Of a DNA stretch of 64,000 bases, positions 1 to 64,000 are shown in pieces (within the stretch, counting starts at the first letter, position 1; each line of letters opens with the position of its first letter). The translations under genes were made by a program, and so were the position numbers. Origin of the DNA: Psammoneis japonica. Its lineage: Eukaryota. The stretch lies in the NCBI GenBank assembly GCA_008632985.1, contig QPGO01000144.1, positions 62,001 to 126,000 of the forward strand. Reading direction: 5' to 3'. The notes beneath the pieces are model-generated. The model ran no database searches, was not told the origin of the DNA, and saw nothing but the letters and a program-made list of their open reading frames with translations.

Positions 1-976
1 GCATTCAACCTCTTAATTGCCAGCCACTCCTGATGCATCTTTTTTTGTTTCATTGCAAGCTGCAGGCAGTGCAGGCATGTTTTTTGCTCCAGCTCCAGCA
101 AATCCTGCAGCATCCCATCCATCATCTTTGGGCTGCAACTCTGTTCACAATCTCTGCAGAGCATGCCCGTTTCCTCCGTTTCCTTGTTGTTGAGTGTGAA
201 CATGACACTGAGGAACAATGTTTCCTTGACATGCTCTCTTGCCTTTGCCATGTCTTGCATCACCTTGGTGTGATCCGCCACCCAATTGGCTGAGCTTGTC
301 TGCCACTCCACAATGACCATTGTCCTTTGCTGCTGCCACAGTGTTTTTTCTGGTGCGTGCTGAAGTGCACTGAAGCAAGGTGATGGATGTGGTTGAGTCT
401 TGTGGATGATGTGCATGTGACGGTTGTCTTTTTCCCTTCTGCACATTTTTTGCTTGCCTGGGCAGGGTCTTCTCCCCACATCTTTTTGTTTGGCTGCACA
501 TCTTGCTTTTCATCTTCAATGTCTGAACATTTGCTTGCCATGATGTCCAATGTCTCTTTGTGGCCAACTCTCTAACGGCTGTTGCTGCCATGCCAATCAA
601 CTCCCACTCAAAAATCAACCAAGTCTGCACTCAACAATTTGATTCAAAAATCAATCTGACACCTGCGCACCAACAAACGGCTCTTGTGAACAAGCATCAA
701 ATTGTTTCATCCTGCTTCCGCAGCTGTCTTTTTCCAATCAAACTTTTGGCTTGGCATGGCTTTTTGCCACCGTTGCCACTGCCACCCACAAAGTGCAGCC
801 CGCCCCAGTGTGTCTGCCACAACTCAATTGAGCCAGTCATCGCAAGCCACCATTTTTGTTTTCCAAGAACAGCAAATTGCTTGTCAGTCATCCGTTTCTG
901 CCTCTGAGAAAGACAAAGCAGCAAATCCCTGCACAGACTTTCAATGGAGATGAGGACCCACCCAGGAGCCCATGCG

Positions 977-1424
977 CAGCATGCATGCGGACAAAAGGTC
1001 ATTTTTGTCATGACCTTTGTGACATTTAAACTGTGACACGTCGCCGTGATGCATTGACTCTTACAAGCAACTGGACACTGCACTCCTCCCCATGCATCAC
1101 GCGACCTTGCGGCTCTTGCCAACGTGACATGACACTGAACGTGTTTGACGGAACAGTGTGGGTGCGTGCAAAGGAACACACAGAACTTGTGCAGAGTTTT
1201 GCGCATTCAACAGTGATCAACGTTGCTGCAGACAACTCCCACTCAGGGTTTTGAACCCCTGGTCTTCTGCCCAACTGATGTTCACGCAATGAACCACTCC
1301 GCTGTGAATTTACAAAGCAGCGTGCATGCAGACAAAAGGTTGTTTGTGTCATGACCTTTGTGACATTTAAACTGCAACACGTCGCTGTGATGCATTGGCT
1401 CTTGCAAGTGGCTGGACATTGCAC
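977..1424 (+). repeat. ~105-bp direct repeat, two copies (977-1083 and ~1319-1424)
   Basis: Both copies read gcatgc.gacaaaagg....ttgtcatgacctttgtgacatttaaactg...cacgtcgc.gtgatgcattg.ctctt.caag...ctggaca.tgcac. Differences are mainly tg/ca/ta/cg swaps. Confidence 0.85.
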
Positions 1425-1551
1425 ATGCCCCACCCCCCATGAAGAAGCAGAGGACAGGAGGAGGAAGAGGAGGAGGACAAATGTGATGATGATTCCTCTC
1501 AATGCGAAATGTTCCCTGCGCATGAATGGGAGCCAGTCCCATTCATGTTGA

Positions 1552-2709
1552 TTGATGAAGTTCAAGCCAAACTGGAGCGGCAAAGAGAGGTCACTTTTTC
1601 ATGGCAATCACATTTGTTTTTTGTCTGATTGTGCTGACATCATCACATTGATTTCTTGTTCTAACAGGAAGAAGGCCGCCGGTGATTTGTTGTCATTCGC
1701 AATGAACAAAAGTGACGATTGCGAGGAGGAGTCAATTGACCAGAAAACAAGCGAACTTCCAACCACTTGCATGGGTGAAGAGGACAAAAGCGAAGAGCCT
1801 GTTGACAATGAGCACAACCAAGTTGCACATTGCTCCGAGGGTGAAGAGGACCACAGCGACTTGGGAGGTTGTTTCGCAAGTGACAAAACTAACGGGGAAA
1901 CACACAATGTGCTGTGGTTGGGGATGACCCGTCCGCTCAATGCAAGGCAACTATCTTCTCAAGAATTGTGCTCTGAGAAGGGGGTGGCCTTAGCATCGTC
2001 CAACCAACACAGGCGAGACGAGGCCCGCACAATGGCATTTGAGGAATCTAACAAAACAATCACAAACGTCGTTCCAACAGTTTCTCTCCAAGACGGCCAT
2101 CCTGATCTGCACTTAAATTGCAATGTGAAAGCAAGAGATTTCATCAAGAGAGTCAAGCAGCAGTTTGAGAAACTTGTTGATTTCGACAATCATGGGTTCG
2201 ACCAAATCATGTTGGACTGCTGCTGGATGCCAGATGGAGAGTGGTGCGACAGTTGTTTTGGGACGACTCAATTTTTCCAAAATCTGGTTGATCTTCTGGC
2301 CTTGCTCTCCAAAAACAAAGAAGGGGGGGACATGGTGATTCCCTTTGCTCTTGCAACCTTCTTCCAGGTTGTCAAACAATGGAAGAAATTATTGGCTGTG
2401 TTCGACATGTGCACAATGGACAATGATGCTGCAAAGAGCCGTGCGAGCATGTTCTTTGCAAGCAACCTTGTGGCCCAAGAACAACAAGAACGGTGGTTGG
2501 GAAAGCCTTCCGATCAGGAAGAAGCTCATCTTGGAGTTTCCAAAGAAGACATCAGAACAAAAGCAATGAAAGGTGCTCGTGCCGCACTGCTTCACGTGCA
2601 CCACAATGACTTTGCCAATTCTGAAAGGATCAAATTCATCATGTTTGCAAGAAAGAGCCAGGAAATCACTGTGAGTGAATGGCAGATTGATGCGCGCATC
2701 CCATTTTAG
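1552..2709 (+). pseudogene. Hypermutated TE-associated ORF with possible class I SAM-dependent methyltransferase-like fold
   Basis: 385-aa Tyr-free ORF. Motifs VLWLGM, FDQIMLDCCWMP (restorable to FDQIILDYYWIP) and FFQNLVDLLALLSKNKEGGDMVIP. The 3' end runs into the element starting at 2667. Confidence 0.4.
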
Positions 2710-5017
2710 AAACAAATCTGACCAACACTTCCTTCTGTCCTGTGCAGCCCAAACAAACAGGGCCTTTTCTTGTGCTTCTGCCACTCCTGGACATTCTTCA
2801 TAAACCAAAACATTGTCCCCAATTGCTTCGACAGGGACAACCCGTGACTCAGGTGAGCACTGAGTCTTCTCAGGCGTTGAAAGCCAGTTGTTTTGTTTGT
2901 GATCAAGCTGCCAGCGACTGACCAAGTCTGCATGCTGATGCTGTTGCCTCACAGTTCTCTGGTCAATGTTGACAGGGCCTTCATCAAGACTCATGCTCGT
3001 CGTCCTTGTCTTGTGGATGAGAAGGGAAAAGAAGAACAACACACAAAAAATGGCGGGAAAATGGCAAACATTACATTGTCTTCCAGATTTTGATAATTCT
3101 TGCAGGTGTGACGTGTCTGCATTTTGATTTTTTATCTGGCATTTACAATGAATGTTGTTCTTTTTTATTTGCTGTCAAAATGAAGGACATCATCTCCGTT
3201 GAAACCCAATGACAGCCACATCAAAAAGTGAGTTGGACTGTTCATTGTTGCACACAAACACATTTTCAAATTTCAATGTCACTGACAACAATTTGTGCAA
3301 TGTCACAGAGAAAAACAGAGTGGCTGGCTGTCTCAACACGACCCAGATGACGGTTGCACTGTCAAACAGCAACACTGCTCTCATTGTTGCTGTGTGAAGA
3401 TCAAGATGTCGTCTTGAGCACCACCGGCAAAGAAGAGAAAGAAAAATGAGACCATTGAGCCAATGAGCCCAAGACTTCAGGCAGTGTTGAAGAGAACAGG
3501 TGCGCAGGCAGCGCATGGTGCATTGAAATCAGAAGCAGAGAAGGTGGCCAGAAATGATCTCTTTCCACAGGTGAAGTTTCTCAGTCCATCAGAATTGGCA
3601 AGTGATGGGAGCGTCTCAATGTTTGTCAAGAAACAGATTGCTGGTGGCAACATGGACACTTCAAATTGGTCAGGAACTTGGGAGGAATGGGCAAAAAAGG
3701 CGGTAAAAAGGCAAACCAACAATGGCAGAAACACGGTGTGTTCGGCCATTGGGGCGGAGGCAATGGCCCGCAAGTCAAGTGACCAATGTGTGTGATTTGA
3801 GAGTTGTGCGCATCTCACAAGAAGATGACGGTGATGCTTTGTCCATGTGGGCATTGTTGCTGAGGAAGAGGGAAAGGAAAAAGAAAAGAAACTCAAGGCG
3901 GCAGTCAGGAGGAAAAAGCAAAGCAGGAAAAAGTCAAGCCGTGACAAGAATGAAGAGAATGACATCCCGTTTGTGCCGACATGGGATCCGTTTAGCCTGG
4001 GCACTGTCACCGGCGGCAAACGAAGGAACAAGCAGGCATGCAAGTGGTTCTGTGATCACATCCCACCTCAAACCAAGCAAAAACAGGCACGGAGCAGCAC
4101 CGTCAAAACTGGGAATGCACAGGTCTCACAGTTGTTTGCGGCAGGTGACGAAGCTTTGGCGCCATCAGCTGTGGAGAATTGTTGGCAGGTGTGGGCATGC
4201 AGGAACAAGGAGGAGGCGGTGGAAGAATTGGGTGAGGAAATGGAGCCCGAAGAAACAAGGCCTGCCCCTCGGTGCACGAAGCCAAAGAAACAACGAGTGA
4301 CTTGGGGAGACGACGGAATCATTCGGTTCAACCATTTGCACAAAGAGGTGACGAAAGACAGAGACTCCAAGGAGGGCAAGGAGTTTGAAAAGTGGCATGT
4401 GGAGATCAAGAAAAGTGAGTGCAAGAAGTCCGGAGAAGCAAAAAAGAAGAAGAAGATGGCACCGACCGGTGACACGGAGAAGGTGAAGGCAATGAACAGC
4501 CCAATGGTGGAGAGCAGCAGGGACGACAATGGCAATGACGATGAGCAGGAGGAAGGCGCAAAAGGCAAAACGAATGATGGAGGAGACGATTCCGATGAAG
4601 ACGAGTCCAATGAAGACGAGTCCAACAATGATTGTCAGCTCAGTTTAAGAGAGTTGTAGCAAGAAAATGTGCACACAGTTGACACAGCACTCGGTCATTG
4701 CACTGCAGATGTAACAAGGAATTGACTTGACCGATGAAATGTTTTTCTCGTTTAAAACAATGTTTACGAAAATTGACAAACCAAGGTTTGTGTGGCAATG
4801 CAATCGCGCATTGGCATGTGGCAACAAGGTGGAGGCAGAAATGGTGATGTGGACACAGTGAAAAACAGCATGCACAATTCTTAACAAGTTGTTGCAATGT
4901 TGGCACACCAAACTTGCAACCAGAGGTTGGCCTGTCATCACATGACAACAAAGTTTTGCAATGTTTCAATGAATTGTCATCATGCAAATCTACACATTTT
5001 TAACATTTTGTGCACTC
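2667..5017. mobile_element. Internal-deletion derivative of the Plavaka/CACTA-like element at 29965-35698
   Basis: 2667-2965 aligns to 29965-30263 and 2966-5017 aligns to ~33679-35698. About 3.4 kb containing nearly all of the transposase is missing. Confidence 0.85.
3406..4659 (+). pseudogene. Element accessory ORF2 (copy 1), one intron ~3770-3849
   Basis: PAKKRKK NLS-like start, LFPQVKF..W..NGRN.V and WF.D..P..EALA...ENCW blocks, acidic tail, TAG stop at 4657-4659. Splice donor degraded to gcaagt. Confidence 0.65.
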
Positions 5018-5101
5018 TTGTGTGGCGCTCTTGCCGCTTCTTTGTCCTCTCCCCTGGATGAGACATCTGAAGAGCTCACCTTGCCCCCGGATCTGCCCGC
5101 T

Positions 5102-5493
5102 GATGGGTTTCAGCCCCAGGCGGGACTTCGTGTGACATTGGCCCGTGAATTCTGCGTGCGAGCTCCACAGCAAATTTGTGCTGCAATGAAAATGTGAATG
5201 ATCGCCAACAGAAAAAGAGGCAATTTTGCAAACGCATCTCCTCCTTCATGCTTGGAGCACATCAACAATGGTTTGCCCGGGTGTGTTCCAAAGACATCAA
5301 AGAGTGCACCCAGCGTGTTTTCATTCTCATGGCTGTTGAAATGGAAAGCCTTTGGCTTTGCAAAACAGGGAGTGTGAAACAATTTCACAGAACACAACAC
5401 GTGGAAATGCAGTGCACGACATGCGACGCGATCCAAAAATGATTGATGTCACAGTGCAGCAGTGCAAGGTCCCACCTGGAGCTGGAATGCATC
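5102..5493. mobile_element. MITE, GTTCCAG-TIR family (subfamily B), 392 bp
   Basis: Termini gatgggtttcagccccaggcggga / tcccacctggagctggaatgcatc. 4-bp TSD cgct/cact. Homologous to 63462-63859. Confidence 0.8.
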
Positions 5494-5499
5494 CACTGT

Positions 5500-8400
5500 C
5501 CCCCCCACCACTGCTAACTCGGATCCCTTGCACAGGGAGGCAGTCACCTGATCCACCAACCTTTTCACTCTCAGAGGAAGCTTTGTTGGAGCTGATCATG
5601 CTGTGCGAAAATTCCGGTGCTGCTTGTCAGTTTTGCAAGCAGTTGCTTGCCCTGTCACAATGATTTCACAAGAAGTGGAAATTTGATTGTTCCCAGTGTC
5701 TTGGGCCAGACTTGTTGGTGAAGAAACTCCACAAGAAGGTTTTCCTGCCCCAGCCTGACATTCGCATCATTGGCGGACAGGAAGTCACTTGCTTTTGCAT
5801 GCTGGACATGTTGAGAGATTTGCTCACCCACTCAATGTTTGACAATGAGCACAGCCTCAATGTGAACAAGTCCCTGCAGGCATGTTTCCACAAGTTCGTT
5901 CCTGTTGATGGGTGCAATCTTGGCAAGAACATGTCCAACAAATGGTGCTTCAAAACATGTGATGACCTCCCCAACAACTTTGACTGTGAGAAAGACTTGT
6001 TCTTGCCAATCAGCTTGTGCGCTGATCAGACAGGGGCTGATGCCTGTCAAAGGTGTCCCCTTGAACCCTGGTTGTTTTGTGTTCTTCTTGACAAGAGGTT
6101 GTGCTTGGCGTCACCTTGGGTTCATGCCAAGCACAGACAAGGGTGGGGCAAGTGGCGCACTTGATGAAAACGGCAATGTGAACAAAGACGGACAAGTGGG
6201 CAAGTCTTCTTCATCAATCATGCAGGTTTGCCATGACATGTTGTCTTTCCTCTCATAAGATTTGAAGGGACTTGGGTGGTGTTTGCATTGTGTCCCATCT
6301 CAACAAGCCAACACTTGGATGGACCAGGTCCACTTGAGCATTTGGAAAGGACAGTCCATTGGATGGCTGCCTCAAGAGGCAACAGAAGCTTGTGGCGGCC
6401 CTTCTTTTGCATCTGCACACAATGAACCCGCTGCAAAGCACCTTTGACAGTGTCAACTTTGGCAGCAATCTGTGGGGTGTGTTTTCAGCAATGGCTGATG
6501 ATCACCTTCATTCCTGGGAAGCAGGTGGTGTGGAGAACATCATGCAAGTCTTGCACTTTGGACTCACCAAGACAGAGAAGGAAAACTTTGAGATGGAGCT
6601 GAAAGCTGTCATTGGAAGCTGCAGATCCACGGCCTTGGTGCAACACCCAAGAGGTTGCTTGAGTTCTGGCTTCAGCAGAAAATGACTCTCCAGACCCACT
6701 CTGAAAAAATGGGTTTGCTGTTCCACCTGTGCACAGCAGTGCAATGTCTCAAGCCATGTGAGACAATGAAAAGGGCACATGAACAAAAGAAGAAACAAAA
6801 AACATTTCCCTCAACTGCAAAACTTGCCTCTCTGCAGAAAAAACCAAAGAAAAGCAAGAACAAAAAGGCAAATGCAATCAACAAGCCATCTTCCAATGTT
6901 TCTCAAGGAATTGATGACAGCTCATCTTCCAACAAGGAGAGCTTCAGTTGGTTGTGGCAAAAGATCTTGCTCATCCACGACTGCCTGTGGGCGCAACAAA
7001 AAGCAACAAAGAGTCACTCAGGAGGCTGCCTGAGACAGGGAAAATGCACAAAAGGCTGCTGAGGAGGCAGCACAAAGGAAGCCTCCTCCAAGGAAGAAAA
7101 TGACAAAAAACGCTTCCACCCACTGCTTTTCCCTGCAGGAAGGACACTTTTTTTGCCACGGACCATGGCAGCAAAGATCCTTTTGATCACAAATTGGGAA
7201 CAATCCAGTGTGTCATCAAGCACCTGAAGCTCCACAGATTTGCTTTTTTGCCAGAGGATGACTTCAATGAGTTTCAGCTGAATCAGCTGTTCATCAAATC
7301 TTGGAAGATTTTGAAAACCATCAAAAGCAAGGAGGATGATTTTTGCCCACCACATGACGTCCTTGACTCCATCACATGTCCCATTGTTGGGGACTGCTGT
7401 GATTGCCTTTTACAAAGAAATCAGGGAATGCTTTCAAACGTTGACATGTGCATTGACTCCAGGCAGTTGGCCACAGAGGAATCATGTGAAGGGGAGGATG
7501 TGGCAGTTCAGAATCCAGGCCAGTTCTCTTGCCCAATGGAGAATTGTGTTGTGAAGCAATTGACACACGGGTGCAACATCATTCAACATGATGACCTTCT
7601 CTTCTTTCTTGGAGCACATTCTTTGCTGCCATGCATTTTGTCATTGTTCCCACCATCTTCTGGGAGCAATGCAGAAGGATCATGCTGTGATTTGCTTTGG
7701 GACAAAGTGAGTGGTTGGCTGCATGGACACCATCCTGTGCCAGGGTGACAACTTGGCAGACTTTGACATGGGAAAGGTTGAAGCCCAGAACCACAAGGAC
7801 TTTCATCATTCAAGGCTTGGTGACAACATGCAATCACATGCATTGACAGGTGAGAGACTTTTGAAAACCAAAGCAAAGAAGATCTCCAAGGTGGCCCAGA
7901 AGCACAGTGAGGCCACTTTCCTCCAACAGACATGCAAACAAATTTGTGAAGCCCTTCTGTGCAGAAGGTGTGTGGATGAGATCGCCGTGCAGAAGTCGGA
8001 AGAAAACCTTGCATTGCATGGTCTTGTAGATGATGCATCCTCCATTGCCAATGGTGATGGAGAATCCAAAGTTGCCCAACACATGCCACACTTTGTCTTC
8101 CAGCACGATTGTTTTGAGGACCTGTTGGCACTTGATTGACATGGTGACAAAAGCCCAACTGACAAGGAAATGAGCACACCTTGCTGAGCCTTCCTTGAAG
8201 CCATCCAAGAACTGGAACCAGACCAACCCAGGTTTGACATGTGGAATGAAGCAAAACTTGCAAATGGTGACTGCCTCTGAGCTTGCCCACTGTGCTGCTC
8301 CAAAGAGGGCCCCTGGTTTGATTGGGCAGAAGTCCATTTTGACATGGATGATGCATCTTGCAAACCCCGCCCTGCATGTGTCGTCAGTTTCTACAAGGAT

Positions 8401-8772
8401 TCTGGTGGGGTTGCAAAGGCAATCATTCATTCTGTTGACTGCAAGTTGGTGTCCACGTGGGTGACCGAGTCCGATTTCGGGGACAACAGATTGTTCACTC
8501 ATCATGTGCAAGAATTTCAATCATCTGGAAGACCATCAATGCAGAACATTGGCCTTCATTCAATGCATCGTGGCATTCTCTGTTCCTGTCAAAGCAACAC
8601 AAAGACCCGGTCCCCCGAAGTGTGCAATCAAAACCAGAGGAGGGAACACCAAGTGATGGTGGTGAAACCCCGCTTGGACTGGGCAAAGATGTTTTGCAAA
8701 TGGACAAGGGAAATGATGTCAAGAGAGAAGAGTGCTGAGGGCACTGACAAGTGCATCTTTTGGAGCAATTGA
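5500..8772 (+). pseudogene. Degenerate Plavaka/CACTA(CMC)-like transposase, second subfamily
   Basis: Motifs across frames: LFLPISLCADQTGADACQRCPLEPW (cf. LY.DKTG...YPLEP), AWRHLGFMP, CHDMLS, FDSVNFGSN.WGVFSA..DDHLHSWEAG, GERLLKTKAKKISKVAQK. Frameshifts, and the I.GD block appears deleted near 6270. Confidence 0.7.
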
Positions 8773-9525
8773 AATGCAGACAATGTGGGCTTGCATTGGA
8801 GGCTGGATTGCCAAGCTGTTTTCTTCCAGTGTGGCTGGAAATGATGCACTGCCACAACGAGAGCCTCCGTGCAATCTTGGGTTGGAGATGCCATGTTCAA
8901 GGACTTCCTCTCCAGCCATCGCTGCTCTGTCAGTCTCCTTCAATGCCTTGTTGATGCCTTTTCTCCGCCTTTGCAAACCCACTCTCTTTTTGTTGTTGCT
9001 TTTCCACATGTCAGAGCAGATCAAATCTTTGGTCTCAGTCTGGCTTGCTTCAACCAGCAGATCCACAAATGATTGCTTGTCCTCCTTCTTGAGGTTTGTC
9101 AAGTTGTTGCCCTTGTGGTGCACCAATGGAGCCAGTTTGTCTTGAATCAGATTCCTGATTGCATGAGTTGCATCCATCATCTTCTTTTTCATCTGGGCTG
9201 AAGCATTGTCTCCAGCGATGGGCCGCCAGTGGGGTGAATCAAAGCTGCACAGCAGGGACCCATTGACAACTTTCTCCTGCATGTCCTCCATGGACACAGG
9301 ATCATCCATCATGAGGCCATTGTCATGCTTGGTGCATTTTTCAGCAATCTCAGCATCATTGTGCAGTCTGACAGCATGAACCCATGCATTGTGGGAATGC
9401 TTTTGCTTGATGCATGCAGCAAGAAACTCTTTGTGAGCTTCTTCAACTTGTGCATTGGTTGCAATGCCACCAGCCAACACACTTGTGAGTGACTGCTTGG
9501 ATTCCTGCAACCTGATGTGGCACCT
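8770..9525 (-). pseudogene. Hypermutated ORF remnant of unknown function, cut by a MITE
   Basis: Protein-like, Tyr-free ~250-aa stretch (QESKQSLTSVLAGG...KKMMDATHAIRNLIQDKL) convergent with the transposase. Confidence 0.35.
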
Positions 9526-9746
9526 GACGCGTTCCAGACGTAGGTGGGAATCCGTGTGACATTGGGCCCGTAGACTTCTACGTGCGAGCTCCGCAGCAAA
9601 ATTGCACGGCAATTAAAATGCCAATGATCGCCAACAGAAAATGAGGCAATTTTGCGAACGAACAAACTCGCACATGATTGAAGCACATCATTTTTTACTT
9701 GGCCAGTTGCATTCTTCAGACATTGAAGAATGCAACTGGCGCATTG
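9526..9746. mobile_element. Truncated MITE, GTTCCAG-TIR family (subfamily A), inverted relative to 31981-32376
   Basis: Starts gacgcgttccagacgtaggtgggaatcc, the reverse complement of the right part of the 31981 copy. Second TIR absent. Confidence 0.8.
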
Positions 9747-9933
9747 ACATTCTCACAGGATTTTGCTTTCTCCTGCAACCTCTGGGCCTCCGCAGAGTCA
9801 CACCCACTGTTTCATCCATGACACCTGACATCTGGAGGCCATCAAGACCAAGATCGCCATCTCCTGCAAGGTCTGTTTCAGCATTGTTGTCATTGGATTT
9901 GCCATTGCCAAGAGAGTTTCTTCAATGTCCGAA

Positions 9934-10160
9934 TCAAAAATCCTTCAAGAGAGTCTTGTCACCAATGTCGCGCTTGAAGCAATTGTCTTTGATGCAAAGC
10001 TCTCCCAAATTGGCAAATTTGTTGAGAATCGTGAAATTGCTCATGAAGGAATTGTTGTTGAGATGAAGTTTCACAAGAGACATTAATTCTCCCATTGCAG
10101 TTGGAACTGGGCTGGCGAAGTTGTTGTTGTTGAGTCCAAAGATCCCAAGAGCTGTTCCAA
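9934..10160 (-). pseudogene. Hypermutated leucine-rich-repeat gene fragment
   Basis: ALGIFGLNNNNFASPVPTAMGELMSLVKLHLNNNSF...LGELCIKDN matches the plant-type LxxLxLxxNxFxGxIPxxxGxL repeat, with LYL->LHL and LYI->LCI. Confidence 0.6.
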
Positions 10161-11977
10161 ACACCCCTTTTTCAAAAAAAATCACGTCAAAATCAATCGG
10201 GCAAAAAGCACCCAGAAAACTTTGATTTTGGATTGTTTGATGTGGTTTTTCATGTTGGCCAGCAGCTGTCAAATCAAAAATTGATCTTGACGACACACAT
10301 GAAAAATGAAGTTGCAAAATCAAAGCAACATGACCCATCAAAATGTCGCTCCACAGTGTTGAGCTTCATTGTCAATGTCCAAACCACACCAACCAACAAC
10401 AAAAGCATCACTCCTGGCTCAATCATTGTCAACTTGTGGCAACAAAAGTGACCTCTTTAGAATGGCAGCAACTCATTTGATTGCAGGGCCAGTCTCACAC
10501 CAGTGTGAAGTGCTTGCAGTTGACTCGTGCTGTTTTCAGATGAAGCAAAGCTGTGCATTGTTTTCTTCTTGACATCAGCCATGATAGATTTTGGATCCCT
10601 TGTGGTGGAAAGAGGGGACGAATGAATGTTGCCATTGATCTTCTGCATTAAATTTGGTCATGTGCAGTTCTGTTCTTGCTGTGAGCATCACTCCAGATGC
10701 CTTGTGGCTTGTGTTTGTGGCCACACGACACAATGACAATTTTTTTGGGACAAACAAGCTGCTGCACTCTGCATGTGAGGTGCAAAAAAAGGAAAATGTG
10801 TGACACCACTGGATCCACCACATTGATTTTACAGACATTTGTGGCTCCGCTTTTGCCCTGGCCTTTGGTGCCCCAGATGCTTTGTGGCTCACTTTTGTGT
10901 CAAAACGACACAAGAAAATTGTTTTTGTGCAGCAACAAAAAATCCGTGGTGCTGTTCTTTGCGTGAGCCACAACATTTCACTTTGTCTTTTTTGAGGTGC
11001 ATCATGTGCAATCAACGCCATCACAAAAGGGGTTCAAAAGTGTCGTCGTGTGTGTTGCTTGAGATCGGATGATCGGAGCGAGATGGCACCAAGCACTGAC
11101 AGGCTGAAGCCGTGTTTGCCTGTTTGTGTGGTTGAAAGATTTGGTTAACTTGGATTTGGACAACTTCATTTTTCACTTTTTGGGTGTGGACGGGTCCGGT
11201 GTGTGAGAAACGTCAAGTGCTCATCTGCAATCCACCGTGCCCACCTGGTTCTAAAGAGCACCCAGAGTCTCAAGAGTGGCAGGGTCCAAAGCGTCATTGA
11301 AAAAGAGCACCACCTTTTCTGCACGGCTCTCACTCTCTTTGCTGCCACTGCTGGTTTTGTCACTGGCAATTGCTGCAGTGATTGCTGCAGCAGTCACAAC
11401 AGCAAGAACAGCTGGCACAAAATCAATCCAACAACTCCAAACAACAGACACTTTCTTGATGCTCGTTGATCATTGGTGCTGGCACTCTCCCACCATCGGT
11501 CACCCCCATTGCTGCATTGCTTTCATTGGGCACATGTGCTGCCTCTGCCATGGCACCCCTCTGGTTCTGAAGGGCTTGAACTTCTTGCAGCATGGTTTCG
11601 CCGGAATGTGGCTCCTTGCAAGCGGAGTCATCGTTTGCAACTGAAGCAGCCATCTCTTTTGGGCCGGAGTTTGTCGCAATGAAGACAGTGGCACAGAGCA
11701 GTTTGAAGCCTCATGCTGCAAGCTTCAAATGATTGGCATCCCTGCGGACTGGCCCACTTGTGTCTTTTGTGATGCAAAATGAACACATCATTTGCGCCTG
11801 ATGACCAGCACCAATCTGAAATGGGGCGTGTACTTGCAGCATTAGATTGCCCAAGTGTGTTGTGTTCTCTGATGACGAAAGAATGAAATAAACGCTAAAC
11901 TACAACATGTGACAGCAGAACTATAAGTGATGGTAATTTAAAATAGCCAGAGTTATTACCCAAAGATATGACTGGAG

Positions 11978-14215
11978 TTAGGAGAGAAACAACTGGTTGC
12001 TGCTGCTTCCAGGAACAAACATTTGCAACAACCGATCCGTGGGACAAGAACTTTCGTCGTCCACTGTGCAAAACTTGTTGAACCCATCAAAGCACCAATC
12101 CTTGTCGGCCAGTCTTGTAAACAAAATGACAAAGCAGCCAATGGTAGCAAAGGCAATAATAGTGGCCAAAATGACAATCAAAAGAGATGCCCTTCCCGTG
12201 CGCTTAATGTAGCCATCAATCTTCTTCTTTCCAACGTAGGCGCCAATCAAACAGACAAAGAAATAAAAGACAGCGTAGGATACCGGGACGAGACCGGAAG
12301 TGACAAAAATCACGGCGACGCTCGAGGAGGTCAGGACAATCATGGTGGCTGTTGTCGCTGACGAGACGCGTGGATGAATGCCCATGACCAGCATGAGTGG
12401 TCCCAAAACCATTCCACCTCCAATGCCAATGAGCCCAGCGACAACACTGTTGTATGAGAAAGAGTTTGACAACCAAGTGCAAAAAATCGTCAGCGACGTG
12501 TACAAGAGAAAGACAGCATTCTTTCCAAGCCAGCCCGTTCTATTACTCACCCGGCAATGAAAGTAAAACACCCATAAAATCTAAGCGATTTCATGTCCCA
12601 AACTGGATCGTCGTGTAGGTAGGGGTATTCGACTGCCTCACGTTGAGCTTGTTTAATCATGAGCTTCCTTCCAAAGTAAAGGGCAAATCCGAAAATCCAA
12701 ACAAACTGAAGTACAATCAAGACCGCATACGCTGGAGAATCGCAAGTGATTCCAACCAAACTTTCCACGCCCTTGCCTCCCTTGAAGAGGGTCAAGAGGA
12801 ACAAACCAATCCACAAAATCAGTAACGCAATAATCTTTTCACGGGGAAACTGACGAGAATCGCTTTCGAGATACTCTTTGCGGAGTTCCAGTTTTTCGGA
12901 TTCCGACAAGGTGTCGTCGGCAGTGTCTTCTGTTGACATCTTGTCGTCGTCGTCAGAGGCATCCTCCGGCGCGTGCTCTTGCATCTTGGAGTCGTCAACC
13001 TCGATTTGCTCTTCGTCGTCCTTGACGACTCCCTCCACCAGTACGCCAGAAGCTTGGTTTTCCTCCCCAGAAAGCGATGAACTCGATGCATCCTCATCAG
13101 TACCAGATTCTTGGGGTGTTCCTTCCTCCTTGGCTTCCGGGTCGTCTTGCACCTTTTTGTCTTGTTGCAACTCTTCTTCTTCTTGTTCTTCTTCTTCGGC
13201 GGCGGCCGCTTCGGCTTCGGCTCGCTTGGCTCGTTCCGCCGCTCGAGTTGCAAAATACTTTTTATAAGTCTTATAAGACGTAAAGGACAAGACGAGACCG
13301 GCAATCAAAAGATACAACCAGTTGGGAAGTACCCTTTGGACAAGGACACCAAGCACAGCTCCCGCCATTTCCATGGGGGCCAGGTAAAGTGCCTGTTAAA
13401 AGTTATAAGCAGTTTCAATGAGAAAGAGGGTTAGACTAGGAATATCCGTGACGATACCCAAACAAAACAACAAACTCATTCAATGCCAACATACCATATC
13501 GTATGAAATGAGCGGACGGGTATAAAACTTGTTTCCCTTTTGTAAATACTCCTCTTCTTCGACTTCAGTGATTTCCTCTTGAACGTGAATACGCTTCTCT
13601 TCATCGTAATGGCCCTTGTCGCTACGAATCTTGTTGTTGGGATGCCGATTGCGAGAATTGAGAAACAAACCACCTAAACTGGCCCCAAAGATACTCGCTT
13701 GCGACAATCCTGATGCCTGTTTGGGTGAGAACTGAAACAAGAGAATACCCAGCGGCACGTAAATGCCACCACCTCCCACACCGCAAGCGGTCGCAACACC
13801 CGCCGTGATGAACCTGTAGGATTGAAAAAGAGGAAGCGAGGTATATAATGTTAGCAAAGAAGGATAGGTAAACTAGAAAGCAACTAGAGAATTTCTAACG
13901 CCAGACATACCATACAACCATACCAACCAAATCGTTCCAGAGGTAATGATAATGGTTCTCGAAATCGTTCGTATCCGTGTTGTGCTTGCGAAAGAGCTTA
14001 CGATCAATGCACATATCATGCACGATATCCGTGGATAGGAATCCGGTGCAATCCAAACAGTCCGAGACTTGCATACCCCCACAATTGGGGCACGTATAGG
14101 TAGTTCCCGTGGTGCATTTCGAGTCTCCTCCCGACGTCACCTGAAACAAAGAACAAAACAACAAGAGCGCAATCCAAGCGATGCGCTTATTGGCAGAGAA
14201 CCTCATTGTTCTCAT
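11978..14215 (-). CDS. TauE/SafE-family (sulfite exporter-like) membrane transporter, 4 exons
   Basis: GVGGGGIYVP and GLIGIGGGMVLGP motifs, multiple TM helices. GT-AG introns at ~13910-13814, 13494-13393 and 12550-12447 keep the frame. Confidence 0.88.
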
Positions 14216-15053
14216 TGTATTCTTTTTTATGAGAATAGAATTGATGTCAAATCAGAGAGAGAACAGAGTACTCGAGCAAATGAGACAAAAGTGGTATCCC
14301 CCTCGTGTCTTTTGATGGAATGCAGCTGTTGTTGCGGCCAAAGACTTATGCCGTGCCGGTATTGAGTTTGTGCGTTATGTTCCGTGTTGCGGTTTTCAAC
14401 GCTTCGTTTTCGCGATGCCTGTGTTGGTTTTCGTACATGTTCTACGTGTGACGTGATGGATTGAACATCGCACGAATAGTTTCAATCACCAACTAAGGGG
14501 CTGAATATTATATTGAAATTTCTAATTCTTTCGCTCGCACATCCCAACCTTACCAGACATCATGAGCATATTCTACCTGCTGTTTTGGGTTTGGTCGGTC
14601 GCTGGATGGATTGTTAATACAGGAGTTGCAGTGCAGAGAACAGACAAACACCGGTTGACGGTGCCGAGAGACAACCAGCCAGCTACTCACTCATGCTCCC
14701 AACGGTGGCACATGAGACCTTTTCGAGGGGACCATGGCAACCTATCTCGATCGAGTCGAGCAAGAAAAACAAACCAGTAAAGGAATGGACTACTATTCAG
14801 GATGATATTCTACTTCCCTGGAATGGCTCAACCTTCAATCTGCGGGGGTCCGACGACACAGAACACGAGGCCCATGCTGGAAACCATCAGAGCTGCGAGC
14901 ACGACTCAGTAGGTCTATATTATGCACTTTCAGGGTTAGGAATGTAACTCTCAGGTAGGAGCAGTTGCAGTCGACTTTTTGGCTCGTTTTGATAATCCGG
15001 CGTATCAAAGAGTAATCGATATGAGGAGAACCGTCTCGTTGTATAGCATGCAA

Positions 15054-15362
15054 TGGACGTGTGACGCATCCCTTGGCCGAATGCGCTCAAGCGATCTACA
15101 AAGCCAAAAATAGCTCATGAGTTTGCACCACGTGTGTGGGTTGGAGAGTACCAATGTGTGCCTATCACACTTTCATGATACATGGATGCTCTTTTATCGT
15201 GACTTAAATGCTGTGGACGTGACGCATTCCTTGGCCGACTGCACTCAAGCGAACTGCACAACCAAAAAACTTCGTGAGTTTGCAGTTTGCACCACGTGTA
15301 CGTCGGAGAGTATCTGAACGTGTGCCTGTCTACATCATTAATAATTCATCGTGACTAATGCC
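15054..15362 (+). repeat. ~155-bp tandem duplication, intergenic
   Basis: Two diverged copies beginning tggacgtg(tg)acgcat.ccttggccga and ending atcgtgact(t)aa(a)tgc. Confidence 0.75.
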
Positions 15363-15658
15363 ATCTCCAACAACGATAGATTCTCTGCACCGAGGCAAGA
15401 AGTAGAGATAGCACAGCTAAGGCCACTTTGTTAGAAGATTCTGTTCTCTAAGCTTCTGTAAAACACAGTGTCAAAGAAATGCTGCTCTCGTTAAAACTAA
15501 AAGCAACCTATAATATATATAATATATGGCACGTGTTAAAATGTATTGAACATGTACAATCCCAAATGCAGATCATCTTCCAAAGACGTCGTAATTGTGG
15601 GATGCGTCCGAACTCAGACGGCAACGGACTAAGCAATAGAAAATGCGTCGTGCATTTT

Positions 15659-18600
15659 CTACCTCCAATCGCTTCCGTGTTTCATTGCCTTCTTGCTTTC
15701 GGCGGGAACAGTTGCAATGAATCGCGTCACTTCAGTGCCTGCGAATTCGCTGCCCTCGACGATAAATCCACTTGGCACATCTTCTTCCTCTGCAACATAT
15801 ACCTGGTAAAACCCACGCCCATCTAAAGATGATATGGAAAAGCCGCAAAGTGAGTTCTCTGTTCAACAACAGCAGCAGCGCAGCAAAAACATTGAGCGGA
15901 TCACGTACCAACGCAACACAGCCCGTCTTCAAAATAATCAAATATAGTAAAACTACAGTCTGCACCTTCCGGGACATAGTGCGTTTCGGAGATTAATCCC
16001 CCCTGCCGTTCTGCGTATGTAGCGACTGCACGTAAAACAATTGTCTCGTTGTTACAACTCAGCGTCCAGCCGGTTTCCTCGGGAGCATTGTCCAGCTTAA
16101 TGACGATAGTAACGGGGGCCATATCTTCAGCCATTGTCGGAGCGGCAGTTGGTGCCTTGGGTTCATCGTCTTGTTTGTCATCTCCTCCTTTGTTGTGAGT
16201 CAATATCACAGCAAGAGCGACGACTATAGGAATAACAAGAAAGAGGACAGCAATCCATCTACACCATCGTCGCCGTTTTGCATCTTTCCTGCTGCTGACC
16301 CATGTTGCCCATAGGAAAGAATGTTTCTTTTCTTCTACCAGCTTGTCTTGCTGCTCCGCACTTTGCTCCGCAGCAGACACGACAACTGCTTCCGCATCAA
16401 TGAATGCCGCATTTTCATTTTCTTCCATAGATCCTGAGGAACTCGAGTCTGAATCGGACTCGTCACTACTACCATCGTCGTCCTCGTAGCTTGATTCATC
16501 GGACCCGCTGCCCGATTCTTCGTCTTCTTGAATCTGGTCTTCAAGCGGTGAAAACATATCCTCTTCTTCACTGTCATCGTCTTCGTCCGTCTCTTCATCC
16601 TCATCTTCAAATACCTCAAGCGGATCGTTGTTAATAGCACCTATTGCATACGCACCGGGTGACCTAAATCGTTCGTCCTGTGGAGTGACTCGAATCTTAC
16701 TCACACGTTGCATTGACGGCTGGAGTGGCATTTGTGGGCGTATTGCAACAGGGGGGGGAGCCGAGGAGTCTTCGAAATCATCATCATCCTCGTATTCATC
16801 TTCATCGTATTCATCGTCGTATTCATCGTCATCTTCAGAATCGCTGTCTTCGTTAATGGAATCCAAGGATCGGCCCGTTTGCAACGCAGATGGCCCATAA
16901 TTGTCATCGTCATTTGACGCGGAATATGCAACGCTTCTTCCAGTAGAAGGAGTGACGCCCAAAATTTCATCAGCCAGTTGCTCCGCTTCTTTCATTTTCT
17001 TTTTCATCAACGCGTCTTTTTCTTCTTGACTAATGTTGCTTATTCCATAGTACGAGCCGGATTTGTTGAGATTTGCACCATCGCCGTGAGGGTTTTCCTG
17101 AGGAAGTGATTTAGAGGATGCCGTGACGCCCATTCGCTCATCTGCTAATCGATCGGCATCCTTAATTCTTTGTTTTGCAAGCTCATCCTTTTCGTCTTGA
17201 GTCAGTTTCTTGGGAGGCGCCTTTTTCATAGCCGGAGCGACAGCACCCATGCGTTGATCCGCGAGTCGATCAGCCTGCTTAATTCGCTCTTTAGCCAATT
17301 CATCCTTTTCCTCCTGAGTCAGTTTTTTTGAAGGCGCCTTTTTTATAGCCGGAGCGACAGCACCCATGCGTTGATCCGCGAGTCGATCAGCCTGCTTAAT
17401 TCGCTCTTTAGCCAATTCATCCTTTTCCTCCTGAGACAGTTTCTTCGGCGGCGCCTTCTTCATGGCCGGAGCGACAGCACCCATGCGTTGATCTGCAAGG
17501 CGATCCGCCTGCTTAATTCGCTCTTTAGCCAATTCATCCTTTTCCTCCTGAGTCAGTTTCTTCGGCGGCGCCTTTTTCATGGCCGGGGCGACAGCACCCA
17601 TGCGTTGATCCGCCAATCGATCCGCCTGCTTGATTCGCTCTTTCGCCAATTCATCCTTTTCCTCCTGTGTCAGTTTCTTAGGAGTCGCCTTTCTCATAGA
17701 TTGGGATACTGCACCCATGCGTTGGTCCACGAGTCGATCCGCCTGCTTAATTCGCTCTTTAGCCAGTTCGTCCTTTTCTTCCTGGGTAAGCTTCTTCGGA
17801 GGCGCCTTTTTCCTAGCCGGAGCGACACCCATGCGTTGATCTGCAAGTCGATCTGCCTGCTTTATTCGCTCTTTAGCCAGTTCATCCTTTTCCTCCTGAG
17901 TCAGTTTCTTTGGGGACGCCTTTTTCATGGATCGGGATGCTACGCCCATGCGTTGATCCGCGAGTCTATCCGCCTGCTTTATTCGCTCTTTAGCAAGTTC
18001 ATCCTTTTCTTCTTGAGTCAGTTTCTTTGGGGACGCCTTCTTCATAGATGGGGATGCTACGCCCATGCGTTGATCCGCGAGTCGATCCGCCTGCTTAATT
18101 CGTTCTTTAGCAAGTTCGTCCTTTTCCTCTTGAGTCAGTTTCTTCGGCGGTGCCTTTTTCCTAGCCGGAGCGACACCCATGCGTTGATCTGCAAGTCGAT
18201 CTGCCTGCTTTATTCGCTCTTTAGCCAGTTCATCCTTTTCCTCCTGAGTCAGTTTCTTTGGGGGCGCCTTTTTCATGGATTGGGATGCTACGCCCATGCG
18301 TTGATCTGCGAGTCGATCCGCCTGCTTTATTCGCTCTTTGGCAAGTTCATCCTTTTCCTCCTGAGTCAGTTTCTTTGCAGGCGCCTTTTTCTTGGCCGGG
18401 GCGACACCCATGCGTTGGTCGGCAAGCCGATCAGCCTGTTTTATGCGCTCTTTCGCCAGTTCATCCTTCTCGAGTTGGGTAAGCTTCTTAGGAGGTGCCT
18501 TTTTCATGGATTGGGATATTGCACCCATGCGTTGGTCCGCGAGACGATCAGCCTGCTTTATTCGCTCTTTTGCCAGTTCATCCTTTTCCTCCTGAGTCAG

Positions 18601-18981
18601 TTTCTTTGAAGGCGCCTTTTTCCTTGCCGGGGCCACACCCATGCGTTGGTCGGCAAGCCGATCCGCCTGCTTTATGCGCTCTTTGGCCAGTTCATCTTTC
18701 TCGAGCTGAGTTAGTTTCTTCGGAGGCGCTTTTTTCATAGATTGGGATGCTACGCCCATGCGTTGATCCGCAAGTCGATCCGCCGCTTTGATTCGCTCTT
18801 TCGCCAGTTCATCCTTCTCGAGCTGGGTCATCTTTTTTGCAGGTGACGAACTAGCAGCTGCAGCGCCCGACGCTGCAGTGCTTCGCTTCTTCTTTTTCTT
18901 CTTCTTGCTGCTGCTGCTACCGGTGCGTGAAGGACCATCAATGCGCTTTCTATCGATTTCATCCGTTTCCAACGTCGTCAT
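15659..18981 (-). CDS. Single-pass membrane protein with 15 tandem 38-39-aa repeats and a small C-terminal extracellular domain
   Basis: Repeat KKLTQEEKDELAKERIKQADRLADQRMG(VA/AV)...KKAPP, acidic linker, PGAY motif, TM (IAVLFLVIPIVVALAVIL), PTAAPT stalk, domain LDNAPEETGW...DGLCC. An intron at ~15908-15823 joins DGRGFYQVYV...GSEF. Confidence 0.8.
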
Positions 18982-19016
18982 GGTGATTTGGATACAAGTG
19001 TGGTGTTGTAGTGATG

Positions 19017-20410
19017 ACAATGGACTATGACTCTTTCCGGTTAGGTCGTGTGATTTGGCTCGACAGAAATCAGTAGTCTAAGCAGCAGAAGAAACGCACG
19101 TAAAAGTGGGGAGATAGAAAGCTCAAACGGGACGGCATTTCAGTGACCATTTTTGAGTTTCGGTCATTGCAAGTGTTGCTATTTATGCCTAGAAGTCATT
19201 TCTTTGTTGTTTTCTTTGGTACATTAAGAATGTATTTAAATGTCGTTTTTGACGCTATGACCATAGAGGCATAAATACCGCCTCAATCGATTCGTGCGCG
19301 TTGATGACTGCCGAAAATCGAGGATCACGCAAGCAACAGCAATCTTTCGCGCTGTAGAGTCATTTACGTAGAAATGTGTAGAACAGTACCAAGATAATTA
19401 CTGAAAAGTCTGTCTGTCTGTCCTTAGTGAATTTTAACTTCGCGAAAAATGGACTTGACTGTTTTCTGATCAGGTGTATTTTTCTTCAACACATTTGCAA
19501 AAATACACCTGACCCGACAACAGTCAAGTCTATTTTTGCACAAATTGTGTGAACATAACAGTTTCAGTACAAAAACGTGTAGATTCCACAGGCGTCCACA
19601 ATTGTTTTGTGCTTTTTTTCACATTGCGGGTCATTTTCGAAAGACTCCCATTGAACGCCGTCAAACTCTGTGTTCTCTAAGGCAGGGTCCTGCCTTGTGT
19701 CTACATGCATCTTTCCAAGAAAGCTGTCAGCAGTGGCACAGTCTCTCAGCAGAACTAAATGGAGGCAAGTCTGGACACCTGCCGAGAGACTGGCGAGCTT
19801 GTGGCAATGCTGGCAATGCAGAAAAATGTGAGGCAGCGCGGGGTTGGCATGCAGCTCCAGCAGCGGCAATGGACTGTGATTCTTTCTGGTTGGGCCATGT
19901 GATTTGGCATGACAGAAATCAATGAGAGCAGAAGAAACACACGCAAAAGTGGGGCAGATTAGAAAGCTCAAACGGGGCAGCATGTTTCAGCAACCATTTT
20001 TGAGTTTCAGCCATTGCAAGTGTTGCTGTTTGTGCCTGAAAGTCATTTCTTTGTTGTTTTCTTGGGTGCATTGAGAACGCATTTAAATGTCGTTTTTGAT
20101 GTCATGACCACAGAGGCACAAACACCGCCTCAATCAATTCATGCGCATTGATGACTGCCGAAAATCGAGGATCATGCAAGAGCGCCGACAAACCACCACA
20201 CAAAACTCTGTTCTCCAAAAGGCAGGGCCCTGCCATGTGTCTCCATGTGTCTTTCCAAGAAAGCTTTCAGCAGTGGCACAGTCTCTCAGCAGAACTGAAT
20301 GGAGGCAAGTCCAGACATTTGCCGAGAGAGACTGGTGAGCTTGTGACAATGCCGGCAATGCAGAAAAATGTGGGCAATGCGGGGTTGACATGCAATTTCA
20401 GCAGTGGCAA
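19017..20410 (+). repeat. ~530-bp tandem duplication (19017-19866 with MITE; 19867-20410)
   Basis: Both units start caatggact.tga.tctttc.ggtt.gg and end gca..t.cagcag.ggcaa. The second unit is heavily TA->TG/CA mutated. Confidence 0.9.
19334..19653. mobile_element. MITE, CAATGG-TIR family, with internal palindrome
   Basis: Termini caacagcaatctttcg / cgaaagactcccattg. Absent from the sister duplicate. Homologous to 26978 and 36100. Confidence 0.8.
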
Positions 20411-20811
20411 AATCGAGACTTCGCATCGAGCAGGGTTTCCAGACAAACAAAACTTGTTGCGTGCAGTGGCAACTGCTCGCAATGTTAAGAGAGAAAGAAG
20501 ACAATCGCCAGGGGTGGTGGAATCCCCCATCTAATGCGATTTATTTTTTGATTTTTTGGTTCGGCGCCGATTAGGGGGACTAAAATCTAATCTTTTATAT
20601 GCAACCACCAATTTTTATTAATACAATAACTTACGTGGATGACGTAGCAATACAGTACCAGTGTTCCTGTAGCACTTACGTCGACGGCCGATTTATGCCT
20701 TTCAAAACCCTTCAATTCTGAATACTTTATTCAGATTCAAACAGGCTGTCGCGAGTTGGTGCAGAACAACACAAAACGGCATCACTTCTCCAGCGCTCTC
20801 TTCCCCGCACC

Positions 20812-21786
20812 ATGGCGAGCACAACTCCCACACCGTCACCGACTACCGTCAATGAGAGTAACCAGTCACCGGCTCCATTATGGCTACAGGACGTTGCGGT
20901 GATCAATACCGCTTCAACAACGACGACGAGCCCGTCTCCGAACTTCAATCAAGTCGGAAAGTTTGAAAATGATAAGGTCTCTGAAGAGAATCACGACGAA
21001 GACAAGAACAACACTCAAGCTGGAGTACTCCACAGCGCTATCAGCTACACACCGAAAACAGTCTTGGCGGAAGGCCATGTTCACTTGAAGGGCTCTGGCA
21101 AGGACTGGTTCGGTTCGAGATCCTGGAAAGCTCGCTACGCGAGATTGGTGGTACGTAGGGTTTAGTATTGTTTCTACGGCCCAGTTTTGAATTTCTGTAC
21201 GTCTCATTTTTTCTGCTCACTTTTTTGCTTCAACGCAAAACAGCTGGCAGACGTTCAGGGAGTTGAAGCTCCGCTCCTCTTGATTTACTGGTTCCAATCG
21301 TCTATCGAACCGTCCACGGTAATCACATTGGATTCAACCGTGGTACTTCCCGTTGAAAAAGACGATCAAGACGCATGGAATGCACACTGCCTGGAAATCA
21401 TTCACGTCACGTCTCGTGGAGAACAACGTGTCACTCGCACCTTTACGGCTGGAACCAAAGACGCTCGCGATACATGGCTGCTTGTATTGAATCAGTGCCT
21501 CCTGCAGTACGAAAAGAGCAAATCCCATCGCAACAAGGAGAACAAGAAGAAGAATACTGCGAGCAATACACTCGCTACGACAACATTACAGCGGCTGCAT
21601 TCACCGCCCAAGTCTCCTGTAGAACGATTTGCGGACGACATGTTCCCATCCGCAAAGCAGGCATCGAAACTATCTACACCGACCTTCTCGCCACCAATGA
21701 GTCCTAGATCCTCGTCGTCCGAGAAGCTACCCCTTCCCCGCAGCAGTAACACCGACACACTCGCCGGTGAATCGTTGGTTGCTTAG
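20812..21786 (+). CDS. Pleckstrin-homology (PH) domain protein, one intron ~21151-21243
   Basis: EGHVHLKGSGKDWFGSRSWKARYARLV...LLIYW...HCLEI...FTAGTKDARDTWLLVLNQ is the PH pattern. Intron gtacgt...cag. Confidence 0.8.
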
Positions 21787-22365
21787 CCGGAGGATGATCC
21801 AACACAGTGTGTGTGTGGCAGTTTTCTGTCGCTGTTTTCCTCTTGTGTATCCGTTACTTGCACGTGATATATACTGGGCTGTCTGTTTCTCTACCAAGTC
21901 AAGAAATAATGAAGTATCATCAGGAGTAGTAGAGCTATGTATGCTGTACTTTTGCGCCACGAATCGACCCGATTGGATCGATCGATTCTGTTTTGGCAGC
22001 AAGCATTTTTCCCCTCTTCAACCTTTCTATAGTTCATATATGTTTACACCATTCCTTCTTTAGCTATTTACATGATGTGTATTTTGTTATCATGGCTGGT
22101 CGACACAAAATCGAACGAAAAAAAAATGAGGCTCGCTCGATCGCGGCTTCCTTTTTTCGAAATGATTCAATACTTTCTACAAGTCCCGATGATTGAATTT
22201 TATATATATTGTAATTCATTAATATCGAACATTCATTTCGCGCTAAAATTTCGAAGTGATGCTCACGCGCTCACGCGATTGACGGCTGACTTGCGACTTT
22301 TCGCCACTTCACCCTCTCAGCTTCTCGCACTCACTGTGTTATTTCAGTCAACACCTTTCAGCAAC

Positions 22366-23737
22366 ATGGGCAAGACACTGGAGTCTTTGGATCGCCGTCA
22401 GAATCCTGAATCGTCGGGTCCTATTGACGTGGATTATTTTCTGTCCGTGGATGAGGATAACAACGGCAGTTTTATGTTACAAAAAGTGAATGACGAAAAC
22501 AACAACAACAACAAGTCATCCACAACAGGCTCGACTCCTCGCTCGTCGCTGTTTCAAGAACTTTACGATTATGTCAAGAATCGTAGTTGGAAAAAGAAAT
22601 TATTGACTGCCATTTTAATTGTGGTGTGCGTCGTGGTGTTTATGGATTTAATTTTTGGTAATGTCATTCGAACCTGGATCAGTTCGTTTCTCGAATGGAT
22701 GAGCGCAAATTCGGTCCTGGCGGTCCTTGCCTTTATCGGGATTTTTATTGTATCGACACGTAAGTTATATATATTCGAATGAAAAATCTGTTTGTCAAGC
22801 AAAGAGAATACAGTATGGCTAACTCACCTTCATAACTTCTTCTTGCATACAATAACAGTAATTTTCATCCCTCCCTCGATTCTGATTTTTGGTGCTGGAT
22901 TTTGCTTTACCGAATCTTCAGATGGTCACATTATCATGGGTATATGTTCAGCAACGATTGCGTGCTTTTTAGGCTCGTGCATTGGTGCTCTGATTGCCTT
23001 TTTTCGGGCGCGGTACATGATGAGAGATTTGATACACTTGTTTGCTCGACGCTATCCCCTGGTGCGAGCCTACGATAAGGCCTTTAAACGGAATGGATTC
23101 CGAGTCATGGCGCTTTTGCGATTGTGTCCACTAATTCCCTTTAATGCGCTCAATTATATTGGTGGTATTACCGGCGTAAAGTGGGAAGAGTTTACCTTGG
23201 CATTGATTGGAACTTTGCCATGGATTATTCTCATGGTGACGATTGGAGCTACAGCCGGAAGCTTGGCCACGGCAGAGGCCAATGCTGCGTCTGTCAACAA
23301 TAACAATGATGATGACAAGGCAACTTTTGAAGAATGGAGTGAGCATCATCAAGTCATTGCATCCGTCTTGGTAGGCGCAGGACTGGCGAGTGGCGTCATT
23401 GCAATGATTGTTGTGTGGTACTTTGCCAAGAAGGAATTGCAAAAGGTACGTGTCGTTTTCTCATCATTTTGCAATGAGAAACAGCTCTCGACTTAAGGTT
23501 TGTTTTTTACTTTGGTCTCTTTAGGAAATGGACAGTGACGACAAGACAGACGCGATACAGGAAGTCACAGACGTAGCTCCTCCATCAACTCCACAGGATC
23601 AAGACTTGGATTCCATTGAAGCCAATAGGAGCGGTACGGTACATTACAATGCTTCAGACGATGAGAAAGATGGAGTCGAAACTAGCTTTCAAGAAGGAGT
23701 GGACGATGAAGAATGGTTTTGGGTTTGGACTGCCTAA
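22366..23737 (+). CDS. TVP38/TMEM64 (SNARE-associated/DedA family) membrane protein, 2 introns
   Basis: FIPPSILIFGAG, GALIAFFRARY and LLRLCPLIPFNALNYIGG motifs. Introns at ~22760-22858 and 23446-23524. Confidence 0.88.
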
Positions 23738-24184
23738 GCTTGTTCTTGTGCCAACAACAATAGATACAGCTACAGTATCAGTTACTGTAACTACTTTAGA
23801 TGCAATCTTATTTCTAGCGGCAGTGTTTCGATCTTTTCTAAAGAATGTAAAACCTTTATCTGCTGCGGGATCTCTTTCAGTCAGATGTCACTACCGTACA
23901 TGTAAGCTATCGTGTACCGGTAGTCTATTGTTGAAAACCCAGCAAAGGAAACGCTGGGCACTGCGTTGTGCACTCCCTATCCCTTATCTGATCAAATCAT
24001 TGGCACACATCACGCACCTCTGCGAAGTACACGATGGGGATGCATTTCGAGGTCAGAGTTCAGATTTCAGCGATGATTATTGACGTCAGATACTAGAGCT
24101 CAGAGCTCATCTCATCGTTGCGCTTACCCGGTTAAAAAAGACAGGCTCAGGAATAGGGTCCGCTGCATTTTTTAGAAACGAAAT

Positions 24185-24913
24185 ATGTCTCTTTTTGTGC
24201 GAATTTTCGTGTTGACACTGGCGCTCTTGTGTTCGCAAGTGCTCTCTTTTAATGCGGGTATGAATGGAATTCGTCCTTCAGTTATTTCTTTAAGAGCAAG
24301 TCCCCCACTCCCAAACTTTTGTTCGGAGTGTGGACAAGCATCCATGGAGTTACGAATCCCCGATGGTGACGAGCGAGAACGAGCTGTGTGTGCCGCTTGC
24401 GGTCGAATCGAGTACACCAATCCAAAAGTGGTGGTTTCCTGTGTCGTAAGGACAAACGACAAACACATACTACTTGGAAAGCGAGCGATTGAACCACGAA
24501 AGGGTTATTGGGGAATACCGCAGGGTTTTCTAGAACATGGAGAGACGACTCGACAAGCCGCTGCCCGAGAAGTACGAGAAGAGACGGGAGCTGTTGTATC
24601 GGATCTAGAGTTACGAGCCGTCTACAATGTACCTGGGTCGGTTCAGATTGTCTACGAAGCAACTGTGGATGAAGAGGTTGCTCAAAATCAAATTGCATCA
24701 TCTACTGCAGAATCGTCCGAAGTAGCATTCTTTTCACCCGAAACCGTACCATACGATGAACTCTGCTTCCCGACCGTTCAATGGGCTTTAGATCATTGTG
24801 TTTCAATGGAGAAGAGCGAATCAACTCCACATATTCAACAAAAGACGAAGTTCTACGATGCTAAACTTGACTTGTGGAGTGAGTCTGAGGACGAACCACC
24901 AAGAATTTCGTAG
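24185..24913 (+). CDS. Nudix hydrolase with N-terminal zinc ribbon (NUDX23-like), probably plastid-targeted
   Basis: FCSECG...C.ACGRIEYTNPK zinc ribbon and Nudix box GFLEHGETTRQAAAREVREETG. Signal peptide followed by S-F. Confidence 0.9.
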   Translation: MSLFVRIFVLTLALLCSQVLSFNAGMNGIRPSVISLRASPPLPNFCSECGQASMELRIPDGDERERAVCAACGRIEYTNPKVVVSCVVRTNDKHILLGKRAIEPRKGYWGIPQGFLEHGETTRQAAAREVREETGAVVSDLELRAVYNVPGSVQIVYEATVDEEVAQNQIASSTAESSEVAFFSPETVPYDELCFPTVQWALDHCVSMEKSESTPHIQQKTKFYDAKLDLWSESEDEPPRIS

Positions 24914-24978
24914 CTATTGCAAGTCAAAGTGAAGACAAATCAAGATGACTAGCTATAGGTCGCATACGATACTGCTCC

Positions 24979-26660
24979 TCACATCATTGTGAACGTGTGT
25001 ACAGATCCGGATTTCTCACCATTCGAATCGCGCTCTCTCGAACCAACTACAAGAGTTGTGCCGTTTCCTGACAGCGAAATGGACGATCCAAAGTAGTCTC
25101 CACTCTAGCCGCTCCATTTAATCGACCGCCAACTTGAACCCAATCCTTTTTGCTTGCATTGTATTGAAATGTGACGACTTGTCCAGCATTTGTCCGTCCA
25201 TCAGCATCATGTATAGGTAGCTCCCCACGGCAAGAATGCTTCCAGTTCTGCTCAAGGACACGGCTGCACCAAATCGTTCGCCGTGTTGCTGACTCAAGAG
25301 CGGCGAACCACGTACGTTGTGCCCACGTGGCCGTTTCGCGGTCCAGCGTGTAAACTACGACTCTTCCAAGAACCGTGCCGTAAAAGACATGTCCCGGTGC
25401 ACCCACAGCCAAGATCAAACCCGTGTCATCCAGACAACTTGAACACCCAAACAAACCTTCGGCAACTTGTCCAACAATGGGAAAGCCGAGTGGTTCCCAA
25501 AGCGACGATGAAACATCATGCTCGCACACGTGGACTTGTCCCGAGGCATTTCCACCCAAGTCACCAAAGTGAGCACCAATCGTCACAATCGTTCCCTGGC
25601 CATTCAAGGAAATGGACACGCCAAAGCGGTCGCCACGTGCTTGTCCAAGCAAAATTTGTCCATGTTGGTCCCAGGAGCATGTGTCGGCATTGCAGCAAAA
25701 CAATTTTGCAGATCCGGAGCTGCTGCCATTTCCAGTGTCATCATTGGGAGCTCCAATGGCGAGAATGCTCCCCTCTTGTGACAGTGACAGGGAACATCCA
25801 AAACCACTGCTGCTGCTGCCAGTGGTGTTCCCAACAATGCCCTTGCTGATCTGGTGCCATCGCTGCGTTGCAGGGTTGCACCTGTGCACTTGAACACTGC
25901 CGACATCATTCAGTCCCCCGCTGTCACTGCATGTTGCTCCTGTTGCAAGAATCGTTCCATCAGGACTCAGCACAATGGATCCTCCAAACTCATCACCATT
26001 GGCTGCTCCCACCAATTGTTGACCCAGCGGCATTCAAAGACTGTCATGACTGTGGCACAAGACAGACACACAGCCGGGGTGATGAGAAGAAGGAAGGGCT
26101 TGCGATGCTCCCACAGCAAGGATTGCACCATCATGTGACAAGGAAACGGCTTGACCAAACCAAATGGTCAGGAGATTTTCCAGTCAATTCTCTAGTCCAC
26201 GTTGGAGCCAGGTTTGGATTGTGAGATTCAAGACTTCCTCATCATGAGTCAGCAAGAAGGACAAGGAGTTTGGGGTCCCAGTCATTGGGGGTGCATGTGT
26301 TGATGGCACAATGGAAGGTGACACGGCAAAAAGTCTCTTGGGGGAAACAGTGGGCTCCAGAGTCTGCTCCAGATTCTGTCCATTGTTGCGGTTTCTGGCT
26401 TCATTGTTGTGATCGTTTCTCAATGACACCGGCACTGCAATCGCCAGCACAGCAACAACAACAAAAATCAAAAGCACAGCAACCCCCGCAAAAATTGTGA
26501 AATGATTGCATCCTTGTCACACAGACACACTCCATCAGAATGGCAAGACGATTCATTGGCGTCCTCCTTTGTTGACAACGAGTTCACGGTTGATGCATGT
26601 TGTGCATTTGTTCTTTGTTCTTTGGCACAAAATTCCAATCTGAAGATGGCATCATCGCTT
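24979..26660 (-). pseudogene. FG-GAP-like beta-propeller membrane protein gene, 5' three-quarters hypermutated
   Basis: Repeats GDEFGGSIVLSPDGTILATGA and GDRFGVSISLNGQGTIVTIGA, TM LLIFVVVAVLAIAVPV. Frameshifts. Tyr is lost at coordinates above ~25390. Confidence 0.8.
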
Positions 26661-26977
26661 CTTTGTTTGCCACCCAGCCATGCTTGTCAATCAACAAAAT
26701 CAAATCAAATGTGTGTTGGAATGCGATTGATGAAGTTTGGCAACAATTGCACAGTGCTGCAGCCTCAATTCCACAACCACTTTCTTCTGACAGTGAGCAT
26801 GGTGACAAAATGCCGAGCCCGCTGCTGCAGTGCTCCTTGTCACCATGGCTGCTGTGCCAGAAAAGAAGGACAATTGCGCCGGCATGGTTGCCTTTTGTGA
26901 GACTGTGTTTTTGATTTCACTCTGCGAACAGCAGACCACAGCCCATCTTTTGATGTGTTTTCAACCCAGGTGGGTCA

Positions 26978-27186
26978 CAATGGCAATCTTTTATGCTGCA
27001 GAGTCATTTGCACAGAAATGTGCAGAACATTTGCAAAAATGCACCTGACCCGACAACAGTCAAGTCCATTTTTGCACAAATTGTGTGAACACAACAGTTT
27101 CAGCACAAAAACGTGTGGGTTCTGCAGGCATCCACAACTGTTTTGTGCTTTTTATGTCACGGGTCATTTTCGAAAGATTCCCATTG
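26978..27186. mobile_element. MITE, CAATGG-TIR family, internally deleted
   Basis: Termini caatggcaatctttt / cgaaagattcccattg. 3-bp TSD tca/tcg. Lacks one arm of the internal palindrome. Confidence 0.8.
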
Positions 27187-28997
27187 TCGGGGACAATGCA
27201 CGAGGTTTTCTGCACATTTCCATGTGACACACACTTTTTGCACCACAACAGTGTGCAATTTTTGAGCTCCCACATGATGCCATCTTTTTTTCATGCCTCA
27301 CCCACAAACCACAAATCGCGCACACCAAAAATGGCGCCATGCCGCTGCCATGAACTTGACCATCCTTGCACCATCGTCCACAATGACAAAGAAGGTGAGA
27401 ATGCCAAAAGATGTCAATGAGACTGAGGTCAATGTGATGATGTGGTTGAAGCTTTGATTTTTGCCATTTGTTGTGTCTTGTGGACACCAGCCTTTTTCCT
27501 CATGACATTTTTTATGCCAATTTTTCTCATCCTCAGATTGCGATGCGGCATTCTTTGACACGCAAGGCTCTGTTGACTTGATGCTTCATACACACAACAA
27601 TGCATGTCTTTGTGATGTGTCAGTGTGATTTTTATGATGCATTGAGCACACTTTAAGTTGGCGTGGATGACACTTTTGGGTCAAGTGCAAACATCAAACA
27701 TTGGCACCAAAAAAAGAATGATTTTCTGCATTCAGTTTTGAGGGCGCATGGTGATGAAGAAGCCACTGGATGAGTCCAACAGGTGCAACATTGTAAAGCA
27801 GAACAAAAAAAAGTGACATCTGTGTGTTGCATCCATTTTGCTTTGTTCTGAGGTGGAGCAGGTCAATTGCACATGTGGAAATGCTGTCTGCATTTTGTTG
27901 TTGCCACATCAGAGTGCACGACATCGCAATGTCTGCACGCATGACAAAATTACATTGCTGCATTGTAAAATTTACTTGTCTGCACATGATGGTTTTTGTC
28001 ATTTGGCCAATTGTCAATCTCCTGCCATTCTTCATGTTTGAACACAGGTGCTTTTTAATTTTCATGCTCAGCCTTTTTCACAACAACCAACGATCTTCAA
28101 CGACAAGCCAAACATTGCAACTGCGTGCAATGAAATTTTCATCATGCAAAGTGTGCGCTGATCATTCAATCAACAACTGTGCTCCAATTGGCCCATTCGT
28201 CCACATTGTCCTCTTCATTCCACATGTCTTGTCCGCTCTCTTGCAAGAATTTCAAATGTGCCGCTGCCGTGTTGGATGTTTCCTCATCACTGTTCCAAAA
28301 AAGCCACACTGCATTTCTTGCATTTGGGTGAACATCATCGAGAGGAAGAGGTCCCTCGAAATGCAGAATCGCATCACTGCTCCCCTCTTGACGTCGTGTC
28401 GTCTGCTTCTTTTTCTCTTTCTTCATTTTGCCCGTCCCATTTTTCTCTTCCTTGTTCATCTTGGCGCCACCTGTTTTCACCATCTCTGGCGTCTTTCCAT
28501 CCGAATCCTTCTTTTTCATCGATCCCGTCGCTGTCGCCTTCATCGTGTGTCACTTTGTTTTGGATCCATGTTTCTGACTTCTCTCTGTGTTGTCTCCATT
28601 TCCGAATGTTTCTTTGTGATTGTTCGCACACATCACTTGAAGGCACCCACGTGTTCTTCACGTGCCTTAAAGCGCATGTAGAAATCCATGTTGTTTTCCA
28701 GCACATGCACCCTTTCTCCTGATGCATGTTTGCACAATGTTTTCTTCCATCAATTCTGCACTCCGCATTGCCCTTTCCCAGCATGATCTCACGCAGGATT
28801 TCTCTGGGAGAAGTCACATGCGCGTCTGGCTGGTTTTTGTGTTTAAAACTCCAAATCCCATCAGGCGCGCATGTGACTTCTCCCACCACTCTGGCATGTT
28901 TCCACAGAAACCAGAATTTTGTGACTGACGCACGACCAATCTGGTGAATGCAATGGCGGACCCACGACCACAACAATCAGAGCATTAGAAGAAAACC

Positions 28998-29897
28998 ATG
29001 TCAGATGAACTCCGTCCATCCAATGATGAGGATTTCCGTCACTGGATGACGGAGACAGTTGATGGTTTTGTTCACGCTGACGCTGCTCGTTGTTCGGAGG
29101 AACAGAGAGCAAAGGATGCAAAGGCTGCTGTGTCAAGATCGGCGGAAGCAATGGCAGAAGCCCATTGTGCGTTGTGGCTGCAACGACCGCACTTGAGAGT
29201 GCTTTGTTAAATCAAGCAACAACCACTCGCGAATTTAAGCACACCCATGCACAGTGCATCAAGTCATCGATCAAGACACACTGTTCAGACAACGACCATG
29301 TTGTTGCAGTGGAAAATTGCAGCAAAGCAGAAATGAGTTTCCAGCACTTTCTTCGCGGCAACGCATTTGATGCAAAAGAGCTGGGGCTCCCAATCTCCAT
29401 TGCGGGACACAAAAATCAGAATGTGGGCTAAACATGCTGCACAGCCATGACTCGACGTTGCTTCTGAGAAGCCTCAGGGCAAATTCTGACACAGACACCA
29501 CAAGAGCAGCAGAGAGGGAGTTTTCTGCAATTGACAGCATCAACAAATCCATCCACCACCGTGCCGTGCCACTCCTTCAAAGGCGACATCTAACACAGCC
29601 GCAGCACATCCTGAAGGACACAATCACGTTGCTCCACAAGGCCCTTGACGATTTGACAAGGAAAGACGTTGCCTTGCAGTGACTTTGCATGATCTGAGGC
29701 CAGGCACAGATCAAATGTGGGGAGGGACATGGACCGCGATCCGGGCTGTGGATGAAGAAGCCATGGCAAGAGAAAGGGTCCTGCAGCTGGCATTGCAAAT
29801 TGAGGCACAATTGGTGGCTGTCAACCAGCCTGACCACAGCGCCGACTTTCAGCAGGCAATTGTGGCTGCCAGGGAACATTTCATGGTTGCAGGATGA
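28998..29897 (+). pseudogene. Broken helical ORF of unknown function adjacent to the transposase 3' end
   Basis: Consecutive protein-like fragments (MSDELRPSNDEDFRHW..., AIRAVDEEAMARERVLQLALQIEAQL) in shifting frames, Tyr-free. Confidence 0.3.
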
Positions 29898-29998
29898 CTG
29901 AGTGGACCATGCAAGTGGACACTGCATGGAATCTGTGAGGAAGCAATTGCTCTGAAACTGCACACACTGTGAGTGAATGACAGATTGACACACGTGTC

Positions 29999-32900
29999 CT
30001 GTTTTAGAAACAAATCTGACCAACACTTCCTTCTGTCCTGTGTGGCCCAAACAAGCGGGGCCTTTTCTTGTGCTTCTGCTGCTCCTGGACATTCTTCACA
30101 AACCAAAACATTGTCCCCAATTGCTTTGACAGGGACAACACGTAACTTGGGTGAGTGCTGAGTCTTCTCAGGCGTTGAAAGCCAGTTGTTTCATTTGTGA
30201 TCAAGCTGCCAGCAACTGACCAAGTCTGTGTGCTGATGCCGTTGCCTCACAGTTCTCTGGTCAGCTTGACAAGCAGTTGGATGGACCACTGCAAAAATCG
30301 ATCCTGTGTCTTCCTGTTCAAAGAAACACAGCAAACGGGAGGGAAACTGTTGATCGCCCTTTCGTGTGCCAAAGGTCACACAGGCAAAGTCATGCCATGG
30401 TCCTTCACTTTTGCAATTGGGGTGCGCACAGCAAACATCCCTCCCGTTTGCATTGCAAAACTCTGTCTTGCAAGTCAGGTGTGTGTTTTCACTGTCTTCA
30501 CCAACACAATCCTCCCACTTTTCCGACATGAAGTTTGGCAACACAGGATGAACTTGGCAACGAGCATGCTCACTGTTCCACTCAAACGTCACAGCGCCAA
30601 TCCCTCGGTTGCAGGTGAGAGTGAGTGCACTTCCTCCCAGTGTGTGATTGTCCATCCTGACTCTTGATGATTCCTTTTTCCCAGTTGGCAAAATCCAACT
30701 GTCAGCTGAAATTGCGGCATTGAGCCTCATTTGGTCCTCCACATGCGACACGACCTGCTTCAGAAAACTGTTGAGGTTGCGTTGTTGTGTGGCAGATGAC
30801 GGCAGCTTGAAAAAGTCTTTCAAGAGACATTCCCCCAAGCCTGCGTCAAAGTTCATCGCATGTTGGCAATGACAAAGAAACACTGGGAGATGGAGTGTTT
30901 CATGAAGCTTTTGAAGCTTTCCCCCACATCCTTCTGTTCGCGGGACGAATTGCACTGTCCGGTCAATGAGGAGACGGATTTTCTTGTGTGTTTTCTGAAT
31001 GGATGAACTGGGAGTTGCGCTTGTGATGGGTGGATTGCCTAGCCTGCACCATGCGTGGAAGACAAGAAGGTCCTCAAGCAATTGAATGAATTGCTGGACG
31101 CTGCAGTCAAGTCTTTTTCCCTTGCATTTTTTCTTTTTTTGGTTGTCGTCACCATCCTCAGCCTCACTCTTCTCTTTCTCATCCTCATTTTCGTCCCAGT
31201 CACCCTCTTTGGACTCCTCTGACCTTTCATCATCAGAGTTGTCCAAGCACTCACTAGGTTGGTGGCAACTCTCAAAGTTTGCTTTGGGCATCTTGCGATT
31301 CTCTGGAACAATGGGTTTGTCTGCGTCCTCGTCAAGGAAGCATGACTCACATGCGTTTCGTCCCTCGCTGGTTGACAGGAGAAGGCAGAAAACAAAAGCC
31401 ATTCCAGCCCAGTGGTGAGAGTTGAGAAAGGCAAGCAACGTTGCTCCTCCTTTGAAGTTTGTTTGCAAAAAGGATGCTTTGCAAGTTGACCGGTGATTGC
31501 TGAAAATCCTTTCCACCATGCTGTCCACCTCACTTGCGACCACAGGTGTCATGCTGTCTACAAATGAATTGATCACCCTTTTCAAGGTGCCGTTTTCAAA
31601 GAGATGCATCATGTCGATTGCTGTCGCAAGGGTGATGCCACATGGTTGTGCACCAAAGTCTGCCTCAAAAAGACAGTTGGCAGGTGCGCTGTGTTGCTTG
31701 AGGCAATGCAAGATGCCCAACCAGTGCTTCCTTTCTTGGTCTGATCTGTTGTCGTCGTTGGCCTCAGTTTGCACTTGGTGGAGATCCAGTCCCAGGACAA
31801 ACTTGCATTCAATCCATGGGTCGTCCAGTTTGTTGAAGCCAGCGAGGCAAAAACGACAGCAACGTTGACGACAGTTGTGACCTCCGCATCGTCCAACGAG
31901 ACAGTCGCCACTTTTTGCGTCTCCTGTGATGAGAACGATCAGTGGGATCACATGGAGGTGTCGCATCTCATCCCCTCGTCGACGCGTTCCAGCCCTGGGT
32001 GGGAGCTCGCAGTGCTGACGTGTGACAACAACAATTTTTGTCATCCGTCACATGTTTCGTACGCAGATTTCTACGTGTGATGTTTAAAAAAAATTGTCCA
32101 GACTCGCTGTTTTGCAAAGCCCCAGACGTTTTATATGACAAATTTATAGAAACAACAATGTGCCAGTTACATTCTTCAATGTCTGAAGAATGTAACTGGT
32201 CAAGTAAAAAATGATGCACTTCAATCATGTGCGAGTTTGTGCGTTCGCAAAATCGCCTCATTTTCTGTTGGCGATCATTGACATTTTAATTGCCGCACAA
32301 TTTTACTGCGGAGCTCGCACGTAGAAGTCTACGGGCCCAATGTCACACGGATTCCCACCTGCATCTGGAACGCGTCCGTCGCACGCATGTTTTCATGCCT
32401 CCTTTTCTCATGACTTCCAAAAGTGGCTCCAAAACAACGTGCAAGCAAGTGTGGCAGTCTCTTGACGAGCGTCCCTTCTCCGCCTTGTGATTGTTTGAGA
32501 GATTCTTTGCCGCAGATGACGACATCTTTTCCAAGTCCAGGAGACAACCAATTGGTTTCCAGACATTCTTGTCCAACCATTTGTGAAGGCAACATGCGCA
32601 GAGGTCATGATCACTGGCTCTCCGCAATGTGATCCCATCCCTTGTGTCCTGCCAGTCTTGTCGACGTAAATGACATTGCACTTGAGAAATTGTTTCTACG
32701 GGTCAGTCATCCGTTCTTCACAACTGCACCTGCACCACTCACCCGCCAAAAGGCACTTGTCATCCGGTCCCTTCGCTTTGCACTTCCCAAAAGGATTGTC
32801 TGGATCGGCCACATTCTCTCTGCTGCGCCACAGGTGAGGATCAAGCAAAAACTGTTCCCAAACCTTTGTGAAATCCCATCTTGGCACTGACGCTCGTTTT

Positions 32901-33700
32901 GGCAAACCGGTTTTGAAATTTTTGGTTTCTAGAGTGACAGGAACAGACTTGCTGGGTGGAAGAGGGAAATGCTTGGTTAAGGTGCGCATCAACTCTTTTC
33001 TCCTTGGCAGAACTGCACCAAGCTCAATGTTGCTGTTGCCAGTGTGCCTCTCAATGAAATCAACAATGCAGTCGCACAATTCCAGGGGAGCACCACATGT
33101 GTCCATGAGCTTCTTGCACAACTCTGCGCAAGCTCCGTCAAGATTTGTCAAAGAGGGAGTGGAAGCCAAGCCCTCTTCTGCAGGAGCGTCACACCTGATC
33201 CCCAAATGTTGGTCCTCATCATTGATGTCCTCTTCCTCCTCCATTGTCACGCCCAACACTGCAGCAAAGGATTGACCACCGCCAACATCCAAATCGTTCA
33301 TTGCTGAAAGTTCAACTCCTTGCATGCTGTGGTTTGATGAAACAGAGGACATGTCATCCATTCCGTGCGGTGCATCATCCAGGGAGGGGAACAAGGGGCT
33401 GCTGCTTGGATCACTCATTGAAGATCTTGGGAATCTGCTGCGAGTTGATCGCCTTGGATGGGATTCGTCATCATCAGAGGATGAAGAGGAAGAGCTGCCG
33501 CTTTCTTTGGGTGGCCCCTCTGTTGTGGCAGGAATGTCACTTTGATCTGGGATTGGATCTTGGGTTTGCAACTCTTGGGCAACTGAGCAACACGTCGGCG
33601 AGCATCTCCAATGGCAGGCCATTCGCAAAAACCACAACCGGGACAGAGAAGAGGGTTTCCGTCCATTGCAAATCAGACAACATTGACAGGGCCTTCATCA
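29999..33700 (-). pseudogene. Plavaka/CACTA(CMC)-like transposase, near full length, interrupted by a MITE
   Basis: DKTG...GEPVIMT, WKPIGCL, RDCHTCL, LIVLITGDAKSGDCLVGRCGGHN..CRFC, DMMHLFENG, KLQKLHETLH...NFDAGLGECLLK, CCAHPNCKSEGPWHDFACV, FPSRLLCFF, WSDLF. Family assignment is from remembered motifs, not a search. Confidence 0.8.
31981..32376. mobile_element. MITE, GTTCCAG-TIR family (subfamily A), 396 bp
   Basis: Perfect 12-bp TIR gacgcgttccag/ctggaacgcgtc and 4-bp TSD cgtc. Removing it restores the transposase frame GGMKTCVRRGDEMRHL. Confidence 0.95.
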
Positions 33701-34118
33701 AGACTCACACTCGTTGTCCTTGTCTTGTGGATGAGAAGGGAAAAAAAGAACAACACACAAAAAATGGCAGGAAATTGGCAAACATTGCATTGTCTTCCAG
33801 ATTTGGATGATTCTCACAGGTGTGACATGTCTGCATTTTGATTTTTTTTCTGGCATCCACAATGAATGTTGCACTTTTTATTTGCCATCAAAATGCAGGA
33901 CATTGTCTCCGTTGAAATGCAATGACAGCCACATCAAAAAGCAAGTTGGGCCATTCGTTGTCACACACAAACACATTTTCAAATTTCAAATGTTGCTGAC
34001 AAAATTTGTGCAATGTCACAGAGAAAAACAGAGTGCCTGGCTGTCTCAACATGACCCAAATGATGGTTGCACTGTCAAACAGTGCCGCTCCTCTCATTGT
34101 TGCCGTGAAAAGATCAAG

Positions 34119-35339
34119 ATGTTGTCTCCAGCACAACCGGCAAAGAAGAGAAAGAAACATGAGACCATCAAGCCAATGAGCCCGAGACTTCAGGCAGTGT
34201 TGAAGAGAACAGGTGCGCAGGCAGCGCATGGTGCATTGAAATCAGAAGTAAAGAAGGTGGCTAGAAATGATCTCTTTCCACAGGTGAAGTTTCTCAGTCC
34301 GTCAGAATTGGCAAGCAATGGGAGCGTCTCAATGTTTGTCAAGAAACAGATTGCTGGTGGCAACATGGACACTTCAAATTGGTCAGGAACTTGGGAGGAA
34401 TGGGCAAAAAAGGCGGTAAAAAGGCAAGTTGACAATCGCAGAAACACGGTGTGTTCGGCTGTTGGGGTGGAGGCAATGGCCCGTAAGTCAAGTGACCAAT
34501 GTGTGTGAATCGAGAGTTGCACGTGTCTCACAAGAAGATGAGGGCGATGCTTCATCCATGTGGGCGTTGTCACTGAGGAAGAGGGAAAGGAAAAAGAAAA
34601 GAAACTCAAGGTGGCAGACAGGAGGAAAAAGTGGAAAAAGTCAAGCCGTGACAAGAATGAAGAGAATGACATCCTGTTTGTGCCGACATGGGATCCGTTC
34701 AGCCTGGACACTGTCACCGGCGGTAAACGAAGGAACAAGCAGGCACACAAGTGGTTCTGTGATCACATGCTGCCTCAAACCGAGCAAAAGCAGGCATGGA
34801 GCAGTGCCATCAAAACTGGGAATGCACAGGTCTCACAGTTGTTTGCGGTTGGTGACAAAGCTTTGGCGCCATTGGCTGTGGAGAATTGTTGGCAGGTGTG
34901 GGCATGCAGGAACAAGGAGGAGGCGGTGGAAGAATTGGGTGAGGAAATGGAGCCTGAAGAAACAAGGCCTGCCCCTTGGCACACGACGAAGCCAAAGAAA
35001 CAACAAGTGTCTTGGGGAGATGACGGAATCAATCGGTCCAATGATTTGTGCAAAGAGGTGACGAAAGATGGAGACTCCAAGGAGGGCAAGGAGTTTGAAA
35101 AGTGGCATGCGGAGATCAAGAAAAGCGAGTGCAAGAAGTCCGGAGAAGCAAAAAAGAAGAAAAAGAAAGCACCAACCGGCAATGCGGACAAGGTGAAGGC
35201 AATGAACAGCCCAATGGTGGAGAGCAGCAGGGACGACAACAGCAATGATGATGAGCAGGAGGAAGGCGCAAAAGGCAAAACGGACGACGGAGGAGACGAG
35301 TCCGACGATGATCGTCAGCTTAGTTTGAGAGAGTTGCAG
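34119..35339 (+). pseudogene. Element accessory ORF2 (copy 2), divergent from the transposase
   Basis: Highly similar to 3406-4659. Donor gtaagt at 34483 is intact. The stop TAG has become CAG at 35337-35339. Confidence 0.65.
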
Positions 35340-36099
35340 CAAGAAAATGTGCACACAGTTAACATGGCACTCGGTCATTGCACTGCAGACACAACAAGGG
35401 ATTGACCCAACTGATGAAATGCTTTTCTCATTTAAAATGATGTTTGCAAAAATTGACAAACCAAGGATTGTGTGGAGATGCAATCACGCATTGGCATGTG
35501 GCAACAAGGTGGAGGCAGATGTGGTGATGTGGACATGGTGAAAAACAGCACACACAATTCTTGGTGAGTCATTGCGATGTTGGCACAGCAAACTTGCAAC
35601 CAGAGGTTGGCCTTTCATCACATGACAACAATGTTTTGCAATGTTTTGACAAATTGTCATCATGTAAATCTGCACATTTTTAACATTTCGTGCACTCTGA
35701 TGCACTGCTTCTGCTCATCAAATGACTCAATCACTCTGCATTCATCAAACTTTGTTGCTGGCATTTCGGTGCTGGCGTGCAACTGACTCAAGACTCCCAC
35801 ACAGGTTGACAGATCAGCCGATCTTTGAAACAGCGGATCGCGCAAAAATGCACATGCAAAGTCAGTTCCCCCGATTTTTCACATGCAAAAAATGGAGTTG
35901 GAATGCTGTTTTTTTCAACATGAGCTCTTCACACAACAGAGAATGCGGACATCCTTTCAAAACAGTCAAACTGGACAAAAGAAACAGAGAAACAGCGACT
36001 CAAAGTCATTCAAAAAACTGCCGCGCGCAGTTTCCCGTCATTTTGAGACCAAAAAATTGATTTCGAAAGAGCTTTCTCTTTTTGTCCGCACCCTCCAAC

Positions 36100-36427
36100 C
36101 AGTGGCAATCTTTCGTGCTGTGGAGTCATTGTTTCATAAATGCGCAGAAATCATGCAGACCAATGCCAGCAAAAATGTGAAGTTGTCTGTCCATCTGCCC
36201 TCAGTGAGCTTCAATTCTGCAAAAAATGGACTTCACTGCAATTTGATCAGGCACACTTTAGAACAACACATTTGCAGAAATGTGCCTGATCAGTTAGCAG
36301 TGACATCCTTTTTTGCAAAAGTTTTGAGAAGACAACAGTTTTGGCACAAAAATGTGTAGATTCTGCGGACGTCTGTGAGTGATTTGTGCATTTTGCATCA
36401 TGGGTCATTTTTGAAAGATTCCCATTG
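36100..36427. mobile_element. MITE, CAATGG-TIR family, diverged copy
   Basis: Termini cagtggcaatctttcg / tgaaagattcccattg. 3-bp TSD aac/aac. Confidence 0.8.
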
Positions 36428-36597
36428 AACAAAGAAGGCAGCCGGTCATTGAAAATGAACAGATCTGATGAAAGAACAAGCAAAAAATTGGGGGAAAGCA
36501 TGAGCTCAGATGAGAATTTTTTCTCGCACAAAAAGCACGGTGACGGAAAACATGCAGACGCAATGTGACACCCTCTTGTGCACTGCGCGCATGACCC

Positions 36598-37178
36598 ACC
36601 TGGAACACTGACAAAAATGTCACCAACACAGAAAAACTGCAACATTTTGCACACAAATGAGACAATTCTGTGCACTCTTAAAGCCTCGCTTGTTTGTGAA
36701 ATTGCCCCATTGAACAATTGCATGTCGCCAATGTTTGAGAGACACATTTTTCTCAAGTGATCGGGAGTGCTCTTAAGTGTCACATCGTTTGTCTCCATTT
36801 GTCTCCATTTGTCTCCACTTGTCTCCACTGTGGACTGTCTCCGTTTGTCTCCATTTGTCTCCGTTTGTCTCCATTTGTCTCAGTTTGTCTCCGTGTGTCT
36901 CCGTTTGTCTCCATTTGTCTCTGTTTGTCTCCATGTGTCTCCCTTCTCTAAAACTCACATGCACACAAAAAGACACTTAAGAACACCATGTGTTGCTTGA
37001 GGGCGGTTGGTGATTTTGGCGACATTGTCGAAGTGTCACATGGAAAACAGTGATTAAAATTTATTCAATGCAGTCATTTGCACACCAAACAGATTGCAAG
37101 ATTGCACTTGATTGTCTCATGCAGATGCAAAATGTCTCAGTTTTCTGTTTTGGTGACATTTTCATCAGTGTTCCTGGG
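36598..37178. mobile_element. Foldback-type element: ~190-bp imperfect inverted arms around a minisatellite
   Basis: ggaacactgacaaaaatgtcaccaacacagaaaaactg..acattttgc mirrors gcaaaatgt..cagtttttctgttttggtgacattttcatcagtgttcc. Inner pairs are atgagacaat/attgtctcat, atgtcgccaa/ttggcgacat and cttaagtgtc/gacacttaag. Confidence 0.75.
36788..36943 (+). repeat. 10-bp minisatellite (tttgtctcc[a/g]), ~15 units
   Basis: Directly visible tandem array. Confidence 0.95.
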
Positions 37179-40100
37179 ATGAAAACACATCTTTTGTGCA
37201 CATGGGAGGCACGTGCCTGTTGTGATGAACAAGGGAGTGGAATGCCAAGAACCAGCTTCAGAATGTGGTGTTCACTGAAATCTCTTTTTCTCACTCCTCA
37301 CTGCCACAGCCCACCCAGGAGCAATTGAGTGCTTGGCATGGGAAGCCAACAAATTGATGGGCGTGACTGCACAATGCCCCATCTGGCCTTGCTCTGACAG
37401 GAGTGATGATGGAGACACATTCTGTCTGGCAGAAGTCACATTGGCTCACAAGAAGAATGTGCAAACCTGACCCTTGGTTCAAAGACTTGCGGCCATGGTT
37501 GCATGACTTAATTTTTGCTCCACAGGCCTTGCACTGAGACACCACTTTGGAAAATGCAGATGCCCGCATTGGGCACCTGTGTGCCAGCTGGGTTTTGTGT
37601 CAACAGTGGGGCACTCAGGCTGAACAAGAGGAAGTGCTTGATTGGCATTGGCCACTTGGAGCTGCCAAAGGTTCCCTGGAATGCAAAGATTTGCACACAT
37701 GGCATGTGAGGGTTGACATGCTGCCATGTGGGGATGGAGATTTGCTTTGCTTGTTGAGCTGCAATGTGTCATGCATTCATGTGATTGCACAATGAACACA
37801 GTGTAAAAATGTCATGTTGTGTGCAATCTGCACAAAACACACCACATGCATTTGCTTGTTGTGAGCAAATCTCCGCCGGTGGAGATTTGCTCCAAGAGTG
37901 TGACATCAAGTGCTCCATTGTGACAGCAGCTCATCATAAACTTCATTGTCAAAGGTTGAGATTTAGTTCCTCTTTGTTCACAGATGAAGTGTGCAAAAAA
38001 CCGGTGTTAAAAGTCAACATTGAACTTTCTACATTGCAAAAACGGCCCCCCAGAGTTTTCTGCAAATGCACGCTCCAACACAAAATCACATGAATTGTTT
38101 GTTGTCCAAGAAGTTTGAGAACATTTTGTTCAACACATTTGTGATGTGAGCAAACAAGTCCAGTGGTTGAAGGGTCAAAATGCCATCATCATTGACAACA
38201 TTCCTGTCAAGATTGGTGGCAACAGCATGGGCTGCATTGCTTTGAATGTTGCTTTCCTTTTGCCCAGTGTTGCCAGGCCTGGACACAATTTTGCATGCTT
38301 TTGTTGATTTCCTTCACAACATCTCCAGTCAACCCTTGAATGGCTCAAAAGTGTGCAAGAATCTCACCCCACACTGGATCATTTGCAAATCGGTTGCCAT
38401 TGTTCAAAGTCTTTGCAGACAAACAGTGGGTGCCCTTGGATTGGTGGCAAACCACATCTTCACCTTTGTCAGTTTGTCAAGAATTGGATGACAAAGCACA
38501 AAGACAACAAAGAAAAGATGCAATGCCACAAATGAGGTTCACTCTGAACAAGCATCAGTTGCCCCAAACAAAAAGTGATCAGAGCATTTTTCTCCATTTG
38601 CAAGTGCAAAAAACAAACAGTCAGAGCTTTGCTCTGTTCAAGCCACAGTCAGAGCAACATGCTCTATTTTTAAGACAAACAGAGCAAGATAAAAAGAGTT
38701 GCTCTGTTTGGCTGAAATCAGAGGATGCCTCTGATTGAGCCCAATTTTTCAGAGCCAATGCTCCAAGTGACTCGAGTCTCATTGGACCTTCCACATTTTC
38801 AGAGCAAAAAATTTTTTTCACATCAAAGAAACAACCCAAATGTGCAAGATGAAAATGCAACACGCAAATTGTCATTGATGCACAAGCATGCACACTGCAC
38901 ACATGTGTTCCACACATGCACACAACATTGTCATCAACGTCCATCATCATGTGGTGAGCACCTTTCTTGCTCTGCATGTGTGTGTGTGTGTGTGTGCCAT
39001 GTGGCATTGTCTGACATGTGTTTTGCCCTGCACACACACAATGACACAGTCTTCTCAGTTCTCAGTCTTTGCAAGCTGTTTCCATCTGCAGGCATGGCTT
39101 TTCCTGAGAGGCTCACATGCAAAATTGGCTGGTCACTTGACCAATCTGCAGCATTGTTTTTGTGCAGAGTCAAGCTCATCTCTTCTTTTGTGGTTTTGCA
39201 TGTTGATGTTTTTGCTTTTGCAAGCACTTTTTTTCAAGGCAGCCATGCCAGGTGGGCTTTTTGTGCTCAATGAATGTGGCACAAGCCATCATTTTCTAGG
39301 GCCTGCCACCCAGGCATCTCTTCTCACACAAACCCTGGGGTGTGTGTGCCTTGCTTGGGGGGGCTTGTGGGGNGGGGGGGGCACCATGACTTCTGTGGCA
39401 TGCACCCTGGCCCAGTGCACTGCTGGTTTTGACAACAAACCATCAAACAATTGCTGCCATTGCCTTGTGCAATGCTGGCATCAAAGTTGCCTCTGCTGAA
39501 ACCCAGGTGCAGCGTGGAGCCTCGCCACCACATTGGCAGCCCTTTTGTTCAATCTCCTGGCCCACACTGGCACCCTTGTTCCAAGCAGCACCCAGCACAT
39601 GTCCATTCTTGCTCTTGCCCTCTCCTTCTCTCTCGGCTCCTCAAAAAAGCAAGTGCCTCCTTCGCTGAAGTTCTGGCTCCTCAGGGCTTTTTCCACAGCT
39701 GACCTGACCAGGTGTCTCTTCAGAGAGAGAGAGAGAGAGAGAGAGCATTGGTGACAAGAGAGTGCAAAGCACCAAGTGACAGAGGGCAATGGTTGGGCAA
39801 TTGTGCAGCACAGATTAGAAGCCAACAAGTGAAAGTGGTCTGTGCCTCCCGCCTTGCTCAAATTGGTTTTTCTCGTGCGGCTGCCTCAGCATCAGCCGAG
39901 TTGTCGTGCACGTCATGGAAGCAGCGCCAAAGCAAGCTGCAGCACAACCTTGCTTTTCATCTTCATCAATGTTGCACTGCATGTTGACAAGCAGAGAGCA
40001 AGCTTTGCCAGGAATGAGAAAGGAGAGGGGGGCGAGCAATGCAGGAGGGCAGCCACCACTCAGCTGCTGCTGGCAACCATGGGCTGTCTTGCAGCTTTTG

Positions 40101-40362
40101 GGTCAAAAATGGCAAGACCCAACCCTGCGGAAGGCAAGCCCAGGGCTGGCAGTGGCAGGCTGTGCTGGGTGAGTGCACCTTGCTGTTGCAGGCATCTCAG
40201 AGATGCACCTCCGCCATTTGCGGGGCTTTGTGCGCACTGGCTGCAGGTGCCCACGCTTGCACTGGGGCTGCACCCCCCTTCAGCCCCACAGCTTTGGTGC
40301 TGAGTTGCAAACAGTGATAATCTCAACTCCCAGCAATGGCAACTTCATGGTGTTGTGGTGCC

Positions 40363-40729
40363 ACAGACAGTGCTGCGCCAAAATGCGAGTTGTGCCCTTG
40401 GAAAAATGAACAGATCCATGCCTTCAACACGACTGGAGGAGTCTTGTGCGTCGATGACATCATGACATGTCAAACATGCTCGTCCCACAATACATCCACA
40501 ACTCTAAAGCGACTCATTGATTTTCAGATTCATTTGCGACGAAACAGACAGTGCTGCACCAAAAAATGCGAGTTGTGCCCTTAGAAAAATGAACAGATCT
40601 GATCCATGCCTTCAAACACGACTGGAGGAGTCTTGGCGTCGATGACATCATGACGTGTCAAACATGCTCGACCCACAATAATCCACGACTCCAAAGACTC
40701 ATTGATTTTCAGAATTCATTTGCGACGAA
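40363..40729 (+). repeat. ~180-bp tandem duplication at the domain edge
   Basis: Two copies of acagacagtgctgc...cattgattttcaga(a)ttcatttgcgacgaa. Confidence 0.9.
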
Positions 40730-40912
40730 GCACACACAAACACAAATCGATCCGAACCGAATTCTCTCCGTTGAAGTCAACTTCAGGTGAGACCTGTTCC
40801 CTTTGTTGTCGCAATTTGGGTGCTCGCGTGCTCATCATAGCCGATAGCGTATTGAGACGAGAATGCTGGAAGAACAATCAAATCTAATCGAATCTCACAT
40901 CTCACACGAAAC

Positions 40913-42356
40913 ATGGAACATTGCAAAACTGATCTCTCCAGGCACAGACAAAGAGCTGTCATGGCAAACATATGCCCTATTAACGTTCCTCTGCCGAGAG
41001 ACAGAATCTGCGAAACAGTCAATCAAGATGGAAAAATCTGCGGTAAAACGCTTACGCGGCACCGCTTTTTGATTTTCCCCTACACTGATCACACTGTGTG
41101 TCCAACATGCCATCCTGGCGAAGAGGACCAAAATGAACTAGAGCAAAGACAAGAGAACGAGAAGAAGGATATGCGCTGCTGTGGTATTGTAGCTTCTGTA
41201 TTTCTTGTGGTGATCGTGGCGATTGTGGCGACCGTTTTAGCTGGTGACAACAGAAAGCCACCCACACCTCCTCCGTCTTCAAACCAGCCAAACACCCAGG
41301 CACCGTCTTCAAACCAGTCGAACCTCCGACCAGCCACGCCTTCTCCAACGCCTTTACCCACGCCTCTCACGCCTTCTCCAACTCCTTTGCCCGCGCAAGG
41401 CCCAACTTCCAGCCCAGAAACATTGCTGACATTGATTGCAGACGCCTCTCCCGACAATGGCCGGGCCCTTCGTGATCCAACATCGCCACAGAGCAGAGCT
41501 CTTGCTTGGTTGCGGAACAATGCCGCAATTAACAGTTACTCCAACCCGAAGAAGATCCAGCGGTATGCTCTCGCCACTCTTTACTACAGCAGTAGAGGCG
41601 AGTCGTGGATTTCGAGTGACAAGTGGCTAACCGATGACGACGAGTGCTCTTGGCACAATGAAGTGTCGGGTGGTGACAATAAATGCAGCGAAGGAAAGCT
41701 AACCCATCTGTATCTTCCTGCCAATGACTTGCGAGGTACAATCCCACAGGAGGTCGCCATGGTTTCAAGTTCCCTGAGTAAGTTGTATCAGAGGCCAGAT
41801 TCGTGGAACTGCTCCAGTGCGTCGCTGCACATTCTCTCCATTTTGCGCCTTGTTCGTGTTAGCTGACTATTATTTGTTCCCTCGTTCCGGTATAAAATCC
41901 GCAGTTGAGCTATCTTTGGCCCAAAACTCGTTGACAGGCGCGATTCCGACAGAAATTGGGATGTTGACCAAGTTGGGTAAGTTCTATTGTGCTGCCCGTC
42001 CACCCACCTGTCTCAATAGTGTTTACCGTCCATCACGCCTTTGACTGCAATCTCATGTGTTTTGATGTATTCCATAGATACCTTATATCTTAACAGCAAC
42101 TCATTGACTGGCACCATTCCAACTGAGATGAGCTTCTTGACGGGCTTGAGTACGTTTTTCCCTTCGAGGCCATGCGCCATTGCACACTCACCAAGCATTC
42201 TCTGACAGTTTCTTTCAATTCCTTTCACTGAAATCTAAAGAGTGGTTAGATCTGTATGATAATGATTTGACAGGAAGCTTCACTTGTCCCAAATATATCG
42301 AAAGTTGCGGCATCTCTTGCAGCGACTGGAGTAACCCTGTCTGCCGCACTCTCTAG
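40913..42356 (+). CDS. Type II membrane leucine-rich-repeat protein, 3 introns
   Basis: TM, Pro-rich stalk, SPQSRALAWL...IQRYALATLYYS...W..DDECSW cap, then LYLPANDLRGTIPQE, LSLAQNSLTGAIPTEIG and LYLNSNSLTGTIPTE repeats separated by GT-AG introns (first donor at 41778). Confidence 0.85.
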
Positions 42357-42645
42357 CTACGCGCAGTAGGTGCCAATTATATATCAAAGGAAGAGACGAA
42401 AAAAAAGGATGTCCATTGTAGCAGCACATGTGTCGTGCGGATTAATTTATTATGCAGACCGTACAGTAAGAGTGTAAACTCGTAGAATATCTACCTTGCA
42501 TTGCGCCAGCATCGCATCCATCGCATAGTTCGTTGAACCCGGGTCGCGTTGTCGCCCTTGCAAACTGTTTCTACTATCTATTGCTTTGAAAGACAGGATC
42601 AGGAATAGCGAATCGGGTATCGTGATCAATCTGCTGCTTTATTTC

Positions 42646-43345
42646 ATGTCTCTTCATCTGCGAATCGCAAGTGCTCTCTTTTAATGCGGGTATGAATCGA
42701 ATTCGTCTTTCAGTTACTTCTTTAAGAGCAAGTCCGCCAATCCCAAACTTTTGTTCGGATTTTGGACTAGCATCCATGGAACTGCGAATCCCCGAGGGTG
42801 ACGAGCGAGAACGAGCCGTGTGTGCCGCTTGCGGTCGAATCGAATACACCAATCGAAAAGTGGTGGTTCCCTGTGTTGTAAGGACAAACGACAAACACAT
42901 ATTACTTGGAAAGCGAGCCATTGAACCGCGAAAGGGTAAGTGGGGAATACCACGAGGCTTTCTAGAACATGGAGAGACGACTCGACAATAAGCCGCTGCC
43001 CGAAAAGTAAATGAAGAGACTGGAGCTGTTGTATCGGATCTGGAGTTGCGAGCCGTCAACAAAGTACCCGGATCGGTTCAGATTGTCTATGAAGCAATGA
43101 TGGTGGATCGAGAAGCAGCTCAAAATGAAATTGCAGCATCTACTACAGAGTCGTCTGAAATAGCATTCTTTTCTCCCGACTCTGTACCCTACGACGAGGA
43201 ACTCTGCTTCCCGACCGTTCAATGGGCTTTAGATCATTGTGTTTCCATGGAGAAGAAGGAATCAATTACACATATTCAGCAAAAAGACGAAATTTTACGA
43301 TGCTAGGCTTGACTTGTGGAGTGAGTTTGAGGACGAACCACCGAC
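42646..43345 (+). pseudogene. Nudix hydrolase pseudogene, duplicate of 24185-24913
   Basis: High identity to copy 1. Truncated signal peptide, a 2-bp insertion giving TAA at 42989-42991 inside the Nudix box, and a later frameshift. Confidence 0.85.
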
Positions 43346-43654
43346 TTCATCGTTGCTATTGCAAGTCAAAGTGAAGAAAAAAGAATCATGATAACTAGCT
43401 AGAGACGGCACGCTACGGCTCCTCACTTTATTGTGAATGTGTGTACAGCTCCGGATTCCTCGCTATTTGAATCACGCTCTCTCGATCCAAGTACAATCAA
43501 GCGCTCGGTATGAGAAGCCGAGGATGCTACGCTGACAGCTAAGAGTGGAATCAATGCAGCTATACAAGTTACTGCGTGACGTTGCTATCACAAGCTACAG
43601 TAACTTCAACAGCACATGAACTGTTACCCGTCGCCTCGCGTATTTTCAGAGGCC

Positions 43655-45712
43655 CTACAACGGTGTCAAGGAAAACACCTTTGCCATGCCTGTCTCTTTA
43701 CGATGATGTCGCGCACCAACGACAATTTCATTTCCTGTTTCAGACAGAGCAACGGCGTATCCAAATTCATCGAGAGCTGCCTCGCCGCTCATGAGAATGT
43801 GATCCCCCACGCGGTGCCATTCCTCTGTGGCTTCGTCGAGAGAATATATTTGCACTTGGCCGGATTTGAATGCACCAAACGCTTTCTTGTAAGGAATACC
43901 AACCGCGAGAATCTTGCCATTACTATTGTTCAAGTCAACACTGGATCCAAAGCCATCATTGCTATTCCCACTCTCAAGGGTCTGTCCGCGTTGTGTCCAT
44001 ACATCCCTCGTACTGTCATACTCAAATACGGACACTATTCCGAGATTCTCGTCGCTGATATTACTCCTGCCGACAGCAAGAACACGGCCACTTCCATCAA
44101 GAGACACAGCGGACGAGCCAAACGACTGACTGACTGCATCAAGTGGTACGTTTCCCATTTGCATCCACTCGGACGATGAAGATTCGTATTGATACACATA
44201 CACGCTTCCAGCACTGGTGCCAATGGCAACTGTGGTTCCCACATTGTTTATAGACACGGACGAGCCAAATCCCATTTCGTCACGCTCTATTGCTTGGCCC
44301 AGGGGCTCCCAAGACTCCATGTCCTCGTTGAATTGCAACATGCGAACCGATCCACTACCCTTGGCCCCCACCACAAGGATCTTTGCGTGCCTTGACAAAG
44401 AGACGGATCCACCGAAAAAGTCCCGACTCTGAGTACCGACAAGTTTATCGCCCATTGGGTACCACGTGTTCCCAAACCGTCGGTAGACACGCACGCACCC
44501 AGAATCTGAAAAGCTGTAGTCATAAAGATCGGAGCCAATCGCCAGAATCGTTCCGTCGCCATTCAGCGACACGGATGCACCGAATCGGTCACCATTGTTC
44601 TCTCCAGTCAATTCCTCTCCAGTCATGTCTAGACTCATTTGTGTCCACCGCTCTGACAAACTATCCTCGAGATGATAGACAGAGACATAGCCAACATTGT
44701 TGCGACGTGCGTGATATTGTGGGGCTCCCACTGCAACTACACGTGCATCGAGTGAGATGGAAACGGACGTACCAAAGGTATCACTCGGGGCTTTACCACT
44801 CAAGTCATTGCCGATGTCATTCCACAAACCTTGCTCCAACAGAGGCGACGGCGTTTCTTCAGGAGCGCTTGTGGATAATGTGGTCGGGCTACTGGTTATA
44901 CCTGGACGTAGTGTATATGGCCTTGTTGGTATTGTTGATGTTGTTGGTATGGCTGTGGATGAATGTGGCCTTTCAGCCTTGCTTTTATCACCAACAAGCG
45001 TCGCTGATATTACTACCACTCCTGCAACAATGGTTAACGCAATCAAGGTACCGAGTGCAAAGAAACGAGTCCATTTTGTATTGTTTGCATCTTGTTCCCG
45101 TTGTCCCTCCGTTGGCTCTCCAATCCGCTCGGCCTGAACTAAGGGTCTAGTAGATCGATTTAAAAGGGGAGCCAAGCTTAGTTCCTGGACTTGAAGCTGA
45201 AGACGAGAGATCTCTTCTCGATAATTTTCGCCTCTTGGTGCCAACTCTGCGTGGACAAGCACCTCCGGGGGATCCTGCGACTGTTCCCTGACAATGACGC
45301 TTCCTGAATCAGATGCAAGAAGAGATTCAACGTCTTCATCTTCGCTGCTGATTTGACTTAGCTGCTCGCCTATGGACAATTCATCTTGCGTATAATGCGA
45401 AGACACACCTGGTCTTCCTGCGGCATTGTCGCTTCTGGAGCAAGAGGCTGAAATGCTTCTAGTTGAAGCCGCATCCCTCGACCCCCGCTTTGACTTAGTC
45501 TTTCGTACTGATGAACACTTTTCATTGTACTTTTGTTCCATTCGTTCCAAGCTATGAAGTTTATGCTTCTTCCGTCTTTTCTTGCGTTTCGAATGTGCGT
45601 GGCGGAGGTGACGTCTCGTGCGTTCATCGACCTCGCTGCACTCGTTCGATCGTTCCTCCTGTCCTATTTCTGTGTCCCTTGAATGCTTGAGTTCAGAATC
45701 CATGATATTCAA
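43655..45712 (-). CDS. Type II membrane protein with FG-GAP-like seven-bladed propeller
   Basis: Intact 685-aa ORF. TM FFALGTLIALTIVAGVVVI, Thr/Pro stalk, seven FG.SVSL...G..LA.G repeats. Confidence 0.85.
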   Translation of the reverse strand: MNIMDSELKHSRDTEIGQEERSNECSEVDERTRRHLRHAHSKRKKRRKKHKLHSLERMEQKYNEKCSSVRKTKSKRGSRDAASTRSISASCSRSDNAAGRPGVSSHYTQDELSIGEQLSQISSEDEDVESLLASDSGSVIVREQSQDPPEVLVHAELAPRGENYREEISRLQLQVQELSLAPLLNRSTRPLVQAERIGEPTEGQREQDANNTKWTRFFALGTLIALTIVAGVVVISATLVGDKSKAERPHSSTAIPTTSTIPTRPYTLRPGITSSPTTLSTSAPEETPSPLLEQGLWNDIGNDLSGKAPSDTFGTSVSISLDARVVAVGAPQYHARRNNVGYVSVYHLEDSLSERWTQMSLDMTGEELTGENNGDRFGASVSLNGDGTILAIGSDLYDYSFSDSGCVRVYRRFGNTWYPMGDKLVGTQSRDFFGGSVSLSRHAKILVVGAKGSGSVRMLQFNEDMESWEPLGQAIERDEMGFGSSVSINNVGTTVAIGTSAGSVYVYQYESSSSEWMQMGNVPLDAVSQSFGSSAVSLDGSGRVLAVGRSNISDENLGIVSVFEYDSTRDVWTQRGQTLESGNSNDGFGSSVDLNNSNGKILAVGIPYKKAFGAFKSGQVQIYSLDEATEEWHRVGDHILMSGEAALDEFGYAVALSETGNEIVVGARHHRKETGMAKVFSLTPL

Positions 45713-46236
45713 TCTCTTTTATGTGATAGGGATACAGGGATGGTGTGGTCTAGGTATTTATTGGGGGTGTCACCATCGTACACAGAATCAATCCATCATC
45801 GGGTTCTCCACTGCAAATAAATTCGAATTGAGTGAGCGACGCCATGGGATATTTCCGTTGTTGACCGATGAAGACAGAATGACTATGACTCTCGTAGATA
45901 AAAACCGGAAAAGACAATCATCATTGGTCATTATTTTTGAGAGTCTTCGTTAAGCCCCATAAGTACAGATGACTGATTTCTAAGAAAGGAGGCGACATTG
46001 GCCACTTCGGTCGGTCACAATTCAATCAGCAAGGAGTGAGGCATTGCGAACCCAGATTTCGACTCGCTGATGAGTACGGTGTACCTTAAGCGCGCAATGC
46101 ACCGATAGGAGGAGCGAGCAACAAATAGCTTGTAGTCATATTGAAAGCCCCCTTTGATTTCTAAATTTGAAGAAAAAGAGACTTACTACAGCATGGATTT
46201 TCCACACGATCCGTTGCGACGTCAGCGGGAACTCAT

Positions 46237-49200
46237 TCACCTCCCTCCTTGAGAACTTTTGCGAAACATAACTCCTCCCAAGAATCCTCCAACTCCTTTG
46301 TCTTTAACATCACTTGACACCTCTTTTCCTATTTCTTTTCCCATACCAACAAACTTCGATCCCAATCCAAGTCCTTTGCCCATTGCCTTTTTGAATCGTT
46401 GCGCGGGCTTGGCCAACGCTTGACCGACTACCGCTGTCACGCTGGACTTTTTGTGCCGTTCCGTCCATTGCGAGATACCAGGGAGTGCATGGAGACGTAA
46501 AACTCCAGACGAACACGCTGCCGCTCCCACAACGGGTCTTAGAATGGAGGGCCCAAAGTCCAAATCATAAGCAGTAGGGACTTGCTCATTCAGCTCTTCC
46601 TTTTCTGTTATATGCCACTCGTCGATGAATTCCAGTGGTGTTACTGCAGAAAGGCGATGAATTGTGATACCACGACCACTGCAAACAAAAATGGCAGTTC
46701 CGTCCGGAGTGGCGGTGATCTTATGGGGGACTCCTCGCCATGACTCGAGAGCCTTGGACCCCAAGCTCACGCCTTCCAGCGAGAATAAGTGAAGGGTCAT
46801 GATGGCGCGGTTTACCGTGGACGCGCTCTGGCTTGACGAAATTACCGTTTTGCAAACACAAACCAAGAAGCCTTGTACGCTAATGCACAGAGCGGGAGTA
46901 TCAGCAAAAACAGTCCGCATCTTCGTGTTTTCGTCGGAAAAGAAAGCCCCATTGAGTGTATCTTGTGGAGGCGGAAAGTTTCGAATCATGCCACCATTGC
47001 CAACACTATATATGCAGCACTTCTTCTCTGATACAGTCGCACAAACATGAATAGCACTGCTGAGAGCAACGGCATGAATCTTGGCTCCACCGTGACCCCG
47101 CATTCGGACGCGCGGTCTTAGCGGAAGGTAGTGAGACGACATGAATCGCCAGATGGACGCACCGCCATCCGCACTTCCTAAAATGGCAAGTTCACCACCG
47201 ACGCCACCGTGTCCAGCAGCTGTTCCAATAGGATCCATTGCAATGCATGTGATAGTGCTGCTGTGAATGGAAGGAACAATCGCCTCTCCGCGAACGTTCC
47301 CCTTGGCAGGATCCACGAGCTGCATTGCGAGACCTCCTCTCCCGTCCCCGTCACTCAGTACCAACAAAACGGAACGATTAGCAAACAATGTTTTAGAGAT
47401 CGCCACTGTTGGGAGAGATGGACGCCCATTTCCGGGTAGCTTTGTGGGTATGTGAGGAATGCGAGGCACAATGCGAAAGCGAGGAAGCTCTCGCTGAGCT
47501 ACAAAGCCACCCTTGTCGAATAGATCCTCTTCGCGGGTTTGACGATAAGATTTTGCTTCGTCCCCTTCGCCCGGTGGTCCATCTTCAGGTTTCCAAGCCC
47601 AACGGAAAGTGTGATAGACACCCTGTGCATCAACAGCGAGGCACCGATCGAGTCCAGCAAGTCGAACAGCAATCAAATCAGCATGAGGACCCGGCGGCGG
47701 AGCTGCCAAATGCACCCAGTGGCTAAGAGGCGCTTGAAAGAACGGGAGAAACATGGGCTCTCCGATAATCCTTTGAGTCCCGTCCTTTCTTAGTGACGGA
47801 CTCGCCATCACGTCCTCGTCCTCGTCGGGTTCCTTTCCACTTGTGCTGGGTCCAGCTCCCTGCGTATATGCGCTCAATATCTGATAGAATGTGAGCCTTT
47901 GGTAATTCCTCCAGCGCTGCACACGCCGCACATGATTTCTGCGGAAAAGTTGCATCGGACACTGCCCAAAGTGGGCAATCTGTAACTCTGTAGCGGTACG
48001 CAAAGACTCATCCTCAATACTCGCAACATCGACACTACCGTAGTAGGTCAGGTAGAAGAACACGTTATTAGCCTTGATCGCTTCCGGACCTTGCTGCTTC
48101 CTGTTGGAACAGTTACATACAAGAACAAGAAATAATTAGAGTTAACAAATATCGCAAACACAAGATCCACCGATCGCGCTCACCTCCCAAAAATTAGATC
48201 TATCCAATCAGGCAGCATTTCCGAGCAAATGTCACTCTCAAGCGCGTCCCTCATTACCTCGACAAACTTCTCCGGGCTGCCATTGGCCCAGGGGGGCAAC
48301 TGGACATCACCAATTACCTCGCCTTCCTGTGAAGTGCCTAACTTGTACTTATTCGAATTCTTCAAGAAGGCAGGGTTGCAATACCACTCTGGGGTAAGCT
48401 CCTTAACCTCCGCTGCCGACGATCCAGTGCACATATCCCACGTCCGCGGAACAGAACTAAACAGCCTGTCCGCCACGTCAAAATGCCCCCCTTGAAGCTG
48501 GCGGTGAAGTCCAGAAAAAGGGTGCATCCGCACCAAGAAGTGTAACACAACGCCCGCACTTGTTGAGTAATGGCTGCCGTACATAAACGCGGGAATTGTC
48601 GGATCTTGGAATGTTTCAAAGCGATCGATAAAATCAGCTAGCCGCTCAGGATTCAATGCTCCCACTGGCTTTGATAAATCCCGAAAATTAGATCGATCGC
48701 TCAAATCAGGGATTTCTTCAGAGTGAAAGTTCGACAATACCCAAGGCATCACAGGATACTGACAAAGGTCGTTGTAGCTCCGCCCAGACAAAATATTAAG
48801 ATGGAGGAGGTAATCGAAGTTTGTGACGCGACCTTCCACCCAACCCAACGCCAGTCGGCTCAACTGCTCATGCAAGAATTGACCACTTCGATCAGGCCAC
48901 TGTTTGATGGTCTGCGGAGGAGCTCGCCTCATGATTGCATTTGCTGCATCATCGCGTCTGACGTTCCCTTCATACCCGGGACCAAAATCGAGGAAAATAG
49001 ACGTAGCTGGGGAGTACAAGCCAAATCCGCCGAATGAGCCACCACCAGACGGTATGAAAAACATTTCGAGGGCTGAGTCTCTCAGTCTGTATCTGCGCAG
49101 ATAAATATGGGAGAGCTCAGAAATGTTAAAGCGAATGCATTTAGGACGCAGAGCAGCGGTTTCCCGGTGCCTTTTCTCTAGCTCTTCCGTCTCCGTGTCT

Positions 49201-52200
49201 TCCTCAACTGCACTCGGTCCTCCTCCAGATTCCTCGATCATTCTCTGTCGTTCTGCTTCTTCCTTGACGGCCATCATCTCCCCATCAAAGAGCCCTTCAG
49301 ACTCAACGTCGTATTCTAGGATCAAGTGCGTTGCTGAAAGTAACATGGAACACTTTCGACTGCCTTCAGTTTTGATATGAAGACAATGTTCGAAATGAAA
49401 ATCAATCATGCCAGCGACAGAAGCATATACTGCGCCTATCGTCGATGAAGAATTGTCCGGTGGGTGAGAAAACGGACTGGACGCAATGTGATGATGAAAC
49501 GACCTCAATTGGTGCTGTTCGATCAATTCCGCAATCGCAGCATCCCCTTCCGTAGCTTCTTTGGCATCTGCAGATTTTTCTGATTCACTGACTTTCCCAT
49601 CCTTGACATCAGATCCCGTTTCGTCCACCGTTTCGTCCTCGGGGCTTTCCTTTGCCGGGCCGTCTTCGTTGGCAGCTTCTGGGTTACGCTCCGACAAGTC
49701 TGGAAAGTCTGCATGGCCTTCGACATCGGGTTCGTCGAGGTCGTCAATCGCTACGGTCAAGTCAATATCTTCGTTATCTTCGTCTGTTGTCTCTTTCTTG
49801 GTGATGTCAACAATCTCGAGGTCACCCGCTTCGGCAAGCTTCTTGGCTGCCGATAGGTCGATATCGGTTACGTATGAATTCCTCTGACTGGCTTTATCTT
49901 GGTCACTAAGTTCTTCCACGGCGGGCGCATCTTCTGGCAAACTCGCAGAGGATGCTCCGTGATCTAGCCAGGCGGGAATGAATCTTCTGAACTGTGGATT
50001 GCATGGCAAACTAATTAACCGACTACGAACATCGCGGTTGCCGTCCGCGATGGTCCTTTCCCAAAGATCGTCCATGGGAACATCGTCGTTCATGAATTCA
50101 ATGTACTGAGCCCAGCAGAAGCGTTCGGCAAATGCTGCGCAACTGTGACGATGAGAGGGAAGGAATTTCGATTCGAGTTCTTTCAAGCGAGATTTTTCCA
50201 CGGAAGAGAACTCAATAAAACTGGACATGGCATCAGCAGCTGTTTCCGATCCGACAATCGGTAAAGTGGGAATGGATGACTCCAACGCTGCTTGAACCTT
50301 CGTCCCGAGGGGAGAGAGAAGGAGTGAGGGAACATTGGTACCGTCTGCGTCCATGTTGACCGAGTCATTAAAAAGCTCGACAAGCTCAGATTCAGCAGCG
50401 TCACGGGCAACACTGGCGTCCCACGTATCCAGATACGATGAGAGGACAGGAAGCATAGTATCTACTTGCGCATTTTGACCTTCGGATGCTTTGGCCCCGG
50501 CAATGTCCGAGCATTTCTCCAGAGCTGACCCAAGACCTTTGTATTGACTCCATCCCAGTTTAGTAGCATTGCTACTATCCGTCACACCGTCGTCCGCCGC
50601 TTCGTACGTTTCATGGAACATGACAAAGTCTTCAGAGCCCATTCGTCCTCGATTGGAACCAGGGGAGGCAGGCGGCGTCTCATGCGGGGCATTACCAAAT
50701 GTCACAGTTTCGTCTCTTTCGGCGGCTGGTCGCTTTTCCGGCGTCAACTTGCTTGGAATCAAATCACCTCCAAGAATAAGCCGTTCAACCGCACGCGAAG
50801 ATTCTGCCTCTTCAGCAATAGCCGACCGTGACGTAGCATCCAAGAGACCTTGGGTTTCTCCCGAGTCCGCAGTGTCTTTAGATGCGCCTTTGTCGTCGTC
50901 ATAGGCGTCAAACAGAGCCTTGTCGCGCAACCGACGCTCGCCATTATAACGGACCCTAATTTCCTCCGCAACCGAAACAAAGAGAAAAGAGCAAATCTTG
51001 ACAGCGTCGTCATCATTGGCGTTTCGGTGATATGTTAGGCCTCTTCGCAAGGCAGCTAGCGCACTGAGGGCGACATCTCTAGCATTTGGAAATGACAGAC
51101 CAACGACAGCCGCAGTCAGCGAATGACGCATTTCATTGACCAAATGAGTGAGGAGAGACATTTTCACGGTAGGCGGAGTTTCAGCATCGTCCGATCCTTC
51201 CTCGGCGGAAGGTGGCAAAGGTTGTGGTACAGCAATCGTCATTGCCGAACGAATGTTTCCGACACACCCAAGAGCAACACGAAGGCACGGTTGTAAAATG
51301 GGAAGCAGAAGCTTTGATGAAGCCCCAGGTGTCATGTCCTGAGTCGAAACTTTACCCCGCGGAGAAAGCGGGGTAAGCGGCGAATGGAACTCTGAGTTTT
51401 CGTTCGCTCCAACCATATGATCCACCATTGGAGACAAGAGCGGCACATCCCCTCCCAAGCTACCTTGATCGGACGGATCGCTATAGCTTGGCTCTATTTC
51501 TTCAGCTCGTTGAGGCGGAGGAGCCAATACCAATTGGCACCACCCAGTTACCTCCCGGCCAAATGTCATAATGTCCAACAAGGCGCACAAAAGGATAACT
51601 TGGTCGCGAGTGTACACCGGAGACTCGTTCTTGGTGTCCCTCGGTGTCCTGAGTAGTTCCTTCTCCTCTATAAGGATACAAAGCCTCGAGACGGCCGAGC
51701 ACAAATCAACACTCCAGGTAATTTCAGCATCGTTTTCACGAGTAACAGCTTTTGTGAGAACCACGGCAGCCAATCGACAAAGAACATCTTGAGCCATGGC
51801 TTCAGCAACGCCCGCGCCGCTTTTCCCAGAAGTAGAAGAGTCGCTCTCGGCTTTTTCTGACGTGGGCGAAGATTTGCTGTACACTACCGAGTCTTTAAGA
51901 GTGCTTGTGACACTTCGCCATACCAAGGTAGACGCTTCCGCACCTCCCATTTTCATGGCCGTGGCAACTAGGTCCGTCAAGCACCCAAGAACAATACTCT
52001 GACAAGAGGATAGCTTGGACAGCGTCACATCATCAAAGTTCTTTTCCTCCTTCATTTTGTAGGCACTGCCAAAGTTGGTGGGATGCACATGAGTCGATGA
52101 CAAATCGACCCATTCGTTTTCCGAATCCGATCGCGATCGATTGCCCTGAGATGGCTGGGAAAAGGACAAGACTTCAATCTCCGACTCTACGGTTACATGC

Positions 52201-55200
52201 GACACGGCCTTGCGCCGAGTATCAATGTGATTTTCCAATACCATTAGCACCACCAACAAATGAGGTACATAATCCCTGGCAGCCTGGATCGCTTGAGAAG
52301 CCGCGGCTGACCTTCGTGATCTTCGCATCATGCGTGACTTTTTTCGTGGTACCAGGTTCAAGCCACCATAGACGCGTTGAAAGGCACCGCCGACCGCTGC
52401 AATCAGTTCCATCAAGACACTCAATGCTGCCGGGTCGACTGGTGCCTTGCCGTCCTCCTTGCTATCCTCGGGGTGAGACACGAGCGATACAACCAGACCC
52501 GGAAGCAACGGCATCATGACACGGAGTCGGTCCGACAACAAATCCGAGTAGTTCCAAGAGCTGCGCAATATTAGGGGAAATAATTGTGTGTTGAGCAATA
52601 CGAACAAACGGATATCGCAAAAAAATCAACAACAACAACCATACATCACTACTCACCTCTTGTCATTACGCCGTCCCCCAATCGACAATGCCGCCATGGC
52701 GGGCGGAGGCAAAAAGAGACACGACACGAGCCGTTCTTGATTCTTGGTGGACGACACGAGGCATCCTTGCAAACTACCCGCTAACGAGGATGCCAACAAG
52801 AGACTTCCCGTTGATTTGGCGGCAATTTCTCCTTCGGGACCGGCAATCGACGTGAGCCATGAAAAAATCAACAAGACAAACCGCCAATCCCGTTTCCATC
52901 CCATGGTGTGGTCCGTGTCTTTTTGTTGTTTGGAAGGGTTGCCATTGCCACTGGTATCGGCCAACTTTTCTCCACAAAAAATGGTTCGACTCAACATCAT
53001 GGGTGCAATGACATCATGGTATTGTCCCAATAACAAGTTTCGTCCCAATCGAGACGCCACTTGTGTCTTGAGTTGTTCTTGATTCATATTATGGGATGCT
53101 TCCTCTTCAATCGCGGCATCCAACAGAGACTTGTTGTTGTTGTTGCTGCTATTGCGTGGCTCGGGCAATATATCACACCATTGCAAAATCATCACCAACG
53201 CTTCCAAAACGACATGTCCACCCATGGATCCAAGTGGACAATCCGACAGTGCTCCGATACAAGCGGCAATGTCGTGTTCACTCTGAGAAATGACCTTGTC
53301 ATTCATGAGTGATGCCAAGAGCATTCCAAACAAGAGTTCGGCAAGTGATTTGGATATTTGTTCCAAGGCCGCTTGTTGGGGATCGACATGTTCGTCCAAC
53401 ACAAGTGTCGACAAGGACGTGCTCAAGAGTGAAACACTGTTGTTGTGGTAACGACGTTTGGAATCATACCTCATTTTGACAGAATCCAACAAGAATTGAA
53501 CGGGCATTTGCGATCGAAGCAAGTGTCCACCACTCTTGTGAAAGGATTGCTGCCAAACATCTTGGAGTGACTTTTTCTTGGGCAGTGGTGGTGGCGGTCC
53601 GCCGTACAAGTTGGATACGGTTTTCAACACGAGCGCTGCACTCTCCAAGTGTCCACCCCACAAATCAAAATCCAGAGCAAAGCTAAATATGCACGTCATG
53701 GCCAAATCGGATGACTTTTGAACCAATGTTTTCAAATCCGAAACAGTAGCAGTAGTAGTAGCGCCACAACAGGCTTCAATCAATTGACATGAGGCCCTGG
53801 CCAAATCCATGGGAATGTAGCCTGGACAAACATCGTCATGGTGGTTTTCATCATTGCTGCGCTTTTTGTTGTTGTGGTTGCTCTCTTGTTGCTTGAGCAA
53901 CTCCTTTAATGATATTCCACTACCACTTTCATCTAGCACATTCATTTGAATGGCACGTACCAACGATCGTCGCAGCGTGGATGCCAAAATGTGTAAGAGT
54001 CCCGATTGCAACACTTCTTCTTGAATGCGTGCTCCACCATTTTGAATAGAGGTTGCCAAACTATCCACCAAGAGCGCCGCAAACGCTCCATTGTTGCTGT
54101 AGAGTGCATGCAATCTCTCAAGAGATTGCGTTTTCAAAGAATCTTGTAAATGCAACACTTGTCCCGGTGGTTCGAGTGCTAAAAACAGGGGCAAGACACA
54201 ACTCGACAAGAAACCTTGTTCATGGAGCAAAGTGAAAGCATTGTCCCTGCGTCGTGGTGGTGCTATTGTGTTCCATCACCACCATGATGTTCTCATGTTC
54301 GGGTGTGTGATGCAATAAAAATTCCGACAATAAATGCGTCGCTTTGCACGACGTCCCTCCAATACGAGCGGCAATGCTTCTTGCGAATGGGGTGCTTGAG
54401 GTTCCAACAGTCCCACCTTGGGTGTGACTTCGGTATCACCCACCAAATAATAATTGGGCATGACGATTCGATGATGGGGATTGCGTAAAATCAACACAGT
54501 CGTGGCGGCATAACTCAAATAGACCGAAGATAATAATTGTTGCAATTCCAAACAATCCATGAGTGGAATACCAACGGATGCCTTGCGTCCATCGAGTGAT
54601 GTGCCCTTGGTGGGATTGGCCACGGGTGGGACCAAACCCTGTTGGAGTGGTAGGGAAGGACCGGCAGCGGCCAAGATGGCTTGATAGAGGGGTGAAATGA
54701 CTTCTCCGTACAATTGAATTGCAGCCACGTGCAAGTGTGCACCGACAACTGTAGTAGTAGTAGTAGTACTGTCTGCCAATTCCGAAGCCGTCACTTGAGA
54801 ATCATCCTTTTTTTGATTTGTCATGGTTTTGACTCCCCCCGCCATGCAATTGACCAAACAAGTGTTATAGGACATGTTGGCGGCCACATGATCCAAGACG
54901 GGAAAGCCAATTCACCATGTCCCTGTACCGTACCATTGACAGACAACGTCCATTGAGGTCGTTTGAGGTAGGGAAAATTGTGTGTAATACCAATCAAGGA
55001 CCACTGTTCAAGATTTAATTTCATACAGCAGGAAACAAGAGAGGACTGTTGAAATTGTTCTTGTTGCAACGACGACGTAGTACTTGCACCGACTTGACTG
55101 TGTGATATACTGGCGTGTGGCAACGAAAAGGCCGTGACGGTGGTCTGTACTTGATTTGTTTCATTCGAACAACAACTCCACTCTCCGAGCGTGACACAAA

Positions 55201-55664
55201 TTCCAATCCATGTTGATCTTGTGGTGACGTACTGAATCGATACAACACACGTCGTGTTTCGTATTGATAATGATTGGGATTGTCACTCCGTTGCGGTGTG
55301 GCAGTCAGACAGGCCTTGCTTTCTTCTTGGGTCTTCAACAACACGGGTCGTACCCAAAATAATATGGTGTAGGATTTGCGTAGCTTTTCCTTCCAATCCA
55401 ACGGTGGCAATATTCCACACGTACCATTGCCACCCAAATCGACGTGAGCATCCAATTCCGATAAATACGGTTGGAGGTCATTTAGAATGTTTTTCTGGGA
55501 AAGCGTGTTTTTCTGCAACAACGAAAAGAGATATTGACTCGTCGTGGTGGTTTTAGGTGCACCGTCGTCATCATCGTCTTGAATTGGATTCTCCATGAGA
55601 TTGCGCAACGACGATTGAGACAAGAGCAACGACGACGACGATGATTGTTGTTGTTGTCCGTCAT
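46237..55664 (-). CDS. BEACH-domain protein (PH-BEACH-WD40; neurobeachin/LvsC-like)
   Basis: [85 protein letters not shown], then WD40. Introns 48183-48101 and 52656-52561. The 5' part (54230-55664) shifts frame, so the start is uncertain. Confidence 0.85.
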
Positions 55665-57899
55665 GGTGCCTTTTTTGGGAGTGTTGGAGTGAATAGAAGA
55701 AGCTACGTGGAAATTGCGTAGAATTTATACCAGCGAGATCTTTTGGGTTTTGTTCGTGTGGGTGACATTTTGCGCGCGTAGAGTGCGCGGGAGAATGACC
55801 AACGGAAATGCACTTCTACGGGTATGAAGCTTACTGTATTTGTGGAACTGTCCGAATGACTTTGAGAATTGCTGCCTGCTTGCACAGCGGTGATGCCACT
55901 GGTCAAGTTCCAATGTGGCAGACAAGATGGGATTCTGCACCACTTGTGTCTGGCTGTGGTGTGGGTGGAGTTTTTCTCATGGTGTGTCTCATTGTCCACC
56001 ACAAGGGGGTTTGCTCAAACTTCTGTGCTGTGCTGTGGCCACAGGCCAAGCAAGGCCAAGCTGTGCTTCTCATGGCGGCTCTTGGCTCTCGTGCCACAAA
56101 TGTGCTNTTGTGGGCATGTGTTGCCATTGCATCTTGTGTCTGGCAGGAATCTGGCAGGTGATGTTGCTTTTCCAATGCCTCTTCTGCTTTGTCTGGAACT
56201 CACATCACATCCACCATCCACAAAATTCAAGCACCTCAACTCATCTTGTCAAAGCACGCCTGTTGGCGACACACCAGCTGCTGAGCAACTCTTCACTTGC
56301 TTTGTTTTTTTGTCATGTGGAGCCTGACAACTGTTTCATGCAGGGTCCAACTGCAGAGATGTGCAAATCAACTTGCAGCCCTCTGCACTTCAATCTGTCA
56401 AGGGTGTGCTGTGCTCTTTGCAGCAAGCACCTTCTTCCCTGTTTGTCTCACAGCAGTTTTTTGCTTTGTCACCACCAGCAGCTGCTGTCTCTGCATGCCG
56501 CTGACTTTTTTTGGGGTGGATGATGACACTCTCTTGTGTGGAACCTGCAATGAACTGCCTGGGGTCCCCCCAAGGATGGCCCTGCAGCTGAGCCCTCCTT
56601 GCTTCTTGCACACAATGTGCTGGAGAGTGCAGAAATGCAGGTTTTGCAACTTGCAATGTGGCAATCAAGTCTGTTGAAGCCTTCTGCCGAAGCCTTTGGC
56701 CAAGGTGGATTTGTTTGCTCTGGCATGCCTGAGTTGACTGACCAGAGTTTTTTGAGGCATCAGGCTGTGACAGTGCACGGAATGTGCTCTGGCTGTGTGC
56801 AGCTCTTTTCCCTTTGCCAAGCTTTGGGAGGAGCTTCCACCTGCTTGCAAAACTTTTGGGCAACCCCACTCCTCCTCTTCTGCACTTGCAAGTGGCAGCG
56901 TTTTCTTTTGCAGCAGCTGGACTCTCCAATTTCAGATTGTTTCTTTGTCCGCATCATGGGCATTGACCAAGTGGCTTCACATGTGGTGAATGAGTCCTTT
57001 TTGCCTGCTGCTGTGCAGCCCACCCCTGACCAACACTGCCATGGTGATGCACGCCCAGCACACCCCATGCTGCAGCTGCCAGTGCATGTTGAATTGGATC
57101 TCTGCTGCTGCACGACATTGACGGCAAACATCAATTTTCACTCCAGCCCTTTTCGTCAGATTGGCAATTGTGCTGCTGTTTGCAACGATGCTGCCTCTGT
57201 GAACAAGACAGGTGTGTGCCTCTTTCCTTTGGCACCAGCACTGCTTTTTGGGCTTTCCCAAGCTCCCAGATGATGACAACCCTGCTGTTCTTTGACTTTG
57301 GTCTTTGATGCCATGCTCTTTTGGTTTGGTTGATGAGCTCAACTCTGGCACCTTTTTGGCTGGCTGCTGCATCATCTGGGGTGTCTGGTGTGTTGCTCTT
57401 TGTGTTGGCTCCAACTCTGCACACTTGGACCCACCCACACTCCCTGATGATGATCCACCAGGAGAGACTTCACGCCCCATCTTTTCTTTCTTTGGACAGC
57501 ATCTTGAGACCGTTTCTCATGATTGTCATTAGAGCGCACAACACAGTGATCATCACGCATCTTTTCATTGTGATTTTTGTTCCTTTTGCAGACAAATTTT
57601 TCATGGTTTCAAACCTTGTCAGTTGTGTGGCTGGCAATGACATGTCAACCATGACAGATCAACATTTTTGTGCTGTGGGATCAGACCCCCCTCCCCATGA
57701 GAAAAAATGTTTCGCTGTGAAACAGGGGCACGTTTTCCCCATGAGAGTGCCGCCCTCCATCCCTGCAAAACCTGTGAATTAAAATCATTTGCATTGCACC
57801 ATGAACATTCCATTTTGTTGTTTGCATTTAAATTGAATGATGCCGACAGAGACAACACCCTGGAGTCTGCAGCAGCAGCTGCAGCTCACTTTCATCAAG

Positions 57900-58760
57900 T
57901 GCCGCTGCTTGCAGCCACCTTGTTCATTGCCAAAAATGTGCAGAATGCATTGTGAGAGTGCAGTGTGGATGAACCAACACTGCCAACAGGAACGGCAACT
58001 CAGACTTGCCGGTGCATCCGGCACTGCTGATTCTGGAACAGGCGTGTTTGCAGCAGGAGCTGCTGTTTCATTGTTTGAAGTGCCGCTGCTCTGTTCCACC
58101 TCATTCATTGCCAAAAAGAGCAAAACACATTTTGAGAGCATTGCACAGATGAGCCAACACAACCCACAAGAACGGCAACATGGACGTGCCAGTGTGTCCG
58201 ATGCCGCTGATTCTGGACCAGGTGAAGCAGCACTGCTCTGATCCACCTTGTTCATTGCAAAGAAGAGTGAAATGCTTTGTGAGAGTGTGTGGGACAACAA
58301 CAGCAGCCAATTGAAACTGCAACATGGACTCACTGGTGCATCCATCATGGCAGATTCGGTCACTTCTGCCACCGGTTCCCGACCCAGCAAAGCTGATTCC
58401 AGACCATGTGAAGCGACGCTGCTCTGACCCACCTTGTTCATTGCAAAGAAGTGTGGAGCGCTTTGTGAGAGTGCACAGGACAACAACAGCAACCAACTGA
58501 AACTGCAACATGGACTCACTGGTGCATCTGCCATGCATGGCAGATTCGGTTGCTTCTGCCACCGGTTCCCGACCCCGTGAAGCTGATTCCGGACCATGCG
58601 AAGCAACACTGCTCTGATCCACCTTGTTCATTGCAAAGAAATGCAAAATGCTTTGTGAGAGTGCACAGGACAACAACAGCAACCAATTGAAACTGCAACA
58701 CAGACTTGCAGGTGCACCCACCACTGCCGATTTGGGAGCTTCTGCTTCTGGTTCCCGACC
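57900..58760 (+). repeat. Diverged tandem array, 5 units of ~150-190 bp
   Basis: ccacct..ttcattgc.aa.aa recurs at ~57915, 58096, 58243, 58429 and 58619, followed by tgagag and gctgattc..gac blocks. Confidence 0.8.
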
Positions 58761-58788
58761 CATCGACATGGAATTGGCAGCTGCCGTG

Positions 58789-59055
58789 GGCCTGTTCCAG
58801 CTCCAGGTGCTCCGCGCGGGTTCGATTCCCATCATTTGGAAATTTGTGCATTTGGCGCAACCAACTTTTTCCAAATCCGTTTTTTGCCAAATCGAAGGGC
58901 AAGTGTGCACATTACATGCATTTTTGGGTGTACACTCACCTTTCAACTTTCGATTTTCGAAACGATCAAAATTGAAGGAGTCAATTGTGCCAAACTGCGC
59001 AAAAAATCGGCCTCTCGCGTGATGAAAAGCAGATCACCTGGAGCTGGAACAGGCC
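58789..59055. mobile_element. MITE, 267 bp, GTTCCAG-TIR family (subfamily C)
   Basis: Perfect 21-bp TIR ggcctgttccagctccaggtg / cacctggagctggaacaggcc. 4-bp TSD cgtg/tgtg. Confidence 0.9.
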
Positions 59056-62000
59056 TGTGGTTGTTGCAGTCGACCCCCCTGCTCTTGACCACAAACAGCA
59101 GAGAGACTTGGGAAGCCTTTAAAAATGAGCCCAACAACTCAGGCAACCTCCAACGGGTTGCCTGTCCACTCTCTGCCTCTGCAGTCTTTCTGGATCTGGG
59201 CACAGAAATTGGAGAAGATGGGTGTGACACAAGTGAACACATCAAAAACAAGTGAAGCTCTTTTTGTGCATGCCTTTTTTGAAGAGTGTCATGTGTGGCA
59301 AAGAACTCCTCATGTGTGTGATTCTGAGAGCTGCAGGAACAAGCACTGGGTCTGGACACAGAAGTTGGAGAAGACGGATGTGTTGTTGGCGAATGTGTCA
59401 AAAACCAACAACGTGCCTCTTTTTGCACATGCCTTGTTTGAACAGTGTAATTCATGGCAACTCATGATGACTCTGGGTGCAAAACTCTGACATGCACAAC
59501 TGTGACAATGCTGCAGAAAAGCAAGTTTGTGATGTGCGTGCACACAACACACAACAACACGCCAGCAGCTCAGCATTCTGGACACGGTGGATTCGTGACA
59601 GCACACTCAAGATCACAAAATTCAAGCTGTGCCCGAATGAAACCCCATCTTGACCAACCAGAAAGATGGCAGGCATCACCACATGTTGAGCTGCTGTCAT
59701 CGGCTGGCGGGGGGCAAAGCATTTCACCGCCATGGCCAGTTGTCGATTTGCAGATTTGCGACCACACGCAGGATCCACGTGAATCATGACAGCACATGCT
59801 GTCATTTTTCAAACTTTGGGCAGAGGGTGCGCTGTTGTGAAATGTGCAGAAAATTGTGTGTGCAAAACACATGATGAAAACGCCACAGACCAACAGGCTG
59901 TGCAAATCTGGGATGCATGAAGAAAAATGAAGGTGGGTCACGTGCATGCGTGAAGTGCTGCAGACTGCACAAGTGCAAAGACACACACATGTGAATGAGG
60001 AGGATGAAGTCAAAACCAAGTTCAAATTGATTAAGATCCAAAGGAAACCAAACCATGCATCACAAAAAACAGATTTTGACTCCAATTGAATCAAAAAACA
60101 TTGCGTGCATTTGATTGAAGCTTGTGCAAGAAAAGTCATTGGGGCATCAGATGAAATGCAAAAAAAGGCTTCAATTTGTTGAGCACTTTTTCTGGCATTT
60201 TTTTTAATTCTGCTTGTTGACAATTTTGACAATGCACGTTGAACAATTTACAAAGGAAAGTGGAAACCACTGCATTGCCACCTCTGATGTGACCCAAACT
60301 TTCTTGTCTTTCTGCTTTGTTTTTCTGCCCCCTGGTTTGCCAACCCAACACCAGATTTTTTGAAGTTGTCCAGTCACGACCTGTGCTCTTTTTCTCTTCT
60401 TGGGGGGGGGGAGCAGGGGATGTTTTCTGCTTTTTGCTTTGCAGCCACTTGTCCAGCAAATTGCAGCACACCATTTGTGGATGCTCTGTGTTCTCTTTTT
60501 GTCCATTTTCTTTGCTTCTCTTCTGGACATGCACTGCCATTGTGTCTTGTCTGATGGGAGTCTGACAAAGACAATTTTGTGCATTTTGATTCTGGCAACA
60601 ACGCACATCTGCACTGCTGGAGCTGCTGGTTGGTTCTTTGTGCAGAGACGATGAGATCTTTGCTGCACAGTGCCAAAGGCATGCTGAGTTGCCACACAAT
60701 GTGCAGAACGTTGATTTTTGTCAACTCTTCTTGCTGTGCACAGCTGCACCACCATGGTTGCACATCACACTCTTGCTGGTCAATTCCATGCAATGAAAGC
60801 ACTCAACCGCTGATGAGAAAAGAGTGGCTCATGACTCCACTCCTCTGCATTTCAAGTTTTCTAAATTTGCAAGTTCTTGGGTCTGTGTGTCAACAGGGCT
60901 GCTTTGGGCCTGCTTTGTTCTTTTGCCACAGCACTTTAAAGAATGCCCAACGCCTCACTTAAAAAGAAGCTCATGTTTTTCTGGATTTTGCAAGTTCTCA
61001 AGTCCATGTCAACTGGGCTGCTTTGTTCCTGTTTTGCTCCTTTGTGAGAGCACTCAATGCTCCACTTTCGAATTTGGCAGCACACATTTTAAATGCTGGC
61101 TTGAAGCAAAGGGTGTGTTGGGCATGCATGAAGCAAGTGGTCAAGCAGCCTCAACTTTGAGTCAGCAGAGTTGATCTCTTCTCTCTCATTCTCAATGACA
61201 TGAGCAAGAAGCTGAGCTGTTTGCTTTAAAAACAGCTGAGTTAAAAAAAAACATTTGGTTGTTAACTTGGCTCAATGAGAACATTTTGAAAACCTTTCAC
61301 ATGGGTGGGGTGCAGATCTTCTTGTTGTTTTTGTTCTTTGGCTTGTGCCATTGCTCGCCACAACACATTCTCCCCATTGTCTGCATTGTTGTGTCAGGAT
61401 TTTGAAGCAATTGTGATGAAGGGCATTCCCCTCCATTGAACAAACATGCAGGCTGCCAACAAAGCTGCTTTTTCTTTTCAGGAAAGTGCTTCAAGTTGTT
61501 GCAGCATTTGTGGTTGTTGGTTGTTTTTAGAAAGCTCTGGTGTGCAAGTTGGCTTGCACTGGACTCAAAACTTTCTTGGGGTGGTTGAGATGGAGGGTGC
61601 TCTCCTCCACGCATGCTGCCCGCTTTTGCCAGTTGTGCTCCAAAACTGGCAGCAGGCTGAATGCCTCATCACTTGCAGATGCCAACCTGTTCAAGCAACA
61701 TCTTGATTGATTTGACCCGATGCATCCACACTGTCTTTCCCACCACAATTGGAGGCAGGGAGTGCAGGGTGAAATTGCTTTGGACCAGCATGTTGTCTCT
61801 CCCCTCTGGCATTTTGTCCAGAGATGGCATCTTGTCATCATTTTCTGCCTGTGTGTTTCTCTTCTTGTGATCCATGTGCCCTGTGCAATCATGACACACC
61901 AAGCAATGTGTGTCGGCAGTCTTCCAGTGCCCTGCATGTTGCACACTTGACTTTTTGGCTTGAAGAAACAGCCTGCAGCACAGATGAGCCAAAGCAAAAG

Positions 62001-63162
62001 CTCACATCAGTGAGCTTTGCCACACTGGGCAACTCTTTTGACAGGGTTGCTGTTGCGTTGTGAGCTGATTGCACACCAGATGACCCTGAAACCAGTGTGC
62101 ACACACTTGCAAGATGAACATTCATTCCTCAGACAGGCACCAACAATGAGGGGGACATTTGGCCAGCCTGCATTCATTTGAAAAAAGGAGCTGACAAGAA
62201 AGTCTCAGTGGTGTTGTCATTCTCACACAGATGCAGAGATCTCTGTCAAGTTGTGAGCAACGCTTGCACAGACATGCAAGCAGGGCTCCTCTGCTGCTGA
62301 ACTGCTGTGATGACACCACACTCTCCTCTTTGCTTGTCATCAACAACACCTGCAGAGAGAGAATTTGCAATGTGAACTCTGCTGCTCTGTTGATGACAAC
62401 AACACTGGCATGTCGAGCACTGATGCACGCCACTGCTGTTTGTTTTTGTGGCCTCTTTTGTGTGCATTTTGGCATTCTTTCTGTGTGCATCACACTCTCA
62501 AAATGGCTCCATGATGCTGCTGAGTTCCAACACCTGCTGCCCTTCTGTGGTGCAATGACAACAGCTTTTTTCTCCATTCACTTTTGCTGCAGCACCAGCT
62601 GACAGCACCTGCTCCAAAACAGCATCCTCATGGCGGGCCAAACATGCGTCACTGCAGGCTGCCCTTTCGCTGACTTTGGCCGATGGCGGCACACCAGCCG
62701 CTGACAACCCCACAGCGGCACCTTGCTGCCACAGCATGTGTGATGTTGCAATCTCATGCATTTTCCACAGCAAAGAATGCTGCAATCTTGCCTTGGCTGC
62801 CACCTTGCTTGCCCCCTGAGCTGCCTCCCGAATGGCCTCACACGCCACCAGACACGCCACCACAAACCTCCAGCGCCATTTCACTGGCCTCAAACACCCA
62901 ACAAGGAACTTGTTTCCATGTGTCACACTTGGCTTGCCTCTGCAACAGCACACATTGGTGAGTGCAAAATGGCACTTGACAAATCTGCAGACGAAGTGTC
63001 CAAACTCTGTCTCGAAGTCCGTGATCTGTGAAACACGAGAGGAGCTCCGCCAACAGCAGCATGGCCATTGTGGACCTTGGTCACTCCAGTGATTTTGTGG
63101 TCTTGCGTGCAGAGGTGGAATCTCTGTCAGAAAATGCTTGACCACCACAGCTTTCGATCAGT

Positions 63163-63960
63163 GATGCGTTCCAGCCCCAGGTGGGAGCTCGCAGCACTGA
63201 CGTGTGACAACAATGATTTTTGTCATCCGTCGCATGTTTCGCACGTAGATTTCTGCGTGTGACATTTAAAAAAAATTGTCCAGACTCGCCATTTTGCGAA
63301 GCCCCAGACGTTTCACACAACAAATTTGTAGAAACAACAATGCGCCAGCCACATTCTTCAATGTCTGAAGAATGTAACTGGCCAAGTAAAAAATGATGTG
63401 CTTCAATCATGTGCGAGTTTGTGCGTTCGCAAAATTGCCTCATTTTCTGTTGGCGATCATTGACGGGTTCCAGTCCCAGGTGGGACTTTTTGTGACATTG
63501 GGCCCGTGGAATTCTGCGCGCGAGCTCCGCAGTGAAATTGTTGAGCAATGGACACATGAATGATTGCCAACAGAAAAAGAGGCAATTTTTGCGAACGTGT
63601 CTCCTCCTCCACACTTGAAGCACATTCTTTGCAGCATGCCCGGGTGTGTTCTTTAGACACCAAAGAACACACCCAGCGCATTTTTGTTGATGTGGGTGCA
63701 GATGACAGAAAGCCTTTGGCTTCGCAAAACAGGCAGTGTGGAGCAATTTTTTGTGATGGAACACGTAGAAATGCACGTGTGAAACATGCGACGGGTGACA
63801 AAAAAACAATCATGTCACAGCTCAGCAGTGCGAGGTCCCACCCAGAGCTGGAACACATCCATTGACATTTTGGTTGCCGTGTGATTTCACTGCGGAGCTC
63901 GCATGTAGAAGTCTGCGGGCCCAATGTCACACGGATTCCCACCTGCATCTGGAACGCGTC
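63163..63960. mobile_element. MITE subfamily A carrying a nested subfamily B copy
   Basis: TIR gatgcgttccag/ctggaacgcgtc, TSD cagt/cagt. 798 bp minus the 398-bp insert minus its 4-bp TSD equals 396 bp, the length of the 31981 copy. Confidence 0.93.
63462..63859. mobile_element. Nested MITE subfamily B, 398 bp
   Basis: Termini gacgggttccagtcccaggtggga / tcccacccagagctggaacacatc. TSD catt/catt. Confidence 0.9.
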
Positions 63961-64000
63961 CAGTGTGGACGCCTCTCAAAATCCGACCATTCGATCTGTT

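Follow-up and report, generated by a model that had tools for sequence, protein, structure and literature searches.

A young MITE within a TpA-poor transposase relic of the diatom Psammoneis japonica suggests prolonged or repeated TA-to-TG/CA mutation of mobile DNA

We propose that a long-lasting or many-episode process changing TA to TG or CA acted on a transposase gene of the diatom Psammoneis japonica, that a MITE then inserted into this gene, and that the MITE family was hit afterwards; we hold this order of events to be probable. The locus lies in a window of 64,000 nucleotides (assembly GCA_008632985.1, contig QPGO01000144.1, positions 62,001 to 126,000), in which the MITE occupies exactly positions 31981 to 32376 and is nested, as the initial annotation had stated, in a transposase relic almost without TpA (14 TpA in the 396 bp of the MITE versus 12 in 4 kb around it). 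In the proposed sequence, the MITE, a non-autonomous DNA transposon with a 4-bp target duplication, would have inserted into a Plavaka-like transposase gene from which a local TA-to-TG/CA process acting at the DNA level had already erased most TpA, and the same process would later have acted on the MITE family. We infer that the host erasure mostly preceded the insertion, and that part of the loss in the nested copy (c31981) arose at its present position rather than in the copy from which it derives.

Table 1. Features of the nested MITE, its host element, and the other MITE copies in the window
Feature	Position	Strand	Remarks
Host ORF downstream of MITE	30194..31978	-	595 codons, 0 tyrosine; relative of Plavaka-type transposases
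Host ORF upstream of MITE	32382..32702	-	107 codons; aligns to P0004 residues 222-267
Host transposon copy 1	29965..35698	-	limits given by homology with copy 2
Host transposon copy 2	2667..5018	-	internally deleted, without equivalent of 30264-33682
MITE copy c31981	31981..32376	+	396 bp, young subfamily, 14 TpA, 23 CpG
Target duplication CGTC, left copy	31977..31980	.	4 bp; also contigs skipping exactly 400 bases
Target duplication CGTC, right copy	32377..32380	.	4 bp
Left TIR core GACGCGTTCCAG	31981..31992	+	arm similarity reaches ~36-47 bp
Right TIR core	32365..32376	-	
Internal palindrome	32163..32199	.	perfect 16-bp arms in c31981
MITE copy c63163, left part	63163..63461	+	5 TpA
MITE copy c63163, right part, beyond nested insertion	63860..63960	+	1 TpA
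Old-subfamily MITE nested within c63163	63462..63859	-	target duplication CATT, 2 TpA
MITE copy c9526, truncated, young subfamily	9526..9746	-	5 TpA; TACG kept in right arm
MITE copy c5117, old subfamily	5102..5493	-	0 TpA; target duplication CGCT/CACT, one CpG-type change

The ends of c31981 are GACGCGTTCCAG and CTGGAACGCGTC, and 12 of the 12 terminal bases are complementary. Excision of c31981 together with one CGTC (400 bases) leaves the minus-strand frame open across the junction, and contigs of a public run jump exactly 400 bases at this site; therefore, some copies of the host element lack the MITE. The family shares with MITEs its small size (391 to 398 bp), noncoding sequence (no ORF of ≥150 codons lies wholly inside c31981), TIRs, target duplications, five copies in the 64-kb window, and deep coverage by family contigs, with a summed contig depth of 48,732 to 406,997 over the MITE versus 2,006 to 8,652 over the flanks (depth not being equivalent to copy number). 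Perfect 4-bp target duplications surround three full copies (CGTC, CAGT, and CATT), and that of the fourth carries one CpG-type change. CAGT flanks c63163 at 63159-63162 and 63961-63964, and positions 63860-63863 are the duplicated CATT of the MITE nested in it, which has ~70% identity to the young subfamily. These 4-bp non-TTAA duplications indicate no particular superfamily. A search of the 64-kb window with the end motif gave 12 matches, 8 of them at MITE ends and 4 elsewhere, the number expected by chance, and revealed no autonomous partner with MITE ends; pattern scans of metagenomes found no MITE copies. The internal palindrome is disrupted in its left arm by TTA>CCA in c63163, and both arms are altered in c9526, where the changes compensate each other.

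Judging by its relatives, the host of the MITE is a Plavaka-like transposase relic. The host ORFs of the window had no match when queried directly against Pfam; the match to PF18759 is seen in the relatives P0004 and P0010 (E = 3e-8 and 2e-8, respectively), with which the window ORF aligns across the PF18759 domain and past it, and the P0004 residues aligned to the upstream ORF fall within the Plavaka domain match of that protein. Neither a matching inverted repeat nor a target duplication was found for host copy 1, whose left homology edge begins with CACTG, and its limits are set by homology alone.

The MITE stands out from its surroundings in both TpA and CpG. c31981 contains 14 TpA where 30.5 are expected (observed/expected ratio [o/e], 0.46) and has a CpG o/e of 1.18, whereas its left and right 2-kb flanks contain 5 and 7 TpA (o/e of 0.04 and 0.05, respectively) at a CpG o/e of 0.5; for TpA, 14 in 396 bp versus 12 in 4,000 bp corresponds to a Fisher odds ratio of 12.2 (p = 6e-9). 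The surrounding 15-kb depleted block (25500-40500) holds 77 TpA, and the 14 in c31981 are the biggest cluster there. In kilobase bins, the depleted blocks of the window (1-11.5, 25.5-40.5, and 56-64 kb) have a TpA o/e of 0.00-0.26 and a CA/TG o/e of 1.4-2.0, compared to 0.56-0.58 and about 1.1-1.2 in genic DNA, and CpG o/e is 0.11-0.8 in the repeat blocks versus about 1.0 in genes. The three young MITE copies carry 35, 15, and 23 TpA per kb versus 0-4 in their flanks. Within the depleted DNA, residual TpA climbs with residual CpG (Spearman rho of 0.41, p = 3e-4, 72 bins 500 bp wide), and the pooled TpA o/e rises from 0.040 to 0.238 across the CpG classes; the surviving TpA are strongly YTAR. 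Genic duplicates at 24233-25052 and 42665-43496 are unmutated and have 27 TpA in common.

The alignments indicate that the direction of mutation is TA to TG/CA, that is, A:T to G:C at TpA. Between host copies 1 and 2, there are 46 CA-versus-TG discordances, 19 sites with TA versus CA/TG, and 31-32 transversions in 2,311 bp, and because of the 46 discordances, the two copies must have been erased independently in place. Pairwise TA versus CA/TG differences are symmetric and give no direction alone, which would leave room for the opposite polarity, in which the TpA-free state is original and RIP-like C-to-T changes at CpA/TpG have newly created the TpA of the MITE. A working transposase, however, cannot lack tyrosine, and 14 of the 16 tyrosines of P0001, the closest relative, align to cysteine (11) or histidine (3) in the host ORF. 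Likewise, sites 32168 and 32304, at which TA, CA, and TG all occur among the three young copies, require a TA ancestor, the discordances between the host copies require a third ancestral state, and in c63163, a change on the CA side disrupts the palindrome that is perfect in c31981. RIP-like gain of TpA was rejected on the tyrosine changes, the host-copy discordances, and the three-state sites, and we give the opposite polarity virtually no credence.

Family contigs were compared at 10 listed places in the MITE where c31981 has CA or TG; there, the alternative letter gives TA if its neighbour is unchanged and accounts for 35-91% of the family contig depth, in letters that come from one public run, 51 of the 91 variable places lying outside this list. 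The contigs probably derive from the assembly's own sample, and alleles and paralogues are not separable in them. The 9 sites at which c31981 and c63163 differ as CA versus TG could partly derive from CpG; the family contigs contain the TA-giving letter at 5 of them. Runs of TG or CA on one strand, counted by eye in c63163, gave no sign of a strand-processive burst (~10 versus ~10 expected). As for the chemistry, adenine deamination in TpA, or a thymine-directed change, would explain the pattern; since TpA reads the same on both strands, the two would leave identical footprints.

The comparison of MITE copies suggests that the process also acted after the family had spread. c31981 and c63163 differ at 37 positions, which represent 28 events (9 CA versus TG, 10 TA versus CA/TG, 6 CpG-type, and 3 other transitions), with neither transversions nor gaps across the 396 bp. 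Nineteen of the 28 events are TA-type, and two of the three other transitions are TAA>TGG beside a mutated TpA. The sequence strings quoted in the initial annotation are all present; c63163 does show CA or TG in place of TA of c31981, and at 9 dinucleotide sites, c31981 itself has TG or CA and c63163 the opposite form. The statement that the MITE keeps its TpA thus describes the 14 that remain, but its ancestor had at least 25, of which c31981 has already lost at least 11, including those at 32064 and 32360, which another copy has kept. At the host-pair rate, 0 transversions in 396 bp has a probability of 0.004, which indicates that the young MITE pair is younger than the host pair. At 24 comparable TpA, c31981 retains 14 and c63163 retains 6 (p = 0.039; losses of 10 and 18), c9526 retains 5 of 11, and the two old copies retain 2 and 0; the proportion lost is ~44% in the c31981 lineage, ~75% in its sister copy, and 92-100% in the older copies. 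Per site, c31981 has lost 11 of 25 TpA versus about 4 of 27 CpG; in this DNA, TpA is lost several times faster than CpG. A single ancient event is insufficient, because the older host copies were erased independently, yet the MITE pair with 0 transversions has also lost 10 and 18 of 24 TpA. Prolonged or repeated TpA-erasing action, which the initial annotation had preferred to one ancient event, is thus supported by the independent erasure of the host copies together with the mutation of the young pair.

The higher TpA content of the MITE might reflect shielding instead of youth, the MITE having been present through much of the host erasure but hit less, either by escaping a silencing mark or guide that steers the mutator or by coming close to a lower size limit, comparable to that met by short repeats in fungal RIP. 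Both kinds of decay are weak in the MITE (CpG o/e of 1.18 versus 0.5 in the flanks), as expected for escape from a common silencing state, and mutated tracts elsewhere in the window end sharply by position, with TpA losses of 14:0 in a tandem pair. However, copies of the same length have been erased to 2 and 0 TpA, so that neither the family nor its size confers immunity; the young pair, free of transversions and gaps over 396 bp against 31-32 transversions in 2,311 bp of the host pair, shows an age difference independent of targeting; and the three young copies sit in different depleted blocks and are all partly mutated. We consider shielding unlikely, in its general form and in the variant invoking a mark, a guide, or a minimum length alike.

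A recent burst of uneven intensity, hitting the old host elements and the young MITEs at the same time, would be compatible with the fact that the copies give no absolute dates, and fungal RIP can dose different repeats very differently in one cycle. Such a burst would nevertheless have to remove ~90-95% of the TpA of the host versus 44% in a 396-bp island and 75-100% in copies of the same length elsewhere, and it does not account for residual TpA tracking CpG decay over 72 bins. In the only experimental system, the alga Bigelowiella natans, changes accrue few at a time over generations, as far as the preprint describes them (Mettrop et al., bioRxiv 10.64898/2026.01.13.699255). One such burst therefore strikes us as highly improbable.

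A further reading places all losses of c31981 in its source, the process being episodic and over at this locus, so that the graded series would reflect source lineages and not time in place. Some losses were certainly inherited: c31981 and c63163 carry a derived TGCA in common where c9526 keeps TACG, a difference between the copies that the initial annotation had described correctly, and the B. natans process operates in some lines only, according to the same preprint. The 9 CA-versus-TG sites at 0 transversions, however, still require a mutator after the recent spread of the family. We regard this reading as having an outside chance; even under it, the mutator acted on the MITEs later than most of the host erasure, and therefore repeated action stands.

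The long-lasting or many-episode process that we favour does not by itself make TpA content a dating tool. The initial annotation had likened it to an insertion-age clock; the graded series of loss supports this coarsely, and inherited losses, effects of position, differences in site sensitivity, and the small comparison set (five copies, three of them of the young subfamily, all inside the 64-kb window) keep such a clock from being established. Since the shared TGCA came from a mobile, already mutated source, some losses do not date the insertion, and part of the 11 losses in c31981 may predate it. In the tandem repeat at 19018-19333 and 19867-20180, all 14 TpA losses fall on a single copy; therefore, place counts besides time, and tract position can outweigh age. 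The YTAR survivors imply that sites decay at different rates and that the signal saturates quickly. CpG-type changes (3 in c31981 and 3 in c63163) and transversions (0) do not rank these two full-length young copies, and in the MITE-in-MITE nesting, the inner old-subfamily copy has 2 TpA and the outer c63163 has 6, which runs against a naive clock, albeit nonsignificantly (p = 0.24). Among 15 repeat pairs of ≥250 bp in the window, transversion divergence and TpA retention were uncorrelated (rho of 0.005, p = 0.98); we treated this null result as uninformative, since the pairs include both untargeted genic repeats and comparisons across subfamilies.

RIP, known from Neurospora and other fungi, changes C to T at CpA, makes TpA, and lowers CpA/TpG in repeats. 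The process in the window resembles it in mutating repeated or mobile DNA, ruining transposase genes, accumulating over rounds, and sparing neighbouring genes, but the chemistry and direction are opposite, as TpA is lost here and not raised. The genic duplicates are untouched, and therefore, unlike for RIP, duplication alone does not set the process off. In methylated transposons, CpG decay results from deamination of 5-methylcytosine; it too yields TG/CA, is confined to the repeat blocks, and explains 6 of the 28 events that separate c31981 and c63163, but it cannot remove TpA, which is lost faster per site.

The closest counterpart is B. natans, in which integrated giant-virus and virophage DNA undergoes TpA-restricted hypermutation, and the diatom process appears to match it. 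As described in the preprint, the same TpA signature accrues in real time in mutation-accumulation lines, with new mutations in clonal growth at ~1,000 times the background rate, and its authors propose adenine deamination in TpA, with an ADAT2-like adenosine deaminase as the hypothetical agent (10.64898/2026.01.13.699255). On that description, both systems have A:T-to-G:C changes at TpA that give TpG/CpA, TpA depletion with an excess of CpA and TpG, and restriction to particular foreign or mobile regions beside normal genes, the mobile targets in our window being the Plavaka-like transposase relic and the MITE copies; in both, accumulation seems to be stepwise and not constitutive, on the diatom side as judged from sequence comparison alone. 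The systems differ in organism (a diatom here, Bacillariaceae-like in our analysis, and a chlorarachniophyte there; the word diatom is absent from the main text of the preprint) and in targets, with multicopy transposons and 400-bp MITEs here versus two integrated viral regions in B. natans, of which the preprint confirms only the giant-virus region to be single copy (10.64898/2026.01.13.699255). Erasure is near complete here (TpA o/e of 0.01-0.1) versus 0.45 reported for B. natans; CpG loss accompanies TpA loss in the diatom blocks, unlike in B. natans as described; and the diatom survivors are YTAR, whereas the preprint's main text gives no flank preference.

TpA-specific hypermutation of mobile DNA is known from a single preprint of 2026 that deals with one distantly related alga, and our literature search found no report of it in diatoms. 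The nested MITE orders the events at one locus, with the host probably erased before the insertion and the insert now partly erased itself, and such a relative order is the type of evidence needed to tell a long-lived process from the fossil of one event. The copies also provide a first rough comparison between the rates of TpA loss and CpG decay, together with a warning that TpA content is not simply age, since copies go on moving after being mutated, location has an effect, and site sensitivity differs. More tentatively, and with less than even confidence in the whole, the process may still be running and may target chromatin domains and not repeats as such, with the MITE family serving as a natural time series; TpA loss per site would then be about fourfold over CpG decay, RTAY sites would go first and YTAR sites, above all TTAA, last, and MITE lineages would persist because their transposition, still possible with mutated ends, outpaces erasure. 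If this is true, one genome would suffice to measure the rate of a new eukaryotic DNA-editing defence and to derive its rules of sequence choice and targeting.

The c31981 element belongs to the MITEs and has a target duplication of 4 bp; once the element and one CGTC are removed by script, the minus-strand frames to its left and right fuse without interruption. Two public-run contigs aligned to the region lack exactly 400 bases at this site, which indicates that the host element also exists in copies that lack the MITE; a third contig skips 404 bases there, with four other letters in between. A family profile search of the window returned five copies and nothing else, and 8 of the 12 window matches to the terminal motif are ends of this family, the remaining 4 being the chance expectation. 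The copies studied here are these five only, all within the 64-kb window: three of a young subfamily (c31981, c63163, and c9526) and two of an old subfamily that is ∼70% identical to the young one. The family is clearly abundant, with summed contig depths of 48,732 to 406,997 over c31981 versus 2,006 to 8,652 over its flanks (depth does not equal copy number); metagenome scans gave no further family copies. Two private transitions of c31981 lie outside TpA and CpG decay, at 32254 (C versus T in 99.9% of the family contig depth, creating a CpG) and at 32200 (T versus C in 99%).

Coordinates of the MITE copies, their Plavaka-like host element, and related features in the window
Feature	Position	Strand	Details
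MITE c31981, young subfamily	31981-32376 (396 bp)		ends GACGCGTTCCAG and its exact reverse complement; CGTC on either side
MITE c63163, young subfamily	63163-63960		full, split by nested insertion
MITE c9526, young subfamily	9526-9746		truncated
Old-subfamily MITE, nested in c63163	63462-63859		duplication CATT
Old-subfamily MITE	5102-5493		84 bp past end of host copy 2
Host element, copy 1	29965-35698		surrounds c31981
Host frame around c31981	30194-31978 and 32382-32702	minus	no Pfam match of its own
Host element, copy 2	2667-5018		without equivalent of 30264-33682, the region of the transposase frame
Tandem duplication, ∼530-bp unit	19018-19333 / 19867-20180 (with 19663-19869 / 20203-20410)
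Depleted blocks	1-11500, 25500-40500, 56000-64000

The host frame has 14 database relatives, 4 of which contain the Plavaka transposase domain PF18759. Because the piece upstream of c31981 aligns with residues 222 to 267 of the protein P0004, within that protein's Plavaka domain match, the MITE interrupts a transposase-like gene. Tyrosine is absent from the 595-codon host part, versus 2.2 to 3.2% in the relatives, and where the closest relative, at 60% identity, has its 16 tyrosines, the host has cysteine at 11 and histidine at 3, corresponding to TAY becoming TGY or CAY, which fixes the direction of change. Host copy 2 is an internal-deletion derivative. The alignment of both host copies over 2,311 bases contains 46 sites with CA in one copy and TG in the other (termed CA-TG discordances herein), 19 sites with TA against CA or TG, and 31 transversions (32 in the blast alignments). 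So many discordances indicate that the host copies lost TpA independently, in place, after separating.

In the three repeat blocks, observed/expected (o/e) ratios per kilobase are 0.00 to 0.26 for TpA and 1.4 to 2.0 for CA/TG; genic DNA of the window has TpA o/e of 0.56 to 0.58 and CpG o/e of about 1.0. Single N characters occur at 39373 and 56107, each within a depleted repeat block. The initial annotation described c31981 as a MITE that keeps its TpA inside a TpA-poor transposase, and the contrast is borne out: the element has 14 TpA (30.5 expected; TpA o/e 0.46, CpG o/e 1.18) versus 5 in the left 2-kb flank (0.04 and 0.51) and 7 in the right (0.05 and 0.47; P = 6 × 10⁻⁹). It is the biggest TpA cluster of all three blocks, and c63163 and c9526 are two of the eleven others. 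Although those 14 TpA are retained, c31981 is not pristine, having lost at least 11 of a minimum of 25.

The graded loss is visible among the copies themselves. Between c31981 and c63163, 37 positions are different and represent 28 events: 9 CA-TG discordances, 9 sites with TA in c31981 and CA or TG in c63163, 1 site of the reverse kind, 6 CpG-type changes (3 in each direction), and 3 further transitions, including 2 in which TAA became TGG beside a mutated TpA, with no transversions or gaps. Two double changes of TAA to TGG (TTA to CCA) are found in c63163 at the equivalents of 32167-32168 and 32287-32289; the change of a base beside a mutated TpA may mean that the process sometimes extends beyond TpA. 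Sites 32168 and 32304 read TA, CA, and TG across the three young copies, for which a TA ancestor is the only simple explanation. At 10 listed CA/TG places of c31981, a letter read in the family contigs would give TA (35 to 91% of depth), provided that the neighboring letter is unchanged, and its presence at 5 of the 9 CA-TG sites makes a CpG origin of those 5 unlikely. From a minimum of 24 ancestral TpA in the two full copies (25 with one site kept in c9526 alone), c31981 retains 14/24 and c63163 6/24 (P = 0.039), c9526 retains 5 of 11 covered sites, and the old-subfamily copies have 2 and 0 TpA. Per site, TpA loss is several times faster than CpG loss (in c31981, about 4 of about 27 CpG versus 11/25 TpA). 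In the c9526 equivalent of the palindrome 32163-32199, a mirrored TpA is changed in both arms (TA to TG in one, TA to CA in the other) with pairing kept; because each site has two possible outcomes, chance alone gives this in half of cases.

At the transversion density of the host pair, the chance of no transversions in 396 bp is 0.004, indicating that the young MITE lineages are much younger than the host copies. Since their split, c31981 and c63163 have lost 10 and 18 of 24 TpA, respectively. Had the host been exposed only over this period and at the same rate, 25 to 58% of its TpA would remain; its actual retention is about 0 to 13% by three measures, namely, 0 of 16 tyrosine codons, a TpA o/e of 0.045 versus 0.57 in genic DNA, and about 12 to 13% computed from the host-pair counts. 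The simplest reading of these sequences is that the bulk of the host's TpA loss would have come first, the MITE then inserted, and the process continued afterwards. Supporting this order, residual TpA rises with residual CpG when depleted DNA is divided into 72 bins of 500 bp (rho = 0.41, P = 3 × 10⁻⁴), with pooled TpA o/e of 0.040, 0.056, 0.068, 0.093, and 0.238 over rising CpG classes; CpG decay may share this targeting and is thus not fully independent as a clock. The independently erased host pair and the continued losses in the younger MITE lineages agree with the repeated or continuous action initially proposed, and sequence comparison thus supports a prolonged or repeated TpA-erasing action.

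A quantitative insertion-age clock, also proposed at that stage, is not shown. As had been noted, c9526 differs from the other two young copies, with TACG versus TGCA at 32360-32363 (the CpG at 32362 is kept in c9526 alone); the common TGCA means that one TpA and one CpG loss were inherited from a mutated, still mobile source, so that TpA content at a locus combines inheritance and local loss. Position matters as well. In the tandem pair, all 14 TA versus CA/TG sites have TA on the first copy, with none reversed, and at many CpG kept by the first copy the second reads CA or TG. The second copy sits in a ∼750-bp TpA-free tract (about 19650-20400) with normal DNA around it. The mutated state has an abrupt, position-dependent boundary here, and the pair's 14:0 difference means that sequences of equal age can differ completely. 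A small repeat (19339-19656; copies at 36105-36430 and 26983-27186; internal palindrome 19445-19537) is inserted in the first tandem unit and keeps 12 TpA that are lost in the 36105 copy, which lies inside a depleted block.

Sites also differ in sensitivity. The 125 TpA surviving in depleted blocks (young MITE copies excluded) are mostly pyrimidine-TA-purine (YTAR), with TTAA at 39/125 versus 44/938 in genic DNA and CTAA and GTAA at 24 each, whereas ATAT (0), ATAC (2), and GTAC (1) make up 3/125 versus 293/938 (chi-square P = 8 × 10⁻³⁰ for survivor versus genic contexts). The near absence of RTAY and survival of YTAR points to a mutator with a flank preference, and this bias implies that decay has no single rate and saturates early. 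The nested old-subfamily copy has 2 TpA versus 6 in the surrounding c63163 (P = 0.24), and with the window's 15 repeat pairs taken together, no retention correlation was found (rho = 0.005). Duplication alone is no trigger, since a genic duplicate (24233-25052 and 42665-43496; 87% identical) shares 27 TpA with 0 CA-TG discordances. An ORF beside its first copy (25050-26033) matches FG-GAP and Kelch repeats, and a BEACH-domain gene at 46-52 kb has its best named relatives in Nitzschia, Pseudo-nitzschia, Cylindrotheca, and a Bacillariaceae species (72 to 77% identity), by which the sequence would be placed in a raphid pennate diatom.

Fungal RIP, by its generally known features, is a functional analogue with the opposite direction. 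A literature search found no report of TpA hypermutation in diatoms. The kind seen here is known from one preprint, on Bigelowiella natans (Mettrop et al., bioRxiv 10.64898/2026.01.13.699255), where mutation-accumulation lines gained 231 changes in two integrated viral regions; all but one were A to G or T to C, and these 230 all fell on TpA and in some lines only, at about 6 × 10⁻⁷ per site per generation, with an ADAT2-like deaminase as the hypothesized agent. The word "diatom" is absent from the main text of that preprint, and no flank preference was found in it, in contrast to the YTAR survivors of the P. japonica window. With the caveats on the clock, the c31981 locus supplies a nested time marker for TpA erasure.
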